Assembly (NCBI GenBank): GCA_965116885.1
Contig: OZ220741.1
Span: forward strand, 2,432,001-2,496,000
DNA length: 64,000 bases
Origin: Candidatus Latescibacterota bacterium
Lineage (GTDB): Bacteria > Latescibacterota > UBA2968
Direction of reading: 5' to 3'
Part shown: piece by piece, positions 1 through 64,000 of the stretch
Layout of the letters: each line of letters starts with the position of its first letter
Numbering within the stretch: position 1 is the stretch's first letter
Notes under the pieces: generated by a model
What the model saw: the letters and a program-made list of their open reading frames with translations, nothing else
Told to the model about the DNA's origin: nothing
Databases searched by the model: none
Program-made: the position numbers and the translations under genes

Positions 1-1189
1 TGGTGGTTTGAATATTTATACGACGCTTGATTTGTCTATGCAACAGGCTGCCGAGCGAGCCGTGGCCAGAGGGTTGGCCGATCTGGATGCGCGGCTGGGG
101 TTTTCAGATTATGGCAGTGCTTCATCTGATCAGCGCGCCGATTATGTACAGGGTGCGTTGATTTGCCTGGATCCGCGTACTGGATATGTCAAAGCTATGG
201 TGGGTGGGCGCGATATTTTTATCAGTTATTACAACCGGGCCACGCAAGCGCGGCGTCAACCGGGTTCAAGTTTTAAGCCTTTTGTGTATCTGGCGGCTTT
301 TGAAAGCGGTGCTTTTTCGCCGGTTACTCTTTTTCTTGATACGCTGCGCACCTATCGCGTGAATGATGAGGACTGGTCGCCCAGGAATTTTGCGGATAAA
401 TATCTGGGGCTTACCACTGCGGCGAATGCACTGGTCAAGTCGGCAAATGCGACGAGTGTGCAAATTGCAATGAAAATTGGTCCCGATCGCATTGTCGATC
501 TGGCGCAACGCCTGGGTATTCAGAGCGGGCTTAGACCGTATCCGAGTATTGCCCTGGGGGCGCAGGAAGTCACTTTGCTCGATATGGCTGTTGCCTATGG
601 CGCGATTGCGAGTTACGGTTTTCGCGTGATGCCGACATTTATCGCGCGGATTGAGGATGCTACAGGGCAAATACACTATGAGCATCGACCAGATCCCAGG
701 CTTGTTATCAATCCCGAACAGGCGGTGATTATGGTCAATTTGATGCAGCATGTTGTCAATCGCGGTACGGGGCGTGCAATTCGCGCGTTTGGGTTTCAGG
801 GTGCTGCTGCGGGGAAGACCGGTACGACAAATGACAATACGGATGCCTGGTTTACGGGGTTTACACCCGATCTGGTTGCGAGTGTGTGGATTGGTTTTGA
901 CAACCGCGAGGGCGGCCGTCGGCTGGTCGAGAGAAGGAGCAGACGCCAGATTACCGGTGGCAGTGGTGCGGCACCGATTTGGGCTGCGTTTATGAAGAGT
1001 GTAGGGAAACCGTCGCGGGATTTTATTACACCCGCAGGCGTTGCCGCGCATACTGTGAATTTACGAAGCGGTATTGCCGATACTTCTGATGGGGCTGTGA
1101 CCCTCGTCCTGCCCGAAGATGTTGCGCCCAATACGCCGGCAGATACATTGCGGTTTTTTAAGGAAATTGAGATGAAACAAGAACCCTAA
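1..1189 (+). CDS. Class A penicillin-binding protein (PBP1A family), transpeptidase C-terminal part; 5' end outside window
   Basis: SxxK (PGSSFKP), SxN (KSAN) and KTG (GKTGTTND) motifs; 'IYTTLD' and 'DAWFTGFTPDLV' typical of PBP1A. Confidence 0.9.
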   Translation, partial: GGLNIYTTLDLSMQQAAERAVARGLADLDARLGFSDYGSASSDQRADYVQGALICLDPRTGYVKAMVGGRDIFISYYNRATQARRQPGSSFKPFVYLAAFESGAFSPVTLFLDTLRTYRVNDEDWSPRNFADKYLGLTTAANALVKSANATSVQIAMKIGPDRIVDLAQRLGIQSGLRPYPSIALGAQEVTLLDMAVAYGAIASYGFRVMPTFIARIEDATGQIHYEHRPDPRLVINPEQAVIMVNLMQHVVNRGTGRAIRAFGFQGAAAGKTGTTNDNTDAWFTGFTPDLVASVWIGFDNREGGRRLVERRSRRQITGGSGAAPIWAAFMKSVGKPSRDFITPAGVAAHTVNLRSGIADTSDGAVTLVLPEDVAPNTPADTLRFFKEIEMKQEP

Positions 1190-1205
1190 CGCAAAAGGAG
1201 ACGCT

Positions 1206-2138
1206 ATGGAACCCTGGTCTTTTCTTCATATCTGCGATATGCAACCCGGTTCGCCCCGGTCCTTTCGGTTCAATCAGCGAAATATGGACAATTGGCAGAC
1301 GGCGTATCGGCAGATTCAAGGTATTACCGATGTCGATCTGATGCTCGTGGGGGGCGATCTCACGCGGGATGGGGCACTCCACGATTTTGAGTATGAGGTT
1401 GCCAAACGGGAACTCGATGCCTTGCCTTATCCGCATTACGCGATTCCCGGCAATATGGATACGTGCAACAAGCATACGGATAAAAATGGTGCTACCGGGC
1501 GCGAGGATATCCGTCTGAATGTCACCGCCGAGCAACTGGATCGGTTTGTGCCCTTTTTCGGCGATTTTCCCTGGAGCTTTGTACACAAGAATGTGCGCTT
1601 TAGCGGATTTTATGCGGCTGTGGCTGGTTCGGGATTGCCCCATGAGGCGCGTATGTGGCACTGGCTGGAGAGCGAGTTGCCGTCTCTTCCTCGCGCGGCG
1701 CATCACGTTGTGACGATGCATTATACCCTTTTTATGGATACGCTCGACGAACCCAAGTGGGATATTACAAAAGCGGATGAGTATAGAGACTGGTATTTTT
1801 CTATTGATCCGCCACACAGACAGCGCATTTTTGAGGCGTTTAAGAAATCCGATGTGTCCATTGTTTTGAGTGGACATATTCACTGCCGCCGTCCACCCCA
1901 GGTTGTTGAGGGTATTGCCTTTTACCGTTGCGCGGGTATAGCGATGCCTCAGGGGGCTGACCGATGGGACGATGGCGATCCCACGTTGGGGTTCTATCGT
2001 TTTGACGTGACAGATGCTGGGATAACCCCTACATTTATTCCTTTGACCGAGGAATCGCAATCCACCGAGGGTTATGGTCCAGGGGGTCATCCCAGACCAG
2101 AAGAGCGCGATTATTCGCTTGCGTGGGAGAAAAGTTAG
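1206..2138 (+). CDS. Calcineurin-like metallophosphoesterase
   Basis: HICDMQ, GGDLT, PGNMD, SGHIH motifs; AAGGAG RBS. Confidence 0.8.
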   Translation: MEPWSFLHICDMQPGSPRSFRFNQRNMDNWQTAYRQIQGITDVDLMLVGGDLTRDGALHDFEYEVAKRELDALPYPHYAIPGNMDTCNKHTDKNGATGREDIRLNVTAEQLDRFVPFFGDFPWSFVHKNVRFSGFYAAVAGSGLPHEARMWHWLESELPSLPRAAHHVVTMHYTLFMDTLDEPKWDITKADEYRDWYFSIDPPHRQRIFEAFKKSDVSIVLSGHIHCRRPPQVVEGIAFYRCAGIAMPQGADRWDDGDPTLGFYRFDVTDAGITPTFIPLTEESQSTEGYGPGGHPRPEERDYSLAWEKS

Positions 2139-2180
2139 AGGCTGGGGACTGGGGGCTGGAAATAAAAAGAGGAGTGTTTT

Positions 2181-3923
2181 ATGTCCGTTTTACATATTAC
2201 GTCACCTGCTGCCCCTCCTGAGTGGGCACTTTTGCAGCGCGAACTGATGCGCGCGCAGGCAACGGCGTGCGAGGTTTTTTATCATCGGTATTTCGACGTC
2301 CGGGGATATCTCAAGTGCATTCCGCGGTGGGGGGGGAACGATGGGCCAGATGATGCGATAGAGAATCTTACCGGGTATTCGATGGTGCATACGCTGGGTG
2401 GACCAACGCATATTCTCGATCTTTACAAGCAGGCGTGGGAAGGGCATATCGAACAGTATTCGGAGGCTAAAACCGAGGTTGTGCCTATCGGGCGTGACGG
2501 TATGTATTACAAGGAGTTTCCCGCGTGTTTCGACTGGTTCCACCACGGGGAGTCGCTCACCATTTTTAATTTACAGGGTCTGTCCGATCCGCATGAGGTC
2601 ACTTTTGGTCATCGCGTGCGTCGGTACGCTGGTTTTTATATGGATGAAGATCCCCAGGCGAAGAATTACGATCCCGATCACAAAGTAATCCGCAGTCTTT
2701 TCAATGGCAGTCGGGGACCTTTGTTGCGAAAAGCCACGGGTCTTGATTGGGCAGGCGATCCCTTTGAGGTTGAGGGGCGCTTTCCTGCGCCGCGCCACGG
2801 TGAGCGCAATTTTGAAGAGATGCTTATGCATTTTGAAGATTATACCGATGTGATTGGCGACCATCCCCTGAATCTGGCGGCGACTACGCTGGGTCTCAAT
2901 GCTTTTGCGCTGGCTGGTGAGGAGAAATACCGCTCATGGTTGCTGGGATACGTGGATGCGTGGGCTGATCGCGCGGCTGAGAATAACGGTATTCTTCCGT
3001 CCAATATCGGTCTTGACGGTACGATTGGCGGTGCGTGTGATGGCAAGTGGTATGGCGGCTGTTATGGCTGGGGATTTACTGTGGTTGTTCCGCAAACAGG
3101 CGCGCTTTCCAATCGCAATTCCATAGCCCGCGGCATTGCGGGTTTTGGCAATGCTTTGCTGCTGACGGGTGACCAGAAGTATCCCATTGTATGGCGTACG
3201 ATGATCAATGCGGTGAATAGCAATAGCAAGGATGTCGATGGGGAAATACAGTATCCGCATATGCACGGGGATGATGGCTGGTATAGCTATAGCTCCCAGC
3301 CCTTTAATCAGGGTGCGCTTGACGTGTACTACTGGACGATGGATGATGCCGATCTTGAGCACATTTCCTCAGATCCCTGGATAGATTATCTCCATGGGAA
3401 TAATCCCGATCATCCTGCGCGTACCTTGCGAAGTGCCTTGAGCGCGATTCGCGGGAAGATGGAAAATGTGCGCAATGATACGTCTTCCACGGATACCCGG
3501 TTGTCCGACGATCCATTGCCGTACAATCCCGCAACGACTGTGAATGCGCTTATACAACTCCAGCTCGGTGGTCTGGCGCCGCGTCACGGCGAACCCCTGC
3601 ATTGTCGCGTGCGTTATTTTGATCCCGAGAATCGCCGTCCTGGATTGCCAGCGGATGTGGCTGCTCTCGTCGAGTCGCTGACTGCGGATGGTGTTGTGCT
3701 GTCACTCGTGAATGTCAATCAGACCGAATACCGCGATCTCATTGTCCAGAGTGGGGCTTATGCCGAGCACCAGATTACTGCTGTGGAGGTTGATGGCAAT
3801 TCATCTGATCTCGATGCATCCTGGATGTCCGTTCGCCTTGGTCCCGGTTGCGGCGCGCGACTTGCACTTAAAACAGAACGCTATGTCAATTCGCCCACTT
3901 TTGCGTTTCCATGGGAGAGATAA
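2181..3923 (+). CDS. Conserved hypothetical protein (580 aa)
   Basis: Long ORF with AGGAG RBS, in the + strand gene run; no motif recognised. Confidence 0.75.
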   Translation: MSVLHITSPAAPPEWALLQRELMRAQATACEVFYHRYFDVRGYLKCIPRWGGNDGPDDAIENLTGYSMVHTLGGPTHILDLYKQAWEGHIEQYSEAKTEVVPIGRDGMYYKEFPACFDWFHHGESLTIFNLQGLSDPHEVTFGHRVRRYAGFYMDEDPQAKNYDPDHKVIRSLFNGSRGPLLRKATGLDWAGDPFEVEGRFPAPRHGERNFEEMLMHFEDYTDVIGDHPLNLAATTLGLNAFALAGEEKYRSWLLGYVDAWADRAAENNGILPSNIGLDGTIGGACDGKWYGGCYGWGFTVVVPQTGALSNRNSIARGIAGFGNALLLTGDQKYPIVWRTMINAVNSNSKDVDGEIQYPHMHGDDGWYSYSSQPFNQGALDVYYWTMDDADLEHISSDPWIDYLHGNNPDHPARTLRSALSAIRGKMENVRNDTSSTDTRLSDDPLPYNPATTVNALIQLQLGGLAPRHGEPLHCRVRYFDPENRRPGLPADVAALVESLTADGVVLSLVNVNQTEYRDLIVQSGAYAEHQITAVEVDGNSSDLDASWMSVRLGPGCGARLALKTERYVNSPTFAFPWER

Positions 3924-3951
3924 ATTCAGAAATCAATAAAAGGAGTTTCTT

Positions 3952-4902
3952 ATGTCCAGGATTAATGTCGGTCTTGCCCGCCGCGAAAATCGCCGCCAGA
4001 ATGTGTTTGGTGCTCTCGATCTCATCCGCGATGATGTGGTTCCCAAACTCGCTGAGCAGGTGATGCTCAAACCCAATTTTCTTTCGTCTAAAAATCAACT
4101 GGCGTCTTCTCATCCCGATGCGATGCGAGGGGCTATTGATTTTTTGCTTACTACGCCCAAGCCACCGGATGAGATTCTCATTGCCGAGGGGGGTAACGAA
4201 GATATTCCGGGAGAGGCGTTTGATAATTTCGGGTATCACGCTTTGAAAGAAGAATACGATGTTCCCATTCGACTTATTGATCTCAATTCTGAGACCCGGT
4301 GGGAGACTGTGCCGATTCTCCTCGATGATCGTACGGAATACGTTATACATATGCCCAAGACCGTGTTGGAGTGTCCCTGCACGATTTCAATGGCGGTTGC
4401 TAAGACACACGATGTTACGGTTGTTACGCTCGCGCTCAAGAATATGATTATGGGTACGATTCGCAAAGAGGACCGGGTTAAGATGCACGGGTTTCCCTCG
4501 CATCCAGAACGCCTGCGTCCCAATGAGTCCAAACGCCTCAATGTTAATCTCATTCGGCTCGCCAAATACCTGGCACCGGATATCGGCGTGATCGATGGTA
4601 CTGTGGGTTTGCAGGGTAATGGTCCTGGGGGAACGGATTCGGTTGATCTGGGCGTTGCCGCGGCGAGTGTAGATGTTTTTGCTGTGGATGCGGTTATGAC
4701 CAGTGTTATGGGTTTTGAACCGGCGAAGCAGGGGCTTCTCTATTATGCCAATCAACTCGGTATTGGTGTGACGGATCTCAACAATATCAATATTCTCGGA
4801 ACTGCTATCGAAGATGTCGCCAGAGCGTTCAAGCCCCATAAGTGGATCGAAGAACAACGCCAGTGGCACGAACCAAATGCGATGGCCGATATTTTTGCCT
4901 GA
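3952..4902 (+). CDS. DUF362 domain protein
   Basis: MLKPN, AVAKTH..VTLALKN, DG..GLQGNGP, DVFAVD motifs; AAGGAG RBS. Confidence 0.8.
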   Translation: MSRINVGLARRENRRQNVFGALDLIRDDVVPKLAEQVMLKPNFLSSKNQLASSHPDAMRGAIDFLLTTPKPPDEILIAEGGNEDIPGEAFDNFGYHALKEEYDVPIRLIDLNSETRWETVPILLDDRTEYVIHMPKTVLECPCTISMAVAKTHDVTVVTLALKNMIMGTIRKEDRVKMHGFPSHPERLRPNESKRLNVNLIRLAKYLAPDIGVIDGTVGLQGNGPGGTDSVDLGVAAASVDVFAVDAVMTSVMGFEPAKQGLLYYANQLGIGVTDLNNINILGTAIEDVARAFKPHKWIEEQRQWHEPNAMADIFA

Positions 4903-4931
4903 TTGCGCTCTCGATAGTACAGGAGTTCTTC

Positions 4932-6002
4932 TTGCCTACTATTGTTCTTATTGGCGGTGGTACCGCAGGGCATGTTACGCCCAATATTGCGCTGTTGCCC
5001 GCTTTGCGCGATGCTGGATACGATGTGCGTTATATCGGTACGCGGGATGGTATTGAGCAAGAACTGATCGCACGGGAGGGCGTTTCCTATTACGCTGTTC
5101 CCGCAGGCAAACTCCGCCGCTATCTGGATTGGCAAAATTTTACCGATCTGGCCCGCATCAAGTTTGGGTTTCTCAAGTCGCTGTTGCTTCTCGTTCGTAT
5201 CAGACCCGATATCATTTTTAGTAAGGGGGGATTTGTTACGCCGCCTATTATCTGGGCTGCGTGGTTGCTGGGTATTCCCGTGGTGTGTCACGAGTCAGAT
5301 CTCACGCCGGGGTTGGCCAATAAGCTTTCTCTTCCATTTGCAAAGCGCATTTGCTATGCTTTTGCTGAGACAGCTAAATATTTGCCCGGTGGAAAAGCGA
5401 TTCATACGGGTATCCCGGTTCGGACAGAGCTGGGAGATGGAGATGCCCAAAAAGGACGCGATTTTTGCGCTTTTATATCTGGGAAACCCGTTATTCTCGT
5501 TATGGGAGGGAGCCTGGGGTCGCGTGCGATTAATGAGGCGGTTCGCGCTGCGCTCCCCGATTTGCTTGCTGAGTACCAGATTTGCCATTTGTGCGGGCAG
5601 GGCAATCTCGATTCGGCTCTTGAACAGACCGAAGGCTACGCGCAGTTTGAATATGTCGCGGATGACTTGCCGCATCTTTTTGCGGCGGCCGATTTTGTTG
5701 TTTCTCGCGCAGGTGCTACCGCGCTTTTTGAATTTCTTTCGCTCCAGAAACCCGCGCTTTTGATTCCCCTTTCCCTGCAAGCCAGTCGCGGAGATCAGAT
5801 CGAGAATGCCAGGGCATTCCGAAATGCCGGTTATAGTCTCGTGCTTTCAGAAGAGGGGCTTACGCCGGATGTGCTTTGCAAAGCGATTCGCGATTTGTGC
5901 GATCAAAGCGATGCGCTGCGTCGATCTATGTCCGAGTGGCGCCAGCGCGACGCTGTTGCGGAAATTCTCTCAATCCTCGCCGATTGTCTGAATAAGAATT
6001 GA
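4932..6002 (+). CDS. murG: Undecaprenyl-PP-MurNAc-pentapeptide GlcNAc transferase MurG
   Basis: GGGTAGHV, KGGFV, HESD, GGSLGS, SRAGA, DQIENA motifs; probable TTG start at 4932 after AGGAG. Confidence 0.92.
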   Translation: MPTIVLIGGGTAGHVTPNIALLPALRDAGYDVRYIGTRDGIEQELIAREGVSYYAVPAGKLRRYLDWQNFTDLARIKFGFLKSLLLLVRIRPDIIFSKGGFVTPPIIWAAWLLGIPVVCHESDLTPGLANKLSLPFAKRICYAFAETAKYLPGGKAIHTGIPVRTELGDGDAQKGRDFCAFISGKPVILVMGGSLGSRAINEAVRAALPDLLAEYQICHLCGQGNLDSALEQTEGYAQFEYVADDLPHLFAAADFVVSRAGATALFEFLSLQKPALLIPLSLQASRGDQIENARAFRNAGYSLVLSEEGLTPDVLCKAIRDLCDQSDALRRSMSEWRQRDAVAEILSILADCLNKN

Positions 6003-6007
6003 GTTCT

Positions 6008-7978
6008 ATGGCACAAGAAAGACATCCATCTGTTGAACCCACCCGGTTTGTAAGAGAAGCCGTTACGCTGAAGTCCATTTTGGTGGGTATTGTGGTCATT
6101 CTGCTATCCGATGTCTATATCACCTGGGGCATGGTGCATCTGGCGTCTCGTATGAATAAGTCCTATCTGCCGATGGGGCTGTTTTTTGTGTATGTGGTTC
6201 TGGTGTTGGTAAATATCGCGTTTGACCGGGCAAAGAGCAGGTGGGCACTTTCGCAGGCTGAGTTGCAAGTTGCGCTCGGTATGGGGTTGATTGGGGCGTT
6301 TTTCCCATTTTTTGGTCTGGCGAGTTTTTTGCCCACGGTGATTGCGGCGCCTTTTTATCTGGATACGCCAGAGAATGGATGGCGCGAGCTTTTGCACGAG
6401 CATATTCCCAGATGGATTGTTTTGCACAATGAAGATGGGGCAGCTACGCTGTTTTACGAGGGTCTCGCGCCGCATCAGCCGATTCCGTGGGGTGCGTGGG
6501 TGGTGCCGCTTTTCTGGTGGGGGTCGTTAATTTTTGCCATTGGCTGGTTGACGTTGTGTATTATGGTAATTTTGCGGAAGCAGTGGGTGGAGAATGAGCG
6601 GTTGGAATATCCGCTGATGAATGTGAGTATTAAGATGGCTGCCGGGTCAGATGATGCGGAGGGGATTGCGCACATGGTTCGGCAGCGTGGGTTTAAGGTT
6701 GGTTGTTTTCTGGGTGCTATAGCTGTTTTGTGGAATATTGTGACGTTTTTTTATCCTTTGATACCGCGTTTGCCCACGACGCCAAATGCCGCCAGTTGGT
6801 TGCGCTGGATGGAGGGCGCGCCGACGTTCTGGGTGCAGATCAGTATTTATATTATCGGCTTTGCGTATTTTGCGCGGGTGGAGGCGCTGTTCAGTTTTTG
6901 GGTGTTTTTTGTTTTGACGGGTATTGAGATGTCCGTGTTTGACCGTCTCGGTGTGGGGTCTTCTGTTGGGCAAGGGGGATTGGAGGCGGTTCGGTCTCAG
7001 AGTTTTGGCGCGTTTGTGATGATTGTGCTGGTGAGTTTGTGGATGTCGCGGGGGCATTTGAAGGCGGTGTTTCGTAAGGCATTTAAGGGTGATGCCGAGG
7101 TCGATGATTCTCGGGAGGTGTTGTCTTATCGGACAGCGGTGTTTGGTCTGGGGATTGGGCTTCTTTTTGTGGGGGGATGGTTGCATTTGGCGGGTATGGA
7201 ATTGAAGGTGCTGGTGCTTTATATGTTTTTTGCTGTGGTAGCCTATATCGGCTTGTCGCGGATTGTGGCTGAGATGGGGTTGCCCTATGCAAATATTTCG
7301 GATACGGCACTGAATTTCGCGCCTATTTATATTTTGGGGTCGCGTGCAATTTCAGCACCTTCTATGGTGAGTCAGGGGTTTATTTATGCGCTGTTCGCCA
7401 CGACGCGCGGGTTTCTCGGTCCGCCTCTGGCGCAGACGCTGAAGTTGACGAGTGGGTTGAAGTTTCGAAGGAATCGCTTGATCGGTGCGATTGCTATTGC
7501 ATTGGTGTTGGGGTTTTTCGTATCCATCGGCGATACGGTTTATACTGCTTATCGGCACGGCGGATATAATCTGGGGGGGCTGACGAGGGTGGCGGGCGTT
7601 CGGAATAATTATCAAAGGGCCGTGACGTGGATCCGCAATCCCAAACCACCGGATTGGGATCGGCTCACGTTTGCCGGGTCTGGGATGGCGATTGTGTTGT
7701 TGTTGACTTTTTTGCGCTATAACTTTATCTGGTGGCCTTTGCCCGCTGTTGGTCTGGCACTGCAGGGTATGTATATGGCGCGTCGTCTGGTGTTTCCGGT
7801 TTTTATGGTGTGGGTCTATAAGTCGCTTATTCTGAAGTTTGGGGGCGTTGGGATGTACCGCAGGGGGCAGCCGTTTTTTATTGGTTTGATGGTGGGTTAT
7901 GCTTTTGCGGTGTTTTTCTCGACTTTGATCGATCATCTCTTTTTTTATGGGCACGGTCATGTGGTGCATGATTTTTGA
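6008..7978 (+). CDS. Large polytopic membrane protein, DUF6785/DUF6784 putative transporter family
   Basis: Many hydrophobic helices; 'RKQWVENERLEYP', 'SRIVAEMG', 'WWPL' segments typical of this family. Confidence 0.7.
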   Translation: MAQERHPSVEPTRFVREAVTLKSILVGIVVILLSDVYITWGMVHLASRMNKSYLPMGLFFVYVVLVLVNIAFDRAKSRWALSQAELQVALGMGLIGAFFPFFGLASFLPTVIAAPFYLDTPENGWRELLHEHIPRWIVLHNEDGAATLFYEGLAPHQPIPWGAWVVPLFWWGSLIFAIGWLTLCIMVILRKQWVENERLEYPLMNVSIKMAAGSDDAEGIAHMVRQRGFKVGCFLGAIAVLWNIVTFFYPLIPRLPTTPNAASWLRWMEGAPTFWVQISIYIIGFAYFARVEALFSFWVFFVLTGIEMSVFDRLGVGSSVGQGGLEAVRSQSFGAFVMIVLVSLWMSRGHLKAVFRKAFKGDAEVDDSREVLSYRTAVFGLGIGLLFVGGWLHLAGMELKVLVLYMFFAVVAYIGLSRIVAEMGLPYANISDTALNFAPIYILGSRAISAPSMVSQGFIYALFATTRGFLGPPLAQTLKLTSGLKFRRNRLIGAIAIALVLGFFVSIGDTVYTAYRHGGYNLGGLTRVAGVRNNYQRAVTWIRNPKPPDWDRLTFAGSGMAIVLLLTFLRYNFIWWPLPAVGLALQGMYMARRLVFPVFMVWVYKSLILKFGGVGMYRRGQPFFIGLMVGYAFAVFFSTLIDHLFFYGHGHVVHDF

Positions 7979-8000
7979 GAGAAAACAATAGGAGGAAATC

Positions 8001-8897
8001 ATGGGAAAGAAACGGATTAACAGATGTATCGAGCTTCTCGAACAGGGCGAGTATCTCTATTATACGGGTGCTGGCCCTCTTACGTATGAGAATGGGAAGA
8101 AGCAGGCGGGGACATGGGCGGATTTTTTGATGGTGGATTACGAGCACAGTCCGTTTGATGTGGTTGGTCTTCGCGCGTTTATGCAGGGGCTGGTGGATGG
8201 CGGTCCCACAAATTCGGGACATCGCACGCCGACTGTGTTTGCGACGTTGCCGTCCAATTGTCGCACTGTGCATGAGGTTCGCGCCAATGCGTGGCAGGTC
8301 AGGCATGTTTTGAGTGCGGGGGTACACGGTATTTTGCATACGCATGCGAGACAGGCCGATGCGGTGAGGGCGTTTGTCGAGGAGTGCAGGTATCCCTTCC
8401 AGACAGCTGGGCTGGATCGCGGGCTGGTGCAGGGGCAGCGCGGGGCGGGTGGTCAGGGATATGCTGCGGGTATCTGGGGGCTTAAAGGACCGGAGTACAC
8501 GCAGGTAGCGGATCCGTGGCCGCTGAATCCAGATGGTGAGTTGATGCTGGGGCTTAAAATTGAGGACAGGGAGTGCGTTGCAAATGCCGAGTATATATGC
8601 AAGGTGCCGGGGCTGGCATTTGCGGAGTGGGGACCGGGGGATATGGGCATGTCCTACGGTTTTGCCGATGCACACGATCCGCCGTATCCGCCGGTTATGG
8701 AGGAGGCGCGAAGTATTGTGAAGGGTGCGTGTGATGAGAATGGGATCCATTTTTTGTGTTCGTGGAAGGATTCTTCAAAGAGTGCGGAAGAGAATATTCG
8801 GTTTTTGATGGATTGGGGCGTCAGGATTCTCTCTGGTGGGGGAGAAGATCAGGCGCGTATCGGTCGCGCGATTTCAGGTAGGCAGATGCCTGTGTGA
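8001..8897 (+). CDS. HpcH/HpaI aldolase/citrate lyase family protein
   Basis: VDYEHSP, KIED, EWGPGDMGMS motifs. Confidence 0.8.
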   Translation: MGKKRINRCIELLEQGEYLYYTGAGPLTYENGKKQAGTWADFLMVDYEHSPFDVVGLRAFMQGLVDGGPTNSGHRTPTVFATLPSNCRTVHEVRANAWQVRHVLSAGVHGILHTHARQADAVRAFVEECRYPFQTAGLDRGLVQGQRGAGGQGYAAGIWGLKGPEYTQVADPWPLNPDGELMLGLKIEDRECVANAEYICKVPGLAFAEWGPGDMGMSYGFADAHDPPYPPVMEEARSIVKGACDENGIHFLCSWKDSSKSAEENIRFLMDWGVRILSGGGEDQARIGRAISGRQMPV

Positions 8898-8911
8898 GGG
8901 AGGAGAGATCG

Positions 8912-10351
8912 ATGGGAAAGAAGCCCAATATTCTGTTCATTTTTAGCGATCAACACCGCCACGATGTGCTCGGCTGTGCCGGGCATCCGTTGGTTCAGAC
9001 GCCGAATCTGGATCGATTGGCGGATTGGGGCATGCGTTTTGAGCGGACGTGGACGCAGTGTCCGGTTTGTATGCCGTGCAGGGCTACGATGATTACGGGG
9101 CGATATACGCATGAGTTGGGGTTTACGTCTAATGTTACGGCTGATCGCGGGGATACGGTTGATGATAGTCCTTTTAAGTCCGCATGGCCGACGATTATGA
9201 AGCAGTTGCAGGGCGGGGGGTATGAGACTGCGTCGATTGGCAAGACGCATTATCACGGGCGGCCCGGTTCTCAGGAGGCGGGAGAACGCGGGGAGCGTTT
9301 CGATACGCGGCAGTTTGGGGATTATGTGAAAGGTTTTGGGTGGGATTATGTGATGGAGGAATACGACCGGTATGGACATGTTCAGAGCCATGTGAAAAGT
9401 CCGTATATGGATTTTCTCGAAGCGCGAGGGCTTCTGGAGGCACATCAGGAACAGATCAGAGGGATTTACAGGCTTACGCCCACGCACTGGCGAGGCGAGA
9501 CGAGTGTGTTGCCGCAAGAGTGCGAGTTGTCCAGTTTTATTGCCGATCACGCGATGGATTGGTTGCAGTCGCGCGATTCCGAGAAGCCGTTTTATCTTCA
9601 TCTGGGTTTTGTGCAGCCGCATGTTCCGCTGATGGATGACCCGATTTGGGCGGCTTATTATGCAGATGCGGATATCGAATTGCCGGATATGACGATGCCG
9701 AGCGCCACGAATGAGGTTTGGGCAGGAAAGGTCGAACGGCTCAAGGGGCATTCTCAGGTTCAGACGATGACGGATGATTTTGTGCGCGAGGGCATCAGGC
9801 ATTATCTGGGTGCTGTTTCTCTGGTTGATCAGAAGATTGGCGAGGTGATTGATACGCTGGATGCGTTGGGGGAACTGGATAATACGTGGATTATTTACAG
9901 CGCGGACCACGGCGAGATGCTCGGCGAACACCATTTGTGGGCAAAGCACTGTTTTTACGAGGGTTCGGTTCAGGTTCCGCTGATTGTCAGTCCGCCGGAT
10001 CGCAAGAGCAGAGGGGTTTGTGGCGATCTCACGCAGTTGATCGATGTGGTTTCGACAATTGCAGATATTGGGCAGGTGGAACCGCCCGAATGTGCCCGCG
10101 GGCAGTCTTTGTTGCCGTTGTTGGAACGCGGTTCTGGTGGATATGAGTATGTGTTTTCGACGATTGAGGATTGGACCGGGGTGCGGAATGAAGGCTATCG
10201 CTTTACGCTGCATGTTCCAACGGAGACGCCCTGTGAGTTGTACGATCTGGCGAGAGATCCGGGCGAGTTGAATAATTGTGTGGAAGATCCCGCCTATGGG
10301 GAAGTCGTGGCTGAACTGAGAGAGGTCGTTTTGGACCATCGCGCGGGTTGA
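8912..10351 (+). CDS. Formylglycine-dependent sulfatase
   Basis: KPNILFIFSDQHR, CxPxR (CMPCR) + TGRY, GKTH, PHVP, SADHGEMLG motifs. Confidence 0.92.
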   Translation: MGKKPNILFIFSDQHRHDVLGCAGHPLVQTPNLDRLADWGMRFERTWTQCPVCMPCRATMITGRYTHELGFTSNVTADRGDTVDDSPFKSAWPTIMKQLQGGGYETASIGKTHYHGRPGSQEAGERGERFDTRQFGDYVKGFGWDYVMEEYDRYGHVQSHVKSPYMDFLEARGLLEAHQEQIRGIYRLTPTHWRGETSVLPQECELSSFIADHAMDWLQSRDSEKPFYLHLGFVQPHVPLMDDPIWAAYYADADIELPDMTMPSATNEVWAGKVERLKGHSQVQTMTDDFVREGIRHYLGAVSLVDQKIGEVIDTLDALGELDNTWIIYSADHGEMLGEHHLWAKHCFYEGSVQVPLIVSPPDRKSRGVCGDLTQLIDVVSTIADIGQVEPPECARGQSLLPLLERGSGGYEYVFSTIEDWTGVRNEGYRFTLHVPTETPCELYDLARDPGELNNCVEDPAYGEVVAELREVVLDHRAG

Positions 10352-10362
10352 GGTCTGTATAG

Positions 10363-11619
10363 ATGAGTGATCAGGCAGAAATATTGATTGTTGGCGGTGG
10401 GGCGATCGGTGTTTGCTCGGCTTATTATTTGAATGCTGCGGGTAGAGATGTGGCGCTGGTTGATAAAGGCGATATTTGTTCGGGGTGTTCGTATGGGAAT
10501 GGGGGGCTTGTTGTGCCGAGTCACAGCATACCTCTGTCCGCTCCGGGGGTGGTGTCTCAAAGTCTGAAGTGGATGTTGAATCCCGAAAGTCCGTTTTATA
10601 TTAAGCCGCGTTTGGACCGGGATTTGATTTCCTGGTTGTGGCATTTTCGCCGTGCATGTAATGAGACGCATGTTGCGAGGGCAACGCCTGTTATTCGGGC
10701 GATGAATATGGCGAGTGTGGCGTTGTTTGAAGAGATGGCATCGCTCGACGGCATGGATTTTGGGTTTGAGAAGAAGGGGACGATTACGGCGTATAGAACC
10801 GAGAGGGGGTTGGCAAAGGCGGTTAAGGACGCGCGTTTTTTGTCGGAGGTGGGGGTTGAGACGCGGGTTCTCGATGCCGATGAGATTGTGGGATTAAATC
10901 CCGGTATCCGGATACGGGCGATTGGGGGGATATTTTTCCCCGAGGATGCCCATCTCGTGCCGCATCGCTTTGTGCGCGGGTTGGCGGAGTACGTCGGTGG
11001 AAAGGGCGTTCGGATCCACAGGGAGACAGAGGTTCTGGGGTTTGAGATTTCGCGCGGTCGCGTGCTTGCTGTGAAGACGAATCGGGGTGATTTTCGGGCT
11101 GAGCATATCATTTTGGCGAGTGGGTCGTGGTCGCCTGCGATTGCCGATGATCTTCATATCAATCTGCCGATTCAACCTGCCAAGGGGTATAGTATTACTT
11201 TTAAGCGGCCTGATGTTTGTCCGACAACGCCATTTTCTCTGGGGGAGGCAAAGGTCGGTATTACGCCTATGGGGGATATGTTGCGGTTTGCGGGTACGCT
11301 CGAATTGGCAGGTCTCGATTTTTCGATTAACGAGCGGCGCGTGCAGGCTATTCTCAAGGCTGTGCCCGAGTATTTTCCCGATTTGAGTCCCGATTATCTC
11401 GATATGACAGAAATCTGGTGCGGTTTGCGGCCCTGCACGCCCGATGGGGTGCCATTTCTGGGTCGCGCTCCCGGGGTTGAGAATGTGATCGTCGCTGCCG
11501 GTCATGCGATGATTGGCATTTCTCTGGGTCCTATTACTGGGAAGCTGGTGGCAGAGTTGATTTCAGATGAAGTGCCTTCTATTGATCTGTCTGCACTGAA
11601 AGTGGATCGGTTTGGGTAG
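10363..11619 (+). CDS. FAD-dependent D-amino acid dehydrogenase (DadA family)
   Basis: GGGAIG Rossmann motif, SYGNGG, PAKGYS, GLRPCTPDG, GHAMIG. Confidence 0.88.
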   Translation: MSDQAEILIVGGGAIGVCSAYYLNAAGRDVALVDKGDICSGCSYGNGGLVVPSHSIPLSAPGVVSQSLKWMLNPESPFYIKPRLDRDLISWLWHFRRACNETHVARATPVIRAMNMASVALFEEMASLDGMDFGFEKKGTITAYRTERGLAKAVKDARFLSEVGVETRVLDADEIVGLNPGIRIRAIGGIFFPEDAHLVPHRFVRGLAEYVGGKGVRIHRETEVLGFEISRGRVLAVKTNRGDFRAEHIILASGSWSPAIADDLHINLPIQPAKGYSITFKRPDVCPTTPFSLGEAKVGITPMGDMLRFAGTLELAGLDFSINERRVQAILKAVPEYFPDLSPDYLDMTEIWCGLRPCTPDGVPFLGRAPGVENVIVAAGHAMIGISLGPITGKLVAELISDEVPSIDLSALKVDRFG

Positions 11620-11728
11620 TCGGGAAAAGTCGGGAAAAGGATTTCCCTCCTACTGTTGGAGCGGCATCCTTGCCGCGATCACTTGGCTCTTGCCCTGAAA
11701 CCATAAGACCTAAATGGAGAGGTGAAAT

Positions 11729-13498
11729 ATGGTGAAGATGTTGCTGCGAGATGTTGCGATGTCCGATCTGGCGGAGATTTACGAGCGAAATGCAGATCGG
11801 TCCCCCGCGCCGTATCTCAAAGATGCAGAGGCGGTGGAGCGGGCGAGGGGGTTGGCGAAGAAGAATGGGGTGTGGGATGATTTGAGCGAGAATCTGGATG
11901 GGAGCCGTGAGATTCCCGTGTTGAAGCGGTCGGCTTTTCGCAATTATCAGCGGGTTGGAGATCGCAATTTGCCACAGGCTGTGGCGGGCAATCGCAGGCG
12001 CGAGTTGGAGCGATCAGCGATTGCTCTGTGGCTGGGACATCCCAATGCCGATGTGGATTATTTGCAGGATTTGCTCTGGGCGTATTGCGACGATCATACC
12101 TGGGTGATGGCTGCGCACGAAGGTCGTGCTATTGATCTGGGGTCGGCTGCGTTGGGTGCTGCGTTTGCAGAAATTTTACACGTTTTGGGTGATCAACTGG
12201 AAGAAGAAGTGGTCGCGCGCGTTTCGCGGAAGATTGAGGAGCATATTTTTGAGCCGTTCTGGAATTATAGACATCTGGATTTTTGGAAGACCGTGCGGAT
12301 GAATTGGAATCACGTTTGCAATGGTGAGATTATCCGCGCCGCGCTGTATCAGATTGAGGATCCCGCGGTGCTGGCTCATATGACCCACGCGGCGATTGTG
12401 AATTTGACGTATGCGCTGGATGGCTTTACGGATGATGGCGGGTGCGAAGAGGGGCCGGGATATTGGGAATACGGTTTTGGGCATTTTTTGTACGTGGCCT
12501 ATGCGCTGTATTTGAAGACCAATGGGGAATTGAATTTGATGGTGGATGAGACTGGCAAGATTCATCGGATATGCCAGTACCCGCTCGCGGCGCATATTCA
12601 GGGCGCGTTGCGTTCGACGTTTGCGGATTCGAGTCACGGATATACGGGTGCGCGGTCTGCGATGATTGTCAATGCGTTTTTTGATATGCCCGAATTGTAC
12701 GCCCTGTGCGATAAGCATTTGGATAATACGTTGAAGGTGCGGGATATGCACAGTTTGGCGATGTATTCCGGGTTTGAGGTGGAGGCAGAGGCGGATGATA
12801 AAGATTATGTTTTGTCCGATTTGGGACAGGCGAAGTTGCGGGGGACGCCCGGGAAAGAGCAGTTGACGCTGATGTGTCTGGCGGGTAATAATGGGGTGCC
12901 GCACAATCACAACGATATCGGCAGTTTTATTGTGCATCGCGGGGACGCGCTCTGGTTGACGGATCCCGCGGGTCCTGCTTACAGTCGAAAAACTTTTGGT
13001 CCCGATCGCTATGATATTCTGTTTTGCAATGCGCTGGGTCATTCTGTGCCCGTGATCAATGGGCAGTTGCAGCAGCCCGGCGGCGAGTATTTCGGTACGC
13101 TGGAGGTGGAGAATTTAAATGGCGAGGGAGAAAAACGCGCGATGATAGATATGACGCATGCGTATCCCGAAGGTACGGTGAAGAGTCTGACGCGCACTTT
13201 TGTGCTGGATGGGAATGCTCTGACGATGGAAGATCGCTATGTGTTTGACAGTGTGCCGCAGACGCTTGAAGAGGGGTTTATTACGTTTGAGGATGTGCAA
13301 GTTGACGGAGGGGCGGTTCAGATCGGCTCCAAAGGCGAGGGTATTACACTTTCTGCGGTTGATACACCGGGCGCGTTTTCGGTCAAGCGGTTTGAAGAGG
13401 AATCAAAAGAGGGACGCACTGATGAGGTGGTTACGCGCGTGATTTTTACGCCCGCAGAGCTATCGCAAGACTTCTGTTTGCGGTTTGCAATGGGGTGA
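11729..13498 (+). CDS. Heparinase II/III-like protein
   Basis: NWNHVCN, DGGCEEGPGYWEYG, HNHNDIGSF, HSVPVING motifs. Confidence 0.8.
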   Translation: MVKMLLRDVAMSDLAEIYERNADRSPAPYLKDAEAVERARGLAKKNGVWDDLSENLDGSREIPVLKRSAFRNYQRVGDRNLPQAVAGNRRRELERSAIALWLGHPNADVDYLQDLLWAYCDDHTWVMAAHEGRAIDLGSAALGAAFAEILHVLGDQLEEEVVARVSRKIEEHIFEPFWNYRHLDFWKTVRMNWNHVCNGEIIRAALYQIEDPAVLAHMTHAAIVNLTYALDGFTDDGGCEEGPGYWEYGFGHFLYVAYALYLKTNGELNLMVDETGKIHRICQYPLAAHIQGALRSTFADSSHGYTGARSAMIVNAFFDMPELYALCDKHLDNTLKVRDMHSLAMYSGFEVEAEADDKDYVLSDLGQAKLRGTPGKEQLTLMCLAGNNGVPHNHNDIGSFIVHRGDALWLTDPAGPAYSRKTFGPDRYDILFCNALGHSVPVINGQLQQPGGEYFGTLEVENLNGEGEKRAMIDMTHAYPEGTVKSLTRTFVLDGNALTMEDRYVFDSVPQTLEEGFITFEDVQVDGGAVQIGSKGEGITLSAVDTPGAFSVKRFEEESKEGRTDEVVTRVIFTPAELSQDFCLRFAMG

Positions 13499-13517
13499 GT
13501 TTCTGGGAGGATTCGTT

Positions 13518-14333
13518 ATGTATAGAGCTTCTTATGACGGTAGCAATAAGAAGGTGATGTGGCAGGAGATGTGGCGGCACGAGTTTGAGGATGCTTTGGA
13601 GCGCGATCCCGTGGTGATTGTGCCGGTGGGGTCTGTGGAACAGCACGGGCCGCATTGCCCGATGGATGTGGATATTTCAGCGCCGTTCTATATGGCCGTT
13701 GCTGTTGCCCAGAGTGTGGATGATTTCCCTGTGATTGTCGCGCCGCCGGTGTGGTCGGGGTTTACGCATTATAATATGGGATTTCCCGGTACGATTAATT
13801 TGCGTTTGGAGACGTTTCAGAATTTGCTGGCGGATATTTTTCGCAGTATTTATGCGAATGGGTTCAAGCGGATTATTTCTGTGAATGGACACGGGGGCAA
13901 TGCCGCACCCTGTCGCGCTGTTTCCTGGCAGGTGGCAGAGGAGAATATTTTTACGCTGTCATTTAGCTGGTGGGATATGGTGGATAAGGAGTTGCGGGAA
14001 TGGAGCGCGACAAATGAAGGCGTGGGGCACGCCGGAGAGTGGGAGACGGCTGTGCAGCTTCATTTGAGAGAACATCTGGTTGATAAGAGCCGTATTGATA
14101 GCGATGTGACTGGGACGAGACCCTTTAGTGATGAATTATTATTTGCGGAATTTGCCGAGCGGCGACGCGATACAAAAAAAGATACGGGCATTATGGGCGA
14201 TGCGTTTGCTGCGATCGCGGAAAAGGGCGCGCGTATTTTTGAACTGGCCTGTGAACGCCTGGAAAAGCTGGTGCGCGAATATCACGAGTTGCCGGTGCGA
14301 GAATATCGGGAGTTCGGGTCTCACTGTATTTGA
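13518..14333 (+). CDS. Creatininase family amidohydrolase
   Basis: GSVEQHGPH.P..VD, NGHGGN, HAGEWET motifs. Confidence 0.9.
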   Translation: MYRASYDGSNKKVMWQEMWRHEFEDALERDPVVIVPVGSVEQHGPHCPMDVDISAPFYMAVAVAQSVDDFPVIVAPPVWSGFTHYNMGFPGTINLRLETFQNLLADIFRSIYANGFKRIISVNGHGGNAAPCRAVSWQVAEENIFTLSFSWWDMVDKELREWSATNEGVGHAGEWETAVQLHLREHLVDKSRIDSDVTGTRPFSDELLFAEFAERRRDTKKDTGIMGDAFAAIAEKGARIFELACERLEKLVREYHELPVREYREFGSHCI

Positions 14334-14346
14334 AAGAGGGGGTACG

Positions 14347-15297
14347 ATGATGTCAGAGCTAAGAGTGGGGATTATCGGTGCGGGAGGTCATGCACAGAGC
14401 CACTTCAGGATGATCCAGGACGAGCCGGAAATGGCGTTGGTTGCGGTTGCAGACCTGGATCCAGAAAGACTGGCGCACACGCGAGAAACGCACGGCGTGA
14501 CGTCCCTTTTTACGGATTATCGGGAGATGATCGAGAAGGTGCAACTGGATGTGGTCTATGTTGTGACCTTTCCGGGGCCACTGCCCGACATTGTGATCGA
14601 CTGTCTGGAGGCCGGACTGCATACCTCGGTAGAGAAGCCGCCGGGCATCAGTTCGGATCAGACCCGACGGATGATGGAGGCAGAACAGCGATCCAGCGCC
14701 AGGGCGATTGTCTCGGTGAACAGGCGATACATTCCAGAAGTGCTGGCGATTCGGGCCATGCTGCAAGATCGAGGCGGACCCGTTCACGTGGCGGCGACGT
14801 ACAACAAGCCGCATATTGGGGACAAGGTCCGGGATGTTGGACATCTTATCCGATTGGACGCGATCCACCATGTGGATCTGTTGCGGTGGCTGGCAGGTGA
14901 CGCCGTCGAGGTTTATTCAGAGGCGTGGTCTGCGCCTTCCCACCCTGCCGAGATGCGCCACAATGCCGTGATTAAGTTCGAAAGCGGCTGCCGGGGCGTG
15001 ATGATGAGTCACTACGCTGTTGGATACCGCATTCAGCGGTTTGAAGCGCATGCGGAAGACTTCAGCGCGTATGTGGATCTCACGAGTGGCCCCAGGTGTG
15101 AGATCTATGCTGACGGAGAGCCGTTCGAGGGCGAGTTGGATCTGGAAGCGGTCGGTGGTCCCGATTTCAACGAGACCCGGCATTTTGTGGCGTGCATACA
15201 AAACGATACGCAGCCGTGGAGTACGCTTGAGGATGCGATCAAGACGATGAGGTTGTGCGAAGCGATTGAGGCAGGACATAAAGGTCAATTGGAATGA
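14347..15297 (+). CDS. Gfo/Idh/MocA family oxidoreductase
   Basis: GIIGAGG, EKPP, D..HHVDL motifs. Confidence 0.88.
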   Translation: MMSELRVGIIGAGGHAQSHFRMIQDEPEMALVAVADLDPERLAHTRETHGVTSLFTDYREMIEKVQLDVVYVVTFPGPLPDIVIDCLEAGLHTSVEKPPGISSDQTRRMMEAEQRSSARAIVSVNRRYIPEVLAIRAMLQDRGGPVHVAATYNKPHIGDKVRDVGHLIRLDAIHHVDLLRWLAGDAVEVYSEAWSAPSHPAEMRHNAVIKFESGCRGVMMSHYAVGYRIQRFEAHAEDFSAYVDLTSGPRCEIYADGEPFEGELDLEAVGGPDFNETRHFVACIQNDTQPWSTLEDAIKTMRLCEAIEAGHKGQLE

Positions 15298-15373
15298 TTT
15301 TTTGGGGTTGAGAAACACCACTGGCGTCCAGGGGATCCGCGGTAAAGATTCCCATTACATAAGGAGATTTTCT

Positions 15374-16285
15374 ATGCGTCGCTTCACGCGTACGCCCTAT
15401 TATAGCGGGCCGGATGACCCGGCTATTGGCGAGGTGCGAGGTACGCTTGCTCTGGGCGAAACCGTGGTTATTGAGACCATTGGTGGGGCTGATAATGATT
15501 TTGAGGCTGCTGGTGAGGTTCGTGCGGGGATGATTACTTCTGGAGAAAGTCACCGCCGATACGCCCGTCGTGGTGGTCCTTTTCGCATTGAGGGGATTGC
15601 GCCGGATGACTGGGTCGCTATTGAGATTATCGATATTGAGGTGGGGCCTTACGGTTTTTATCGCAACGGAGGGCCGAACTGGGGCAATTGGCGCTGCGTT
15701 GCGCCGGTGCGCGATGGGTTGATCCACTTTCCGCCGGATTTTGTGGTGCCGGTGCGGCCTATGGTTGGCGTGGTTCAGTTGGAACCGTGGGCTGCCCATT
15801 CTATTGATCACGGCGGTAATATGGATTTTAATGCGGTGCAGCCGGGTAGTACTGTGCATATTCGCGCCCAAAAGCCCGGGGGGTTGCTCTCTTTGGGCGA
15901 TGTCCATGCGCGGATGGGCGATGGCGAGTTGACAGGTGCTGGTGTGGAGATCGACGCGGCGGTGACTATAAGAGTGGATCGTTCGCCCGGGTTTCCCAAT
16001 AGCAGTCCGGTGGTGGAGACAACCAGAGTGGTAGAAGCCGCTGAGGAGTATCTGACCAGTGCTCGGGCGACTGAGTGGGGCGAGGCTCTCAGGCTGGCCT
16101 GGTTGGAGATGGTGGCTCTGATTATCGATCGCTACGATACGACGTACGAATACGCCAATATGATCGTGGGGACGATTGGCGATGCGCGGCCCGGCTTTGC
16201 CACGGGCTATATGGGTAGCTATGTCACATGTCAGATTGCAGTGACCAAAGAATTGCGGCGCACCGGGGTGCCGTACGAGGCGTAG
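15374..16285 (+). CDS. Acetamidase/formamidase family protein
   Basis: HGGNMD, SLGDVHARMGDGEL..GVE motifs; AAGGAG RBS. Confidence 0.85.
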   Translation: MRRFTRTPYYSGPDDPAIGEVRGTLALGETVVIETIGGADNDFEAAGEVRAGMITSGESHRRYARRGGPFRIEGIAPDDWVAIEIIDIEVGPYGFYRNGGPNWGNWRCVAPVRDGLIHFPPDFVVPVRPMVGVVQLEPWAAHSIDHGGNMDFNAVQPGSTVHIRAQKPGGLLSLGDVHARMGDGELTGAGVEIDAAVTIRVDRSPGFPNSSPVVETTRVVEAAEEYLTSARATEWGEALRLAWLEMVALIIDRYDTTYEYANMIVGTIGDARPGFATGYMGSYVTCQIAVTKELRRTGVPYEA

Positions 16286-16323
16286 GGGTTTTGAAGTTTA
16301 CAACATTCACGAAAGGATTTGCT

Positions 16324-17097
16324 ATGTATTTGTACGGGATTCGCAATGCGAGTTTGAATATGGATTGGGGAAAAGATGCTTTTGCCACAGCAGGGGATAT
16401 TGGGTTTGATGGGGTGGAGATTGTGCTGCGGGAGGAGGAGCGGTTGGATTGGCTTTTAAGTGCTGCGGGCCGGGAAGAGGTTGGGAGGTGGGTTGAGGAG
16501 ACGGGCGCGCAAGCGTGTTCAATAAGTTTTGCCCTGTTTCGAGAATACAAGGGGAATGAGGAAGATGAGGCTGTGCGCGATCGCGTGGTGGAGCTTGTGC
16601 AAAAGGCGATCCGCGCGTGTAAGGGGATGGGCGGTGTCGGTATTTTGCTTCCGTATTTTGATGCGGAGAATCGCGATATGTCGAGCGCGCATGCAGAATT
16701 GTTGATTGAAGACATGAAGCGATGCGCTCCTGTCGCCGAAGACGAGGGCATTAAGGTTGCTCTGGAGACGAGTTTTTCACCGGGATTGTTGAGGACGATT
16801 TGCGATGGCGTGGGGTCTGAGATGGTGGGGGTGTATCAAGATACGGCCAATGCGCTGCAATACGGGTACGATTCGGTCGATATGCTCGTTACGTTACCGG
16901 AACACACACAATTGATTCATATTAAAGATACGCGGCGTTCTGATCTGGGCGAGGGCGATGTGGATTTTCCCGCGTGTCGAGATGCGATTGCACAGATCGG
17001 TTATGAGGGGTGGCTGATTTTTGAAACGCCAGGAGGTGCAGATCCTGCGGCATCGGGTAAGAAGAATTTGGCGTTTGCAAAAGAGATGTTCGGGTAG
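16324..17097 (+). CDS. Sugar phosphate isomerase/epimerase (xylose isomerase-like TIM barrel)
   Basis: GFDGVE, ALET, DTAN, HIKD, GEGDVDF, GYEGWLIFE motifs. Confidence 0.85.
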   Translation: MYLYGIRNASLNMDWGKDAFATAGDIGFDGVEIVLREEERLDWLLSAAGREEVGRWVEETGAQACSISFALFREYKGNEEDEAVRDRVVELVQKAIRACKGMGGVGILLPYFDAENRDMSSAHAELLIEDMKRCAPVAEDEGIKVALETSFSPGLLRTICDGVGSEMVGVYQDTANALQYGYDSVDMLVTLPEHTQLIHIKDTRRSDLGEGDVDFPACRDAIAQIGYEGWLIFETPGGADPAASGKKNLAFAKEMFG

Positions 17098-17099
17098 GC

Positions 17100-17192
17100 T
17101 GGCAGAGGGAGGGGGACTCGAACCCCATGCGAAAATTCGCACGCGGGCTTGTGTTTTGCTGCCCGCGGCCCACCTTGGACCGTTCACCCCCT
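17100..17192 (-). ncRNA. tRNA-like RNA copy A (93 nt; 8/4 fold, long variable arm, 3' GCCA, 12-nt loop in place of the anticodon loop)
   Basis: Reverse complement: AGGGGGUG AAC GGUCCAAGGUGGGCC GCGGGC-AGCAAAACACAA-GCCCGC GUGCGAAUUUUCGCAU GGGG-UUCGAGU-CCCC CUCCCUCU G CCA. Confidence 0.85.
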
Positions 17193-17212
17193 GCATTGAT
17201 GCTGTTATTTTT

Positions 17213-17299
17213 TGGCAGAGGGTGAGGGACTCGAACCCTGTGCGGTTGCCCGCACCACCGACCAATGTCAGGCGGCCCACCACGAACCGTTCACCCCCT
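17213..17299 (-). ncRNA. tRNA-like RNA copy B (87 nt; 8/4 fold, long variable arm, 3' GCCA, bulged anticodon-position stem with 4-nt loop)
   Basis: Reverse complement: AGGGGGUG AAC GGUUCGUGGUGGGCC GCCUGAC-AUUG-GUCGGUG GUGCGG-GCAA-CCGCAC AGGG-UUCGAGU-CCCU CACCCUCU G CCA. Confidence 0.87.
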
Positions 17300-17323
17300 A
17301 CCTATTTTGACAAGTCTGTACGC

Positions 17324-18313
17324 TTAAAGGTTTCTCCCAACAGTACGTTCAGGGCGCAGTTCCCCCAGGGATTGTTCACCGGGTTGGATATATTCTACGG
17401 CTGGGCTTTCGATGCGCCCATAGGCATTCCACACTTTGAATCCGAGCAAAGAGAGAAGATCGGGCGATGCCTCGGCGAGGACGTCGGGAGCCGTGCCTAC
17501 GGTAAAATTTTCCTGTGGACGGAACTGGGGTCCGCAGAATGTGGTGAGTATGGCCCAGCGCAGTTGATCGCTTATATTGGCTCCTGTGCCGTGCCAGATG
17601 CGTCCGTCAAGGAATCCAACTGTGCCGGCTGGCCCTTCGAGGGCGACTGTTTCAGTGGTGTTGTCATCGGGATTGTCAGGACGGCGTCCCCATAGGTGAC
17701 TACCGGGTACGATGCGGGTGCCGCCGTTTTCTGCTGTGAAGTCGCCGATCATCCAGACCACGTTGATGACGACGCGGGGCCAGATGGATGCGGTATCGGA
17801 TTCGTCTGTTTGTTCGCGGGTGATAGAGCCTGCGGGTAAATGCGTTCGGTCAGCGCGCGTTGGCATGGGCATCCACCACTGGTCTGTGTGCAGGCGCATG
17901 GGAACGCCGCCGGGTTTGGCGATGTTGGCCGAATGGCTCGATAGCAGATAATCATTGCCCAGTGCGTGATCCACGATGTTGCGGACTCCTGAATGTAATA
18001 GCATGTCTTGAAATACCCGACCTTTGTTGATCAGCATCCACACGCGCTGGTTGACACCTCCTGCAGATTGTGTAAACGCCCCCGCGCGTACCTGCCCTTT
18101 TTTATTTCGAAAATCCCCCCAGTTTTGTTTTGCACCTCCGTCTTCAAATGCGAGCCCGCGTTGTTTTTCGGCTATGGCCTGTTCTTTTAGACGGGTTTTT
18201 ATTTTTGAGAGATCTTCCGCGCTGAGGGCGTTGGCAAGCAGGCCATAACCGTAGGTATCGAGTTGTGTTTTGACCTGTGTGAGGTCTTCGGTTGGTTGTG
18301 GAAGTTCAGACAT
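17324..18313 (-). CDS. Phytanoyl-CoA dioxygenase (PhyH) family 2OG-Fe(II) oxygenase
   Basis: HxD (LHTD), NGGTRIVPGSH, WHGTG..R motifs. Confidence 0.88.
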   Translation of the reverse strand: MSELPQPTEDLTQVKTQLDTYGYGLLANALSAEDLSKIKTRLKEQAIAEKQRGLAFEDGGAKQNWGDFRNKKGQVRAGAFTQSAGGVNQRVWMLINKGRVFQDMLLHSGVRNIVDHALGNDYLLSSHSANIAKPGGVPMRLHTDQWWMPMPTRADRTHLPAGSITREQTDESDTASIWPRVVINVVWMIGDFTAENGGTRIVPGSHLWGRRPDNPDDNTTETVALEGPAGTVGFLDGRIWHGTGANISDQLRWAILTTFCGPQFRPQENFTVGTAPDVLAEASPDLLSLLGFKVWNAYGRIESPAVEYIQPGEQSLGELRPERTVGRNL

Positions 18314-18342
18314 GCGTATTCCTCAGATTTGGATAGTCGATA

Positions 18343-19644
18343 TTATCGGGGCAAAATGCCGTACTGGCGCAGGGTGCTTTCCAGTGTTGGCTTACTAAGG
18401 CGAATGCGGTCGTCGTTTAACAAATAGGAGAAGACGTAGCCGAGGCCGAGCATAAAAATTCCGATCAAGAAGCAATATATGACTGCGCGGTCGGGGTATT
18501 CGTCTTTCAGGTATCCTACGTAAAGGGGTCCGAAGATTCCCGCTGCGGCCCAGGCGGTTAGAATTGCCCCGTAGATGTTGGACATTTTTTTGCTGCCGAA
18601 AACGTCGAGAACAAAAGATGGCATTGTGGCAAAGCCGCCGCCAAAGCACAACAGGACATAACAGACGAGCGCGGAAAAGATCCAGGGGTTGCGCTCTGTC
18701 ATTAAGATGCCGAAGACGATCATCTGGCTGGCGAGTAAAATTCTGAAGACGCCAACGCGACCTATGCGATCCGATAGCAGTCCCCAGAAGAGCCGCCCCA
18801 CGCCGTTGCACAGGGAACTGACAGCGATCAGCGTTGCTCCATATTCGGCGAGTGTTACCGGTTCCAGGGATGGATCTGCAAATCCCCAAACTTCTTGCAG
18901 GAGTTCCGACTGAAAGCTGATGACGGAGATGCCCGCGGCGATGTTGAAGAAAAATACGATCCACATGAGGGCAAATTCAGAAGACCGCAGATAGGGCGCG
19001 ACAGTGTCTTCGTATTCCATCGGTTCATCGTCAGCTACGGCGGGTACAACTGCGGCTTTGGGATCGCTCAACACAAAGCTGGAGGGCAAGAGGATACAGG
19101 CAAATACTATGCCGAGCCACAAGAAGACAAGGGTCAGATCCGACTCTGTTCGCAGCACGAGAAAGGGTGCCAATACTTTGCTCAAGAGAAATGCACCCAC
19201 GCCAAATCCCATCACGACGATGCCTGTCACCAGACCCTTGCGATCTGGAAACCACTTTGCCGCGGTTGCAACTGGCGTTACATAGCCAAGTCCAATTCCC
19301 GCACCTCCGATAACGCCATATCCCAGGTAAAAGAGTGGGATAAAGTCCAGATGAAGGGCGAGGCTCGCGATCATATATCCGCCGGAAAACATGATGCTGC
19401 CCGCGACTGCGAGTTTGCGGGGTCCGAATCGCGGTAGCGTCGCGCCTGCCCAGGCTGCGGATGTGCCGAGTGAAAAGATGGCGATGCTAAAAGCCCAGGC
19501 GGTTTCTGTGAATGTCCAGCCGAGTTGCCTGACCAGGAGCGTTTGAAAGAAGCTCCACGCGTACACGGTGCCGAAACAGAGTTGCAGGAGCGTGCATAAG
19601 AGCGCGATGACTGAACGCGGGATCTGTATTTCTCGGATTGGCAT
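18343..19644 (-). CDS. OFA family MFS transporter (oxalate/formate antiporter-like)
   Basis: About 12 TM; GTVYAWS, KWFPDRKGL..G..VMGFG, GRLFWG..SDRIGR. Confidence 0.85.
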   Translation of the reverse strand: MPIREIQIPRSVIALLCTLLQLCFGTVYAWSFFQTLLVRQLGWTFTETAWAFSIAIFSLGTSAAWAGATLPRFGPRKLAVAGSIMFSGGYMIASLALHLDFIPLFYLGYGVIGGAGIGLGYVTPVATAAKWFPDRKGLVTGIVVMGFGVGAFLLSKVLAPFLVLRTESDLTLVFLWLGIVFACILLPSSFVLSDPKAAVVPAVADDEPMEYEDTVAPYLRSSEFALMWIVFFFNIAAGISVISFQSELLQEVWGFADPSLEPVTLAEYGATLIAVSSLCNGVGRLFWGLLSDRIGRVGVFRILLASQMIVFGILMTERNPWIFSALVCYVLLCFGGGFATMPSFVLDVFGSKKMSNIYGAILTAWAAAGIFGPLYVGYLKDEYPDRAVIYCFLIGIFMLGLGYVFSYLLNDDRIRLSKPTLESTLRQYGILPR

Positions 19645-19646
19645 TT

Positions 19647-20363
19647 TTATGTGTCCGATTGATCGCTTTTTTCACCTTCAGAAATATAGAGAAAGAGATT
19701 GGCCAGGTGTCCGACCTCGTCGTCGCGCGATAGCAGTTTGTCGTCTGAGGTCCCCTCCTCACCGCGCGCGCGACCCACTGCATAAGCGAGGAGATCGCCG
19801 AGGGGGTTCGCCGCGAGGTTGACGAGCCATATCGCGGCAAAGAAGCCTACCACGAGTATGATGCAGATGAGATAGACCTGTCTTCCGATTGCTCTTTGAA
19901 TTTTTAGTGCAATCAGTCCCGTGTCCATGCCAACGTGAACCGTGCCGGCAATGCCTGCCAGAATGGGACTGCCCACTTCTACGAAATCGCCCATTCCGGG
20001 TAGATTGCGTTCTATGGCTTCTGTCTTGAATGGGTCGTCCGCTCGAATGACTTCGGGAATGCCAGGCACGAATGTGTGGGCGAGAAATTCACCTGATTCA
20101 TCTGTAATATAGATGTATTTGATGCTCTGGATTTCGACGAATTGATCGATGAGCGACTGCAGAGCCGCGAGGTCCCGATTTAAGAGAATATCGACACTGG
20201 AGTCGGCGATGGTCTTCGCGATGTTTTTGCTGTTGTTCTCGTATTCTTCCGACAGGTGTGTATCGACTGTGTAAATACACAGGGCGGATGTTGACAGGCT
20301 GATCACACCGAATAGCGCGAAGATGCCGAACCGGGTTTTTTGAAAGAGTTTTTTGATTTTCAT
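19647..20363 (-). CDS. Two-TM sensor-like membrane protein ending in a HAMP-like segment, no kinase domain
   Basis: TM - extracytoplasmic domain - TM - 'RDDEVGHLA..F' then stop; ATGA overlap with upstream gene. Confidence 0.7.
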   Translation of the reverse strand: MKIKKLFQKTRFGIFALFGVISLSTSALCIYTVDTHLSEEYENNSKNIAKTIADSSVDILLNRDLAALQSLIDQFVEIQSIKYIYITDESGEFLAHTFVPGIPEVIRADDPFKTEAIERNLPGMGDFVEVGSPILAGIAGTVHVGMDTGLIALKIQRAIGRQVYLICIILVVGFFAAIWLVNLAANPLGDLLAYAVGRARGEEGTSDDKLLSRDDEVGHLANLFLYISEGEKSDQSDT

Positions 20364-21682
20364 TTTTTGCCAAACCTGTCTTCCCAGTTATCCAGCGTGA
20401 CAAAACGGTCGTTTTCGACAACTGTGTAATAGACTCGCTGTAGTCCTTGTCGTCGGTCTGGGCCAAAAGAGACCTGTTCGCCGATGCCCAGATCGAAATC
20501 TCGAATGCTGAAGACCGCGTCTTCAAGCTGGCTACGCTGCGGGTCGTCGCCGATGCGGCGCAGAATTTCAACCATCAATTTGGCGTTGAGAAATCCCTCG
20601 AGGCTGACAAAGCTTTGCGCGAAGGGTGTATAGTCTTCTTTCACCAGTTCTTCGGGGGGTTGCGGGGCGTATTGTTGCATCATTTCGCGGTACTCTTTTA
20701 CGGCTGGCGTGGATGTTTCTTCGTAACTGGGCACGACCTGAGAGTTTACGAGCAGTTGCGTATATGACTCGCTGTTTTCTTGTCCTTCGGTGAGGAGTTT
20801 TAAGAGGTTTTCACTGCCAACAAAGGACAGGTTGGCAATGGGAACCCGCAGGCCGAGGTTAACGGCGTCGCGCACAAAGGCCGCACAAGCCGCATAAGCG
20901 CCGATGCAGATTACCGCTTCCGGGTCTGATGCTTTTAGTATTTCGACCTGTTTTCGCATGCTGCCGGTGAATTTTTCTCCGCGGTGGTACGTGGCTTCGC
21001 CCGCTATTTGTTCTCCATGCCGCTTCAAGGCACTTCTTACGCCCGCCCATCCGCTGCGACCATAAGCATCGGCTTGATAGAATACGGCAATGCGTTTTCG
21101 GTTGATGCGAACAAAATTATCCACGAGACCGGCGGTTTCCTGGCGGTAGGAAGCGCGCAGATTAAAGGCGAAGTCGCCATAAGGCGGTTCTCGCTGCGGT
21201 TGTGCGCCGGTGAATGGAAAGAATAAGAAGATGTTTTTGTCCTGGAATTTTTTGAGCATGGGGAGTACGCGGGTTACGGTGGGCGTTCCGACATAACCGA
21301 AGAGCAAAAATACTTCGTCTTCCAACATCAATTTCAGGGTGTTTTTGACAGAGGGGTCGGGTTGATAGCCGTCGTCGTACGTTTTGAGAACTATTTTGCG
21401 TCCCGATATGCCTCCCTGCTGATTGATGTGTGTGAAGTACGCACTGGCACCGCGATACAGTTCGATGCCCAAACCCCGGGATGGGCCGGAGAACGCGGCG
21501 GACACGCCGAGTACGATCTCGGTGTTGGTCACGCCAGATGATGTCCGTGTCATGGTGTGCCTCCTTGTTTGTGGTTCAAGCTGGCCGGTGTTGGCGACCG
21601 CTATCAGAGTTTTCAACCATGGGGCGATCGCGCAACAGGCAAGGCCGGAACGGATGAGTGCTCTTCTCGTGATTGGTTTCAT
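20360..21682 (-). CDS. Periplasmic substrate-binding protein (LivJ/branched-chain type) with twin-arginine signal
   Basis: TRRALI Tat-like motif; GVSAAFSGP, YDDGY.P, GYVGTPT, NLRASYRQE. Confidence 0.85.
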   Translation of the reverse strand: MKPITRRALIRSGLACCAIAPWLKTLIAVANTGQLEPQTRRHTMTRTSSGVTNTEIVLGVSAAFSGPSRGLGIELYRGASAYFTHINQQGGISGRKIVLKTYDDGYQPDPSVKNTLKLMLEDEVFLLFGYVGTPTVTRVLPMLKKFQDKNIFLFFPFTGAQPQREPPYGDFAFNLRASYRQETAGLVDNFVRINRKRIAVFYQADAYGRSGWAGVRSALKRHGEQIAGEATYHRGEKFTGSMRKQVEILKASDPEAVICIGAYAACAAFVRDAVNLGLRVPIANLSFVGSENLLKLLTEGQENSESYTQLLVNSQVVPSYEETSTPAVKEYREMMQQYAPQPPEELVKEDYTPFAQSFVSLEGFLNAKLMVEILRRIGDDPQRSQLEDAVFSIRDFDLGIGEQVSFGPDRRQGLQRVYYTVVENDRFVTLDNWEDRFGKK

Positions 21683-21718
21683 ACGGGATGTGCTCTTTCG
21701 CAGGATGCCCAGACTTGA

Positions 21719-22519
21719 TCATTCTTCGAGTGTTGGGCGATTTAGCCGCGTGTGATAGGGCGGTTCCATGACTGCGCGTTGTCGTTCGTTTGCCCATTCG
21801 GGTATGTCGTAGGCGCGTACATACGCCATGTTGCCAGCGGTGTAGCGGGTGAGCGTTGACCGCCGCGGGTGATCTGATTTCCAGGGCAGGGTGCCGTGTG
21901 TGACGGCTTCGGTGAAGATGATTGCGTCGCCTGCCTTACAGGTGATCTGGCGGATGTGTTCCTGGTGTTTTTGATAGAGGCGCATTTCCTGCGGACAGGG
22001 ATAATTGCTTTTGTGCGATCCGGGTATGAGAGAGAGACCGCCGTCGCCCGGGTTGACATCGGTGAGTTGGATGGAGACGACGGTGAGTCCGTTGTGCATT
22101 TTGCCATCTCTAAATATATAATACTGGTTGGGGTCAAATCCGGGTCCAGAGGAGCCGTGGAAGCGATGGCCTTCGGCGCCTTTGTCCATCCAGAGCAGAA
22201 ACATCTGGTGATCGATGCGGAAGCCTTTGCCGAGTATTTCGTTGAGATAGGGCACAATGCGGGGATGCGCCAGCATGTCGCGGAAGGGATTGCACCAGGG
22301 TTCGTCCCAGTGAATCAGGCTGCCCAATTCGCCGCGGCCATGCGTGCCTTCAAGAGCTGGTGAGTCGCCGTCGAGACGCTGTTCTCTCGGGCGAATACGC
22401 CCCTTGTCGAGGTGGCGGTCAACCGCTTCGTTCGCCAGGGCGAGTTCGTCTTCGGTCAAGACGTTTTCTACGACGAGATACCCGTTGAGGTCAAAGAGAT
22501 ATTTTTCGTTTTCGGTCAT
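21719..22519 (-). CDS. Phytanoyl-CoA dioxygenase (PhyH) family protein
   Basis: YLFDLNGYLV, GDGG..IPGSHK, GDAIIFTEAVTHGTLPW; probable ATG at 22519. Confidence 0.8.
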   Translation of the reverse strand: MTENEKYLFDLNGYLVVENVLTEDELALANEAVDRHLDKGRIRPREQRLDGDSPALEGTHGRGELGSLIHWDEPWCNPFRDMLAHPRIVPYLNEILGKGFRIDHQMFLLWMDKGAEGHRFHGSSGPGFDPNQYYIFRDGKMHNGLTVVSIQLTDVNPGDGGLSLIPGSHKSNYPCPQEMRLYQKHQEHIRQITCKAGDAIIFTEAVTHGTLPWKSDHPRRSTLTRYTAGNMAYVRAYDIPEWANERQRAVMEPPYHTRLNRPTLEE

Positions 22520-22545
22520 GGTGTTGTAGTTTCTTGTTTTGGGTT

Positions 22546-23991
22546 TTAATTTATCAGACTCGCATACGCTTCTCGCCCTTGCCGGAAGAGGTCTTTGACT
22601 TCGTCGCGTTGCTGGTCGGTGTTGTAACGACCGTATGTGTCGATCCATTTGAGCGCGTCTTCGATGCCGTTGAGAAAATACTGCGCGGATTCGTTGCGCT
22701 CGGCAGGTGGGCGGCCGCAGGTAAAATAAACAGGGCTGCTGTGTGCGTAGATCGATTGGTCAAAGCTGTCGCGCTGGTTGCCCCAGAGCCGGGCGGCGAC
22801 CCAGCCGTCGCGGTCGATGTTGACCCGGTGGCGAATGGCGCCCTCGCGTTTGCCTTCGGGATAGTTTTCCCTGTGAATGATGTGCCCGTTCATCGCGATT
22901 TCGGCGCAGTGAATGGGGTAATAGGATGTGAAGGTGGATTCTATGTCGAGCGAGCCGCCAGAGGGCAATTCAACTGTGGCGCCCATGGGGTAATCGTTTA
23001 CGTTCAGGTCAATGGCGGGACCATTGGTGATGAAGGTGTTGCCCGATTTCATACCGGCTATCCAGTTTTCGTAGGAGAACGCGCCCTGGGTGTTGACATA
23101 GACGCGGTTGTTGGAGCAGACGAACCAGTCGGTGCCGGTGGAGGCGGGCAGGGCGATGCCACAGTTGAGCAGTTTGTACCACAGGTCGTATTCGGGGTCC
23201 ATCCAGAAGGGGTCGAATAAGTTGAAGGCGTCCAGTTTGCCCAGTGCCGCGGCTATGGGGGCTTCCATGCCGCGACCATTGTGACACCATATTACAATGC
23301 CGCCCTGATCGCGGGCTTCATCACAGCAAAAGCACAGGGGGGGATAGTCGGGGTCGAATTGCGCGGTGAGGATGTGGCCGCGGCTGACGGGTTGGATGAG
23401 GTTGCGGATGTTGAGGAACATGACGTGCCCATATCCGAATCCCCAGGGCGAGTTTTCGCCGTAGTGGCGGTTTTCTTCGCCGATGTCGAGTACGTGGTGT
23501 GCGGTGGTAAATTCGTTCATTACGCCGATGGGATATTTGTTGCTGGCGTAGGGGAGTTGTCTTCTGTCGAGGACGCTTACGACGGTGACGTTGTAGCCTT
23601 CTACGCTACAGTCAACGGCGAGTCGGTCGTCGGGACGGGTTTCTTTTTCGTCGTAGTGGATGTGTGTGTTGCCCGGATACCAGTTGTTTTCCTGTGGGAT
23701 ATACCAGCGGTTGAGGGTGATTTCGACGTCTTTGACGCCGTTTTCAGGCATTTCGACTACGGTGCGGATGGGTTCGTATTCCGTGCCGCGTTCGACCAGT
23801 ATGTCGGTGCGCCCGCGCGAGGCTTGAACTTCAAATTCGCCATCGCAGAAGAAGAAGGGCGTGCCGGGTCCGCGTTTGAGCATGGCATCGCGCGGGTGGC
23901 AAAAACGACCGTTGGCGGTCAGGACGTGTACTTTGGCGTTAATTGGTTCGCCTGTCGCGCTGTCGATAATATGTCCGTGCAGGGTGCCCAT
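22546..23991 (-). CDS. CehA/McbA family metallohydrolase (PHP-like)
   Basis: GNTHIH, EENRH..YGH, WCH, ASTGTD, RVY, FITNGP, AHSSP motifs; GGAG RBS before ATG 23991. Confidence 0.8.
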   Translation of the reverse strand: MGTLHGHIIDSATGEPINAKVHVLTANGRFCHPRDAMLKRGPGTPFFFCDGEFEVQASRGRTDILVERGTEYEPIRTVVEMPENGVKDVEITLNRWYIPQENNWYPGNTHIHYDEKETRPDDRLAVDCSVEGYNVTVVSVLDRRQLPYASNKYPIGVMNEFTTAHHVLDIGEENRHYGENSPWGFGYGHVMFLNIRNLIQPVSRGHILTAQFDPDYPPLCFCCDEARDQGGIVIWCHNGRGMEAPIAAALGKLDAFNLFDPFWMDPEYDLWYKLLNCGIALPASTGTDWFVCSNNRVYVNTQGAFSYENWIAGMKSGNTFITNGPAIDLNVNDYPMGATVELPSGGSLDIESTFTSYYPIHCAEIAMNGHIIHRENYPEGKREGAIRHRVNIDRDGWVAARLWGNQRDSFDQSIYAHSSPVYFTCGRPPAERNESAQYFLNGIEDALKWIDTYGRYNTDQQRDEVKDLFRQGREAYASLIN

Positions 23992-24089
23992 AGTACGCTC
24001 CGGGTATTCGAGATGTTTCTGCAATAGCGTTTCGAGAATTCGATCAAATGTTCCTTGCAGTCCCTCTCAGAGCCGCAAGGAACGCCTGA

Positions 24090-24509
24090 TTATAAGTCGA
24101 GTTTGTCTGCAAATGCCAGCATTTTTGCTTCAACCTCCTGGGCAATCGGTTGTAGTGTTTCCTGGTCGATCTCGATTTTCTGTATCCTTTCATCCACATT
24201 TGTCGTGAGACAAAAACGCAGGTTTTGTGTCAAATCGTGCATCGCGTGCTCAATGTGGTCTCGAACCGTTCCGGGAGGATACATCCACTGTCTTGCCCGG
24301 GTCTGTTTCAGGTTGATGTGGCAATGCCCTTTCCCGCCGTGTTTTTTTGCCTCGCCAAAGCAGTCCAGACGCAAAACTTCCTGATTGTAAGCATACACAG
24401 ATGCTGCGGGACCGTAACCGGCGCGGTCGTTTCGCCAATAGACTTCCAGTCGCACATCGTCTTGTATCGGATATGTAGTCCGATCCTGTCTGCCTGGTTG
24501 TGTATCCAT
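24090..24509 (-). CDS. Hypothetical protein (about 139 aa)
   Basis: ORF with AAGGA RBS before ATG 24509; 'LRLDCF...GHCH' motif. Confidence 0.6.
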   Translation of the reverse strand: MDTQPGRQDRTTYPIQDDVRLEVYWRNDRAGYGPAASVYAYNQEVLRLDCFGEAKKHGGKGHCHINLKQTRARQWMYPPGTVRDHIEHAMHDLTQNLRFCLTTNVDERIQKIEIDQETLQPIAQEVEAKMLAFADKLDL

Positions 24510-24608
24510 GACTTTTCCTTTCTGTTGTGGCGCGTTATGGCCTGTGAGCAGCTTGGTGAATGGCGTATTTCTCCAGCACAAACTAATTTTTGGACATGTC
24601 AGTATAAT

Positions 24609-25172
24609 TCAAGAAGTAATTGCCTGTTCCGATAGTTTGCCGACAAATTCATCGGACGGCAAAATTTCGACCTCATCAACAATTTGGCGTGATAAGACAC
24701 TTCTGAGGTTGCTGAGTAAATCAATTTTCAGATTATTAAAAAATATGGCATCCTGTGTCTCATTCATGCCGCTGACGACGAGCCAGAACTTGTACTTTTT
24801 TGTTCCCAGAAGATCTCTTGCGTCTTGGCATACCGCAGATAGACGACATAATACGAGCATTGATCCATAAGCTTTTAGTCGATTTTCCTGGCGGATGTAC
24901 CTATCGATAAATTGCTTTTGATCGGTGCTTTCGAGATAATGATATTCGTTTTGCAAATCCCTGTGCTGATCTATAAGCTTGGTTTCTTCGATCAAGATAA
25001 TAGTATCGTCCTGGCTGAGCATAAAATAATCACAGCAATTACAAGGACCTAAACCAACATCTTTTCGCATATCAGGTTGCGGTGCTTCGCCATCCATGCG
25101 ATATGCATGGTGGTCTTGAAGAGGTGTACCAGCGAGTTCAATCGGTTCCAGGAATTTTTCGAGGTCAATCAT
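24609..25172 (-). CDS. Hypothetical protein, possible PD-(D/E)xK-like nuclease fold; partner of the upstream ATPase
   Basis: ATGA overlap with ATPase; 'CCDYF..(x8)..ILIEETK' resembles a D...ExK motif; AT-richer sequence. Confidence 0.6.
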   Translation of the reverse strand: MIDLEKFLEPIELAGTPLQDHHAYRMDGEAPQPDMRKDVGLGPCNCCDYFMLSQDDTIILIEETKLIDQHRDLQNEYHYLESTDQKQFIDRYIRQENRLKAYGSMLVLCRLSAVCQDARDLLGTKKYKFWLVVSGMNETQDAIFFNNLKIDLLSNLRSVLSRQIVDEVEILPSDEFVGKLSEQAITS

Positions 25173-26551
25173 ATCCCCTCGATGTACAGATCGGAGAACG
25201 GCTTGGTCAATTCGTGCATAATCTTTCCCATCTTCGTTTCAAAGTCCTCTTCGGTATTACTGTTCTTTACTGGAAATTGGTTGAGCGCAATGAGTTGCTC
25301 ATCGTCCGGGTTCTTCTTTACATGGACTTCCAGCCATTTGAGGATATCTACGCTGTGTGTGGCAATTACTACATTTACACCCTGACGGGACAATTCAAAG
25401 AGGCTTTCTGCCATGATGACTTGCCAGGCCGGATGCAAGTGTGCTTCTGGCTCGTCAATAAAGAGAAATGTCCCTTTATCCAGTACCTTGCGCTCAATCA
25501 GCAATGCCAGGATGCCGAGGTTGGCGATTCCCATAGCTGTGACAGGCAATGAGAAATTGCGACCATTTTCTTGGAAATACAAATTGCCTGTTTCAGAAAT
25601 TGCAATCTTTCCGTCCATGACACTTTTGCCGGTCAACTTTGCATATACATCCGGAAAGGCCATGTCTCCGGTGTATTCATACTTCAATGCTCCGACAAGA
25701 TCATAGAAATATCCCGGAACGCCGCTGAGTCGTTCTCTATCTCCGAAATGTACAGGGTGATCCCGTGCGTCTTCCAACACAGTTTTCAATTTCCAGTAAA
25801 TAGGTGATTCCAGATAGATTACTCTGGAGTATTGCTGCAAGTGCTCTATCAAGGAAATATGTGTCAGGCCTGCAAATCCCTCGTCCGATAGTTCGAATAA
25901 TCCAAACTCCCCAACTTCGACTTTTGATGGTGTTCCTTCTTCCCTTATGAGAGCAGAAATATTTGGCACTTGAAAGTTCTGAATTAAATTTTGTTCGCTT
26001 TGGTACCATATACTGGTTTCAATAAAATTTTCCGTATCCATGTGGCTAAGTTTCTCTTTTAACGCAGCCAATGAATTCATCAGGCTCTCCAAGTAGTATC
26101 TCTGTCCCCTTGCCATTTTTTTTTCGGGAAACTGTGGGATATCGGAGGCTATTTGCTCTATTTTTTTTATGTAGCTGATAAGCTCGGGAATAATTTCTTC
26201 TGAGAGAATTTCCTCATTATACAACGTTTCAATGGAAGCCGCCTTAATGAGAGCTTTTAATTTTTCAGCCTCATTTTTCATTCTAGATAACCGGGATATT
26301 GTAGCTTTATCAGAACGTGTCTCTCGATCTGGCCTCGTCATTATCATCAAGTCGCGATAAACAGGCCCAACCAGATTGTTTAGATGTGTCTCGACATGGT
26401 TTGCGTTCATTGCGTTAAAAAGTGAATACAGGAGTTTTGAAACAAAGCTCTTACCCGTATTATTTGGTCCTGCAAATACAGTGAACTGGCCGATGCTGAC
26501 TTCCGCATCTTCGAGTTTGCCGATGTTTTTGATTTTTACTTTGAAAGCCAT
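25169..26551 (-). CDS. Soluble ABC-type ATPase (AAA_15/AAA_21 family)
   Basis: KIKNIGKL, Walker A GPNNTGKS, degenerate signature TAMG, Walker B/D-loop FIDEPEAHLHP, H-loop IATHS. Confidence 0.9.
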   Translation of the reverse strand: MAFKVKIKNIGKLEDAEVSIGQFTVFAGPNNTGKSFVSKLLYSLFNAMNANHVETHLNNLVGPVYRDLMIMTRPDRETRSDKATISRLSRMKNEAEKLKALIKAASIETLYNEEILSEEIIPELISYIKKIEQIASDIPQFPEKKMARGQRYYLESLMNSLAALKEKLSHMDTENFIETSIWYQSEQNLIQNFQVPNISALIREEGTPSKVEVGEFGLFELSDEGFAGLTHISLIEHLQQYSRVIYLESPIYWKLKTVLEDARDHPVHFGDRERLSGVPGYFYDLVGALKYEYTGDMAFPDVYAKLTGKSVMDGKIAISETGNLYFQENGRNFSLPVTAMGIANLGILALLIERKVLDKGTFLFIDEPEAHLHPAWQVIMAESLFELSRQGVNVVIATHSVDILKWLEVHVKKNPDDEQLIALNQFPVKNSNTEEDFETKMGKIMHELTKPFSDLYIEGI

Positions 26552-26634
26552 GGCAGGTTTGATTGATAAGTTGGATATATGCTGTTTGTTCTGGGTATTG
26601 CCAGAATCCTATATTAAGATACATATCTCAGGAT

Positions 26635-26678
26635 AAAAAGAAAAGCCCCGCTTTGACTATTGTTTTTTTGAGCGGGGC
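26635..26678 (-). terminator. Rho-independent terminator
   Basis: GCCCCGCT...AGCGGGGC inverted repeat followed on the minus strand by TTTTCTTTTT, just after stop of 26699..28273. Confidence 0.7.
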
Positions 26679-26698
26679 GTTCTGTATTTATCCGCAGG

Positions 26699-28273
26699 CT
26701 ATTGGCTGTCTGTCTGGGATCGGATCCCGCATTCTATGTGATCGACGATGATATCCTCTTTGATGTTCTCCGCAGATTTTGCGATGGTCAGCCCCAGGTG
26801 GTTGTCGCCATAAATAAATGGGGGGTTTGATAGAGGGATTGTACACGATGGGAATTGGTCGTTATCGGGCCAGGTCCATGTCAGATTTTGAGATGGGATT
26901 TTTGTGCCGTTGATGTCAACTGCGAGTGCGTCGTCTTTTGACAAGCCCTGGGCATAGAAGGTCAGGGTGTTTTCTGAAGAGATGGGTTCTGAGGGGAGAT
27001 GTTCACACAGGCGAAATCTGAAGGTGTCTCGTTGTCCCGTTTTTTGGCGGGAGAGGACGAGTTCTTCTTTGATATAGACCTCGCCCAGGCTTTTGCTATT
27101 TGCCCAGAGTGAACGGAATGTGTAGTGTCGGTCTGGGCCGATGCTTTGCGGGTCTTTTAATTCTACGAGGTCGTTCATCGCCGCTGGATACATTGCGGGG
27201 ATTTTTGCGCCACTATTTCCCGGGGGTTCAAACTGGGGTCCCCAGTGAAAGAAGTAATTCTGGGTCGAGAATCCGTCGGCACCTGCGGCATAGAAGTTTT
27301 GCAATGCGGCGCGGTATTGGGGCATGTCCATGAGAAATTCTGTATCGATACTGAGTCTGGGTTGTACCTGGGGATAGACATAGCAGTCGTGTTGCCGGGC
27401 TATTGATACAAAGTCTTCGTATTTTTCGTTGAAGTCGGTGAATCCAAAATCTCCAGGTGCGACATAGTTGATCAGGCCCTCTTGGATCCAGGTGGGGACG
27501 TCTAAGCTCAGCTTTTTACAGCCCGCCATTTGTTGGGGTACGCGAACGCCGAGGATGAGATTTCGGTCTCTACCTGTTGGGGAATGGGCGTTGTCCAACA
27601 TGTTGCGGACTTCTCGGATAAAGCCGGTCATGGTGCTGTGGCTGTGTGATAGTTCAGCTCTGGGAAAACATTCTGCCAGGCGGGTGAAGTTAAATTCCAT
27701 GCCGTCGATGTCGAAGCGGTTGGCGACTTCTTCCATGATGGCGAGGAGAAAGGCGCGTACTTCGGGTATGGCGTAGTTTAAGGAGCACCCGTATTTGAGG
27801 TTTTCGGGCGGTGCGCGTCTGGTGGAGGGTTTGTATTCTCTGAGTACCCATTCGGGTTTTTCGTCGCAGAGTTTTTTGAAGAATTCCGTGTGGTGGCCGT
27901 GGCGGTCGTTCATTCGAAAGCCAGCGATAAATTCCATGCCCTGCTTATGGCATTCGTCGATATAGATTTCGACGGGCATGACGCCCGTGTCCATGATGGG
28001 TACCAGGCGCTGGTGCTGGTGCCGGATGTCGTAAGGGCATTTGTCGGTTCGCCAGAACATGGTCATTGCTTCGGCGAAGATTTCCTGTACGAGGGTGTCG
28101 ATACTTCCCGCAGAGGCGTAATTGCGGACGATCTGACGCAGTTCTTCGGGTTTGGCCGCGGGGACGCTGAGGTGGCTGGTGGTGTTTGAAGGGTCGCTGA
28201 CGTAGATGAGACGGCGCGTGCCACGGGGTTGCAAGTGACCCAGGTATGGGGATGATGTTTGTGAAGTTGGCAT
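26699..28273 (-). CDS. Putative glycoside hydrolase-like TIM-barrel protein (GHL10/DUF187-like)
   Basis: FRMND.H, LNYAIPEVR, DIDGMEFNFTR, GADG..NYF segments. Confidence 0.6.
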   Translation of the reverse strand: MPTSQTSSPYLGHLQPRGTRRLIYVSDPSNTTSHLSVPAAKPEELRQIVRNYASAGSIDTLVQEIFAEAMTMFWRTDKCPYDIRHQHQRLVPIMDTGVMPVEIYIDECHKQGMEFIAGFRMNDRHGHHTEFFKKLCDEKPEWVLREYKPSTRRAPPENLKYGCSLNYAIPEVRAFLLAIMEEVANRFDIDGMEFNFTRLAECFPRAELSHSHSTMTGFIREVRNMLDNAHSPTGRDRNLILGVRVPQQMAGCKKLSLDVPTWIQEGLINYVAPGDFGFTDFNEKYEDFVSIARQHDCYVYPQVQPRLSIDTEFLMDMPQYRAALQNFYAAGADGFSTQNYFFHWGPQFEPPGNSGAKIPAMYPAAMNDLVELKDPQSIGPDRHYTFRSLWANSKSLGEVYIKEELVLSRQKTGQRDTFRFRLCEHLPSEPISSENTLTFYAQGLSKDDALAVDINGTKIPSQNLTWTWPDNDQFPSCTIPLSNPPFIYGDNHLGLTIAKSAENIKEDIIVDHIECGIRSQTDSQ

Positions 28274-28294
28274 TTGGTCTGTCCTTGTTCGCGT

Positions 28295-28753
28295 TTATGG
28301 TGGGGCTGTCTGTTGCGGTTGCGCGCCATCCGGCAGGGGAGGAACGTCGATGCCTGCCTTCGGCAGGGTGCCAATCATTTCCTGCTGCGGGTGTGCTACA
28401 AAGCCCGCGGCACAGCAGTAGATCATTTTCAGAGGTACATCGCCCGTGTTGGTGAGTTGATGATATTCTCCCGGGGGAATGTACACGGCCTGACCGGCTT
28501 TCAGGGTTTGTCTTTCGGTGCCGAGGCACATTTCGCCTTCGCCTTCGATGACGAAGTAGATTTCTTCCTGTGCCTGATTGTGCCAGGGGACCTGCCCCCC
28601 GTTGGGTTCAAAGGTGACAAATCCTACGGAGAATTCTTCGGTGGGGATGGGGGTGCCAGCACCTGCAACAGGCTGTGTTCTTCTGCGTGCGGGAAATTGT
28701 CGGCCTTCAATCTCGCGCAGGTCTGAGATGATCATATACTTACTCCTCGTCAT
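28295..28753 (-). CDS. Cupin domain protein
   Basis: PWHNQAQEEIY..IEGEG and G..VYIPPG.YH...NTG cupin motifs. Confidence 0.85.
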   Translation of the reverse strand: MTRSKYMIISDLREIEGRQFPARRRTQPVAGAGTPIPTEEFSVGFVTFEPNGGQVPWHNQAQEEIYFVIEGEGEMCLGTERQTLKAGQAVYIPPGEYHQLTNTGDVPLKMIYCCAAGFVAHPQQEMIGTLPKAGIDVPPLPDGAQPQQTAPP

Positions 28754-28822
28754 TACACGACAAGTGGTTGGGCAGGGTTCGTCTATGAACTGGTCTGAGA
28801 AACGACCAGTTTTACACCGCTC

Positions 28823-28878
28823 CGTTGATTCGTCTATTCGTTGATTCGTCTATTCGTTGATTCGTCTATTCGTCTAAT
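28823..28878. repeat. Intergenic tandem repeat (CGTTGATTCGTCTATT)x3 plus partial unit
   Basis: Three exact 16-bp units at 28823, 28839, 28855, each made of two related 8-mers, then CGTCTAAT. Confidence 0.95.
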
Positions 28879-29464
28879 CGGCGGCGACTATTTCGCGGGT
28901 TTTCATTCTTTCGCGTTCTTCGATGAGCAGGTTCATCCAGTGTTTCATATACTGCCCGTGGTCGTTCCACACGCGGCCGCTGACCAGATTGCCATCGATG
29001 ACGCACGGTTCATCGACAAAGATGCCGCCGCAGACTTCGAGGTCAAATCGGCATTTCCAAACGCAGGCCATGCGACGTCCTTTGACTACGCCTGCGCGAC
29101 ACGGGATTTCAACGCCGTGGCAGACGCTGGCAACGGGTTTGTTGTGTTCAAAGAAGTAGCGCGTGATGCGAATGAGGTCGGGGTTGTCGCGGATGTATTC
29201 GGGGGCGCGTCCGCCAGAGAAGAAGATGCCGACGTATTCGGAGGGGTCAATGTCTCGAAAAGCGATGTCGGCATTGATCGAATACCCTTTCCATTCTTCG
29301 GTGATGTCCCAGCCGGGGGAGATTTCGTGGAGTACCATTTGATAGCGCCGCTTGTCTGGACCGGCGACAACGGGGGTGAATCCGTCTTCCTGTATTCTGA
29401 GAAATGGGTATAGCGTATCGACGGTTTCGGTGGCGTCTCCAACGATGATGAGAACTTTGTCCAT
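28874..29464 (-). CDS. DJ-1/PfpI family protein
   Basis: SGGRAPEYIR, ASVCHG nucleophile elbow, DGNLVSGR; AAGGAG RBS. Confidence 0.9.
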   Translation of the reverse strand: MDKVLIIVGDATETVDTLYPFLRIQEDGFTPVVAGPDKRRYQMVLHEISPGWDITEEWKGYSINADIAFRDIDPSEYVGIFFSGGRAPEYIRDNPDLIRITRYFFEHNKPVASVCHGVEIPCRAGVVKGRRMACVWKCRFDLEVCGGIFVDEPCVIDGNLVSGRVWNDHGQYMKHWMNLLIEERERMKTREIVAAD

Positions 29465-29596
29465 GATGGTCTCCTTTAATGTAAGGGTGTGTCCCATAGC
29501 TTACTTCCGACAATTGTTTTAGAACGGGAGAAATAATACGGGAATTCCCATTTGTAAATCTACTATGAGGTAATCAGGAGTCAAGAAATTTACAGT

Positions 29597-30091
29597 TTAT
29601 CCCTCCATTGCCCTTCGTATTTGGTCGGCAAGTGCTTCCATTTCATTTTCAGAAATATCCAAAATTCCTTCGCGCGGACTGATGGCCTTAGTCTGTTGTT
29701 TCTCATAGGGAACGCCAGGGGGCAACGGAGCTATATGCCAATGGACATGCGCGTTTCCCTGTTTACTTCCAAGAGATAGGATATACATCCGTTCCGTGCT
29801 GACGACTTTCTTGATGGCCTCTGAAATGTCGTATATGAGGGACTGGATTCTCAAATATTCGTCTTTTGTGAAGTCGCTCGTTACATGCTCTCTATGTCTG
29901 ATGGGAGACACCAGGACGTATCCGTAGAGCCGCGTGTATTTGTTCATGAATGCAACGGCAAAGTCGTCTTGATAGACAATGTGATGGGGGTTTTTACCCG
30001 CCAGCATTTCGCATATAAAGCAGGGTCCGTTTCTGGTGCGTTCTGTATATGCGTCAATGTCGTGATGTTTTAATTTTTTCACATTTTCCAT
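29597..30091 (-). CDS. HIT family hydrolase
   Basis: CFIC zinc motif and HVHWH histidine triad. Confidence 0.88.
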   Translation of the reverse strand: MENVKKLKHHDIDAYTERTRNGPCFICEMLAGKNPHHIVYQDDFAVAFMNKYTRLYGYVLVSPIRHREHVTSDFTKDEYLRIQSLIYDISEAIKKVVSTERMYILSLGSKQGNAHVHWHIAPLPPGVPYEKQQTKAISPREGILDISENEMEALADQIRRAMEG

Positions 30092-30120
30092 TGGTTGTCT
30101 TTCTGGTGGATTGTATTGTC

Positions 30121-30162
30121 AAAAAAATAAGCGACCAGGAGCATAAAGCCCAGGGTCGCTTA
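30121..30162 (-). terminator. Rho-independent terminator downstream of ino1
   Basis: TAAGCGACC...GGTCGCTTA stem followed by T7 on the minus strand; a second hairpin lies at 30177-30206. Confidence 0.7.
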
Positions 30163-30219
30163 ATATATAAGATAAACACAGTGCCTGCCAAATGGCAAGC
30201 ACTGTGCGGGAGAGAGGTT

Positions 30220-31305
30220 TTACTCTTTTAAACCGTATTGGCGAATGAAATCACTCGTCATTTCGCGAGCTTGATCGTCGCTAAATTGTCTGGGTGGCGA
30301 TTTCATCAGGTAAGACGATGGTCCCATCAAGGGGCCTTTGAGGCCGTGGTTGAGGGCGAGTTTGCAGAGCCTGACTGCGTCGATGACCACGCCCGCTGAG
30401 TTCGGTGAGTCCCAGACTTCGAGTTTGAGTTCCAGATTGAGTGGCACGCCGCCAAAAGTTTCGCCTTCCATGCGGATATGGCACCATTTGCGGTCTTCCA
30501 GCCAGGGGATGTGATCGCTGGGACCAACGTGAATATTGTCTTCTCCCAGGTCGTAGTCGAGTTGAGAGGTGACGGCTTGTGTTTTGGAGATTTTTTTGGA
30601 TTCCAGGCGTTCGCGCTCGAGCATGTTGTAAAAGTCGGTGTTGCCGCCAAAATTGAGTTGATACGTTTTGGTGAGTTTGACGCCGCGTTCTCGGAACAGG
30701 CGGGTGAGCACGCGGTGGGTGATGGTGGCGCCGACCTGTGACTTGATGTCGTCTCCGATGAGGGGCAGGCCGCGTTTTTCAAAGCGCTCGGGCCAGTGTC
30801 CGGCACTGGCGATAAAGACGGGCATGCAGTTGATGAAGGCACATCCGGCCTGGAGGACCTGTTCCACATACCACTTGGTGGCCTGTTCGCTGCCCACGGG
30901 CAGGTAATTGACGACGACATCGGTGCGCGTGGCTTTGAGGACTTCGGCAATGTCAACGGTGTCGCCTTCGGCTTTTGTGATGACTTGATCGAGGTATTTG
31001 CCCAGGCCATCGTGGGTCATGCCGCGGTAAACGGGAACGTCGAGGTGGGGAACATCGGCAAATTTGATGGTGTTGTTGGGATGTGCAAAGATGGCTTCAC
31101 TCAAGTCTTTGTCCACTTTTTCTGCATTGACGTCAAAGGCAGCAGAAAATTCAATGTCGCGGATGTGATAGCCGCCCAGGTTGGGATGCATCAATCCGGG
31201 GATGAAATCATCTTCAGAAGCATTTTTGTAGTATTCGACGCCCTGTACAAGAGAGGATGCACAGTTGCCTACGCCGATGATGGCGACTCTGACTTTCGAG
31301 GACAT
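30220..31305 (-). CDS. ino1: myo-inositol-1-phosphate synthase
   Basis: [48 protein letters not shown]. Confidence 0.95.
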
Positions 31306-31401
31306 GTGTTTCTCCTTAAAGAGAAAGGTGTTTAAGGTATTGTCGGATAAAATGTCTGTGATTTTTTCTTATTAGACAAATCAATAATTGCTATATTATA
31401 T

Positions 31402-31416
31402 ATAGATAAAATCTAT
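31402..31416. promoter_or_regulatory. Putative LysR recognition site (T-N11-A palindrome ATAGAT-AAA-ATCTAT)
   Basis: Dyad in the AT-rich divergent ino1/LysR intergenic region. Confidence 0.6.
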
Positions 31417-31443
31417 GGAATGCATTTCGAATTGGAGCGAGAT

Positions 31444-32367
31444 ATGAATCTTTATCATTTGCGCTATTTTTTGTCTGTTGCCCAAACCGGGAGTTTTAGC
31501 CAGGCAGCCCGGGAGATGCATGTGACTCAGCCAACGGTGAGTAGTGGTGTTGCTGAATTGGAAAAAATGATGGGTGTGAGGCTTTTTAACCGGGGTGGCA
31601 AGCGCGTGGCGTTGACAATGGAAGGGCGTACGCTGGTGAATTATGCGATGCAGATTCAGGATCTGGTCGAAGAGGTAGAAGACCACTTGCAGCGGCGCGA
31701 TGTGTTGCCGGGGGAGGGGTTTCAGTTTGGCGCGATTGATGCGGCTGTGACGTATTTGTTGCCAGATATTTTGAAGGATTACAGGCGTGTTTATCCCGAT
31801 GTTTCTCTGTCTGCACAGGTGGCACCATCGCGCTATCTGGTGGATGATCTGCTGATGAATCGCTCTGAGTTTGCGGTTATTTCACTGCCTTATGATCATC
31901 CGCGCGTGGAGACGGTGTCGATTTATCGGGATTCTATGCCGCTGGTGGTGGGGGCATCTCATCCTTTTGCCGCGCGAGAAAGCGCGACTTTGCAAGAGGT
32001 GGTGCAAGAGCCTTTGATTTTGTTTCACACGGATTCCATATCGCGCAAAATTGTGGATGAGCGATTTGGGGAAGCAGGTGTGTCTCCCGGCGTGGTGATG
32101 GAGATGCGAAGTCCGGAGGCGATGCGAAAGCTGGTGGAGGTCGGTGTGGGGATTTCGTTTTTGCCTATGCTGACTGTGCAGGAGTCCCTAAGTGCCGGGG
32201 CGTTAAAGGTGGTGGATGTGGAGGGCGTGGCATTTAGCCGCGAGGTCGGTGTGGCGTGGCGGCAAGGACGCTATTTTAGCGCGGCGATTCGGTATCTGAT
32301 TGAGGCGATTTTTGGAGCATATCAAGGGCTGGAGATCTGGCACAAGAAGGTGGGGATTGCAAAATGA
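31444..32367 (+). CDS. LysR family transcriptional regulator
   Basis: LRYFLSVAQTGSFSQAA..HVTQPTVS HTH, LFNR, substrate-binding domain. Confidence 0.95.
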   Translation: MNLYHLRYFLSVAQTGSFSQAAREMHVTQPTVSSGVAELEKMMGVRLFNRGGKRVALTMEGRTLVNYAMQIQDLVEEVEDHLQRRDVLPGEGFQFGAIDAAVTYLLPDILKDYRRVYPDVSLSAQVAPSRYLVDDLLMNRSEFAVISLPYDHPRVETVSIYRDSMPLVVGASHPFAARESATLQEVVQEPLILFHTDSISRKIVDERFGEAGVSPGVVMEMRSPEAMRKLVEVGVGISFLPMLTVQESLSAGALKVVDVEGVAFSREVGVAWRQGRYFSAAIRYLIEAIFGAYQGLEIWHKKVGIAK

Positions 32368-32372
32368 GTACG

Positions 32373-33542
32373 CTAAAACTTGAATATTTTGCGTTCGGTT
32401 TGTTCAAGGGTTTGTTCGATGAGGGGGGCGAGGTCGAGCGTGGATTCGATTTCGCGGACTTTTTCCAAATTGGCGCGCGTTTCGGGGTGTTTGGGGACAA
32501 AGACAGAACAACAATCTTCGTAGGGTTCAATGGAGATTTGATATGTGCCAATGCGCCGGGCCTCGTTGATGATTTCTTCTTTGTTGTCACCGGCTAATGG
32601 TCGCAAGATAGGCAGCGGGATAACATCTTCGATGACGCGCATGTTCGACAGGGTTTGCGAGGCGACCTGTCCGACGTTTTCGCCTGTGACGAGTGCCTGG
32701 GCATTGACTTTTTGGGCTATGGCTTCTGCAATGAGAAGCATGGCGCGGCGGTAGAGAATGACGCGGTAGCTCGCAGGTGCTCGCATCATTATATGGCGTT
32801 GAATTTCGACGAATGGCACCAGGTACAGGTCCGACACGTATTGATGCCGGGTGAGGAGTTGCACGAGGTCTTCGGTGTTGCGCTGGGAGTTGCGATTGGT
32901 ATAGGGCTGGCTGTGAAAATGCACATAAGTCAATTTGACGCCGCGTTTCATAATTTTGTAAGAAGCTACGGGTGAGTCAATGCCCGAGGAGATGAGGCTT
33001 ACTGCGCGTTCATTGGATCCGACGGGCAAACCCCCTGGTGCCGAAATTTTTTCGGCGTAGATAAATATGCGTTGTGGGGCAATTTCAATAAAGCAGGTGA
33101 GGTCTGGATTGTCCATCAGGACGCGGGCACCCGACAGGGTTTGAATATGCTTGCCCACATCCCGATTGATCTGGTCCGAATTGAGGGGAAAGGTTTTGTC
33201 GCCGCGTCTGGTGACAATTTTGAAGGATTGAAAGTCGGTTTTTTGTGCAAGTGCCCAGGCTGTTTCTCGAATGGCTTCGATATTGCGTTTGGCGACCACT
33301 GCTTCGGAAAAGTTGGCGATGCCAAAGACTGTTGAGAGTCGTTCTCGGATTACATCTATCGGCGATTCTGAGGTGAGTGCGAGCATCATGCGGCCCGATA
33401 GACGTTCGAGCTTTCCGCAGGGTACGTCTTTGAGTGCGCGGTTGATGTTGGTCATCAGACGCCGTTCAAATTTGCCCCGATTTTTGCCTTTGAGGCCAAT
33501 TTCGTGATAGTGTATGAGTATGAAGCGGTCGTTGGTCGTCAT
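32373..33542 (-). CDS. thiI: tRNA 4-thiouridine synthase ThiI
   Basis: YHEIGLKGKNR, THUMP region, PP-loop SSGIDS, TGENVGQVASQT, EDCC. Confidence 0.93.
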   Translation of the reverse strand: MTTNDRFILIHYHEIGLKGKNRGKFERRLMTNINRALKDVPCGKLERLSGRMMLALTSESPIDVIRERLSTVFGIANFSEAVVAKRNIEAIRETAWALAQKTDFQSFKIVTRRGDKTFPLNSDQINRDVGKHIQTLSGARVLMDNPDLTCFIEIAPQRIFIYAEKISAPGGLPVGSNERAVSLISSGIDSPVASYKIMKRGVKLTYVHFHSQPYTNRNSQRNTEDLVQLLTRHQYVSDLYLVPFVEIQRHIMMRAPASYRVILYRRAMLLIAEAIAQKVNAQALVTGENVGQVASQTLSNMRVIEDVIPLPILRPLAGDNKEEIINEARRIGTYQISIEPYEDCCSVFVPKHPETRANLEKVREIESTLDLAPLIEQTLEQTERKIFKF

Positions 33543-35122
33543 GAGATGGGTTGGGGATTAAGGGATAAATCGCGCTGGAGTATAACGAGGGTTATATCGT
33601 CGGTGCGCCGCGCGTTGCCAATAAAGGCTTTGATATTGGCGACGAGGTCGGCAATCAGGTCTGTGGGTGTCCGATCTATGGATGCGCGTTCGAGACAACG
33701 GACAAATCGGTCGTCGTCAAAGAAGTTGCGTTTGGCATTTTGGGCTTCGACAACACCGTCGGAGTAGAGCACAAGGCGATCACCGGGTGCGAGTGTTAAA
33801 TGTTCAACGCGATAGGGCGTTTGGGGGCGTACAAGTGCCGGAATGCCAAGGGGATATCCCGCGAGGTCGATAAATTGAGATCGGTTGGAAAGATGGATCG
33901 GTGGACAGTGTCCTGCACTTGCAAGCGTGACTTCGCCGGTGGGTACGTCGAGCACAGCGATGCAGCATGTGATAAATGTAGTCTGGTCAATCTGACCTTC
34001 CAGTGAGTCATTAAGACCGTCGAGAATATCGGCTGGCGCAACGCGATTTTGACATTCATAGCGGAGCATTTCATTGAAACGCACGGCGGTCACGGCTGCT
34101 TCCATGGCTTTGCCAGAGACATCGGCAACGACGATGCCGAGTTTTGTTTTGTCTTCATCCAACCAGCGGTACGTATAGTAATCCCCGCCGACGCTGTTGG
34201 CGGGAATACAGGTTCCGTCGATTGCAAAACCAGGCAGGTCGGGACTGGATTGTGGCAATAGACCCATTTGCATGTCGTGCGCTGTTTGCAATTCGTCGCG
34301 CATTTCCGAAAATTGTTGTTTGTAGCTCTCCCACTGTCGCGCTTCTTCGCAAAGGGTCTGGTTGTAGGCCGATGCAAAAATTCCGAGGGCGAGGGGTTGA
34401 AAGAGGACGAAGACACAGAGTTGGGCTAAGGCATTGTCGGTGATGCTGTCGGTGAGAGCGACTGAGCCTGCAAGAATTCCGAGCGCGGTGAGTATAAGCG
34501 CGCAGTGGCGAAAAAAGCCGTAGCGTTCTACAGCTTTGCGACTTTCGACATAGGCTTCATCGATGTGTACCCCCCGGTCTGCTGCCAGAAGATAGATATA
34601 GAAGCATTTGACAACAAAAATGAGGCCGGGTAAAAATAAGAGGCAAGCTGCCGGAATGACGGCATAATAAATAATATTTTTGTCTTCTAAGAATCTTCCA
34701 ATGTTTTCTGGTGCAGTGGGGATATCCCAGGTCGTTTCCCGAGCGACGACCTGTTTGAATGCATTGAGCAGGAATGCAAAGAAATCACTGTTCACAAAAA
34801 CCAGCGCCACAATGAGGGCGAAGCCGAGAATAAAAAACAGGAAGATAAAAATGTTCATCGAAAAAAAACGGACGAAACGAATGATCTGCCCAAATAGATC
34901 TCGCATATGGGGTTTTGCTCCTTGCTGCGCGCGCAAGATCATGATGGCAAAGCCAGCATATAAGCTGCCCAGGAGCAAAGTGCCCGATACCGCACTCAGG
35001 AGTATTGCCAAGAATGAAGCGAGGAACAAAAGGGGCAGGTGACTTGCCCAGGAAGATATGCTGTCGTTGAGACAGCGAAGGTATTGGAGATTTGCCCGAA
35101 CGGGGATATCGAGAGGAGCCAT
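33539..35122 (-). CDS. Membrane-anchored PP2C/SpoIIE-type Ser/Thr phosphatase
   Basis: N-terminal TM domain; VGGDYY, ADVSGK, SAGH, YSDG, DDIT motifs. Confidence 0.88.
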   Translation of the reverse strand: MAPLDIPVRANLQYLRCLNDSISSWASHLPLLFLASFLAILLSAVSGTLLLGSLYAGFAIMILRAQQGAKPHMRDLFGQIIRFVRFFSMNIFIFLFFILGFALIVALVFVNSDFFAFLLNAFKQVVARETTWDIPTAPENIGRFLEDKNIIYYAVIPAACLLFLPGLIFVVKCFYIYLLAADRGVHIDEAYVESRKAVERYGFFRHCALILTALGILAGSVALTDSITDNALAQLCVFVLFQPLALGIFASAYNQTLCEEARQWESYKQQFSEMRDELQTAHDMQMGLLPQSSPDLPGFAIDGTCIPANSVGGDYYTYRWLDEDKTKLGIVVADVSGKAMEAAVTAVRFNEMLRYECQNRVAPADILDGLNDSLEGQIDQTTFITCCIAVLDVPTGEVTLASAGHCPPIHLSNRSQFIDLAGYPLGIPALVRPQTPYRVEHLTLAPGDRLVLYSDGVVEAQNAKRNFFDDDRFVRCLERASIDRTPTDLIADLVANIKAFIGNARRTDDITLVILQRDLSLNPQPIS

Positions 35123-35127
35123 AGCAA

Positions 35128-36537
35128 TCAGGGTTTTTCTTTGTTGAGTTTGTATTTGCGGTACAGGTGGCGAAATTGGTCGTAGCTGAGTTTGAGTTGT
35201 TTGGCGGCTTCGCGCTGGTTCCAGGAGACTTTATCGAGAATGCGCCGCAATAGACTCAGTTCAAAGGATTGCACTTGTGATTCAAAGCCGTCGTTTAATT
35301 CGGGTGATTGGGGCACCTGTTGAGAAACTTCGGGTGGCAGATCGCCGGATTCAATCTCAGTTCCACGGGCGACACAGGCTGCGCGTTCGGCTGCAAATTT
35401 GAGTTCGCGCACGTTGCCCGGCCAGCGATATGTCATCAGGCGTTCTGTTGCCGCATCGGAAAAATCGCGTTTTTGAAGGCCCGGTACTTCCTCGACGATT
35501 TGCGCGACAAAATAATCGGCTAATGCGGGAATGTCTTCTCGGCGTTCGCGCAATGGGGGCATGTGCAAGACTTCAAAACGCAATCTGTCGTAGAGGTCCT
35601 GGCGGAATCGGCCTTCGGCAATTTCCGTTTCGAGATTGGTATTCGTGGCGGCAATAACGCGCACGTCGATAAAGATGGGTGTCGCGCTGCCCACGCGCTG
35701 GATTTCGCTATATTCTATGGCGCGCAATACGTTTTGTTGAAATTCGGGGGTGGTGTTGCCGATTTCATCGAGAAACAGGGTGCCGCCACTCGCGGCTTCA
35801 AATTTGCCCGTGCGGGCTTCTGTCGCGCCCGTATATGCCCCTTTTTCGTGTCCAAAGAGTTCACTTTCGAGCAATTGGTCGGCAATGGCGGCGCAATTGA
35901 CTTTGACAAAAGGACGGTCTTTGCGGTCACTGCCATAGTGGATGGCAGCGGCGACGAGTTCTTTGCCCGTTCCGGGTTCGCCCGTGATGAGCGCGGGCCG
36001 GGGGATGGGGGCTACGGTTTGCGCTCGCTGGAGAATTTGCTGGAGTTTGGGGCTGGAGCCGATGATTTGATAACGCTTGCCAAATTCGTCTCGGTAGAAT
36101 TGGTTTTCGCGCCCCAGGTCCTGAACTTCGGCTCGCAGTTGGGCGTTTTCTCTGAGTGCTTGATACACGCGGTCGAGTTTTTCAAGGCTGAGTTCGATCT
36201 TGTCTTCGATATAAAAGTCTTTTTCAATAAAGTCTGTTGCGCCCAATCGCAATGCAGCCACGGCAGTATCTATTGTGCCCTGGCCGGTGAGCATAATGAC
36301 GGGCAGGGCGGGGACCGCTTCGAGCATTTGCGGTAAAATTTCGAGGCCGTCGGGTTCATTGGGGCCGTAATCGAGGTCGAGAATGGCCAGACTAATCTGA
36401 TCGGGATACTGTTTGAGATGTGCCAGAGCTTCGCGCCCGGTCGAAAAGGCATGGACAGTGCGCGTGTCGTCTCGCAGGCTTCGAATTAGCATGTCGAGGA
36501 CTTCTATCTGGTCGTCAGCAACGATAATTTCGGTCAT
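35128..36537 (-). CDS. Sigma54-dependent response regulator (REC + AAA+ + HTH), PspF-like
   Basis: ADD..LD..TG..K receiver; [38 protein letters not shown]; tail [19 protein letters not shown] resembles the PspF HTH. Confidence 0.9.
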
Positions 36538-36559
36538 GGGAGCAATATTGAAAAGGGTC

Positions 36560-37822
36560 TTATTGAATAAATTCTTCTGCTATAGGATCGCGTGAGGTGT
36601 CGGGAACGCTGTGTTGCAGACCAATGCTGTCTTGTTGTGTTGAGACTTCAAAATCGACGGGCAGGTCAATGCGGAAAACCGCACCTGCGCCCGGGCGGCT
36701 GATTACGCGCAGTGTGCCGCGGTGTGCCGCTGCAATGCGAGAGCAGATACTCAGCCCATATCCATTGCCCCTTTCCCGCGTTGAAAATCCGGGGTCAAAT
36801 ATACGGGTTTGCAAATTTTCGGGAATGCCGGGACCATTGTCTTCTACTTCAATATATACCGAACTGCGCTCTGTATCAGCGCCGACCTGTACTGTTACCA
36901 CGCCATTGTCTTCAACGGCTTCGATGGCGTTGAGGGTCAGGTTTGTGACGGCTTCAGATAGCATGCCTGCATCCGCTTTTACCTGAGGTACATGAGGTTC
37001 GGCTGCAAATGTGAGCTCTTTTTGCCCTGCTCGTGCAGAGAGTTTGTGGGTCATTTTTTCAATGAGTTGGGGCACATCGACCAGCGCGGGGTTCATGGTG
37101 TCTTGTTTCATAGATCGCAAATAGGCAACCCACTGGTTGTAGATGTGTTCTTGTTCGTGCGCGATGTCTTTAAGATCATCCAGGCCGTGTGTATCTGGCG
37201 GTACATTGCGTATGGCGCGGCGCATTCGGCTGCCGGAGAGGCCCATCAGATTTTTGATGCGGTGGCCGTGCGTGTAGAGGCTTTCATAGACCTGGGCGCG
37301 GCCCAGGTCTATGAGTTCGAGAGAGAGCCGCGCGAGAATACCCGGTGCTCTAACACCAAATTCTTCGGTGATGCTTTCGTATTCGCGTTCCATTTGCGTT
37401 GAACTCATGTGGTGAAAGAGCAATCGAGCGAGATTACCATAGGGCAGCATGTAATCGGGTTCGAGGTGTATGGCGATTTTAAACTCGCCAAGTGCCGATA
37501 AAATTTGCCCATTTTGCATGAGCAAAACGCCCAGGTTGTTGTGCCCGGGCGCGAAGAGTGGATCGGCTTCTAAACCCCGGCGATAAATGGGAATCGCGCG
37601 AGATGCGTTTTCCGGAAAGTCATCGAGCAGGCTACCCAATAAAAAACAGACGCGGTCAATGAGGGCTTGTTCACCACCCCGGTTATCGACAGACAAAATG
37701 TATTCGAGGTGTTCAACCGCTTTTTTGTAGTCGTCTGAACCCGGTGTTGCCCCGCGAGCGTGTTGTAGGGCCGTTTGGAAACGGGATTCTATGTCCGGGG
37801 CTATGTTCAGGGTGTTGGTCAT
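36560..37822 (-). CDS. Cytoplasmic TPR-containing sensor histidine kinase
   Basis: TPR repeats (GHNNLGV..A..EF..A), H-box GHRIKN, N-box NLTLNA, DNGPG, F-box IFDPGFST, GYGL; no TM. Confidence 0.85.
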   Translation of the reverse strand: MTNTLNIAPDIESRFQTALQHARGATPGSDDYKKAVEHLEYILSVDNRGGEQALIDRVCFLLGSLLDDFPENASRAIPIYRRGLEADPLFAPGHNNLGVLLMQNGQILSALGEFKIAIHLEPDYMLPYGNLARLLFHHMSSTQMEREYESITEEFGVRAPGILARLSLELIDLGRAQVYESLYTHGHRIKNLMGLSGSRMRRAIRNVPPDTHGLDDLKDIAHEQEHIYNQWVAYLRSMKQDTMNPALVDVPQLIEKMTHKLSARAGQKELTFAAEPHVPQVKADAGMLSEAVTNLTLNAIEAVEDNGVVTVQVGADTERSSVYIEVEDNGPGIPENLQTRIFDPGFSTRERGNGYGLSICSRIAAAHRGTLRVISRPGAGAVFRIDLPVDFEVSTQQDSIGLQHSVPDTSRDPIAEEFIQ

Positions 37823-37844
37823 AGCAGTACTTGTGCGTTGTCGC

Positions 37845-39365
37845 CTACGCCTCTGCGTCTTCTGTGGTATCGGGTTTGTCATTTTCCCCGGACGTTTGTT
37901 CGCCGTTCATTTTGCCCAAAAATTCGGGTAATTCAAGCCCTGCCAGACGCGCCAGATCGTGCATGGGCGGTATGGCACCCATGAGGCGTTGTCCCAGGTT
38001 GGACATGCCACTGTCGCCATTGCCGCTATCCCAGACCATTACTTTGTCGATGGGCAGGTTGCTAATGGCCTCTGCCTGGATGTTGGCGACTTCGGTGAGG
38101 CGTTCGATGATCAGGAAGGCCGCTGCAGCTTGATCGTTGCTGCCACAGGCTTCAACGAGTTGTCTGTATCCTTCGGCTTTCGCGTTGAGAATGGCCTGAG
38201 TCCCCTCAGCTTCTGCCTGTTTTTGTGCGAGAATGGCTGCGGCTTCACCTTCGGCAATAAGCCGTCGCTGTTCTTTTTCGGCTTCTGCTTGAACGACCTG
38301 GCGCTGTTTTTCGGCTTCTGCCTGAACGACGATTTCTGCCCGCAAACGCGCTTCTTCGCGCAGTGCTCGGGCTTCTTCGGCTGCTTTTTCCGCGGTTTCC
38401 TGGGCGACGCGAATGGCACCGTCGGCACCTTTGGCCGCTTCTTCTGCTTTTCGGCGCGCTTCTTCTTCTGCAACGCGTTGCTGTGCGCGATAGCCCGCTG
38501 TTTTTGCTTCGGCTTCTGTTTCTGACTGTACGGCTTCTGCTTCGAGAGCGGCGACATTTTGGCGTTTGTCTCGCCCTGCCTCGGCTTCGCCAATTTCTGC
38601 TTCTGATTCGAGTGCGGCGACCTGTCGTCGTCTGTTTCGCGCGGCTTCGGCTTCGCCCACTTCGGCTTCTGATTCGGCTGCGGCGACGTCCCGACGGCGG
38701 TCGCGTGCGCGTTCGGCCACGCCGACCTGTCCGTGTCGCTCTTGCTCGGCCACGTCGATAGATGCCTGGTTCACGGCTTCAGCGGCAGCTTTTTGGCCGA
38801 TGGCTTTGATGTAGCCGCTTTCGTCGTCGAGGTCTTTGATGTTGACATTGATAACGGCCAGACCAATTTTTTCCATTTCAGTGGAGACGGCATCATTAAC
38901 TTTGGTCATGAATGCCTGTCGGTCCTGATTGATTTCTTCAATTTTCATGGTTGCAATGACTGCGCGCATCTGGCCGAGGATGATGTCCTGTGCCTGGCTC
39001 TGAATTTGATCGCGGGACAGGCCCAGGAGGCGGATGGCTGCGTTTTGCATGACGCCGGGCTGATTGGAGATGGCTGCTGTGACTGTGGTGGGCACGGATA
39101 CGCGGATGTTTTCCTGTGATAGCGCGTTGTCCAGGTCGATGGGTACGACAAAGGGTTCGAGGTCGAGGTACTCGTAATCCTGCAAAAGGGGCAGGACAAA
39201 TGCTGCGCCGCCGTGTACACATTTTGCGGCTGTGCCACCTCCTGTTTTGCCGTAGATGACGAGAATTTTGTTGGATGGACAGCGCTTGTAACGCGAGATA
39301 AATGTGAGGAACAGCAATAATACAACGGCTGATAGGAGTACGGTGAGAATGAATTCGGTGGGCAT
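37845..39365 (-). CDS. Flotillin family SPFH protein
   Basis: N-terminal TM, SPFH domain, long AEA/EAE coiled-coil repeats, IDKVMVWD. Confidence 0.9.
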   Translation of the reverse strand: MPTEFILTVLLSAVVLLLFLTFISRYKRCPSNKILVIYGKTGGGTAAKCVHGGAAFVLPLLQDYEYLDLEPFVVPIDLDNALSQENIRVSVPTTVTAAISNQPGVMQNAAIRLLGLSRDQIQSQAQDIILGQMRAVIATMKIEEINQDRQAFMTKVNDAVSTEMEKIGLAVINVNIKDLDDESGYIKAIGQKAAAEAVNQASIDVAEQERHGQVGVAERARDRRRDVAAAESEAEVGEAEAARNRRRQVAALESEAEIGEAEAGRDKRQNVAALEAEAVQSETEAEAKTAGYRAQQRVAEEEARRKAEEAAKGADGAIRVAQETAEKAAEEARALREEARLRAEIVVQAEAEKQRQVVQAEAEKEQRRLIAEGEAAAILAQKQAEAEGTQAILNAKAEGYRQLVEACGSNDQAAAAFLIIERLTEVANIQAEAISNLPIDKVMVWDSGNGDSGMSNLGQRLMGAIPPMHDLARLAGLELPEFLGKMNGEQTSGENDKPDTTEDAEA

Positions 39366-39386
39366 AGGACCTCCCTTGGTTCAGGA

Positions 39387-39986
39387 TTAAATGGGTTCGA
39401 CTTCAACAGTGGTTATGTCGAGTGTTCGCAATACGCGCACCGGCGTTTTGTTCTGGATGGGCAGCCCGTCTTTGCTGCGCGCAGAGATGTAGTTGACAGC
39501 CCCGCTTTCCATTACGCGGATTTGACCAGCGCCATTTTCGGGGATGTCGATATAGACTTCGCCTTCATTGCCGATGCAGGATGATAGGTTTCGGTTATGC
39601 GATTCGGAGAGTTGTTGCACTTTGTAGAAGAAGTACGCAACCAGGACCATCCCCGCGCCGCCCCATACGAGGCCGCGTAGAACCGACTCTTCGATTGAGA
39701 GGCCCAGGTCGAGGTAGAGTGCGCCTGCCCATCCAAAGAGCATGCCAAAGGCGATCACAGAGCGCAGTGAGAGCAGTTGAAAGGTTGCGACACCGTGATC
39801 ATAAGGACTATTATCGACATCTGGTCCTGCATCGTTGGCATTGAAGTCGTCGGCAAGGCCATCTGCGGAATCGCCCAGGCCGATGAGTGTTGTGATAAAT
39901 TGCCAGAGAAACAAAAGGGTGAAGAAGACAGCGCAGCCATAGAATGCCTGATTGAGAGGCGCGAGTTCTGACCACCATGCCTGCAT
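39387..39986 (-). CDS. NfeD-like membrane protein (flotillin partner)
   Basis: Three TM plus C-terminal OB-like 'IG.EGEVY..IP..G.GQI.V'; directly upstream of flotillin; GGAGG RBS. Confidence 0.8.
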   Translation of the reverse strand: MQAWWSELAPLNQAFYGCAVFFTLLFLWQFITTLIGLGDSADGLADDFNANDAGPDVDNSPYDHGVATFQLLSLRSVIAFGMLFGWAGALYLDLGLSIEESVLRGLVWGGAGMVLVAYFFYKVQQLSESHNRNLSSCIGNEGEVYIDIPENGAGQIRVMESGAVNYISARSKDGLPIQNKTPVRVLRTLDITTVEVEPI

Positions 39987-40121
39987 AATTAACCTCCAGA
40001 AATCGATTGCGCGTTTTATCAACTACTTTGGGCAGAGAAGTAGGAAACTGCGACGCGTGAACCTGTTATTCCTAAATTTGTCCATGAGAGAGGCGAAAAG
40101 CAAGGGTTATTTCTTATCCGG

Positions 40122-40712
40122 TCATCCGGGTTGTAAACCGAGTTTGCGAAATTCGCTTTTGAGTTGGCGACGGGCGCGGCACAGCCATGTTTTGACGGTT
40201 CCAAGTGGAACGCGAAGCGCCTGTGTGATTTCTTCGTAAGACCAGTCCATGACGTAGCGCAACCACATGGCTTTGCGATAGCGTTCGGGTAAGTTTTGAA
40301 TGCTTTTGTGGACCAATTGTATGCGTTCGCGTTTTTCGACTATTTGGTCTGGTAGCGCGCCGGGTATGAGGTCGCGGATGACGTTGCGAACGACTTCGGG
40401 GTCTTCGGTTTGATAGACCCAGTTTTGCCGAACTTGTTGCGAGCGCAGGTGCGAGCGATAGACGTTGAGGGCAATTTGCGTGAGCCAGGTCGAAAATGCT
40501 GCCTGGCCTTTGAATGTGTGAAGCGAGCGATAGGCGCGGAAAAATGTGTCTTGCATCAGGTCGTCAATGGTATCGCGGTCCGAAATGCGCTGTGCGAGGG
40601 TGCCGTAGATCTGGTTCTGGTATTTGTGGTAGAGTTTTTCAAAGGCTCGGCTGTCGCCCGAGAGGGATGCGCGAATCAGATTTTGATCCTGTGTTTTCAC
40701 TTTTTTCTCCAT
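40122..40712 (-). CDS. ECF RNA polymerase sigma factor
   Basis: GD..AF..LY, DDLMQDTF, FSTWL..IALN, SYEEI...L.VPLGTVKTWL.RAR. Confidence 0.92.
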   Translation of the reverse strand: MEKKVKTQDQNLIRASLSGDSRAFEKLYHKYQNQIYGTLAQRISDRDTIDDLMQDTFFRAYRSLHTFKGQAAFSTWLTQIALNVYRSHLRSQQVRQNWVYQTEDPEVVRNVIRDLIPGALPDQIVEKRERIQLVHKSIQNLPERYRKAMWLRYVMDWSYEEITQALRVPLGTVKTWLCRARRQLKSEFRKLGLQPG

Positions 40713-40770
40713 TCGTTAAGATAATTCGTTTATTACTATTCTCTTGTTTGTAACAAGACGGATTTTTCCG

Positions 40771-40941
40771 TCAGTCTCTTTTGATCAAGCGATAACCGAT
40801 CATAATACATATAACGGCGATGGCGAGTTTGAGCAGGAGAAAGAGTAGCCCAAATAGAGAGCCGATGAGCGGGAAGAGAACCTGGATGGCGATAATGCCA
40901 CCGATGATGATGAGTACGATGCCGATGAGTTTTGCCAACAT
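40771..40941 (-). CDS. Small hydrophobic membrane protein (56 aa), absent from the ORF track
   Basis: MLAKLIGIVLIIIGGIIAIQVLFPLIGSLFGLLFLLLKLAIAVICIMIGYRLIKRD*; AAAGGA RBS; inside the operon. Confidence 0.8.
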   Translation of the reverse strand: MLAKLIGIVLIIIGGIIAIQVLFPLIGSLFGLLFLLLKLAIAVICIMIGYRLIKRD

Positions 40942-40972
40942 GAGGTGTCCTTTTTATTTGTGAGGTTGTCCG

Positions 40973-41332
40973 TCATTCCGAGATGGTTTGCGGAGGTGAA
41001 AGTGACTTAACGGGCGAGCGGCTTTCGAGACGCTCGAGTTTGTCGTCGTTGGTGATGACGATATCTTGAAGGTCGATGAGGCGTTTTTCAAGTTCTTTCA
41101 CGCGTTTTGATAGTTTTTCAGACAGGTTGTTGTTTTTTGTCGATTTGTTTCTTTTTTTATTTTCTGACTCAAATGCGAATACGAGGGCGACAATGGTAAT
41201 GATAGCCATGGCAACCCAGGCCGCCGCCAGGATGAGGCCACCTCCAAATGTTGGGTTTTCAATATAGGCAATTGTACCGCCTGCAAGAATAATTAGACTG
41301 ATACCAACCGTGAGTGAGAGAAAGATGCGCAT
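40973..41332 (-). CDS. Two-TM + coiled-coil protein, PspB-like paralog 3
   Basis: C-terminal 'RVKELEKRLIDLQDIVITNDDKL' matches the two upstream small ORFs; GGAGG RBS. Confidence 0.75.
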   Translation of the reverse strand: MRIFLSLTVGISLIILAGGTIAYIENPTFGGGLILAAAWVAMAIITIVALVFAFESENKKRNKSTKNNNLSEKLSKRVKELEKRLIDLQDIVITNDDKLERLESRSPVKSLSPPQTISE

Positions 41333-41355
41333 GGTGCCCTCCCTGTTAGTTTAAG

Positions 41356-41589
41356 TTAGCGAGAAATAGGCGATCGCTCGAATTTTTCGTCAATGGTGAT
41401 GAGGATGTCCTGAATGTCCGTGAGTCTGCGGTCGAGTTCGTCCATTCTCTCATTCAAGCGTTTTTCCGCATCGCTGGGGATAGATCCTTTTGTGCGGCGG
41501 TCAATGTATTTGTGTACTGCTGATGCAATGGCTCCTACAATGATGATCAGCAATATGCCACCCATAGTGACACCAATAACATTAGTCAT
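41356..41589 (-). CDS. One-TM + coiled-coil protein, PspB-like paralog 2
   Basis: 'RMDELDRRLTDIQDILITIDEKF'; GGAGG RBS. Confidence 0.8.
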   Translation of the reverse strand: MTNVIGVTMGGILLIIIVGAIASAVHKYIDRRTKGSIPSDAEKRLNERMDELDRRLTDIQDILITIDEKFERSPISR

Positions 41590-41600
41590 GTTACCCCTCC

Positions 41601-41801
41601 TTATTTTCTGCTGAGTTTTTCGTCAATGGTGATCATGACGTCCTGAATGTCTGTGAGCCTGCGGTCGAGTTCGTCCATTCGTTCATTCAAGCGTTCTTCT
41701 GCATCGCTGGGGATTGAGCCTTTGGTGCGGCGATCGACGTATTTGTGTACCGCTGATGCGAGAATGATTATCGCTACCATGATTCCAATTTCAAACATCA
41801 T
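41601..41801 (-). CDS. One-TM + coiled-coil protein, PspB-like paralog 1
   Basis: 'RMDELDRRLTDIQDVMITIDEKL'; GGAGG RBS; near-identical to paralog 2. Confidence 0.8.
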   Translation of the reverse strand: MMFEIGIMVAIIILASAVHKYVDRRTKGSIPSDAEERLNERMDELDRRLTDIQDVMITIDEKLSRK

Positions 41802-41822
41802 TTGTTTGCCCTCCCATACACA

Positions 41823-42494
41823 TTAGAGTTCATCCACGGGTCTCGCGCGGTGTTTTTCATCCCAGTGTTCGATTTCCGGAAAATGGTAAACGACGAGTCC
41901 CGAATCTGAGATTCGCATTTCCGCATGACCACTTATGGTTAATTCTCGCAGGATTTCTTCGGTTTTTTCAACTGTTATTCTGGTGTCCATAGCAGTTTCT
42001 GTCACGGTGAGGCTGCCCCCTTTATCCCGGGCGAGACGGAGTATGCGGTGCTGGTTTTTGGCATGTGCTTTTTTGTCTCCCGATCTTTTGACCTTGCGAC
42101 CTGCCCACCATATAATCTGAGAGATGATGATTAGCACGAGGCCGCCACTGAGTTCTTCGTGCATGAATGGGTTTGTGCCATCGACCCAGGGAGGATATTG
42201 TATCACTACCATGAGTACGAGCATGAGGCCGCTAAATCCCATAAGTGCAGCCATTCCTATTAAACCATAAGCGAAGAGATAACGCATGGCACAACTCCCA
42301 TCGGTGGCGAGGTCAGAGAGGCGGTCGGGCACGCGCTTGAATGAATTGGTTGCACTTTGGAAATCACTGCTCGCAGTGTGAACGCGCGCCTCCCAGTTTC
42401 CCCTCCATTTCTTTTTTATTTTTCGCTCCGCATCGTTGACCGCGCGGTCAATTTTGCTGGCGATTTCATCGGCGAGTTTTTCCAGGTCACGCAT
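41823..42494 (-). CDS. Two-TM protein with C-terminal winged-helix-like domain
   Basis: Two hydrophobic helices then ILRLARDKGGSLTV.E.A...L..G.A...SDSGLVVYHF; overlaps the pspA stop. Confidence 0.75.
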   Translation of the reverse strand: MRDLEKLADEIASKIDRAVNDAERKIKKKWRGNWEARVHTASSDFQSATNSFKRVPDRLSDLATDGSCAMRYLFAYGLIGMAALMGFSGLMLVLMVVIQYPPWVDGTNPFMHEELSGGLVLIIISQIIWWAGRKVKRSGDKKAHAKNQHRILRLARDKGGSLTVTETAMDTRITVEKTEEILRELTISGHAEMRISDSGLVVYHFPEIEHWDEKHRARPVDEL

Positions 42495-43164
42495 CTTTTT
42501 GTCCCATTTTCTTTTTTAGTGCACTGAGTTCGTCTTCTACTGTGCTTTTGCGCTCGAGTTTGGAGAATTCTTCTTCCAGAGAGGGGTCAGCACTCGCCAT
42601 TTCTTGATGGGCTTCGGCTTCGGCTTCTTCGGTTTCGATGCGCTGGCGGAATCGTTCAAAGCTCGAAAATGCGTCTTCACCCACTCCCGAGAGGCCCCTG
42701 GCGATTTGCTTGCGGGCTTCGGCTGCACGACGTCGGGCAATTAGAGTGCCCTGGCGGGTGCGGGCTTCGTCGAGTTTGGCTTTGAGTTGGGTGAGTTGTT
42801 GTTTGAGTTGGGACGAGGTTTTACGGCTTTCTTCGAGGGCGACTTCGAGGTCGTGTGTGGCTTCCTGATTTGCAGCTTTGCGTTCGAGGGCGCGGCGGGC
42901 AAGGTCGTCTTCGCCGGCTTCAACGGCTAATTCGGCTTTTTTTTGCCAGGCTTCTATTTGATCTTGTTTTTCGAGATATTGTCTTTCCAGGCGTTTTTCG
43001 TTGGCTACAGCCGTGCCAACCGAAGCAGTGGCTTTATTGACGGCTTCTTCCATTTCCAGAATCATCTGGCGGATCATTTTTTCCGGGTCTTCTGCGCGGG
43101 TAATCAGGTCGTTGACGTTGGCTTTGACGATGTCGGCCATTCTGTAAAAAATTCCGCGTGCCAT
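42487..43164 (-). CDS. pspA: Phage shock protein A (PspA/IM30 family)
   Basis: GIF.R..DIVKANVN.LI.RAEDPEKMIRQMILEME, G.DDLAR.AL, VEDEL..LK.KM. Confidence 0.95.
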   Translation of the reverse strand: MARGIFYRMADIVKANVNDLITRAEDPEKMIRQMILEMEEAVNKATASVGTAVANEKRLERQYLEKQDQIEAWQKKAELAVEAGEDDLARRALERKAANQEATHDLEVALEESRKTSSQLKQQLTQLKAKLDEARTRQGTLIARRRAAEARKQIARGLSGVGEDAFSSFERFRQRIETEEAEAEAHQEMASADPSLEEEFSKLERKSTVEDELSALKKKMGQKDA

Positions 43165-43232
43165 GATCTGCTCCTTTCACAGGGTGATACATTTATGGGA
43201 TTCTGATGTTTTTTGTTGTCGCACTCTTTTTA

Positions 43233-43248
43233 TGCAAAGTCTATGCCA
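43233..43248 (-). promoter_or_regulatory. Sigma54 -24/-12 promoter upstream of pspA
   Basis: Minus strand reads TGGCAT-AGACT-TTGCA, matching TGGCAC-N5-TTGCW, about 70 nt before the pspA ATG. Confidence 0.88.
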
Positions 43249-43492
43249 GGAGTGCGATGAGGTGTTAAGTGTTGTTTTTCATACACATAGATATTTTTTG
43301 AAATAGGATAGGTCGATAAAGTTGGTGAAAATTGCCATGTGTTCTGGCGAAAGAGACCAAATTTTCCATTTTTGATCGGATATTTTTAGAGGGTCACATC
43401 TTGTCTTTTTTTTCTAAAAGGTCTATTATCTATCGGTTTGTCGCAAGTTGGTCTCAAATACCATCACTTTCACTCTATACACTGAATTTTTT

Positions 43493-44944
43493 ATGTTTCG
43501 ATATATCCGACTGTTTTTGTTTGCCTGGTTATTTTTATCTTGTGCGGCACATGCGCCTGCTTTAACAGAGACTTATGTGGTGCAAAGAGGGGATTCTCTG
43601 TGGGAAATTGCCGATCAATTTTCCATGAGTGTGACTGAACTTAAGCGGAGCAATGGGTTGAGATCGCATCACATTTATCCGGGACAAAGACTGCTCATTC
43701 GCTCACAAAGGCTTCCCACGCGCTCTTCCAGTGGGGTAGAATACGTGGTGAGAAGGGGAGATTCGCTTTCTAAAATCGCCGCGCGATATTCTATGAGTGT
43801 GACCGAACTGAAGCGGCTTAATGGGTTGAGGTCGAATAATATTTATCCCGGACAAAGGCTTCGCACCCGCTCTGCAGTGCAACCGTCTCGCTTCCGCCCA
43901 TCTTCTGGCTACGTAGAAATGGACTATGTGGTGAGAAGGGGGGATACGCTTTCTAAAATTGCCGCACAATATTCTATGGGCCTGACCGAACTGAAGCGGA
44001 GCAATGGTATCCGATCAGATCGCATTCATGTGGGCCAGAGGTTAAAGATACGGACTCGGTTAACAAAGATCGCGATGGATAATGGGCCGTATTATTTTTC
44101 TCGTCCCAAAGCTGCTGTGCAACGCAGTCGGAGATATCGAGAAGTGCCCCCCAAAAAGCCGATTGAAGATTATAGGAGTGCCCGAAATTTGATGGGTGTG
44201 TTCAATGCAAGTATTAATTCTGATATGCGTCGAGATGGCAGATCATTGAATGGCTGGCGCATTGTGCTCGACCCGGGGCACGGTGGACGCGATCCGGGTG
44301 CTATTGTTTCCAATTTAGATGGCAATAATCGTTCGGTTTATGTGGTCGAAGACGAATTTGTTTACGATATCGCGTTGCGTTTGTACCAAAAACTGAGGCT
44401 TGCAGGTGCCGAGGTGGAGATGACGGTGATTAGTCCAAATCATCTCATTCGAGAAAATAATCCGCCTTCGAGGACGTTTGTACACGAACAAAACGAAGTC
44501 TATAACGATGCAAGCGCCAACAGAAGAAATAGTTTTTCAGTGCGTCCGGGGCTTGATAATATTGTACAAAGAGTAAAAATAGCCAACCGTTTCTTTGCAA
44601 GGCGCGGGAAGACTCTGTTTATATCGCTGCATGCAGACAACACACCCAATCGTCCAAAGGGTCCGCTGGTTATTTATTGGAGCAGGCGCGGGAAGATCGA
44701 TTCGCGGTCCCGGGCATTTGCGCGGATTATGGAAAGGGCACTCGATCTGCCAGATGTGCCCGCTCAAATTGGGGGGCGCAATCTGGCGGTGTTGCGAGGC
44801 AATCTGGCGCAGGCAGAAATTTTGGTGGAGATACGCAATGTACATCATAAGGGCGAAGCATGGGCATTGCGGTCCCACAAGATGCGCGACTCCGATGCGG
44901 ATCGCATTTTTCGCGGGATCTTAAATTACGCGAAGAGGTATTAG
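43493..44944 (+). CDS. N-acetylmuramoyl-L-alanine amidase (Amidase_3) with three LysM domains
   Basis: 3x Y.V.RGD.L..IA..Y.M...ELKR.NG; IVLDPGHGG.DPGA, E, ISLHAD, LVE motifs; signal peptide. Confidence 0.9.
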   Translation: MFRYIRLFLFAWLFLSCAAHAPALTETYVVQRGDSLWEIADQFSMSVTELKRSNGLRSHHIYPGQRLLIRSQRLPTRSSSGVEYVVRRGDSLSKIAARYSMSVTELKRLNGLRSNNIYPGQRLRTRSAVQPSRFRPSSGYVEMDYVVRRGDTLSKIAAQYSMGLTELKRSNGIRSDRIHVGQRLKIRTRLTKIAMDNGPYYFSRPKAAVQRSRRYREVPPKKPIEDYRSARNLMGVFNASINSDMRRDGRSLNGWRIVLDPGHGGRDPGAIVSNLDGNNRSVYVVEDEFVYDIALRLYQKLRLAGAEVEMTVISPNHLIRENNPPSRTFVHEQNEVYNDASANRRNSFSVRPGLDNIVQRVKIANRFFARRGKTLFISLHADNTPNRPKGPLVIYWSRRGKIDSRSRAFARIMERALDLPDVPAQIGGRNLAVLRGNLAQAEILVEIRNVHHKGEAWALRSHKMRDSDADRIFRGILNYAKRY

Positions 44945-44947
44945 GTA

Positions 44948-47134
44948 TTACGGACAAAATCGCTTTAAGCGCAGGGCATTGGTGACAACGGAGACAGAAG
45001 AGAGGGCCATAGCAGCGGCAGCGAGCATGGGACCGCCCAGGGGATTGAGCAGGCCCAGGGCAGCAATGGGAATGAGAAGGGTGTTGTAGGCAAATGCCCA
45101 GAAGAGATTTTGGCGAATGATGCGCATGGTTTGCCGCGATAGCCGAATAGATGTGGCTATGGCCGATAGGTTGCCCGACATGAGGATCATGCCCGCGCTT
45201 TCTATGGCAATGTCTGTGCCCGAACTCAGGGCGATGCCGACGTCGGCCTGGGCGAGTGCGGGTGCGTCGTTGATGCCGTCGCCAACCATGCCCACGTTTA
45301 TATTTTTGTTTTGGAGTTGCGCGATTTTTTTGGCTTTGTCCTGGGGCAGAACTTCGGCAATGACCTGATCGATGTTGAGCTGTTGTCCAATGGCTTTGGC
45401 CGTGCGTGCGTTGTCGCCTGTCACGAGGGAGATTTCAAGGTCCAGATGCTGGAGGTCACGAACGGCTTGGGCGGCGTCGGCTTTCAGGTTGTCTGAAATG
45501 GCGATGAGGCCCGCAGGCTGATCATTGACGGTGATGAATACGGCGGTTTTGCCCTCGGCTTCGAGTTTTTCAACCGGATATTTTGCGCGGTCAGATATGG
45601 TGCGTGGGTTGCCGAGCACGATGCGCTGTCCGTCAATTGTAGCGGCGACGCCAACGCCGGGTATGGCTTCAAAATCTGTGGTTGGGTGCAGGGAGAGGCT
45701 GGCTTCTTGTGCGGCGCGAACAATGGCTTCGCCAAGGGGGTGTTCCGATCCTTTTTCTGCAGAGGCTGCGAGTTTGAGTATGTGGTCGGGATGGTAATTT
45801 TCTGCGGGGATAATATCGGTGACAGTGGGTTTACCTTCTGTTAGCGTGCCTGTTTTGTCCAGGACAATGGCATTGAGGCGGTGTGCATTTTCGAGCACAT
45901 CGCCTCCTTTTATGAGGATGCCGAGTTGCGCGCCCCGTCCTGTGCCGACTGCGATGGCAGTGGGTGTGGCCAATCCCATTGCACAAGGGCATGCGATGAT
46001 GAGGACGACTACGGCATTGATGAGGGCGGTTTCGATCCCAGAGCCAAAAATCCACCACAGGGTACAGGTCAGCAGGGCGATAACGAAGATTATCGGGACA
46101 AAGATGCTGGCGACGCGGTCGGCGAGGTGTTGTATGGGTGCTTTGGACCCCTGCGCTTGTCGCACGAGATCGATGATTTGAGACAAGACGGTATCGGCGC
46201 CGATCTGTGTTGCTATGAAGATAAAACTGCCGGTTGTGTTGCGCGTGCCGCCTATGACTTTGTCGCCTTGTTGTTTGTCAACGGGTAGGGCTTCACCTGT
46301 GAGCATGGATTCGTCAATTGTAGATTGCCCATTTTGTATGAGGCCATCGACCGGGATATTTTCGCCGGGACGTACGCGAATGTGGTCGCCGACCTGGATA
46401 TGTTCAATGGGCGTTTCAACATCCCGACCGTTGCGGACGATGTGGGCGGTTTTCGGGCGCAAGTCGAGGAGTTTTCGGATGGCGGAGGATGTTTGGCCTC
46501 TGGCGCGCGTTTCGAGCAGGCGACCGAGCAAGACAAGGGTAATGATCATGGCTGAGGTGTCGAAGTAGGTCTGGATATTCTGCGTGCCGAGTGGGATAAA
46601 GGTTACCGCGGCGCTGTAAAAGTAAGCGGCGAGGGTTCCCGCAGCTATCAGGCTGTTCATGTCGGCTGAGCGATGGCGCAGTGCAGCCCAGGCCCCTTTG
46701 AGAAAACGCCAGCCACAGAAGAATTGTACCGGTGTGGTCAATGCAAAGAGCAATATGTGAATGTGATGTGGGGGGATGTTCGCGCCCCACAGAGTGCGGG
46801 TCATGCCGGTTGCCATGATGAGTGCAGAGAGGATCGCGGCGACTGTGAATAGAGATCGCAACTTGCCATATTCGATTGTGCGTCCGGTCTGTTCGGCGTC
46901 TTCGGAAATGTGAGGAGAGGCTTCGTAGCCGGCATTGGAGACGGCATTTACAAGTGTGTCTATCAGGACGGCTTTGTGGTGAACCGTGGCCTGATGGGTG
47001 GCAAAGTTGACCTGGGCATCTGCGACGCCGGGGATGGTTTTGAGGGCATCTTCAACCCGCGCCACACATGCGGCACAACTCATGCCTTCGATGGAGAGGG
47101 TCTGGGTTTGCATGGGGTGTTCGGTTTTTGTCAT
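44948..47134 (-). CDS. copA: Cu(I)-translocating P1B-type ATPase
   Basis: [35 protein letters not shown] and MALSS motifs. Confidence 0.92.
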
Positions 47135-47154
47135 GGGTAGTGGTGAATGCTATT

Positions 47155-48273
47155 TTATTTGAGGTTTTCGGGGTTTAGTCCTTTGAGGTCCTCTACGACA
47201 AAACGCCCGTTTTTGCGAATGCACTCGTCGTCGAAGTAGATTTTTCCACCGCCGTATTCGGGGGTTTGGATGAAGACCATGTCCCAGTGTACGGCAGAGC
47301 GGTTGCCGTTGTCGGCGTCATCGGGATAGGCATTTCCGGGTGTAAAGTGGAATGATCCCGATATTTTTTCGTCGAAGAGAATATCGAGCATAGGCGATGT
47401 GATGTAGGGGTTGAATGCGATGGCAAATTCGCCAATATAACGCGCGCCTTCATCGGTGTTGAGAATGTCGTTGAGTTTGGCAGTATTGTTCGAGGTCGCG
47501 TCGATGATTTTGCCCGCTTGAAAGGTCAGTTTGATATCTGAGAATGTCGTACCGCGATAGATGGTGGGGACGTTGAAATGGATGTGACCGTTTACAGAGT
47601 CTTTAACCGGCGCGGTGAAACACTCGCCATCGGGGATGTTGCGAAGTCCCGTACACGGTCTGACGGGTATGTCTTTGATGCTAAAGGATAGATCGGTATC
47701 GATTCCTGTGATGCGTACGCGGTCGGTTTGTTCCATGCGTTTTTTAAGGGGGGCGACCGCTTCGGCCATTTTGCCATAGTCGAGCGTGCAGACGTCAAAA
47801 TAAAAATCTTCAAATGCTTCAGTACTTTGTTGCGCCTGTTGTGCCATAGAAGGCGTGGGCCATCGCAAGACCACCCATTTTGTGTGCGGTACGCGGATGG
47901 CAAAGTGCACGGGTTTGAGCCAGTGTTTTTCGTAGATATCCATCGCGGTGCTGGATACATCTGATAATTCTGAGATGTTGCGGCTGCCGCGCAGACCGAT
48001 GTAGGCCTGTACGCGCTTCATTCGGTAGGCTTCATAATCGCCTGCTTGTTGCATGGTGGCGATATCGCCTGCATGGATGAGTTCGCGTTGGATGCGATTG
48101 TTTTTTATGGATATTAGGGGAATACCGCCAACTTCGCGCACTTTGCGAATGAGTGCAATGATCATGTCTTCGGGCATGTCATAGCCTTGGATGAGGACGG
48201 TTTCGCCCGCTTGTAATTTTGTGGAATGGCGAATTAGGACATCGGCGAGTTTTTCAAGGCGAGGGTCTTGCAT
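47155..48273 (-). CDS. Aminopeptidase, M29 (AmpS/AmpT) family
   Basis: MQDPRLEKLA, NIPDGECFTAP, GEFAI, LFDEKI, HFTPGNAY, SAVHWD; AGGAG RBS before ATG 48273. Confidence 0.9.
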   Translation of the reverse strand: MQDPRLEKLADVLIRHSTKLQAGETVLIQGYDMPEDMIIALIRKVREVGGIPLISIKNNRIQRELIHAGDIATMQQAGDYEAYRMKRVQAYIGLRGSRNISELSDVSSTAMDIYEKHWLKPVHFAIRVPHTKWVVLRWPTPSMAQQAQQSTEAFEDFYFDVCTLDYGKMAEAVAPLKKRMEQTDRVRITGIDTDLSFSIKDIPVRPCTGLRNIPDGECFTAPVKDSVNGHIHFNVPTIYRGTTFSDIKLTFQAGKIIDATSNNTAKLNDILNTDEGARYIGEFAIAFNPYITSPMLDILFDEKISGSFHFTPGNAYPDDADNGNRSAVHWDMVFIQTPEYGGGKIYFDDECIRKNGRFVVEDLKGLNPENLK

Positions 48274-48366
48274 GAGGTCTCCTCGGGATGATTGCGGTTG
48301 ATGTTGATATAAAAATAACATATGATGTGTTTGTAAGCCATTATTAAAATACAACAGGTAGATCAC

Positions 48367-49140
48367 ATGAAATTCAGACCGTGTATTGATTTGAAAGATG
48401 GCCGGGTTGTTCAAATCGTGGGGGGTACGTTGCGCGATGGGGATGTCCAGCGCGCGGTGACCAATTTTGAGACCGAGCGTTCTCCTGCGGATTATGCCCG
48501 GCTGTATCGCGAGGACGGATTTTGGGGCGGCCATGTGATTGCGCTTGGGCCGGGCAATGAAGCGGCGGCGTTGGAGGCTCTGGCGGCGTTTCCCGGGGGT
48601 CTGCATCTGGGTGGGGGTATCACGCCGCACAATGCGGAAAAATTTTTGCGCGCGGGCGCGAGCCATGTGATTGTGACGTCTTATGTTTTCCGCGATGGGC
48701 AAATCGATATGACGCGATTGGATGAGATGATACGGGCTGTGGGTAGGGAGCGTTTGGTTCTGGATTTGAGTTGTCGAAAGCGCGGTGATGATTATGTTGT
48801 TGTAACGGATCGCTGGCAAAGATTTACGGATGTGACTGTCGGCGAGGAGATATTGGGCGCGTTGGCCGGTTATTGTGCTGAGTTTTTGGTGCACGGGGTT
48901 GATGTAGAGGGCAAACGCGCAGGTGTAGAAGAACCTCTGGTGGAAATGCTGGGCAGGTGGTCACCCGTGCCGGTAACTTATGCAGGTGGGGTGCGAGAGC
49001 TATCGGATTTGCACCGCGTCAATGTGCTGGGTCAGGGACGGGTGGATCTGACTATTGGCAGTGCGCTGGATATTTTTGGGGGCGATGTGGCATATCGAGA
49101 TGTTGTAGCCTGGATGAGAAGTGTGAAGGAAGAAGTGTGA
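48367..49140 (+). CDS. hisA: ProFAR isomerase HisA, eukaryote-type (His6-like)
   Basis: FRPCIDL..GRVVQIVGGTL, GGHVI.LG, LVLDLSCR, EFLVHGVDVEG, VDLTIGSALDIFGG. Confidence 0.9.
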   Translation: MKFRPCIDLKDGRVVQIVGGTLRDGDVQRAVTNFETERSPADYARLYREDGFWGGHVIALGPGNEAAALEALAAFPGGLHLGGGITPHNAEKFLRAGASHVIVTSYVFRDGQIDMTRLDEMIRAVGRERLVLDLSCRKRGDDYVVVTDRWQRFTDVTVGEEILGALAGYCAEFLVHGVDVEGKRAGVEEPLVEMLGRWSPVPVTYAGGVRELSDLHRVNVLGQGRVDLTIGSALDIFGGDVAYRDVVAWMRSVKEEV

Positions 49141-49149
49141 AGTGTGAAT

Positions 49150-49204
49150 GTAGGGGCGAAAAATCTTTCGCCCGTTGTTGTAGGGGCAATCCCTCGTGGT
49201 TGCC
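49150..49204 (+). repeat. Pair of GTAG-type REP-like palindromes
   Basis: GTAG-GGGCGAAA-AATC-TTTCGCCC and GTAG-GGGCAA-TCCCTCGTGG-TTGCC; a related GTAGGGGCG start lies at 56928. Confidence 0.7.
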
Positions 49205-49233
49205 TGCTTTTGTAAGATACAGGAAGAAGTGCG

Positions 49234-50226
49234 ATGGATCGGTTTAAGGATATCGGAGAGTTCGGTTTTATTGATCGCATTGCCGCGCACGCACAGCGCA
49301 GTCGGGTTCTGTGTGGGATTGGGGATGATTGCGCTGTTATGGCTGCCGGGCAGGCGCGCGTGCGATTGGTGACGGTTGATGCGATGGTTGAGGGTGTACA
49401 CTTTGTACCACAGGCACCGCCAGAAGGCGTGGGGTACAAATTACTGGCTGCGAGTTTGTCCGATGTGGCTGCTATGGGCGGGAAACCAACGGATGCGGTT
49501 GTGGCGGTTAGCGCGTCGGGTGATTGTGATGCGGGATATGTCGAGCGAATTTACAACGGGCTTTTTGCCTGTGCCGATCGGTTTGGTGTGGCTGTTGTGG
49601 GTGGTGATACAACGCGCACGTCTGGTGCGCTGGTTTTGAGTTTGACGCTTACGGGTGAGATGGTGCGAGATCAGGTGTGTTATCGGTCTGGCGCACAAGT
49701 GGGTGATGTGGTCTATGTATCGGGGACGCTGGGCGATGCTGCAGGTGGTTTGGGGGTGGTATTGGGTGACGTGGATCTGTCGGGTAAGGTGCAGACAGCG
49801 TTGTTACAAAGGCATTATCGACCCGAGCCGCGGTTGGATTTGGGACAGGCGTTGGCGGAAACAGGTGCGGTGACCGCGATGATCGATGTGTCGGATGGGT
49901 TGGCTTCGGATTTGAGCCATATTTGCCGGCAAAGTGGCGTGTCGGCTGTGATTCGAGCCGCGGCGATTCCCTTGTCGCGGGCGGTTGTAAAATTTTGTGA
50001 AGTGAGTGGTGAAGAGAAATTGGATCTCGCACTCACTGGCGGGGAAGATTTCGAGTTGCTATTTTCTGTGTCACACACACAGGTCGATAAGGTCGAGGCA
50101 TTGGGGTATTCGATTTGTCGCATTGGCGAGATTGTGGCTGGCGATGGCTATGTGATGATAGAAGATGAGAATGGAAAGCGCGTGCCATTAGAACAACTGG
50201 GTTATGATCATTTTGGAGGGGAGTAG
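49234..50226 (+). CDS. thiL: Thiamine-monophosphate kinase
   Basis: GEFGFI, GIGDDCA, EGVHF, LSDVAAMGG, GGDT, DVSDGLASDL, GGEDFEL. Confidence 0.95.
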   Translation: MDRFKDIGEFGFIDRIAAHAQRSRVLCGIGDDCAVMAAGQARVRLVTVDAMVEGVHFVPQAPPEGVGYKLLAASLSDVAAMGGKPTDAVVAVSASGDCDAGYVERIYNGLFACADRFGVAVVGGDTTRTSGALVLSLTLTGEMVRDQVCYRSGAQVGDVVYVSGTLGDAAGGLGVVLGDVDLSGKVQTALLQRHYRPEPRLDLGQALAETGAVTAMIDVSDGLASDLSHICRQSGVSAVIRAAAIPLSRAVVKFCEVSGEEKLDLALTGGEDFELLFSVSHTQVDKVEALGYSICRIGEIVAGDGYVMIEDENGKRVPLEQLGYDHFGGE

Positions 50227-50241
50227 CCAGGAAGGTGACCG

Positions 50242-50586
50242 CTAATTGTTGACCGCTACACGTTGTCGCTGGCGTTTTTTTTCTGAGCGCTGGCGTTTTT
50301 TTTCAAGGCGTTTTTCGATTGAAGATCGGTTGGGGCGGGTTTTAATACGCGGTTTGCGCTTTTTGTTGCGCTCGTTCAGGCGGTTTTGTAAACGCTCGAG
50401 GGCGAGTTGTTTGTTGCGGTGTTGTGAGCGGTGTTCTGTGGCGATGGCAGTAATACCTGTGGGTATGTGGATTGCGCGCACGGCGGTTTCAACTTTGTTG
50501 CGATGTTGGCCGCCGGGGCCAGACCCGCGCATGGTTTGAAATCGAACATCCTTCAGGAGCGCGTTGTTGTCGGTGTTTTTAGACAT
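50242..50586 (-). CDS. GGQ-domain peptidyl-tRNA hydrolase / ribosome rescue factor (ArfB-like)
   Basis: SGPGGQHRNK..TAVR, RSQ..NK..A, basic tail RKPRIKTRP.RSS.EKRL..K. Confidence 0.85.
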   Translation of the reverse strand: MSKNTDNNALLKDVRFQTMRGSGPGGQHRNKVETAVRAIHIPTGITAIATEHRSQHRNKQLALERLQNRLNERNKKRKPRIKTRPNRSSIEKRLEKKRQRSEKKRQRQRVAVNN

Positions 50587-50595
50587 TTTGAATTA

Positions 50596-50659
50596 TAAAA
50601 AAATAGCGGTCAGTTTTTAATGATCACCCATGAGACGCGATGGCACAAAACTGACCGCT
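50596..50659 (-). terminator. Terminator-like hairpin downstream of the S1 protein gene
   Basis: AGCGGTCAGTTTT...AAAACTGACCGCT inverted repeat with a T-run on the minus strand. Confidence 0.6.
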
Positions 50660-50672
50660 GAATTTTAATAGC

Positions 50673-51950
50673 TCAGGCCAGTCCTGCACGACGAAGGGCG
50701 TCGGCCATGGCATTGTCGCTTTGAGACTCTTGCGTTTGCTTGGATTTGAATGCGGCCATGTCCTCAATTTCGGCCGTTTGTCTATCTTGTTCTTCAATGG
50801 CGCGCATCGAAAGTGAGATGCGTTTTTTATCCGAATCGATTTCGCGGATCAAGGCTTTGACTTTTTGACCACTCGAAACGACTTCGTTGGGGTTTGAGAT
50901 GCGTTTCCCCGAAACGAACTGCGAGATGTGGATCAGCCCCTCAATACCGGGTTCAATTTCGACAAAGGCACCAAAATTTTGGATTGAAACGACTTTGCCG
51001 GTGATGATGCTGCCCGATTGGTAGCGCTCTGCTACCGTATCCCAGGGATCTTTTTCCAGTGCTTTGATGGAGAGCGATATGCGCTCATTTTTTTTTCCCA
51101 GATTTTTGAGGCCGATTATTTTGACGCGCACTTCTTCGCCTTTTTTTAAGACACTGCGCGGATTTTCTACGCGGGTGTGGCTGATTTCCGAGACGTGTAC
51201 CAGGCCTTCAACGCCTCCGAGGTCAACAAAAGAGCCGAAGCGTTCTATGCGTGTAATGGTTCCCGTTCTTTCTTCACCTTCCGAGAGTTGCTGGCGCATC
51301 TCGTCGGCTTTTTTGCGGTTTTCTTCTTCCAGATAAGCGCGGCGTGAAACGACGACATTGTTGCGTCCCCGCAGTTCAACAATTTTGAAGTTGTGGGTTT
51401 GGCCTGCATACGAAGCCGGGTCGTCGCAATATCCCGTGTCGATTTGCGACATGGGGCAGAATGCGCGAAGGCCGCCGATATTTACCACAAGGCCTCCGGT
51501 GTTGAAGCCAGTGACTTTGCCGGCGATGGGCATGTCGTTTTGATGTGCTTGACGCAGGAGTTGACGGCTGGAAACGCGCAGCGAAAATGCCAGGCGTATT
51601 TCGCCATCGGTGTTGGCGACGAAGGCTTCGATGGTATCGCCAGTTTTATATTTTAATTCGCCCGATTCGTCGCGCAGTTCTTGAATGTCTATTGATCCTT
51701 CACTGCGTCCTCCAAAGTCGATAAATGCTGTGGAGTCACCGATTTCGCGGATGGTTCCGGTGATTTTATCGCCAGTAGAGACTTCGCGGTAATTTTGCTT
51801 ATCGCTTTCTTCGAGCAGTGTGGCAAATTCGGTATCAGGTGTGTCTTCAGCGTATTTTTTGTCGAGTTCTTCGACAGTGGGCGCGTCGTCTGAAGGGGCA
51901 TTGGCTGGTGTATCGCCAGCCGTTTCGCGTGTTGTTTCGGGGGTGCTCAT
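50673..51950 (-). CDS. S1 RNA-binding domain protein (four S1 domains, RpsA-like)
   Basis: Repeated FG.FV.L.G.EGL.H.S S1 motifs, RISLS; probable ATG at 51950. Confidence 0.88.
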   Translation of the reverse strand: MSTPETTRETAGDTPANAPSDDAPTVEELDKKYAEDTPDTEFATLLEESDKQNYREVSTGDKITGTIREIGDSTAFIDFGGRSEGSIDIQELRDESGELKYKTGDTIEAFVANTDGEIRLAFSLRVSSRQLLRQAHQNDMPIAGKVTGFNTGGLVVNIGGLRAFCPMSQIDTGYCDDPASYAGQTHNFKIVELRGRNNVVVSRRAYLEEENRKKADEMRQQLSEGEERTGTITRIERFGSFVDLGGVEGLVHVSEISHTRVENPRSVLKKGEEVRVKIIGLKNLGKKNERISLSIKALEKDPWDTVAERYQSGSIITGKVVSIQNFGAFVEIEPGIEGLIHISQFVSGKRISNPNEVVSSGQKVKALIREIDSDKKRISLSMRAIEEQDRQTAEIEDMAAFKSKQTQESQSDNAMADALRRAGLA

Positions 51951-52148
51951 AGTTTGTGACCTGTGGAATTGTTTTTGAGGGACGGGGGTTATTAGGCAGA
52001 ACAAATAATCTATAAAGGATACTGAAAATAAGCAACCAAATTTTCCTCCTCAGGCGGGCGTTTAAATTCACCCCGGTCTTATATCTGCCTTAAAAAAGTG
52101 ACATTTTGATCTGTGTGATGTGTTAAAAAATAAAGCGATGGATTGTTT

Positions 52149-52616
52149 ATGAATGTCGAATTGTTATATCAAAAATACGGTCCCATGGTGTTGCGGCGAT
52201 GCCGGCGGTTGTTGCGAGATGAAGATTGCGCCATGGATGCGATGCAGGATGTGTTTGTGCGGGTATTGCAACGCGGAGATCGTTTGAAAGCGATCTATCC
52301 GTCGAGTTTGCTGTATCGCATTGCGACCAATGTGTGTTTGAATCGCATTCGTGACCAGCGGCTCGATCTGCCGGGCGATGAGGTGTTGATGCATATTGCG
52401 GGGATGGAAGATCCAGAACCTCGATTGGATGCCCGGGCGATGCTGGACCGGCTTTTTGCGCGACATAGAGATTCGACGCGAACAATTGCGGTTTTGCATT
52501 TTGTGGATGGGTTAACATTGGCGGAAGTTGCTCAAGAAGTGGGGATGTCGGTTTCTGGGGTGCGAAAGCGGTTGCGGGGGTTGCGAGAATCGCTGGAGAA
52601 GTTGGAGGAGCTATGA
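52149..52616 (+). CDS. ECF sigma factor
   Basis: LY.KYGPMV.RRC, DAMQDVF, LYRIATNVCLN, T..EVA...GMSVSGVRKRL. Confidence 0.88.
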   Translation: MNVELLYQKYGPMVLRRCRRLLRDEDCAMDAMQDVFVRVLQRGDRLKAIYPSSLLYRIATNVCLNRIRDQRLDLPGDEVLMHIAGMEDPEPRLDARAMLDRLFARHRDSTRTIAVLHFVDGLTLAEVAQEVGMSVSGVRKRLRGLRESLEKLEEL

Positions 52617-53371
52617 CGAGACAATGCGGTGATTGGGAACTGGAGCGTTTTCGACTGGGTGAATTGCCAGAAGAAGAAATGGAAGCTATTCAAAGGGCGC
52701 TGGATGCGGATCCAGATTTGAGGACGCGTTTGGAGGCATTGGAAGGGTCAGATCGGGAAATTCACATGTCCTATCCGGCTGATTGGGTGGCGCAGCAGGT
52801 GGCGCGGCGTTTGCAGAGACGAGAGGTGCCGAGTATATCGCGGTTCGATCCGCGTTTTGCATTGGTCGCTGTGATTTTGCTGGCCGCTGTTTTTGCGATC
52901 TATTTGCCGGGGCCTGAAGTGCCGCCGACCTGGGATCGAAAAGGTGTGGATGGCATTCGGTTAAAAGGCGTAAAGCCGGATTTGTTGTTGTATCGAAAAA
53001 GGGCGTCTGAGGTTGAACAATTGGCGGATAGCAGTGTGGCTTATGCGGGTGATTTAATTCAGATTTTTTATCGCGCAGCGGGCAAGCCTTTTGGGGTGAT
53101 TGTGTCTGTGGATGGGCGCGGTACTGTGACGCGGCATTTGCCCGCTTCGGGAACAAGTGCCGTGCGGTTGATACAGGGCGATCCCGTGCCGCTGGATTAT
53201 TCTTATGAACTGGATGATGCCCCGAAGTGGGAACGGTTTTATTTTTTGACAGCAGATGCGTCTTTTGATGTGCGCGATGTGACACAAGCGGCAAAGGAAG
53301 GGCTCGATTCATTGCGGGTGGGAAGAGAATTTGAGCAGTTTGCCATTACGCTTTACAAAGGGGGCAGGTGA
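52613..53371 (+). CDS. Putative transmembrane anti-sigma factor (ActD-like)
   Basis: LERF.LGEL N-terminus, one TM, 'IRLKG', GD.IQ, SVDGRG.VT.H.P, YELDDAP.WERF; ATGA overlap with sigma gene. Confidence 0.7.
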   Translation: MTRQCGDWELERFRLGELPEEEMEAIQRALDADPDLRTRLEALEGSDREIHMSYPADWVAQQVARRLQRREVPSISRFDPRFALVAVILLAAVFAIYLPGPEVPPTWDRKGVDGIRLKGVKPDLLLYRKRASEVEQLADSSVAYAGDLIQIFYRAAGKPFGVIVSVDGRGTVTRHLPASGTSAVRLIQGDPVPLDYSYELDDAPKWERFYFLTADASFDVRDVTQAAKEGLDSLRVGREFEQFAITLYKGGR

Positions 53372-54933
53372 TGTTGCGCCGATGGACAGTACTGTTGGGG
53401 ATCGGTCTGCTGTTATGTGCTCAGGGAATTGAGGCATCACAAGTTGTGCGGCGTTTTGTGTTGGCGGCTGGTGCAAATTTTGGTGGGGAGAAACGCACGC
53501 CTCTGCGTTATGCCGTATCGGATGCAAAACATTTTGCTCGTGTTTTAAAGATGATGGGTGGGGTTGAATCTGAGGATCAATTTTTGTTGGCCGAGCCGAG
53601 TTTGGAAAATTTTAAACGGGTTTTGGTGGATTTGCAAACCCGGGTCATAAAAGCATCCCAATCGTCGAGTCGCATCGAAGTTGTCCTGTATTATTCCGGG
53701 CATGCCGATGAAAATGGGTTGCTGTTGGGAGAAGATCGGTTGACCTATCGCGCTTTGCGAGATGCAATGAATAGCGTTCAGGCGGATGTGCATATTACTG
53801 TGCTCGATGCGTGTGCTTCGGGTGCTATTACGCGCCTGAAAGGCGGGCAAAGGCAAAAAGCCTTTATGGTCGATACGTCGTCGGATATGCGGGGGTATGC
53901 GTTTTTGACTTCGAGTTCCGAAAATGAGGCTGCACAAGAATCGGATCGCATTCGCGGGTCGTTTTTCACGCATTATCTGGTGTCTGGCTTGCGGGGGGCA
54001 GCAGATGTGACTGGTGATGGTAAGGTGACACTCAGCGAAGCGTATGCGTTTGCATTTCGCAATACGCTGAAGCGAACGGAAAAAACTCAGGGAGGGGCAC
54101 AGCATCCGGCTTATGATATTAAGATGACGGGTACAGGTGATGTGGTGATGACCGATGTGCGAGAGACGTCGGCGAGTTTGATTTTGTCAGATGAGTTGAA
54201 TGGCCGATTTTTTGTGCGTAATTCGCAGGAGCAACTGGTGGCAGAGTTGGACAAGTCCGCCGGGCAAACGCTCGAGTTGGGATTAGAACCCGAGGTTTAT
54301 GACGTTCATTTTGAACAGCGAACGCAATTGTTGCATTCAAAGGTCGCTTTAAAAAGGGGTGAGCGGTTTTTGCTTGAGAATCGGCATTTTCGCTCTCAAG
54401 TGCGCGAAAAAACCACGAGCCGAGGGCCTGCGTTGAGGAAGCCAGCGACCGGGACATCTGCCCGCTATCCACACAGACTATCCGGCAGATGGCGTCTTGA
54501 ACGCAGTAGGGGTGCCTGGCAACTGGGGGATGATAGCAAAGCCTGGATTTTTGGATTCTGGCCCACGGAACATGTTTCGATCAACTATTCTCGTTCGGGA
54601 TTTTCGGTTGCTGACGATACAAAAACGGGTGTGTCATCGGAACTGGTCAGTCTGCGTATTTATATGCCTTTGAATATGTGGCGTTCACCTTTGCGCCCTT
54701 ATGCCGAAGGAGGCGTCGGTCGATACACGGGTAAAGTATTGGATGAGAATGTCGATGAAGTGAATGGGTTGTATTGGGGTGGTGGACTGGATGTGCCGTT
54801 TATGAAGTTTTTTGTTCTGGGTGGACGCATAGGCTATAACCGGTTTGTCGAGCCTTTTGCTGTGCCGGTGGATGGGCAAACGGATTATAGTGGAATGGAG
54901 TACAGCGTGGGGTTGGGGTTGTTGTTATTCTGA
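53368..54933 (+). CDS. Secreted caspase-family (C14) protease with C-terminal outer-membrane beta-barrel-like domain
   Basis: Signal peptide; LRYA.SDA, YYSGH, LDAC His/Cys dyad, FTHYL..GLRGAAD; amphipathic strands ending in F. Confidence 0.82.
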   Translation: MMLRRWTVLLGIGLLLCAQGIEASQVVRRFVLAAGANFGGEKRTPLRYAVSDAKHFARVLKMMGGVESEDQFLLAEPSLENFKRVLVDLQTRVIKASQSSSRIEVVLYYSGHADENGLLLGEDRLTYRALRDAMNSVQADVHITVLDACASGAITRLKGGQRQKAFMVDTSSDMRGYAFLTSSSENEAAQESDRIRGSFFTHYLVSGLRGAADVTGDGKVTLSEAYAFAFRNTLKRTEKTQGGAQHPAYDIKMTGTGDVVMTDVRETSASLILSDELNGRFFVRNSQEQLVAELDKSAGQTLELGLEPEVYDVHFEQRTQLLHSKVALKRGERFLLENRHFRSQVREKTTSRGPALRKPATGTSARYPHRLSGRWRLERSRGAWQLGDDSKAWIFGFWPTEHVSINYSRSGFSVADDTKTGVSSELVSLRIYMPLNMWRSPLRPYAEGGVGRYTGKVLDENVDEVNGLYWGGGLDVPFMKFFVLGGRIGYNRFVEPFAVPVDGQTDYSGMEYSVGLGLLLF

Positions 54934-54945
54934 TTGGAGGGGAAT

Positions 54946-56625
54946 ATGTGCCGAATGATTTTGTACGCGATTGTCATTTGTTTTTTCATTTCTGAAATTG
55001 CGAATGCACAAGAAGATATGTCCAGTCATTTGGGTTATGTAGAGGTTGAATCACTGGATGTGTTCGAGGCCAGGAATGTCACTGTGGATGTGTCTATTGG
55101 ACAGTTGATGTTGAAGCAGGTCGCTGAAAAGGTCAGGAGTAAAAATGAAAAAGTCTGCGAAGCCTTATCAGATCTGAAGCTGGTGCGCGTGCATACTCTG
55201 TCGGTTGGTGAGATTGCAATGCGTATGGACAAAATTGTGCGATATTTAGATGCGATGGGTTGGGAGATAACCGTTCAGTCGTGGAAGAAACACGAGCGCG
55301 TATCGATATATTTCCAGAAGGAAGCGGATGATATTATTGGCCTGTTTGCAATGGTCCATGATCGCAAGGCTGGCACTTTAACGCTGGTCAATGTGGTTGG
55401 CGTTATTCAAGTTGATGAAATGGGAACTGTTGGTCGAGAATTAGAGGTGGAGGCGTTTGGTCGCATTGCTCGTTTATTGCCCGGATATAAACCGCCTGTC
55501 TCCCACATAGCACACCACCGCCTGGGTTCCTGGAAGGCGCATATTCCCCCATTTTCGAATATTTGGCGCGTTGATCACGAAGATTTTTTGGTGCGTTACA
55601 ATCGCGTGGATGGCGTTTTTATTGGCTGGCGCTTGCCATTGAAATATCGCTCCTCGCGCGGGGTGGCACACTATGGCGAAGTGGGGTATGGGTTTGGGAG
55701 TGATCGATGGGATTATCAGGCGGGTGCGGAGTTTTTTTCTTTTTCTGGTGCGTCAAAGGACAACATCGCTGGGCTGGGTTTTGAACTTCACGGGTTGACA
55801 AATACGCAAGATAATTGGCGAATTGATGAGATAGAAAATTCGATTTTTGCCTTTTTGTTGCGGCGCGATTTTAGAGACTATTATCGTCGGGAGGGTGCCA
55901 GTACTTATATTTTTCGGGATTTTGACCGGATGGTAGAGGTTCGGGCACAAGTGGGTGTAGATGTTTTTGAATCGATGCCCAATAGCATTTCCTGGAATCT
56001 ATTTGGCGATCGATGGGGCAGTCGAATGAATTTTCGGCCCAATCCAGAGATTGAGGCCGGGCAAATGCGGGGTGTAATGGGTACACTACAGTTAGATAGT
56101 CGTGCGAGCCGAAGGTCTCGACAGGGATGGCGTTTAATGGCACAGGCTGAGAAGGCAGGTGGTATTTTGGGTGGCGATTTTGATTTTGAACGCTATATCC
56201 TGGATGTGCGCCGCTATCAGTATGCGGGACGTGGAACCCAATTGAATTTGCGCGTTCGCGCGGGTACCGGACGAGGACATGTGCCCGTGCAATTTCTCTA
56301 TCGTCTCGGGGGTCCTTCTTCGCTTAGGGGTTATGGATTGAATGCTTATGAGGGAGATCGCATGGTGTTGTTTAATGCGATTTATTGGGTTGATGGCGAA
56401 GCGCATTTTAGGGATGATTGGCCTCTGGATGATGTTGGCATCGGTGTGTTTTTTGATGCGGGTAAGGCGTGGTTTTCAGATTGGGAGCCTGTTGGTACAC
56501 GGGTTGTGACGAGCGCGGGGTTTGGATTAAAGACCGATAATTTGCGCGTGTTTTTTGCCCGTCCGCTGGATGCGAATGATCCGGTTGATTGGCGGGTTTG
56601 GGTACGGTTTCGGCGGGCTTTTTAG
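54946..56625 (+). CDS. Outer-membrane protein: DUF4252-like N-terminus plus Omp85/TamA-like barrel
   Basis: Signal peptide; RYNRVDG, LGG.SSLRGY, FFDAGKAW, C-terminal RRAF. Confidence 0.65.
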   Translation: MCRMILYAIVICFFISEIANAQEDMSSHLGYVEVESLDVFEARNVTVDVSIGQLMLKQVAEKVRSKNEKVCEALSDLKLVRVHTLSVGEIAMRMDKIVRYLDAMGWEITVQSWKKHERVSIYFQKEADDIIGLFAMVHDRKAGTLTLVNVVGVIQVDEMGTVGRELEVEAFGRIARLLPGYKPPVSHIAHHRLGSWKAHIPPFSNIWRVDHEDFLVRYNRVDGVFIGWRLPLKYRSSRGVAHYGEVGYGFGSDRWDYQAGAEFFSFSGASKDNIAGLGFELHGLTNTQDNWRIDEIENSIFAFLLRRDFRDYYRREGASTYIFRDFDRMVEVRAQVGVDVFESMPNSISWNLFGDRWGSRMNFRPNPEIEAGQMRGVMGTLQLDSRASRRSRQGWRLMAQAEKAGGILGGDFDFERYILDVRRYQYAGRGTQLNLRVRAGTGRGHVPVQFLYRLGGPSSLRGYGLNAYEGDRMVLFNAIYWVDGEAHFRDDWPLDDVGIGVFFDAGKAWFSDWEPVGTRVVTSAGFGLKTDNLRVFFARPLDANDPVDWRVWVRFRRAF

Positions 56626-56644
56626 ATTATAGCACCAATGATGA

Positions 56645-56887
56645 GAGAAGTCCAAAGGAGGAAGACGCAATGTTTGGTCGCGTTTTGGCTCTTATGATGG
56701 TACTCAGATTGCGTTTGTTTCTGAGCGTGGAGATAATGATGTGATCTATGTGATGAATGCCGATGGCAGCAATCCTATCCAATTGACGCAGAATTATCGC
56801 GATATTGACTATCTCGCCTGGTCCTCTGATGGCTCTGAGATTATCATTTTTTTAGATCGCGATGATGATGACTATGATGACGATTGA
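56645..56887 (+). pseudogene. Remnant of a TolB/PD40 (WD40-like) repeat protein
   Basis: Frame reads SYDGTQIAFVSERGDNDVIYVMNADGSNPIQLT...AWSSDGSEII; the RBS-linked ATG at 56670 is out of frame. Confidence 0.7.
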
Positions 56888-57132
56888 TGCCTCATTGGTG
56901 GATACCGGCCAAAGTAAGGTATGAGATGTAGGGGCGCGCTTTTGGAAAGTGGAACGGATCGCATTTTTGAGACAGCGATTGAGATTTTGGTAAAAAAATG
57001 AAAGGAGGAATCAGCTCTCTCTGAAATTCTTCTTCATTCTCGTTGCATCCGCAGTTAAATGTTATTACAATTTGTTGAATTTTCAGATCGTTAAAATATT
57101 TTACTGCACCGCGACAAGAGGGGAAGGAAAAC

Positions 57133-57555
57133 ATGTCACAAAATAATTCTGCTATTGCACCAGAACTCGTCAACCAATTTGTCCAGGATGCCCACGGTGA
57201 CTTCGACAGTGTAAAAAAGCTGCTTGAGAAAGAACCGGCACTCGTCAATTCTTCCTGGGATTGGGGCGGCGGCGACTGGGAAACAGGACTGGGCGCGGCA
57301 GCACACATGGGTCGCAAGGACATTGCCGAGTTTTTGCTGAACAAGGGCGTGCGTATCGATTTGTTTGCGGCGGCCATGCTGGGCAAGCTCGAAATCGTAC
57401 AGGCGGTGGTGAACGACAATCCAGCGGTTGTAAATGAAAAGGGACCACACGGGATCCCGCTGATGATCCATGCCAAAAAGGGAGGCAAGGAAGCCGCAGA
57501 AGTTGTGAAGTTTCTGCAGTCTGTTGGCAATTCGGTCAAGAAAATGAATCGTTAA
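57133..57555 (+). CDS. Ankyrin repeat protein
   Basis: AHGDFDSVKKLL..EP.LVN, ETGLGAAAHMG...IAEFLL.KG, GPHGIPL..HA. Confidence 0.85.
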   Translation: MSQNNSAIAPELVNQFVQDAHGDFDSVKKLLEKEPALVNSSWDWGGGDWETGLGAAAHMGRKDIAEFLLNKGVRIDLFAAAMLGKLEIVQAVVNDNPAVVNEKGPHGIPLMIHAKKGGKEAAEVVKFLQSVGNSVKKMNR

Positions 57556-58651
57556 TCAGGCGGCGGACGACTTCGGCGGGGTCGCCAGTGAGGGCGAGGA
57601 GGTCCATTTGTCGTTGTGCCCAGGTGGGTTGGTGAGCCATGTCGAGGACGTGTTTGAGATAGGATACGCAATTGAGTTGTTCGGCCATGGGGAGCAGTTT
57701 TTCGACGAGTTCCTCGGTTATTTGTGGGACTGATTTGAGGTCGTGAGAGGTGGAATCGACCAGTTGTGCATCAATGCCGTATCGGGAGGCGTGCCATTTG
57801 TTTTGACGGATGAGCATGGGGTGGCTGTCGTGTTGATAGATCCCCTGATCGATTTCGTCGGACAGATTGCAAATTAAACACTGTACGAGTGCGACCAATC
57901 CCAATGTGTCTTCAAGAGTGCCGGGGATGTCGCAAATGCGGACTTCAACGGTGCCAAATGCGTGGTGCGGACGCACGTCCCACCAGATTTCTCGGATGGA
58001 TTCGATATAGCCAGTGTCGATGAGGTGGTTGATTAGCCAGACATATTCACTCCAGTTGCGCATTAAGGGGGGTAGCCCAGCAGTGGGGAGGCCCTCCATT
58101 ACTTTTGATCGCCAGGAGTGCAAGCCCGTGACCCGCCCCTCCCAGAATGGGCTGTTACAAGAAAGTGCCAGCAAGACGGGCAAATAGCGCAGTATTCGGT
58201 CGCAGATCATTATGGCTTTGTCACCGCTGTTGACGCCTACGTGTACGTGGAGGCCAAATGTGACCAGTTGTCGGGCGGTGTCCTGGAGCAGGTTGACGAG
58301 GCCCATATATCGATCATTGGGTGTGATTTTTTGTTCGCGCCAGGTGGAAAATGGGTGCGTGCCGGACCAGTAGAGTTGGACATTCTCGGCGGCCGCTACG
58401 CTGGATAGTGTCTGGAGTTTGGGCTTGAGATCGGCTTCTACATGGCTGACACTTTCACATATATCGGTGTTGATTTCGACATAACACTGCATTAGTTCGG
58501 GCTTGATTTTGTCGGCATATTCGTCGGGAATGCGATTGAGTATCGCGGCGTTTTTGCTGCACAAAGCCATGGTGTTGGCATCGACCAGAGCCAGTTCTAT
58601 TTCCACGCCGAGGGTGGGTTGAATACTGGGATTAAATTCAAGTCGGGTCAT
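57536..58651 (-). CDS. Carboxylate-amine ligase, YbdK/GCS2 glutamate--cysteine ligase family
   Basis: TLGVEIEL, GTHPF, FGLHVHVG, SCNSPFW, WWDVRP, GTVEVRICD. Confidence 0.9.
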   Translation of the reverse strand: MTRLEFNPSIQPTLGVEIELALVDANTMALCSKNAAILNRIPDEYADKIKPELMQCYVEINTDICESVSHVEADLKPKLQTLSSVAAAENVQLYWSGTHPFSTWREQKITPNDRYMGLVNLLQDTARQLVTFGLHVHVGVNSGDKAIMICDRILRYLPVLLALSCNSPFWEGRVTGLHSWRSKVMEGLPTAGLPPLMRNWSEYVWLINHLIDTGYIESIREIWWDVRPHHAFGTVEVRICDIPGTLEDTLGLVALVQCLICNLSDEIDQGIYQHDSHPMLIRQNKWHASRYGIDAQLVDSTSHDLKSVPQITEELVEKLLPMAEQLNCVSYLKHVLDMAHQPTWAQRQMDLLALTGDPAEVVRRLINDSFS

Positions 58652-59858
58652 GGCAGTCTCCGTTCTTTTTTCGCGAGGGATCGAAATAGTTGACGACGCT
58701 GCGCGCGAGTATTTTGGCACCTATGACCAGGGCGCGTTCATCAATGTCGAAGTCGGGTGCATGCAAGGGCGGGGCACTTCCCCGGGGGGGCATGCACCCC
58801 AGGCGAAACAGGCTGCCGGGCACATGGTCGAGATAATTGGCAAAGTCTTCGCCTCCCATGCTCGGTCTGGCGATGGTTTGAACGTGTGTTTGGCCCAATA
58901 GATCAATGGCATTTTGGCGGATCAGTTCGGTGAGTGCGGGGTCGTTATTGACCGATGAGGGGCCGGTGAGAAAGCGGACATCGATTTCTGTGTCGGTGAG
59001 ATTGGCCATGCCATTGGCAATCTTGAGAATGTGGTCCATGGCATGGGCTTGAGAACTGCCACTGAGGGTGCGAAGGGTGCCTCGAAGCAGAGCCTGGGCG
59101 GGTATGACGTTGGGATTTTCGCCCGCAGAGATATGCCCAATTGATATGACAATCGGGTCGTAGGTATCTACATTGCGAGGCAATGATTGATAAAGTGCTG
59201 TGATGACCTGAGCGGCAGCGACGATGGGGTCTCGCGTTTCCAGGGGGCGAGCGGCATGTCCGCCCCGGCCCTGGATGCAAATTTCTATTTCGGCACAATT
59301 GGCTGTGAGCACGCCCTTGCGTATGCCCACAGTGCCTGCTGGACGCGAGGGATCGAGGTGAAGGCTGAGCAGGCCACAGACGTTTTTGAGAGCACCAAAG
59401 GCGATCATGTCTTTGGCGCCCTGGTTGGTTTCTTCAGCAGGTTGAAAGATGGCGCGCCAGTGTACAGGCCAGGGCAATACCCGGTCGCATTCCAGAAGGC
59501 CCAGAACAGCACCGAGTACTGTGGCTGTATGACCATCGTGTCCGCAGGCGTGCATCACGCCCGGTACGCGACTGCGGTAGGGCGCATTTTTGGCATCTTG
59601 TATGCGAAGTGCGTCAATGTCGGCTCGCAGGCCTATACGCGTGTTTTTCGATGTATTGTCGGCTATGACGCCACAGCCTCTGGGACCCGTCTTTACATGG
59701 CATCCGGTTTGTTGTAACAATTTGACGAGATAGTGCGTGGTTTCCACTTCGCGACCGCTGGGTTCGGGATACATGTGCAGATCGCGGCGGACGCGTACAA
59801 TTTTTTTGCGTTGTGCGTCAATGGCACGGTCGAGTTTTTGTGTCCAGGTGTTGGGCAT
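58638..59858 (-). CDS. M20 family amidohydrolase
   Basis: RRDLHMYPE, LRADIDAL, MHACGHDGH, FQPAEE, GGEDF, LH.PDF. Confidence 0.92.
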   Translation of the reverse strand: MPNTWTQKLDRAIDAQRKKIVRVRRDLHMYPEPSGREVETTHYLVKLLQQTGCHVKTGPRGCGVIADNTSKNTRIGLRADIDALRIQDAKNAPYRSRVPGVMHACGHDGHTATVLGAVLGLLECDRVLPWPVHWRAIFQPAEETNQGAKDMIAFGALKNVCGLLSLHLDPSRPAGTVGIRKGVLTANCAEIEICIQGRGGHAARPLETRDPIVAAAQVITALYQSLPRNVDTYDPIVISIGHISAGENPNVIPAQALLRGTLRTLSGSSQAHAMDHILKIANGMANLTDTEIDVRFLTGPSSVNNDPALTELIRQNAIDLLGQTHVQTIARPSMGGEDFANYLDHVPGSLFRLGCMPPRGSAPPLHAPDFDIDERALVIGAKILARSVVNYFDPSRKKNGDCHDPT

Positions 59859-60023
59859 GCTCCTAAAAATACTGATAATTTTTTTTTGCGCTATAAATTG
59901 TTTTAAGTGGTTAACAGGCTCCTGGATACCTGTTTTCTCTTGACTTCCTGTTGTGTATGGTTGAAATTAGGTCGTCATTTTTGTAGTAATAGATAACCGT
60001 AGATTATTTCTAAGGAGCGTGTT

Positions 60024-60257
60024 ATGTGGCGACGACAAGAAGCAAATCGCGATTTTTTTTGGATTGGAGTCGTAGTTGGCCTTGCTGCTGTTGGCCTCGC
60101 CGTTGTGGGATTTTTGCTGGGAACGGAAATGGGGCGAAATACGCGCACGAGATTGGGACAGACCGTTCAGCGCGTGCGTAGCCGTATCAATGGTTCGGCA
60201 GAATCCAATGGCTCAACAGAATCCAAGGAGTCACCTGCTGAAGAATATATAGATTAA
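60024..60257 (+). CDS. Small single-TM protein (YtxH-like)
   Basis: AAGGAG RBS; F.IG..VG TM segment followed by G..TR..L. Confidence 0.6.
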   Translation: MWRRQEANRDFFWIGVVVGLAAVGLAVVGFLLGTEMGRNTRTRLGQTVQRVRSRINGSAESNGSTESKESPAEEYID

Positions 60258-60318
60258 AAAGAATCCCGGGTGTGTTTCTGGATTGAACTGCCCGAGTGGT
60301 TAACCGATAAGAGGTGAG

Positions 60319-60362
60319 ACGCAAGAAGTAAAACGCGAGGGCGTTTTACTTCTTGCGTTTTT
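60319..60362 (+). terminator. Strong hairpin, probable terminator
   Basis: Perfect 18-bp stem ACGCAAGAAGTAAAACGC-GAGG-GCGTTTTACTTCTTGCGT followed by TTTT. Confidence 0.75.
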
Positions 60363-60369
60363 ATATGTG

Positions 60370-60870
60370 ATGAATTTGCTTTATAAACCCGATGGATATC
60401 CCATTTATGCCGTTGTGGAAAATGTTCGTTCACTGTTTAATGTGGGCGCGATTTTTCGCTCGGCAGATGGGGTTAATGCATCGGGGGTTTATTTAACGGG
60501 ATTTACAGGATGTCCCCCGCGCAAGGAGATCAGTCGCGTGGCGTTGGGCGCAGAAGAGACGGTGCCCTGGTATTATGAACGGGATACGGCAAAGCTGATC
60601 GGCGATTTGCGCTCGCAAGGTGTACAGGTGGTTGCATTAGAGCAAACGCCAGATAGTGTCGATTTTCGAACTTTTTGCTATCGCTGGCCGGTGGCTGTGG
60701 TCTTGGGCCATGAAGTGACGGGTGTGCGTCCTGAGACACTGTGTTTGTGCGATAGCGTTGTTCACATTCCGATGTTGGGAACAAAAGTGTCTCTAAATGT
60801 GTCTGTAGCTACAGGGGTTATGCTTTATGAATTGTTGTCCGTTTTTGAGAGACAACGAGATAGGGTGTGA
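60370..60870 (+). CDS. SpoU/TrmH family RNA methyltransferase
   Basis: ENVRS.FNVGAIFRSAD, LGHEVTGV, IPMLG...SLNVSVA. Confidence 0.9.
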   Translation: MNLLYKPDGYPIYAVVENVRSLFNVGAIFRSADGVNASGVYLTGFTGCPPRKEISRVALGAEETVPWYYERDTAKLIGDLRSQGVQVVALEQTPDSVDFRTFCYRWPVAVVLGHEVTGVRPETLCLCDSVVHIPMLGTKVSLNVSVATGVMLYELLSVFERQRDRV

Positions 60871-60953
60871 TATACTTGGTTTGGCCGGGACTGGGCGGCG
60901 GGCTGACAACGTGGTATAACTGGCTGCTGACTACTGAGAAAGGACGTATCCCG

Positions 60954-62156
60954 ATGAGTTTACGCTTTTGCGCTGTGCTTTGTATACTTGTGGTCTTGAA
61001 CGGGGAAGAGCTGCGGGCTGAAACGAGCGTGTTTTGGGTGGCCAATGGTCCTATGGCATCGGATTTTGATGGCGATAGCGAGGTGACGTTTTCCGATTTT
61101 TTGCATTTTATCAATAATTTTAATGTGAATTCAGAGGATGAGAGCTATGATCCTCGCACGGATTTGAATGAGGACGGGGTCACGAATTTTAACGATTTTT
61201 TGGTATTTAGTTCTTCTTATGGTCAAGCGCAGACGCCTGCAGAATTGAGCGGAGATCGATATATTATTTATGTGGCGGATGTAGATGATAGTTCGGTTAT
61301 AGCACTGGATTCCGATTCACACCTGATACTCGATTATATGCCCTACCGCGGTCCGGGTGGGGTGATAGTATCTGAGGATCAGCAGTCGATTTATGTGGCG
61401 GAGGTGTTTGGGTTTTTCAAGATGGACACGCGCCATGAGGTGGAGTTTAGCGTGCCTGTTGAATCTCGGGGTAAAGCGGTGCTGAGCCTTGATCAGACGC
61501 GGGCGTATGTGGCTGATCAGGTACAGGACCTGGTTCGGGTGGTGGATGTGGTGAATGGCGTTACCACAGATTCTATCCTGGTGGGAAATCGACCAATTGA
61601 CGTCGCGCTCTCGCCCGATGGCACAAAGTTGTATGTGGTAAATCAAACCGATCGAAATGTGGAGGTCGTTGATTTGGAAACGATGACGGTTACGGCGAGG
61701 ATGGTTATCGGTGATATTCCTTTAGAGATTTCGATTACGCAGGATGGCGCGCGCGCTTATGTGACAAATTGGAGTCGCGGTGTGATTTCTGTTTTAGATC
61801 TCAATACCAATCAGGTGGTGGGTGCGATTCAGATTGATCAGGAGGGTTCGTTTGGCGCAGAGTTTTCTCCCGATAAAAAATTATTATATGTGAGCGCAGT
61901 GGGCGTGTTATTGGAAATTGATGTAGAGCACAATTTGATTGTTCGCACATTGCGATTGGGGAATGATTCGACGGTGCTCGGGGTTTCGCCCGATGGCTCT
62001 CGGGCTTATGTTGCAACGCTTGTGCAACAGGCTGGGGGACCGGGACTTACGGTGGTGGATTTGGATGAATGGAGGATTCTCGGACGGATACGGGGGTTCT
62101 TTTTCCCGAGGCAGATCGCGTTTCGGACTGTGCCGAGGAGCATGGGCTCTCAGTGA
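60954..62156 (+). CDS. Secreted YVTN-type beta-propeller protein with dockerin/EF-hand-like domain
   Basis: DFDGDSEVTFSDF...DLNEDGVTNFNDF; repeated SPDG..LYV.N blades. Confidence 0.8.
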   Translation: MSLRFCAVLCILVVLNGEELRAETSVFWVANGPMASDFDGDSEVTFSDFLHFINNFNVNSEDESYDPRTDLNEDGVTNFNDFLVFSSSYGQAQTPAELSGDRYIIYVADVDDSSVIALDSDSHLILDYMPYRGPGGVIVSEDQQSIYVAEVFGFFKMDTRHEVEFSVPVESRGKAVLSLDQTRAYVADQVQDLVRVVDVVNGVTTDSILVGNRPIDVALSPDGTKLYVVNQTDRNVEVVDLETMTVTARMVIGDIPLEISITQDGARAYVTNWSRGVISVLDLNTNQVVGAIQIDQEGSFGAEFSPDKKLLYVSAVGVLLEIDVEHNLIVRTLRLGNDSTVLGVSPDGSRAYVATLVQQAGGPGLTVVDLDEWRILGRIRGFFFPRQIAFRTVPRSMGSQ

Positions 62157-62184
62157 GGTGAGCCTGCAGTTTGATCTATTGGAG

Positions 62185-62211
62185 AAAGCGGCCTTAATGG
62201 TCGCTTTTTTT
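62185..62211 (+). terminator. Rho-independent terminator between convergent genes
   Basis: AAAGCGGCC-TTAAT-GGTCGCTTT followed by a T-run. Confidence 0.65.
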
Positions 62212-62901
62212 ATTTGGTAGCAATAGGTCGAGACATTCTGTCATGAGGATATTGATGCGTTCAAACTCGCGTTGATTTTTGAGTATTTCGCAGGCGGGCT
62301 GAATATAGGGCGCATCGACGATTTCGTGCCCACAGTGATCGATCAATGCCCGGGCAGCGTCGGGCGTTGTTTCCAAATGGAATTGCAATGCGAGGATCTG
62401 ATCGCCTACCGAGAATGCCTGATGCTTACAGGCATGGCTTTTGGCGAGATGGGTCGCGCCAGCGGGGAGGTCATAAGTATCGCCATGCCAGTGAAAGACT
62501 TTGCCAGCATTGGAGAGTACCTTTCCTATTGAACCGCTGGGCACCGTTCGTACGCCCTCAATGGGAAACCAGCCGATTTCTTTGTGGTCATTGGGATAGA
62601 CTTTTGCACCGAGTACTTCGGCTATGAGTTGGGCACCCAGGCAGACGCCGAGTATATGTGTACCGGCGTCTATTGCCTGTTTCAAAAATTCCTTCTCTCG
62701 TATGAGCCAGGGATAGTCGCGTTCGTCATAGACGCCCATGGGTCCCCCCAGGACGGCCAATAGGTCAATTTCATCGGCTGATGGCAATGCCTCGTCGGCA
62801 AAGAGGCGCGTGCGCGAAATTTGAATGCGATGCGTTTTTGCCCAGGAAGCAATGCTGCCGAGGCCCTCGAATGGCACATGCTGGAGATAGTGTAATTTCA
62901 T
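62194..62901 (-). CDS. Type 1 glutamine amidotransferase (GMP synthase-like)
   Basis: QHVPFEG, LGGPM, GVCLGAQ, WHGD, QFHLE catalytic triad. Confidence 0.9.
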   Translation of the reverse strand: MKLHYLQHVPFEGLGSIASWAKTHRIQISRTRLFADEALPSADEIDLLAVLGGPMGVYDERDYPWLIREKEFLKQAIDAGTHILGVCLGAQLIAEVLGAKVYPNDHKEIGWFPIEGVRTVPSGSIGKVLSNAGKVFHWHGDTYDLPAGATHLAKSHACKHQAFSVGDQILALQFHLETTPDAARALIDHCGHEIVDAPYIQPACEILKNQREFERINILMTECLDLLLPNKKSDH

Positions 62902-62905
62902 GATT

Positions 62906-63904
62906 TTAAGAAATGTCAACGGGTTGTTGCGTTCTGATGGACTCGTAGATGGCGTCCATTGTTTTCATATTGCCAATGCTGTTTTCGGGCGGGATGCGGT
63001 GCGGTTGCCCGGTTTCGAGGCAATCGCACAGATGGTGGAGTTGGTTCAGGAATTGAAAGACGGGTTCAAATTCATGGGTTTCAACGCCATCGCGGGTGTG
63101 AACTTCAAGGGTCGTGGGCTGGTTTTCGTTGTTCCAGGCGCGTTCTGTTCGCAACATGCCATCGGTGCCCGAGATTTCAAAATATTGTGAGGAGGCCATT
63201 TTGAAGCTAAAGGTGAGTTGTGCGGTGATATGATTGGGAAATTCGTAGATGGCGATAATTGTTTCATCCACTTCTCGACCAAATTCTCCCGTGGCATAGA
63301 CGCGGATGGGGTCGGCGTTGGCTATGAAGCGGGCGTGATGGGTGTTGTAACACCCCAGGTCATAGACTGCGCCACCGCCTTTTTCTTTGTTGAAACGCCA
63401 GTTGAGTTCGGGTTTTCGGCGGTCGTCTGAAACGCCCGTGCAAAAGGTGCTGCGAATATTGCTCAGGGTTCCGATTTGTCCACTGTCGAGAATTTCTTTG
63501 GTTTTGAGATGTAAGGGGTGATGGCGAAATTTGAAGGCTTCGGCGAGGAGGATATTGTTGGCTTTGGCGCAGGCGACCATTTCCCGGCATTCTGCAGCGG
63601 TTTGTGTGATGGGTTTTTCACAAAGGATGGCGCGGACTTTTTGCGATTTTGCGATTTGATTGCTCAGGCTGGCGTGATAGCGGCCCCAGGTGCAGATGAT
63701 GGCGATGTCGAGGTTTTCATTGTCGAGCATCAGGTCGAGATCGGTATAACCTTTGCGGACGTCAAATTCGCCGCGGTATCTCTCAACTGCTTCGGGCAAG
63801 ACATCGCAGACGGCGACGATTTCTGCGCGGTCAGATTGTGCAGCCGCCCGGCCATGAGCACGCGAGATACCGCCAGCACCGACAATTCCAATGCGATAGG
63901 ACAT
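62906..63904 (-). CDS. Gfo/Idh/MocA family oxidoreductase
   Basis: GIVGAGG, LCEKP, GGGAVYDLGCY. Confidence 0.9.
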   Translation of the reverse strand: MSYRIGIVGAGGISRAHGRAAAQSDRAEIVAVCDVLPEAVERYRGEFDVRKGYTDLDLMLDNENLDIAIICTWGRYHASLSNQIAKSQKVRAILCEKPITQTAAECREMVACAKANNILLAEAFKFRHHPLHLKTKEILDSGQIGTLSNIRSTFCTGVSDDRRKPELNWRFNKEKGGGAVYDLGCYNTHHARFIANADPIRVYATGEFGREVDETIIAIYEFPNHITAQLTFSFKMASSQYFEISGTDGMLRTERAWNNENQPTTLEVHTRDGVETHEFEPVFQFLNQLHHLCDCLETGQPHRIPPENSIGNMKTMDAIYESIRTQQPVDIS

Positions 63905-64000
63905 GTAAAACTCCTGAAAAATAAAATACCTCAGGCCAGTGCATCCAATATATGTCGCGCAACAGATTCAGCCAGTTCAGCAGAGCCTTCTTTTGAAAAG

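Follow-up and report, generated by a model that had tools for sequence, protein, structure and literature searches.

A small tandem array of two tRNA-like RNAs is present on a Latescibacterota chromosome. We consider it probable that these RNAs belong to the known allo-tRNA family as a conserved variant that does not decode, in a phylum new to that family, and that they would probably undergo tRNA-like maturation, might be aminoacylated and would have their role outside decoding. As seen by direct reading and in the pair table of their folds, the two units exactly fill positions 17100-17299 of the 64,000-nt stretch of DNA that was analysed (hereafter the window), in tandem on the minus strand. 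The units and their immediate neighbourhood are as follows:

17213..17299, minus strand: copy B, allo-tRNA-like RNA of 87 nt including CCA (cloverleaf fold, tRNA-Sec model match)
17100..17192, minus strand: copy A, allo-tRNA-like RNA of 93 nt including CCA (cloverleaf fold, tRNA-Sec model match)
17193..17212, minus strand: A-rich spacer of 20 nt between copies B and A (direct reading, alignment)
17300..17323, minus strand: leader of 24 nt from the PhyH stop codon (17326-17324) to copy B (three-genome alignment)
17324..18313, minus strand: PhyH-family dioxygenase gene, upstream of the array and on the same strand (PF05721, E 4.2e-22)
16228..17097, plus strand: gene for a xylose-isomerase-like TIM-barrel protein, convergent (PF01261, E 2.1e-37)

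Direct repeats spaced 107 and 113 nt apart identify the units of the array as tandem duplicates, and the repeated pieces are whole units 20 nt apart rather than partial 3′ ends around an island. Since the 20-nt A-rich spacer is also found between the units of a related genome (L051, see below), the duplicated unit comprises the spacer together with the RNA.

For the minus strand of both copies, the MFE and centroid folds are cloverleaves in which the extra arm is long, and MFE and centroid folding of the plus strand of both units gave no cloverleaf. The thermodynamic z-scores of the two units are modest to weak (-1.48 and -1.94). Copy B has an acceptor stem of 9 bp and a T stem of 3 bp, or equally 8 and 4 bp via an alternative A:U pairing, and copy A has an acceptor stem of 8 bp with a U7.U mismatch and a T stem of 4 bp. 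Acceptor pairs 1-3 are A1:U, G2:C and G3:U in both copies, and 4 of the 29 pairs of copy B are wobble pairs. The following elements were read from the pair table:

17297 and 17219, minus strand: copy B, G3 and the U with which it pairs; G73 at 17216; CCA at 17215-17213
17190 and 17106, minus strand: copy A, G3 and the U with which it pairs; G73 at 17103; CCA at 17102-17100
17289-17273, minus strand: copy B, D arm, 6 bp, loop GUGGU
17182-17166, minus strand: copy A, D arm, 6-bp stem
17271-17258, minus strand: copy B, anticodon arm, 5 bp, loop AUUG (4 nt)
17165-17144, minus strand: copy A, anticodon arm, 12-nt loop AGCAAAACACAA (pair table and MFE fold); stem of 5 bp in the pair table and 6 bp in the MFE fold
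17255-17240, minus strand: copy B, variable arm, 6 bp, loop GCAA (4 nt)
17142-17127, minus strand: copy A, variable arm, 6 bp, loop AUUU (4 nt)
17238-17226, minus strand: copy B, T arm, loop UUCGAGU
17126-17112, minus strand: copy A, T arm, loop UUCGAGU

The tRNA chassis is complete, with an 8/4 or 9/3 stack, a canonical T loop, GG in the D loop of both copies, a long variable arm, G73 and an encoded CCA. The pair table bears out an earlier note on this DNA, which had described G3:U70, a G discriminator and a long variable arm in both copies, and the broken anticodon that it also reported is seen in both, the loop measuring 4 nt in copy B and 12 nt in copy A. Neither copy has a 7-nt anticodon loop. 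A loop of 4 nt is unable to present an anticodon and one of 12 nt is far beyond the known functional loop sizes; without a 7-nt loop, the two copies therefore probably cannot serve as codon adaptors.

Relatives were sought by scanning genome contigs for a D-arm plus T-arm pattern in which positions 3 and 70 were left free, and at least 120 stretches matched. Among the matches listed, nearly all are, by inspection, ordinary tRNAs or chance, many of them with Lys-type anticodon loops, and the only true relatives are those in L051, a Candidatus Latescibacterota genome, and L054, a chromosome of uncultured Latescibacteria. In blastn, synteny of both with the window was seen between 13.5 and 22.3 kb, and the five flanking genes are 92.6-93.4% identical overall and 83.8-85.2% identical at third codon positions. 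The same intergenic site carries a different number of units in each genome:

L054:4987-5073: one unit, B type
Window 17100-17299, minus strand: two units, in the order B-A
L051:4880-5195: three units, in the order X-A-B

The additional unit of L051 (L051_X) is of A type in its anticodon and variable arms and of B type at its 3′ end, has A3:U70 and carries UCA in place of CCA, and its D arm consists of a canonical-looking 4-bp stem with a 10-nt loop. This mosaic makeup points to recombination within the array; taken together with copy number and order, it suggests unequal crossing-over or gene conversion inside the array. The variation in copy number, the oddities of L051_X and the U.U mismatch of type A look like turnover or decay. 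A blastn search of a phage collection returned three records, with T-arm matches of 31-34 nt only, and a blastn search of a plasmid collection returned no match.

ARAGORN reported neither tRNA nor tmRNA in the 64-kb window and rejected all six copies from the three genomes, and no Rfam family matched the 64-kb window at its gathering score. With a relaxed Rfam threshold, only two matches were obtained in the 64 kb, and these are copies B (32.3 bits) and A (31.0 bits), both matched by the tRNA-Sec model (RF01852, gathering score 47). The tRNA likeness of both units is far above chance. Across the three genomes, sub-threshold tRNA-Sec scores of 29.7-33.2 bits were found for five of the six copies, and L051_X gave no match to this model at E<=1. 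A dedicated model (R1), built from the three B-type copies, scores copy B at 114.1 bits and copy A at 63.4 bits and, with filters off, recovered exactly the six known units from 84 kb. Over 98 of the other 118 loci (the R1 search covered those outside L101-L120, and blastn took in all 120 loci) R1 gave only weak matches of at most 28 bits, which were taken, uninspected, as ordinary tRNAs or chance. One chance match of the contig scan, a 72-nt CCA-ended tRNA-like stretch in Candidatus Saccharibacteria (L026:5004-5075; 21.8 bits with R1), has an apparently atypical D region and is unrelated to the array.

Allo-tRNAs are tRNA-Sec-like RNAs of 8/4 or 9/3 type with a 12-bp acceptor branch (Mukai et al. 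2017, Nucleic Acids Res, PMC5389517), and were first found among false-positive tRNA-Sec matches (PMC5389517). A total of 12 bp in the acceptor and T stems (9/3 or 8/4) is the hallmark of this family, and by this architecture, with which the long D stem, the long variable arm and G73 agree, the present RNAs are placed in it. In the supplementary table of that report, which was compared by eye and by motif and prefix counts only, allo-tRNA(GCG) of row 315 has 31 of 33 acceptor and T-arm bases in common with copy B (8 of 9 in the 5′ acceptor strand and 23 of 24 in the T arm and 3′ acceptor strand, all by eye), the sole difference in the 5′ acceptor strand being G3 against A3. The D-arm motif GGTGGGCCG and the 5′ end AGGGGGTG were not found in the sequence table of PMC5389517. 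It is hardly credible that the RNAs are working adaptors which decode via non-standard anticodon loops: the chassis is otherwise intact and allo-tRNAs are reported to be highly active in E. coli translation (PMC5389517), but the sizes of both loops and the rejection of every copy by ARAGORN count against such a function. The RNAs are family members by chassis and are not functional adaptors.

Whether the array is maintained was judged from these six copies, which come from three closely related genomes that are approximately 93% identical in the flanking genes; at the third codon positions of the five flanking genes the identity to the window is 0.852 for L051 and 0.838 for L054. Relative to this third-codon rate, copy B of the window differs from its counterpart in L054 at only 1 of 87 positions (P=3.7e-6) and copy A from its counterpart in L051 at 2 of 93 (P=5e-5), and between the B copies of the window and L051 there are 7 differences in 87 positions (P=0.045). 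Each of these seven keeps a helix, and they comprise the changes U:G to C:G, G:C to G:U and U:A to U:G as well as a rearrangement of the D arm into a 6-bp stem with a tetraloop. When the six units are aligned, 97.1% of 171 cells pair, compared with 45-53% with slid partners, both sides have changed in 7 of 29 pairs (three of them among the anticodon stem's five pairs), and the covariation score is 0.292, compared with 0.133 in shuffles and reached by none of 500 shuffles, counts that are supportive rather than proof and are biased upward, as they were obtained from a model-fitted alignment of only six sequences, which are related.

The anticodon stem pairs in 100% of cells over the six units, the AUUG loop is the same in each of the three copies of B type, and among the three A and X units a single base of the 12-nt loop varies. 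Types A and B have their first 14 nt and most of the T and acceptor end in common and differ in the anticodon arm and in the variable arm, the latter with one compensatory pair (G:C to A:U) and different loops. A common chassis thus carries these two arms in two versions, each of them conserved. The earlier note took the anticodon arm to be the one part free to drift, which does not agree with these data, as the anticodon arms are as conserved between genomes as the remainder and the variable arm, too, differs between A and B.

The low substitution rate and the pair and covariation counts argue against neutral decay, and across the three related genomes purifying selection acts on the sequence as well as on the cloverleaf. 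They bear on the view that the units are decaying pseudogenes of once-functional allo-tRNAs, with the odd loops as lesions and the array as junk kept by chance. Several features would suit such decay, including loops of 4 and 12 nt that are incompatible with decoding, the U.U mismatch of type A, the presence of one, two or three copies in three close genomes, the loss of CCA and of the long D stem in L051_X, and the pseudogenes and inactive forms of allo-tRNAs that have been reported (PMC5389517). However, pseudogenes would not be expected to change far less between orthologous copies than the third codon positions of their neighbours do, to confine all seven differences between the B copies to changes that preserve helices, to retain fully paired anticodon stems with three compensatory pairs, or to keep both loop types from one genome to another, and we regard decay as quite unlikely.

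The array lies 24 nt after the PhyH gene, the final gene of a minus-strand cluster that encodes a periplasmic binding protein, sCache, MFS and PhyH proteins, and 2 nt separate the CCA end of copy A from the stop codon of the convergent xylose-isomerase-like gene. When 11 and 49 window ORFs were scanned with Pfam, ordinary chromosomal genes were seen, and among these hits no toxin-antitoxin, transposase, integrase or TROVE/Ro60 domain was found near the RNAs. Neither a two-hexamer sigma-70 promoter nor an intrinsic terminator was found in 16800-17600. Just upstream of copy B, the 12-nt element TTGTCAAAATAG (17313-17302, minus strand) is invariant in all three genomes, and the 10 nt that precede it vary among them. 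This element could be an extended -10 promoter (TGn plus CAAAAT), with transcription starting at or near position 1 of the RNA.

These observations bear on a further alternative, in which the units are not free RNAs but cis-acting tRNA-like elements of the PhyH operon transcript that are cut by RNase P and 3′ nucleases and thereby define or stabilise mRNA ends between convergent operons. The short distance from the PhyH stop codon to the first unit, the occupation of the whole gap between the convergent genes by the array, the missing two-hexamer promoter and terminator in 16800-17600 and the identical position in all three genomes are compatible with this proposal. However, a processing signal has no need of G73, an encoded CCA, a long variable arm or conserved loops, a single unit is enough in L054, and TTGTCAAAATAG might serve as the array's own promoter. 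In addition, tRNA genes often sit between convergent operons, and the position of the array is therefore uninformative in this respect. We regard a cis-acting role as unlikely, though somewhat less so than decay, and retain the reading of the units as free, non-decoding allo-tRNAs.

Two other readings of the locus were rejected. Three ORFs (16894-17283 and 16922-17173 on the minus strand, 17021-17695 on the plus strand) overlap the array, and a coding function for it was dismissed because they have no Pfam match and because the changes in copy number would break them. The complement of the 12-nt loop, considered as a possible target sequence, occurs five times in the window with up to one mismatch (2.78 expected; 18 of 100 shuffles reach five), one of the five being the loop itself and none lying on a sensible strand.

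Several genes elsewhere in the window deserve mention in their own right. The ORF at 24090-26551 (minus strand) has AAA_15/AAA_21 ATPase domains, whose family takes in AbiEii-type proteins. Two small ORFs with no Pfam match come after it, and the region, which lies approximately 7 kb away from the RNAs, may represent a module of defence or toxin-antitoxin-like type. A 114-aa protein encoded at 50242-50586 (minus strand) has an RF-1 domain only and resembles ArfB-type peptidyl-tRNA hydrolase; its gene adjoins that of an S1-domain protein. Further tRNA- or rRNA-related genes are those for ThiI (32373-33542) and a SpoU methylase (60367-60870). A large DUF6785/DUF6784 protein is encoded at 5999-7978 (plus strand), immediately following a MurG-like glycosyltransferase gene.

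The features of the acceptor end allow the question of aminoacylation to be considered. A single inherited event accounts for the G:U that both copies, being tandem duplicates, have at pair 3, and its sharing is by itself statistically unremarkable. The earlier note had tied its proposal of charging with Ala or Ser to the conservation of G3:U70 among homologs, which holds for five of the six copies in the three close genomes but does not extend to L051_X, where the pair is A3:U70, and is not family-wide. In the supplement of PMC5389517, position 3 is A in 577 entries (prefixes GGAG, GGAA and AGAG) and G in 143 (GGGG, GGGA and AGGG), counts that cover all sheets including selC*-type and polycistronic tRNAs, are restricted to these six prefixes and take no account of the partner base; all six entries with AGGG are tRNA-Cys of the selC* type. 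G3 opposite T does occur in two 9/3 entries of the published table, at row 638 and row 647, of which one has G73 and the other A73. From these comparisons, G3:U70 is a lineage feature, one transition from the A3:U70 usual in the family, and it is neither family-wide nor demonstrably selected.

Experimental precedent exists within the family, in that allo-tRNAs with G3:U70 were reported to insert Ala in E. coli when used as amber suppressors, and one with G73 also to insert Ser (PMC5389517), these insertion tests being based on intact 7-nt loops with a CUA anticodon (PMC5389517). In a later report, one of the two natural G3:U70 species functioned chiefly as tRNA-Ala (PMC7590224). The premise of the earlier note that AlaRS and SerRS identity is independent of the anticodon finds support in a review (PMC9976931), which gives the bacterial Ala identity set as A73, G2-C71, G3.U70, G4-C69 and G20, and names the variable arm and G73 for Ser, adding that most bacterial tRNA-Ser conserve the pairs G1-C72 and G2-C71 (PMC9976931). 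In the RNAs described here, the Ala set is represented by G3.U70 in five of the six copies and by G2-C71 and G4-C69 in all six, A73 is replaced by G73 in all six, and G20 is unassignable; of the Ser set, the variable arm, G73 and G2-C71 are present in all six copies, and G1-C72 is replaced by A1-U72 in all six. G73 in place of A73 and A1:U72 in place of G1:C72 may make both the Ala and the Ser identity weaker. The elements that are present, together with the family precedent, make charging of copies A and B by SerRS, and perhaps by AlaRS, plausible.

The array transcripts would be matured like tRNAs, with RNase P acting at the 5′ end and 3′ trimming proceeding to the encoded CCA. Their acceptor end would be a plausible substrate for SerRS through the variable arm and G73 and for AlaRS through G3:U70, and in this it matches the published G3:U70/G73 allo-tRNA. 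Lacking an anticodon loop, the RNAs would have to act outside decoding in either the charged or the uncharged state, and candidate roles are those of an amino-acid donor, a regulator that binds a synthetase or another factor, or a decoy. The discoverers of allo-tRNAs suggested a suppressor or regulatory role in nature (Mukai et al. 2017, PMC5389517). Among the Pfam hits of the window ORFs, no Fem, MprF, CDPS or PEARL-type domain was found, and the co-occurrence with tRNA-dependent transferases that the earlier note had envisaged is thus not seen there.

A more far-reaching version of the non-decoding reading, which we put forward tentatively and hold to be rather doubtful, is that Latescibacterota keep under selection a few anticodon-less allo-tRNA chassis that are CCA-matured and charged with Ser, Ala or both, and that bear, where the tips of the anticodon and variable arms would be, one of two separately conserved specificity modules (AUUG/GCAA, and the 12-nt A/C-rich loop with AUUN). 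Such RNAs would be devoted to carrying amino acids outside the ribosome or to regulation through binding to a synthetase or elongation factor, and, if this were true, they would constitute a free-standing bacterial counterpart of the tRNA-like domain of tmRNA. More generally, conserved chromosomal copies that do not decode and yet possess every processing and charging feature are evidence that some or all of the allo-tRNA family works outside translation. The array also provides, for the study of charging and partner binding, two defined RNAs for which both an A3:U70 and a G3:U70 form occur naturally, and it extends the allo-tRNA family to Latescibacterota, a phylum that the original report does not name. 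In the literature on allo-tRNAs, tRNA-like RNAs and Latescibacteria tRNAs, we found no title describing these RNAs.

Other tRNA mimics offer a further point of comparison. The units might in principle be a tmRNA tRNA-like domain, a module of a bacterial Y RNA (YrlA) or duplicated attachment sites of an integrating element, since tmRNA has G3:U70, is charged with Ala and is tRNA-like without an anticodon (PMC3985003), and bacterial Y RNAs mimic tRNA (PMC4201824). These identifications are very unlikely and largely refuted: ARAGORN found no tmRNA, no Rfam family other than tRNA-Sec matches the units, the Pfam hits of the window ORFs include no TROVE/Ro60, integrase or transposase domain, and the repeats are whole units rather than partial 3′ ends flanking an island. 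As regards tmRNA itself, the likeness lies in an acceptor/T domain with G3:U70 and without an anticodon, that of tmRNA being charged by AlaRS (PMC3985003), whereas the RNAs described here have full D, anticodon and variable arms and no mRNA-like tag region. The tRNA-Other of Bacillus cereus is likewise a chromosomal tRNA-like RNA that is maybe charged and is not a normal adaptor (PMC5389517), but it has an unrelated architecture and a different synthetase, on which grounds, and not by sequence comparison, it is set apart. The tRNA-Sec model (RF01852) is the best Rfam match, and tRNA-Sec resembles the array in its long D stem and variable arm, in G73 and in the SerRS-type identity, which for the array is putative; however, its acceptor branch has 13 bp (8/5) and its anticodon is UCA, whereas the RNAs of the array have 12 bp and no UCA loop, and score below the gathering threshold.

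The closest known relatives are the allo-tRNAs, although several differences set the array apart from them. Active allo-tRNA adaptors possess a 7-nt loop and a long anticodon stem, whereas the loops here have 4 nt in three copies and 12 nt in the other three. In place of the D-arm tetraloop of allo-tRNAs, the D loop has 5 nt in four copies and 10 nt in L051_X, with 4 nt in L051_B. A1:U72 occurs together with G3 in the present RNAs, and a toxin-antitoxin or transposon gene beside them was not found among the Pfam hits of the window ORFs. The hosts named in PMC5389517 are Clostridia, Proteobacteria and Acidobacteria, and the present host belongs to Latescibacterota. Departures from the regular form are themselves on record in the family, as inactive, irregular and polycistronic forms and pseudogenes have been reported (PMC5389517), and in E. 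coli no suppression was obtained from the six irregularly structured allo-tRNA(UAU) variants that its authors tried (PMC5389517). The likenesses, on the other hand, extend over most of the chassis: a 12-bp acceptor branch in all six copies (9/3 in the B type and L051_X, 8/4 in the A type), a variable arm with a 6-bp stem and a 4-nt loop as well as G73 in all six, a long D stem (6 bp) in five of the six, and detection as sub-threshold tRNA-Sec matches, again in five of the six copies.

What the first reader, a model, noticed from the sequence alone, without database searches (positions are those of the whole stretch)
17100..17299. Tandem pair of non-canonical tRNA-like RNAs with intact acceptor, D, V and T arms but no functional anticodon loop
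Seen in sequence: two minus-strand elements (87 and 93 nt, 20-nt spacer) fold as cloverleaves. Each has an 8-bp acceptor stem (AGGGGGUG/CACCCUCU; one U.U pair in copy A), a 4-bp T stem with a canonical UUCGAGU loop, a 5-6 bp D stem containing GGUG, a 6-bp variable arm, discriminator G and encoded CCA. Nearly all differences between the copies in these stems preserve pairing (T stem G-C/A-U; V arm A-U/G-C and G.U/G-C; D stem C-G/U.G), which points to selection on structure. The anticodon arms are unrelated to each other and both are irregular (6-bp stem with 12-nt loop versus bulged stem with 4-nt loop). Established knowledge: 8/4 folds with long V-arms characterise allo-tRNA/selC*-type tRNAs related to tRNA-Sec. 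Inference: these are not decoders. They could be aminoacyl carriers for non-ribosomal chemistry, decoys for anticodon nucleases or toxins, or regulatory tRNA mimics. Standard tRNA finders may miss them or call them pseudo.
Basis: partly seen in the sequence, partly recalled or inferred. Interest (0 to 1): 0.92.

Follow-up and report, generated by a model that had tools for sequence, protein, structure and literature searches.

The report
Conserved tRNA-shaped RNAs without anticodon loops
Two neighbouring genes encode RNAs that fold like an unusual (8/4 "allo"/selenocysteine-like) tRNA but have no usable anticodon loop, and their conservation in a dozen Latescibacterota genomes suggests a tRNA body kept for a job other than reading codons.

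Summary
Window 17213-17299(-) (type A, 87 nt) and 17100-17192(-) (type B, 93 nt) fold as cloverleaves. Each has an 8-bp acceptor stem, a 6-bp D stem, a 6-bp variable arm, a 4-bp T stem with a UUCGAGU loop, discriminator G and encoded CCA.

The anticodon arm ends in a 4-nt loop (A) or a 12-nt loop (B). ARAGORN calls nothing, and Rfam gives only sub-threshold tRNA-Sec hits (32.3 and 31.0 bits; gathering score 47).

One genome scan plus a covariance model found 21 copies in the window and 11 Latescibacterota genomes, one array per genome. Type A is in 12 of 12 genomes and type B in 6 of 12.

Stems stay paired (98.8% of 428 cells), and 6 of 24 pairs show changes on both sides. Against the most distant syntenic genome, type A is 81/87 identical while four-fold degenerate sites are about 0.58-0.59 identical. 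A conserved block of about 37 nt precedes the array under three different upstream contexts.

These are therefore selected genes, not pseudogenes, and they cannot decode. They keep the marks read by anticodon-blind synthetases: long V arm and G73 for SerRS, and an unchanging G3.U70 for AlaRS.

My best reading, which is inferred, is that they are processed and charged but do not decode. This is a new variant of the allo-tRNA kind. Expression, charging and function are untested.

The parts
17213..17299 (-). Type A tRNA-like gene (87 nt). Acceptor 5' 17292-17299; D arm 17273-17289 (6 bp, loop GUGGU); anticodon-arm remnant 17258-17271 (5 bp, 4-nt loop AUUG); V arm 17240-17255 (6 bp, GCAA loop); T arm 17225-17239 (4 bp, UUCGAGU); acceptor 3' 17217-17224; G73 and CCA 17213-17216.
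   Evidence: fold; tRNA-Sec 32.3 bits; model R1, 109.1 bits; 11 distinct type-A sequences, 319 of 319 stem cells paired; 81/87 identical to L047, 80/87 to L040.
17100..17192 (-). Type B tRNA-like gene (93 nt). Acceptor 5' 17185-17192 (U7.U66 mismatch); D arm 17166-17182; anticodon-arm remnant 17144-17165 (CGGGC/GCCCG with 12-nt loop AGCAAAACACAA); V arm 17127-17142; T arm 17112-17126; acceptor 3' 17104-17111; G73 and CCA 17100-17103.
   Evidence: tRNA-Sec 31.0 bits; R1, 90.3 bits; mean pairwise identity 0.982 among 6 copies; alignment with the B' copies.
17193..17212 (-). 20-nt A-rich spacer between A and B; evolves fast.
   Evidence: mean pairwise identity 0.64 among 5 genomes, with indels of 18-21 nt.
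17300..17336 (-). Conserved upstream block (about 37 nt, GAGAAACC..TTGTCAAAATAGGT) immediately 5' of the first element; probable promoter or leader. It overlaps the stop codon of the upstream PhyH gene.
   Evidence: present in all 12 arrays; 26-39 of 45 positions identical between three upstream contexts, while the next 45 nt upstream align at only 13/69 to 21/49 positions. No sigma-70 consensus match, so the promoter role is inferred.
17324..18313 (-). Context only: upstream same-strand PhyH-family dioxygenase gene. Not a constant neighbour.
   Evidence: PF05721, 4.2e-22. (present in 8 of 11 loci, pseudogene-like split in L068; absent in L033, L040, L047).
16228..17097 (+). Context only: convergent xylose-isomerase-like TIM-barrel gene whose stop codon lies 2 nt from the 3' end of element B.
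   Evidence: PF01261, 2.1e-37. (present in 10 of 11 loci; not in L040).

Best explanation
The two elements are genes for tRNA-shaped RNAs of the 8/4 'allo-tRNA' / tRNA-Sec-like build. The anticodon loop has been replaced by a 4-nt cap (type A) or a 12-nt loop (type B), so they cannot read codons.

Shown: they form a small array at a single locus in a clade of Latescibacterota, and purifying selection maintains the tRNA body (acceptor, D, V and T arms, the D-loop GG, the T loop and the CCA end).

Inferred: the array is transcribed from its own conserved upstream block and cut out by the normal tRNA-processing enzymes. Each RNA is then charged by a synthetase that does not read the anticodon. 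That could be SerRS, through the long variable arm and G73, and/or AlaRS, through the never-changing G3.U70 with G2-C71 and G4-C69.

Inferred: the charged or chargeable RNA then works outside decoding, as an aminoacyl donor or as a sink or regulator of tRNA-binding factors. Which of these it is remains open.
For: (1) Real and conserved. Model R1 finds 21 copies (48.2-110.8 bits) in the window plus 11 Latescibacterota loci. The other 57 pattern hits score at most 33.4 bits.

(2) Structure is selected. 98.8% of 428 stem cells are paired, 6 of 24 pairs changed on both sides, 0 of 500 shuffles reach the observed pairing or covariation score, and slid controls give 48-60%. Within type A alone, 319 of 319 cells are paired.

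(3) Rate. Type A is 81/87 identical between the window and L047, where four-fold sites of two flanking genes are 0.591 (n=93) and 0.577 (n=111) identical. Among close relatives, A is 0.935 and B 0.982 identical, against four-fold sites at 0.82 and the A-B spacer at 0.64.

(4) Independent gene. The same upstream block and array sit behind PhyH, behind MFS (L033) or behind a SASA esterase (L040, L047).

(5) Not decoders. The 4-nt loop is present in 12 of 12 type-A copies (AUUG, ACUG or AUAU). The 12-nt loop length is kept in 8 of 8 B and B' copies.

(6) Identity marks. G73, a 6-bp V arm, G2-C71, G3.U70 and G4-C69 are present. Three other wobble pairs toggle between G.U and G-C among type-A copies, while G3.U70 never changes in A or B copies. 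Serine identity is independent of the anticodon, and the bacterial alanine set has no anticodon element (PMC9976931, passages). Allo-tRNAs with these marks were charged with Ser or Ala in E. coli (PMC5389517 section 16; review PMC7609411 passages).

(7) CCA is encoded in 19 of 21 copies.
Against: - No expression, processing or charging data exist.
- No sigma-70-type promoter or intrinsic terminator is detected.
- Alanine identity is incomplete: G73 instead of A73, and U instead of G20.
- No aminoacyl-tRNA-using enzyme, aaRS paralogue or Sec gene lies near the array in any context.
- Type B is dispensable: it is absent from 6 of 12 genomes.
- The two B' copies lack an encoded CCA.
- Nine of the 11 related loci are about 90-93% identical to the window over the flanks, so most of the sample is shallow.
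- The scan pattern fixed positions 3-13 and part of the T arm. Invariance there, including G3, is therefore partly ascertainment. The 3' strand with U70 was not fixed.
- An EF-Tu-compatible charged RNA without an anticodon would be a cost to the cell.
Confidence: 0.45

Rival explanations
1. An uncharged structural tRNA mimic. The RNA body binds and titrates or regulates a tRNA-binding protein, for example a toxin or enzyme acting on acceptor ends, a processing or modification enzyme, or a Sec-pathway-type factor that reads the 8-bp acceptor and 6-bp D stem. It carries no amino acid.
For: The selected features are all 'body' features. The type-A loop varies in sequence (AUUG, ACUG, AUAU), so it is a cap and not a binding site. 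Mukai et al. suggested regulatory or toxin-antitoxin-linked roles for inactive allo-tRNAs (PMC5389517 section 16).
Against: No toxin-antitoxin, defence or tRNA-enzyme gene is adjacent in any of the three contexts. The nearest defence-like gene, an AriA/HEC-02A-like ATPase, is about 8 kb away behind five metabolic genes. The encoded CCA, G73 and unchanging G3.U70 are better explained by charging.
Confidence: 0.2
2. A cis-acting DNA or RNA element rather than a gene product: a 3'-end stabiliser or RNase P processing site of the upstream mRNA, a bidirectional terminator between convergent genes, or an attachment site for integrating elements.
For: The array lies between convergent genes, 2 nt from the stop of the downstream gene and about 25 nt from the upstream stop. 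The upstream side is a synteny break with deletions and replacements. An IS605-type TnpB element sits directly 3' of the element in L040.
Against: A terminator or att-site role does not explain selection on the T loop, the D-loop GG, G73 and CCA, or on all five helices. The array keeps its own upstream block under different upstream genes. No T-tract terminator is present. There is only one locus per genome, so it is not a repeated mobile sequence.
Confidence: 0.08
3. Decaying pseudogenes of an allo-tRNA or tRNA-Sec gene that merely look conserved because the genomes are close relatives.
For: Nine of 11 loci are about 90-93% identical to the window. Type B is lost in several genomes. The L047 C copy has a 7-nt loop (AUUCUGA) on a weak stem, which looks like an intermediate. 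Mukai et al. report an allo-tRNA pseudogene.
Against: Type A is 93% identical where four-fold sites are about 58-59% identical. Every stem substitution among the 11 distinct type-A sequences keeps pairing, including two pairs changed on both sides. The spacer next to the elements is only 64% identical.
Confidence: 0.07
4. Genuine decoders that use non-canonical anticodon loops, for example an expanded 12-nt loop reading an unusual signal.
For: 8/4 allo-tRNAs do work in translation (PMC5389517). The 12-nt loop length is conserved.
Against: A 4-nt loop cannot present an anticodon. I know of no precedent for a 12-nt anticodon loop decoding (recalled, not searched for specifically). The loop sequence differs at 5 of 12 positions between the two B' copies.
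Confidence: 0.03

Closest known systems
(8/4) allo-tRNAs (Mukai et al. 2017, Nucleic Acids Res, PMC5389517)
   Same: 12-bp acceptor branch split 8/4, two-nucleotide linker, 6-bp D stem with a 4-5-nt loop, long V arm, G73, frequent encoded CCA, sub-threshold resemblance to the Rfam tRNA-Sec model, and G3:U70 in some members.
   Different: All 8/4 and 9/3 entries I saw in their table carry an assigned anticodon in a 7-nt loop (supplement part 1 of 25 plus term searches). Here the loop is 4 or 12 nt. They report Clostridia, Proteobacteria and Acidobacteria; here the phylum is Latescibacterota. None of four motifs of this family occurs in their table.
Inactive allo-tRNA(UAU) species and polycistrons of irregular tRNAs in Acidobacteria (same paper, section 16)
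   Same: Allo-tRNA-like, arranged in tandem, not active in translation, and proposed to be regulatory RNAs.
   Different: Those keep an anticodon loop and deviate by stem-destabilising mutations, five-stem junctions, E-loops or G-1, and they are often next to toxin-antitoxin genes. Here all stems are intact, only the anticodon loop is lost, and no toxin-antitoxin genes are adjacent. Their Figures S5 and S6 are in a PDF that I could not read.
Bacterial tRNA-Sec (Rfam RF01852)
   Same: 8-bp acceptor stem, 6-bp D stem with a short loop, long V arm, G73. It is the best Rfam match (29.7-41.1 bits).
   Different: Below the gathering score of 47, a 4-bp rather than 5-bp T stem, no UCA anticodon loop, and no sel genes seen in the window (the AIR-synthase-like gene is thiL, not selD).
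tRNA-like domain of tmRNA
   Same: A bacterial RNA with a tRNA acceptor/T-arm module and G3.U70 that is charged without any anticodon.
   Different: tmRNA has no D, anticodon or V stems of this kind and carries an mRNA-like domain. ARAGORN finds no tmRNA here, and the elements are only 87-93 nt.
Non-decoding or dedicated tRNA-type RNAs: tRNA-Other of Bacillus cereus (cited in PMC5389517 section 16) and the cell-wall tRNA-Gly of staphylococci (recalled)
   Same: tRNA-shaped RNAs thought to be charged but kept out of, or only marginally used in, ribosomal decoding.
   Different: Those retain a normal 7/5 cloverleaf and an anticodon loop. No sequence relationship was tested here.
Bacterial Y RNA YrlA (tRNA mimic; bioRxiv 10.1101/312249, search listing only)
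   Same: A bacterial non-coding RNA with D- and T-arm mimicry, often found as tandem genes.
   Different: In YrlA the 5' and 3' ends form a Ro-binding stem, not a CCA-ended acceptor, and the gene sits beside rsr (recalled). No TROVE/Ro gene or Y-RNA Rfam hit is in the window.

Membership tests
allo-tRNA (8/4 or 9/3) | 12-bp acceptor branch composed as 8/4 or 9/3 | tested here: met
   8 acceptor and 4 T-stem pairs are kept in 21 copies. RNAfold offers 9/3 for type A; both arrangements are allo configurations.
allo-tRNA (8/4 or 9/3) | tRNA-Sec-like D arm (long stem, tetraloop-size loop) | tested here: met
   6-bp stem with a 4-5-nt loop in types A, B and C. Not met in the two B' copies (4-bp stem, 10-nt loop).
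allo-tRNA (8/4 or 9/3) | Long variable arm and G73 or U73 discriminator | tested here: met
   6-bp V stem and G73 in all 21 copies.
allo-tRNA (8/4 or 9/3) | Anticodon stem ending in a 7-nt loop that presents an anticodon | tested here: not met
   4-nt loop in 12 of 12 type-A copies and 12-nt loop in 8 of 8 B and B' copies. Only the single C copy in L047 can form a 7-nt loop.
allo-tRNA (8/4 or 9/3) | Charged by SerRS or AlaRS and usable by EF-Tu and the ribosome | not testable with these tools
   Needs aminoacylation and reporter assays.
tRNA-Sec (RF01852) | Score at or above the Rfam gathering threshold (47 bits) | tested here: not met
   32.3 and 31.0 bits in the window; 29.7-41.1 bits in relatives.
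tRNA-Sec (RF01852) | UCA anticodon and 13-bp (8/5) acceptor branch in bacteria | tested here: not met
   No 7-nt loop; the T stem has 4 bp. The 8/5 rule for bacteria is recalled and also stated in PMC5389517 section 13.
canonical tRNA | Recognised by a tRNA finder, or by Rfam tRNA at threshold | tested here: not met
   ARAGORN finds 0 genes in the window and in 11 loci. No Rfam match at gathering. tRNAscan-SE was not available.
tmRNA | tRNA-like domain plus tag-encoding mRNA-like domain | tested here: not met
   ARAGORN finds no tmRNA. The elements are complete 87-93-nt cloverleaves.
Y RNA / YrlA | Rfam Y-RNA match and an adjacent rsr (Ro/TROVE) gene | tested here: not met
   No Rfam hit. No TROVE domain among 62 window proteins scanned.

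The most novel reading that the evidence does not exclude
Type A (and B) is a dedicated, anticodon-free aminoacyl carrier. It would be a complete tRNA body charged by an anticodon-blind synthetase (Ala through G3.U70, or Ser through the V arm and G73). It would have shed its anticodon so that the amino acid is withheld from decoding and delivered to a non-ribosomal acceptor such as cell envelope, lipid, small molecule or a tRNA-dependent amino-acid conversion. That would be a free-standing analogue of what tmRNA's tRNA-like domain and the staphylococcal cell-wall tRNA-Gly do only in part.
Probability: 0.22. Interest if true: 0.85.

Novelty: new variant of a known kind. Interest (0 to 1): 0.62.

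Why it matters
Allo-tRNAs are known, and some were suspected to be non-translational, but every catalogued one that I saw still carries an anticodon loop. Here the anticodon loop alone has been removed or replaced, while the rest of the tRNA stays under strong purifying selection across species, including the marks used by the two synthetases that ignore the anticodon.

That makes an open question directly testable: whether bacteria keep complete tRNA bodies for work outside decoding. There is a defined 87-nt RNA, clear mutational predictions (G3.U70, V arm, CCA) and a simple assay (charging by SerRS or AlaRS). It also shows that standard annotation is blind to such genes, and it extends the allo-tRNA kind to an uncultured phylum.

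Tried and rejected
- Target search for the type-B loop. The complement of the 12-nt loop matched 9 sites in the window with up to 2 mismatches, against 9.24 expected, and the only exact site is the loop itself. No support for an antisense seed.
- Promoter and terminator scan of 16800-17600: 0 sigma-70-type promoters and 0 intrinsic terminators.
- blastn of the 200-nt array against phage records gave only three 31-34-nt T-arm matches. Against plasmid records it gave no match.
- Coding region rejected. The array fills a 226-nt gap between two well-supported genes. Presence or absence of B plus spacer is a 113-nt indel, and the spacers differ by 18-21 nt.
- Y RNA, tmRNA, riboswitch: no Rfam support. 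The weak plus-strand hits (E 0.3-2.1) are mirror images of the T and V arms.
- Link to a Sec system: the only AIR-synthase-like gene in the window is thiL (318.9 bits; selD 66.5 bits against a cutoff of 125).
- Link to defence: the AriA/HEC-02A-like ATPase at 25169-26551 lies about 8 kb away behind five metabolic genes. I did not pursue it as a partner.
- Faulty computations that I do not use. The AP_endo row and three of the four 'AP_endo_close' sequences were out of frame. Only the window-L004 pair (0.828, n=128) and the window-L047 pairs are valid.
- Searches for prior description. 'tRNA-like' with 'Latescibacter' gave 0 papers. Five phrasings of 'anticodon-less' gave 38 papers; the 25 listed were mostly tmRNA or aaRS domains and none was relevant, judged from titles and abstract starts for all 25 and from passages for two. 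An 'allo-tRNA / anticodon loop / noncoding / tRNA-like' search listed 12 of 87 papers, none on such RNAs.
- Not done. The Mukai table sequences were not run through my model, because sequences from papers could not be entered. The comparison was by eye (part 1 of 25) and by motif search.

Full report
**What is there**

On the minus strand, window 17213-17299 (type A, 87 nt) and 17100-17192 (type B, 93 nt) are separated by a 20-nt A-rich spacer. Their minimum-free-energy folds are cloverleaves. Both share these features:
- an 8-bp acceptor stem (AGGGGGUG with CACCCUCU in A and CUCCCUCU in B);
- a two-nucleotide AA linker;
- a 6-bp D stem with a 5-nt loop containing GG;
- a 6-bp variable arm;
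- a 4-bp T stem with the loop UUCGAGU;
- discriminator G and encoded CCA.

The anticodon arm of A is a regular 5-bp stem (one U.G wobble, not a bulge) capped by the 4-nt loop AUUG. The anticodon arm of B is a 5-6-bp stem with the 12-nt loop AGCAAAACACAA.

Folding energies alone are unremarkable (z -1.48 and -1.94). ARAGORN reports no tRNA or tmRNA in the whole window, and Rfam reports nothing at gathering thresholds. With relaxed thresholds both elements match tRNA-Sec (RF01852) over the full model, at 32.3 and 31.0 bits against a gathering score of 47.

**Relatives**

It returned 68 loci. Eleven of them, all titled Latescibacterota or Latescibacteria MAGs and nine of them labelled 'chromosome: 1', carry true relatives. 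The other 57 are canonical tRNAs or chance matches (at most 33.4 bits with my model).

A covariance model built from 19 copies finds 21 copies at 48.2-110.8 bits in the window plus these 11 loci. ARAGORN calls none of them. There is one array per genome. Four types can be told apart:

| Type | Copies / genomes | Features |
|---|---|---|
| A | 12 of 12 genomes | 4-nt loop: AUUG, ACUG or AUAU |
| B | 6 of 12 genomes | 12-nt loop |
| B' | L004 and L047 | 4-bp D stem with a 10-nt loop, 12-nt anticodon-arm loop, A3-U70, no encoded CCA |
| C | 1 copy, L047 | Can form a 7-nt loop AUUCUGA on a weak 6-bp stem; scores 41.1 bits as tRNA-Sec |

Array orders are A-B (window, L033, L041, L048, L051), B'-B-A (L004), B'-C-A (L047) and A alone (L006, L040, L058, L064, L068). 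Type B looks like a chimera of the 5' half of A with the anticodon and V arms of B'.

**Selection**

- Over all copies, 98.8% of 428 stem cells are standard pairs. Six of 24 pairs have changes on both sides, for example acceptor pair 7 U-A/C-G, D-stem pairs, V-stem G-C/A-U and the outer T-stem pair A-U/G-C. No shuffle out of 500 reaches the observed pairing or covariation score. Sliding the 3' partners gives 48-60% pairing. That alignment was fitted to the model, which leans towards the structure.
- Within type A alone (MAFFT alignment, full five-helix structure), 319 of 319 cells pair, and two pairs are changed on both sides.
- Nine loci are close relatives of the window (about 90-93% nucleotide identity over the flanks). 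Among them, four-fold degenerate sites of the PhyH and MFS genes are 0.82 identical and the A-B spacer 0.64, while type A is 0.935 and type B 0.982 identical.
- The most informative comparison is with L047. Four-fold sites of two flanking genes are 0.591 (n=93) and 0.577 (n=111) identical, yet type A is 81/87 identical. Against L040 it is 80/87.

Type A is therefore under purifying selection of the strength expected for a working structured RNA. The pseudogene reading fails for it.

**Context**

In the window the array lies between a same-strand PhyH-family dioxygenase gene upstream and a convergent xylose-isomerase-like TIM-barrel gene, whose stop codon is 2 nt from the end of B. The surrounding genes are ordinary metabolism and transport: MFS, sCache, a periplasmic binding protein, creatininase, GFO/IDH/MocA and sulfatase.

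The upstream neighbour is not constant. PhyH is deleted in L033, and in L047 and L040 a SASA-type esterase and amidohydrolases stand there instead. In L040 an IS605-type TnpB gene follows the element.

In every case a conserved block of about 37 nt directly precedes the first element, while sequence further upstream aligns at only 13/69 to 21/49 positions. I read this block as the array's own promoter or leader. It does not match the sigma-70 consensus, and no intrinsic terminator is seen, so this remains an inference. Nothing nearby suggests a partner: no aminoacyl-tRNA-using enzyme, no aaRS paralogue, no toxin-antitoxin pair and no sel genes (the AIR-synthase-like gene is thiL).

**How it most likely works**

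Shown: a tRNA body of the 8/4 build is conserved, and the anticodon loop is absent in a conserved way, so decoding is excluded for A and very unlikely for B.

Inferred: the features kept are the ones read by the enzymes that ignore the anticodon.
- The bacterial alanine set is A73, G2-C71, G3.U70, G4-C69 and G20, with no anticodon element (PMC9976931, passages).
- The elements have G73, the long arm, G2-C71, G3.U70 and G4-C69, but not A73 or G20.
- Three other wobble pairs of type A switch freely between G.U and G-C among genomes, whereas G3.U70 never changes in any A or B copy. One caveat applies: G3 was part of the scan pattern, but U70 was not.
- Natural allo-tRNAs with these marks were charged with Ser or Ala in E. 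coli (PMC5389517 section 16 read; PMC7609411 passages).

I therefore think the RNAs are processed like tRNAs, charged, and used outside decoding. Whether as an aminoacyl donor or as a regulator or sink cannot be decided here. An uncharged mimic is the main rival.

**Comparison with what is known**

The architecture meets the structural definition of (8/4) allo-tRNAs in four of the five features I could test. It fails the fifth, an anticodon loop. Mukai et al. describe inactive allo-tRNA(UAU) species and polycistrons of irregular tRNAs, and they suggest regulatory roles. Those RNAs keep an anticodon loop and deviate elsewhere, and they come from Acidobacteria.

In their supplementary table the rows I saw all carry an anticodon, apart from a few 'tRNA0 (pseudo)' rows. 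I read part 1 of 25 and searched the rest by terms. None of four motifs of this family occurs there. Their supplementary figures are a PDF that I could not read.

Full-text searches found no paper linking tRNA-like RNAs with Latescibacteria, and none describing free-standing anticodon-less tRNA-type genes other than tmRNA (listing and two passages read). I class the finding as a new variant of a known kind.

**Limits**

- The sample is one clade, mostly shallow, and was ascertained through a fixed 5' motif.
- tRNAscan-SE and R-scape were not available.
- There are no expression data.

Noticed in passing
L040:5236-6564 (+), with hairpin at about L040:5106-5124: An IS605-type TnpB gene (OrfB_IS605, Cas12f1-like TNB and HTH domains) sits directly 3' of the type-A element. 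It is preceded by a GC-rich hairpin followed by a T-rich stretch, which could be the element's terminator or the left end of the insertion sequence.
   Followed up: partly
L047:4890-4978 (+): A third kind of copy (type C) can form a 7-nt loop AUUCUGA (anticodon UCU) on a weak 6-bp stem with three G.U pairs and one C x C. It scores 41.1 bits as tRNA-Sec. It may be close to the decoding ancestor of the family, or a still-functional allo-tRNA.
   Followed up: partly
window 24000-28000, especially 25169-26551 (-), 24609-25172 (-), 24090-24581 (-): A low-GC stretch (0.45-0.47, against about 0.52 elsewhere) holds an ABC/OLD-type ATPase matching PADLOC HEC-02A (8.1e-31), AriA of PARIS (2.5e-25) and NsnB. 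Two downstream ORFs have no family match. This is a candidate defence island and showed no link to the tRNA-like array.
   Followed up: partly
window 17324-24024 and the matching parts of L033, L058, L068, L047, L040: The region upstream of the array is a hotspot of rearrangement. PhyH is deleted in L033. The MFS and sCache genes are partly deleted in L058 and L068, and PhyH is split in L068. The whole PhyH-MFS-sCache-binding-protein block is replaced by esterase and amidohydrolase genes in L047 and L040.
   Followed up: partly
window 1-64000: GC skew is positive in 31 of 32 2-kb windows (0.04 to 0.34, -0.03 at 24001-26000) and AT skew is negative in 31 of 32 (down to -0.35), regardless of gene orientation. 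This is an unusually large strand asymmetry.
   Followed up: no
window 8849-10339 (-) against 8894-10351 (+): Two long ORFs overlap almost completely on opposite strands. The plus-strand one is a sulfatase (PF00884, 2.3e-47). The 496-aa minus-strand one has no family match and is probably a shadow ORF.
   Followed up: no
window 17300-17336 (-): The conserved upstream block contains TTGA...TCAA in most genomes and overlaps the stop codon of the PhyH gene. It fits no promoter consensus that I could test.
   Followed up: partly

Follow-up and report, generated by a model that had tools for sequence, protein, structure and literature searches.

The tRNAs closest to the RNAs described here are the (8/4) allo-tRNAs, whose function has been debated since 2017: they have been regarded as mistranslators, as suppressors, or as non-translational RNAs. 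Intact allo-tRNAs mistranslate by putting Ser or Ala at wrong codons, can kill E. coli and occur near toxin-antitoxin (TA) systems, and one of them with G3.U70 and G73 inserted both Ala and Ser and was active in E. coli (PMC5389517). A translation-inactive group in the same paper, allo-tRNA(UAU), keeps its UAU loop, has stem-breaking changes and sits with transposons or TA systems. Among other systems, the non-proteinogenic tRNA-Gly of S. aureus comes from chromosomal tRNA-like genes, is excluded from translation via D- and T-arm features and serves the Fem transferases (PMC7826273); the TLD of tmRNA and the TLD-only RNA of phage DS6A combine a G3.U70 acceptor with the lack of a decoding anticodon, the TLD being without an anticodon stem-loop (PMC4131195).

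The window analysed here is a stretch of 64,000 nucleotides from a Candidatus Latescibacterota bacterium (GCA_965116885.1, contig OZ220741.1, positions 2,432,001 to 2,496,000), in which two tandem tRNA-like genes lie on the minus strand (Table 1). What is new is a real, conserved and unannotated lineage which has the structure that defines an allo-tRNA and lacks an assignable anticodon triplet in its loop, and whose function, if there is one, probably lies in the tRNA body and not in decoding. No description of the family was found in the literature searched, most subscription journals being outside the coverage, and a term search of the PMC5389517 supplement gave 0 matches for the 5' octamer of the family and 0 for "Latescibacter".

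Comparison with known systems

The family shares with the major GCG and GUC groups of the (8/4) allo-tRNAs a 12-bp acceptor branch, a long D stem, a long V arm, G73 and A1-U72, an anatomy which the preliminary description had recognised in outline. Over the acceptor and the T arm it is almost identical in sequence to "major" soil allo-tRNAs of the GCG and GUC anticodon groups (PMC5389517 supplement), which points to an anticodon-ablated allo-tRNA lineage; the D arm of the third type found in the genome (type D, see below) also resembles that of the major group. The ancestor would thus have decoded, and the loop would have been lost or remodelled repeatedly. Occasional TA neighbours, irregular tRNAs in tandem and a G3.U70 pair in some members are known from the allo-tRNAs of PMC5389517 as well. 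The family differs from them in that all published rows compared carry an anticodon in a normal loop while no family copy does, and also in its host phylum, its chromosomal location, its conservation across an order and in having G3.U70 as the rule. Like allo-tRNA(UAU) these are probably non-translational allo-tRNA bodies; unlike it, they have intact stems, a lost loop with no UAU, and no constant mobile-element neighbour (one TnpB among 28 loci).

An intact relative exists in another family of the class. It is a classical 8/4 allo-tRNA (G110, L308:128-221) with an intact 7-nt loop, the valine anticodon GAC, a serine-type acceptor and a CCA that is not encoded intact; its anticodon stem resembles the one in the types with a 10-nt loop. 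From its sequence it is a potential Ser-for-Val mistranslator.

The long D stem and V arm are also shared with tRNA-Sec and the selC* tRNA-Cys, and tRNA-Sec (RF01852) is the best Rfam match of both window copies, with 32.3 and 31.0 bits (E 0.0027 and 0.006). The scores obtained are 31-35 bits, below the cut-off of 47, and there is no UCA or GCA anticodon. The proposed link to selC*-type tRNA-Cys is not supported, as those RNAs have U73 together with Cys or opal anticodons and the family has G73. The host's own tRNA-Sec lies beside selD, and selA is full-length; this tRNA-Sec is 58-62% identical to the RNAs, no closer than tRNA-Ser. A second Sec system was considered and dropped: among the matches listed there is one full-length SelA per genome, and 53 of 53 genomes have a SelA-family match, whether or not they carry the RNAs. 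Besides the full-length selA, weak matches to the SelA family number up to five per genome in the host and its relatives.

The likeness to the S. aureus tRNA-Gly is that chromosomal tRNA-like genes are kept out of translation; here, however, FemAB is absent and the T arm is canonical. In contrast to the TLD, the family has four stems including a covarying anticodon-side stem, as well as G73, and the tmRNA of the host is ordinary. A bacterial Y RNA, another tRNA mimic, was rejected on the absence of Ro60: TROVE gave 0 matches in the genome, a search whose control matched in 2 of 14.

The two genes in the window

Table 1. Features of the tRNA-like locus and of the third family member. Positions are those of the window unless a contig is given.
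Feature	Position	Strand	Remarks
Copy 1 (type A), 87-nt tRNA-like gene	17213..17299	minus	from sequence, fold and model R1 (107.6 bits)
Copy 2 (type B), 93-nt tRNA-like gene	17100..17192	minus	from sequence, fold and model R1 (66.7 bits)
Arms of copy 1			8-bp acceptor, 6-bp D stem, 5-bp anticodon stem with 4-nt loop, 6-bp V arm, 4-bp T stem, G73-CCA
Arms of copy 2			acceptor with U7.U66, 6-bp anticodon stem with 12-nt A/C-rich loop, 6-bp V arm, 4-bp T stem, G73-CCA
Anticodon-position loop of copy 1, 4 nt	17263..17266	minus	U33/R37 7-nt loop impossible
Anticodon-position loop of copy 2, 12 nt	17149..17160	minus	U33/R37 7-nt loop impossible
G3.U70 wobble of copy 1	17219..17297	minus	G3 = 17297, U70 = 17219; principal identity element for alanine; copy 2 has one too
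A-rich spacer between copies, 20 nt	17193..17212	minus	ends G-C at -2/-1 of copy 2
Leader between PhyH stop and copy 1, 24 nt	17300..17323	minus	TTGTCAA motif
PhyH dioxygenase gene, upstream neighbour	17324..18313	minus	same strand as the RNAs
Xylose-isomerase-like TIM barrel gene, convergent downstream neighbour	16228..17097	plus	
Type D, third member, 105 nt	G000:C1:3461793-3461897 (= L053:1603-1707)	minus	11-12 bp V arm, 8-nt loop CUUCCAAA

The minimum-energy structure of both copies is the four-arm cloverleaf (z about -2.5 without the 3' tail). Coordinates and folds thus agree with the two spaced minus-strand cloverleaves that had been proposed, and the 8-bp acceptor (with one U.U pair, in the 93-nt copy), the 4-bp T stem, the UUCGAGU loop, the 6-bp V arm, G73 and CCA were all found as predicted. 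The anticodon arms had been called irregular; the 12-nt and 4-nt loops stand, whereas the stem of the 87-nt copy is not bulged but a continuous 5 bp with one U.G. The preliminary description overlooked the G3.U70 pair in both copies and the third family member in the same genome. It had expected weak or Sec-like calls from standard finders, and these do miss both copies: ARAGORN reports 0 tRNA genes in the window and the Rfam match to tRNA-Sec is the sub-cut-off one given above.

It should be noted that copy 1 taken alone can be folded equally well as 9/3 (-41.8 versus -41.6 kcal/mol), and only the comparison with the family settles the 8/4 fold. The first T-stem pair is a standard one (A-U, U-A, G-C or C-G) in 58 of 60 copies, one copy (G020) being left out for its T-loop insertion, and a ninth acceptor pair is possible in just 32 of the same 60. 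The family is therefore 8/4, and the 9/3 fold was rejected for it.

A protein-coding explanation of the array was dropped, the overlapping ORFs being unconserved: an open frame spanning the array is found in 2 of 15 genomes, in antisense only. The complement of the 12-nt loop of copy 2 occurs at 4 sites in the genome.

Members and distribution of the family

By DNA search the locus was also detected in 18 of the 20 remaining genomes of the genus, each holding 1-3 tandem copies. The third member came from a motif scan of the own genome and lies about 1 Mb from the pair. It belongs to type D, of which 105- and 106-nt forms of near-invariant sequence occur in 12 genomes; in the host it sits among variable small genes (GNAT, methyltransferase, NUDIX, glyoxalase). 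Covariance model R1, built from 20 copies, matches 20 of the 29 other genomes of the same family (f1) and 0 of 121 genomes from other families in a phylum sample. The broader model R2 matches 25 of the 53 genomes of the order with 1-4 copies each, 2 of 22 in its second family, and one of the 25 (G021) carries a different allo-tRNA-like gene. This separate gene (L112:7059-7146) is of 9/3 type with G1-C72, A3-U70 and an 8-nt loop without U33. Weak R2 matches beyond the order were rejected as canonical tRNA-Ser in 8 of 8 checked (there are 22 weak matches outside family f1).

A strict pattern run on 185,579 species genomes gave 25 loci, every one titled Latescibacterota and one titled UBA2968, and metagenome contigs hold at least 4 further loci (L187, L195, L217, L242). 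A loose pattern on metagenome and viral contigs gives no estimate of range, being swamped by ordinary tRNAs (118 of 156 matches of one class have a 5-bp T stem). Viral contigs, phages and plasmids yielded no family member, BLAST against the latter two returning T-arm fragments or nothing.

Loop types of 4, 6, 8 and 12 nt recur across species, and many of the loops are A/C-rich and unpaired. The D and anticodon-side arms are shuffled among tandem copies, a pattern in the sequences which suggests gene conversion. Decaying copies also occur, with CCA lost, with a T-loop insertion or with a 5' deletion.

Some members deserve separate mention. Two unrelated copies (G020, L043:7305-7418, and G011, L113 near 1128-1259) have an identical 27-nt element inserted in the T loop; the element is part of a dispersed short repeat family with relatives in the host genome (38 short BLAST matches). 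A member of 133 nt (G024, L044:4180-4312) has an extra hairpin on the anticodon-side arm.

Selection on the fold

Under the 8/4 fold 98.6-98.8% of the stem cells are paired among homologues. The pairing alignment comprises 20 distinct copies, without the 12-nt-loop types, which MAFFT misaligned; in it 98.8% of 579 stem cells pair and two-sided changes are seen at 12 of 29 pairs. Covarying pairs make up 5 of 6 in the D stem and 4 of 5 on the anticodon side, and the V stem has compensatory changes too. None of 500 shuffles reached as high a value (the shuffles ignore kinship), and slid controls fall to about 50% paired.

The genes also diverge slowly. For type A the p-distance in 14 genomes is 0.057, while third codon positions in the two genes beside it give 0.150 and 0.212 and the 100 nt upstream give 0.165; for type D it is 0.031, against 0.083 and 0.208 in the 60-nt flanks. 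The divergence is thus about 3 times slower than at third codon positions, and together with the pairing and the two-sided changes this bears out the selection on structure that had been claimed. Homologues breaking pairs in all arms would be the mark of ordinary pseudo-tRNAs; the stems stay paired as given above.

These data bear on the hypothesis that the genes are slowly decaying allo-tRNA pseudogenes, or landing sites of mobile elements, homogenised by gene conversion. It would account for the decayed copies, the shuffled arms, the variable content beside type D and the TnpB gene behind one copy. It has little probability nonetheless: compensatory changes in the D, anticodon-side and V stems and a divergence below that of neutral sites speak against ordinary pseudogenes, and against landing sites speak the lack of an integrase at 28 loci with one transposase, of att-like repeats in four type D regions, and of any occurrence in viral contigs, phages or plasmids.

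Acceptor end and identity elements

The features were counted in 61 copies (49 distinct), partial or interrupted ones being excluded (G024:C481, a 5'-deleted copy of G015 and, in G011, G007 and G006, the second copy of type D). The acceptor pairs are A1-U72 in 58, G2-C71 in 61, G3.U70 in 58 and G4-C69 in 59 copies; G73 is present in 60, U72 in 59 and CCA in 56 of the 61. The three copies without G3.U70 are that of G021 and two which are first in their arrays and also lack CCA. The V stem has 6 bp, or 11-12 bp in type D, and the D stem 5-7 bp with a 3-5 nt loop in most types; two decayed copies have 4 bp and a 10-nt loop.

The anticodon is not among the features that AlaRS and SerRS recognise. 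The identity elements listed in PMC9976931, a table consistent with this, are G3.U70, G2-C71, G4-C69 and A73 for bacterial alanine, and G73, G2-C71, R4-Y69, a large variable region and C72 for bacterial serine. The RNAs have three of the four alanine elements, with G73 instead of A73, and all the serine elements but C72. Read from the sequence, the aminoacylation identity is an Ala/Ser hybrid.

The anticodon position

When folded under constraint, 44 of the 49 distinct copies form four hairpins, with loops of 3 nt (1 copy), 4 (18), 5 (2), 6 (3), 8 (5), 9 (5), 10 (2), 11 (1) and 12 nt (7). A 7-nt anticodon loop is found in 0 of these 44. Folding programs may close or open such loops, and we therefore also asked whether a U33/R37 heptamer can sit anywhere on a stem with 4 or more of its 5 pairs formed, a test which 48 of 48 ARAGORN calls of the host pass. 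Both window copies, and types A, B and D, lack such a heptamer. Eight of the 49 distinct copies hold one on 4-5 pairs, out of the register of the cloverleaf in those inspected; 9-nt loops with a 31.39 mismatch escape the test, and the 106-nt type D could present CU-UCC-AA. The set of ordinary tRNAs in the genome is complete, including tRNA-Sec and tmRNA, so that the pair fills no decoding gap. That the family is non-decoding, as first proposed, is well supported. In the same set, an ARAGORN call of tRNA-Lys(TTT) at G000:C1:2796527-2796608 has neither CCA nor a proper acceptor and is likely to be a false call; the genome has a normal tRNA-Lys(TTT) at 3288272.

A candidate for an exception is type D, and it may be asked whether it decodes, as a four-base or a glycine/tryptophan mis-decoder, the others being disabled siblings. 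Its 8-nt loop, 9 nt in 5 of 12 copies, is U-turn-like and resembles the Trp/Gly/Sec loop with one base added; the type is near-invariant, and activity in E. coli is known for allo-tRNAs that carry G3.U70 (PMC5389517). The anticodon arm, however, is 22-23 nt long with tandem G.A pairs, versus 19 nt in the intact G110 relative, and the hypothesis does not apply to the window copies with their 4- and 12-nt loops. We find decoding by some members quite improbable.

It had also been suggested that the RNAs serve as decoys for anticodon nucleases. This version of the decoy is not supported, the anticodon loop being the very element that the family has failed to keep; any decoy role must concern the acceptor end, the T arm or the V arm.

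The locus and its expression

Neither neighbour of the pair is a constant partner. A SASA esterase gene takes the place of the PhyH gene in two genomes (G001, G016), and the TIM barrel gene is found without the RNAs in G018 and at a second site in G016. The TTGTCAA motif of the leader is kept upstream of the array even when the upstream gene differs, and no sigma-70 promoter or terminator consensus was found at the locus. In 56 of 61 copies G-Y stands at -2/-1, resembling many host tRNA leaders, and the spacer of copy 2 is likely to be cut during processing.

Metatranscriptome contigs from 4 runs, two of them labelled sponge metagenome, were compared with the locus. In 3 of the 4 runs contigs cover both copies; two stop just upstream, at 17296 and 17311, and one continues through, where it should be kept in mind that contigs cannot show ends, strand or level and that there was no DNA control. 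The depth over the pair is no greater than over PhyH, a comparison that contigs cannot rank.

Copy 1 begins just past the PhyH stop on the same strand and one RNA-run contig spans PhyH and the pair, although it cannot show a single transcript. It might thus be thought that the RNAs are t-elements, that is tRNA-like processing signals at the 3' end of an upstream mRNA. This is hardly credible. One copy is antisense to both neighbours in G153 and in G154, and the upstream gene is divergent in G122 and L187, which implies that at these four loci the RNAs have transcription units of their own and are not mRNA processing signals; nor would such a job need tandem copies, G3.U70 or a long V arm.

The neighbours at 28 loci were scanned (14 ORFs plus 107 of 113 plus 44 of 70 ORFs). 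There is no constant partner, no integrase and no tRNA-dependent transferase, and the one transposase is a TnpB whose gene lies directly behind one copy. TA-like genes are present within 3 kb at 3 of the 28 loci and at none of the other 25, figures for which there is no background rate to compare with; they are a nucleotidyltransferase with a HepT-like gene, a BrnT gene, and an HTH-IrrE gene with a small upstream ORF which, read by inspection, is HigBA-like. The gene content beside type D is highly variable, and four type D regions hold no integron-like or att repeats beyond whole-gene duplications. Elsewhere in the window, 8 kb from the RNAs, an AAA_15/AAA_21 ATPase gene is followed by a 187-aa ORF without a Pfam family (24612-26551), possibly a defence or type IV TA-like pair.

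Search for partner genes

One hypothesis says that the RNAs are alanyl or seryl donors for a non-ribosomal tRNA-dependent transferase acting on cell wall, lipid, polyamine or a small molecule. The G3.U70 pair stays a wobble in nearly all copies and is never repaired in CCA-bearing copies of the clade, which suggests that AlaRS reads it, and neither AlaRS nor SerRS needs an anticodon. The non-proteinogenic tRNA-Gly of Staphylococcus (PMC7826273) offers a precedent. The genome, moreover, has one stand-alone DUF2156 (PF09924) gene, of a fold found in aminoacyl-tRNA transferases; it directly follows a gene for a BpsA-like polyamine synthase (G000:C1:755-757 kb, L143:1471-3343), and the two may form a tRNA-dependent or GNAT-like polyamine-modifying pair.

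The search of the 98%-complete genome nevertheless turned up no partner for the donor. FemAB and Acetyltransf_6 gave 0 matches, and Lant_dehydr_N (LanB/PEARL) gave 0 in a search that is uninformative, its control being silent everywhere. There is one AlaRS and one SerRS, with no aaRS paralogues or free AlaX; a second tRNA_SAD match, in a 695-aa ORF, is presumably ThrRS. In the two families of the order, 27 of 29 and 18 of 19 genomes contain the DUF2156 domain, and so do 15 of 15 genomes of genus g6, in which the RNAs occur in 0 of 15. AbiEii-type nucleotidyltransferases behave similarly, with 12 of the 15 g6 genomes having them and the RNA-bearing G122, G153 and G154 giving no match. Both were rejected as partners, being as frequent in RNA-free genomes, and so neither the donor nor a decoy has a partner in hand. 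The patchy occurrence and variable copy number are also unlike those of a housekeeping gene, and we consider the donor role unlikely.

Still less probable is a regulatory tRNA mimic, which would titrate SerRS, AlaRS, EF-Tu, SmpB or RNase P, or present its variable loop. That the loop types, many of them A/C-rich and unpaired, are kept across species would fit it, and one known tmRNA consists of the TLD alone and may titrate SmpB (PMC4131195). Against this, the full D stem and long anticodon-side stem would occupy the place where SmpB binds the TLD, the genome has no Ro60/TROVE gene, and the loop sequence is unconserved between types.

A possible role

We take the RNAs to be maintained and non-decoding, with a probability of about 0.85. 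The scheme we prefer starts from (8/4) allo-tRNA genes which one order of the Latescibacterota would have retained after the loss of decoding. The stand-alone genes would be transcribed, and the products processed by RNase P and 3' trimming as for tRNA. Charging could then be performed by the single SerRS of the host, by way of G73 and the long V arm, and/or by its AlaRS, by way of G3.U70. Loss of the loop would abolish the mistranslation that makes intact allo-tRNAs lethal; that these misinsert Ser or Ala and can kill E. coli supplies a reason for selection against the loop. The job retained may be to stand in for the body of a tRNA, as a decoy for enzymes whose targets are the acceptor end and the V arm, such as tRNA-end-modifying toxins of toxin-antitoxin or phage conflicts.

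That this job is to be a decoy or buffer for enzymes attacking tRNA ends is argued by analogy, and it is a tentative choice. It is placed first for the reason that relatives are tied to TA loci and that the kept CCA end and long V arm match the targets of a known bacterial toxin, which reads the CCA of tRNA-Ser together with its long V arm (PMC11541572). It is placed above the donor on account of the accessory behaviour of the genes, which are patchy, multi-copy, arm-shuffled and sometimes decaying. Counted against the scheme are the missing A73 and C72, the decaying copies, the RNA contig depth over the pair, the lack of a constant partner gene and the distribution of the AbiEii-type nucleotidyltransferases, which do not follow the RNAs.

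Significance

The loss of the anticodon loop in many ways, with the acceptor end, the elbow and the variable arm kept, amounts to a natural experiment. It separates the functions of decoding from those of the body and points to the surfaces that are worth probing, and the RNAs would offer ready scaffolds for Ala/Ser acceptors that do not decode. Standard annotation overlooks the genes, and such families are therefore probably under-counted.

For the marine and sponge-associated Latescibacterota, we would venture, at somewhat less than even odds, a model of chromosomal, multi-copy "blind" tRNAs: charged with Ala or Ser, kept off the ribosome through recurrent destruction of the loop, and acting either as a defence made of RNA alone that soaks up toxins attacking tRNA ends or as the donor pool for some tRNA-dependent chemistry. 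If it is true, the selected function of allo-tRNAs in general would lie in the body of the molecule and not in decoding.
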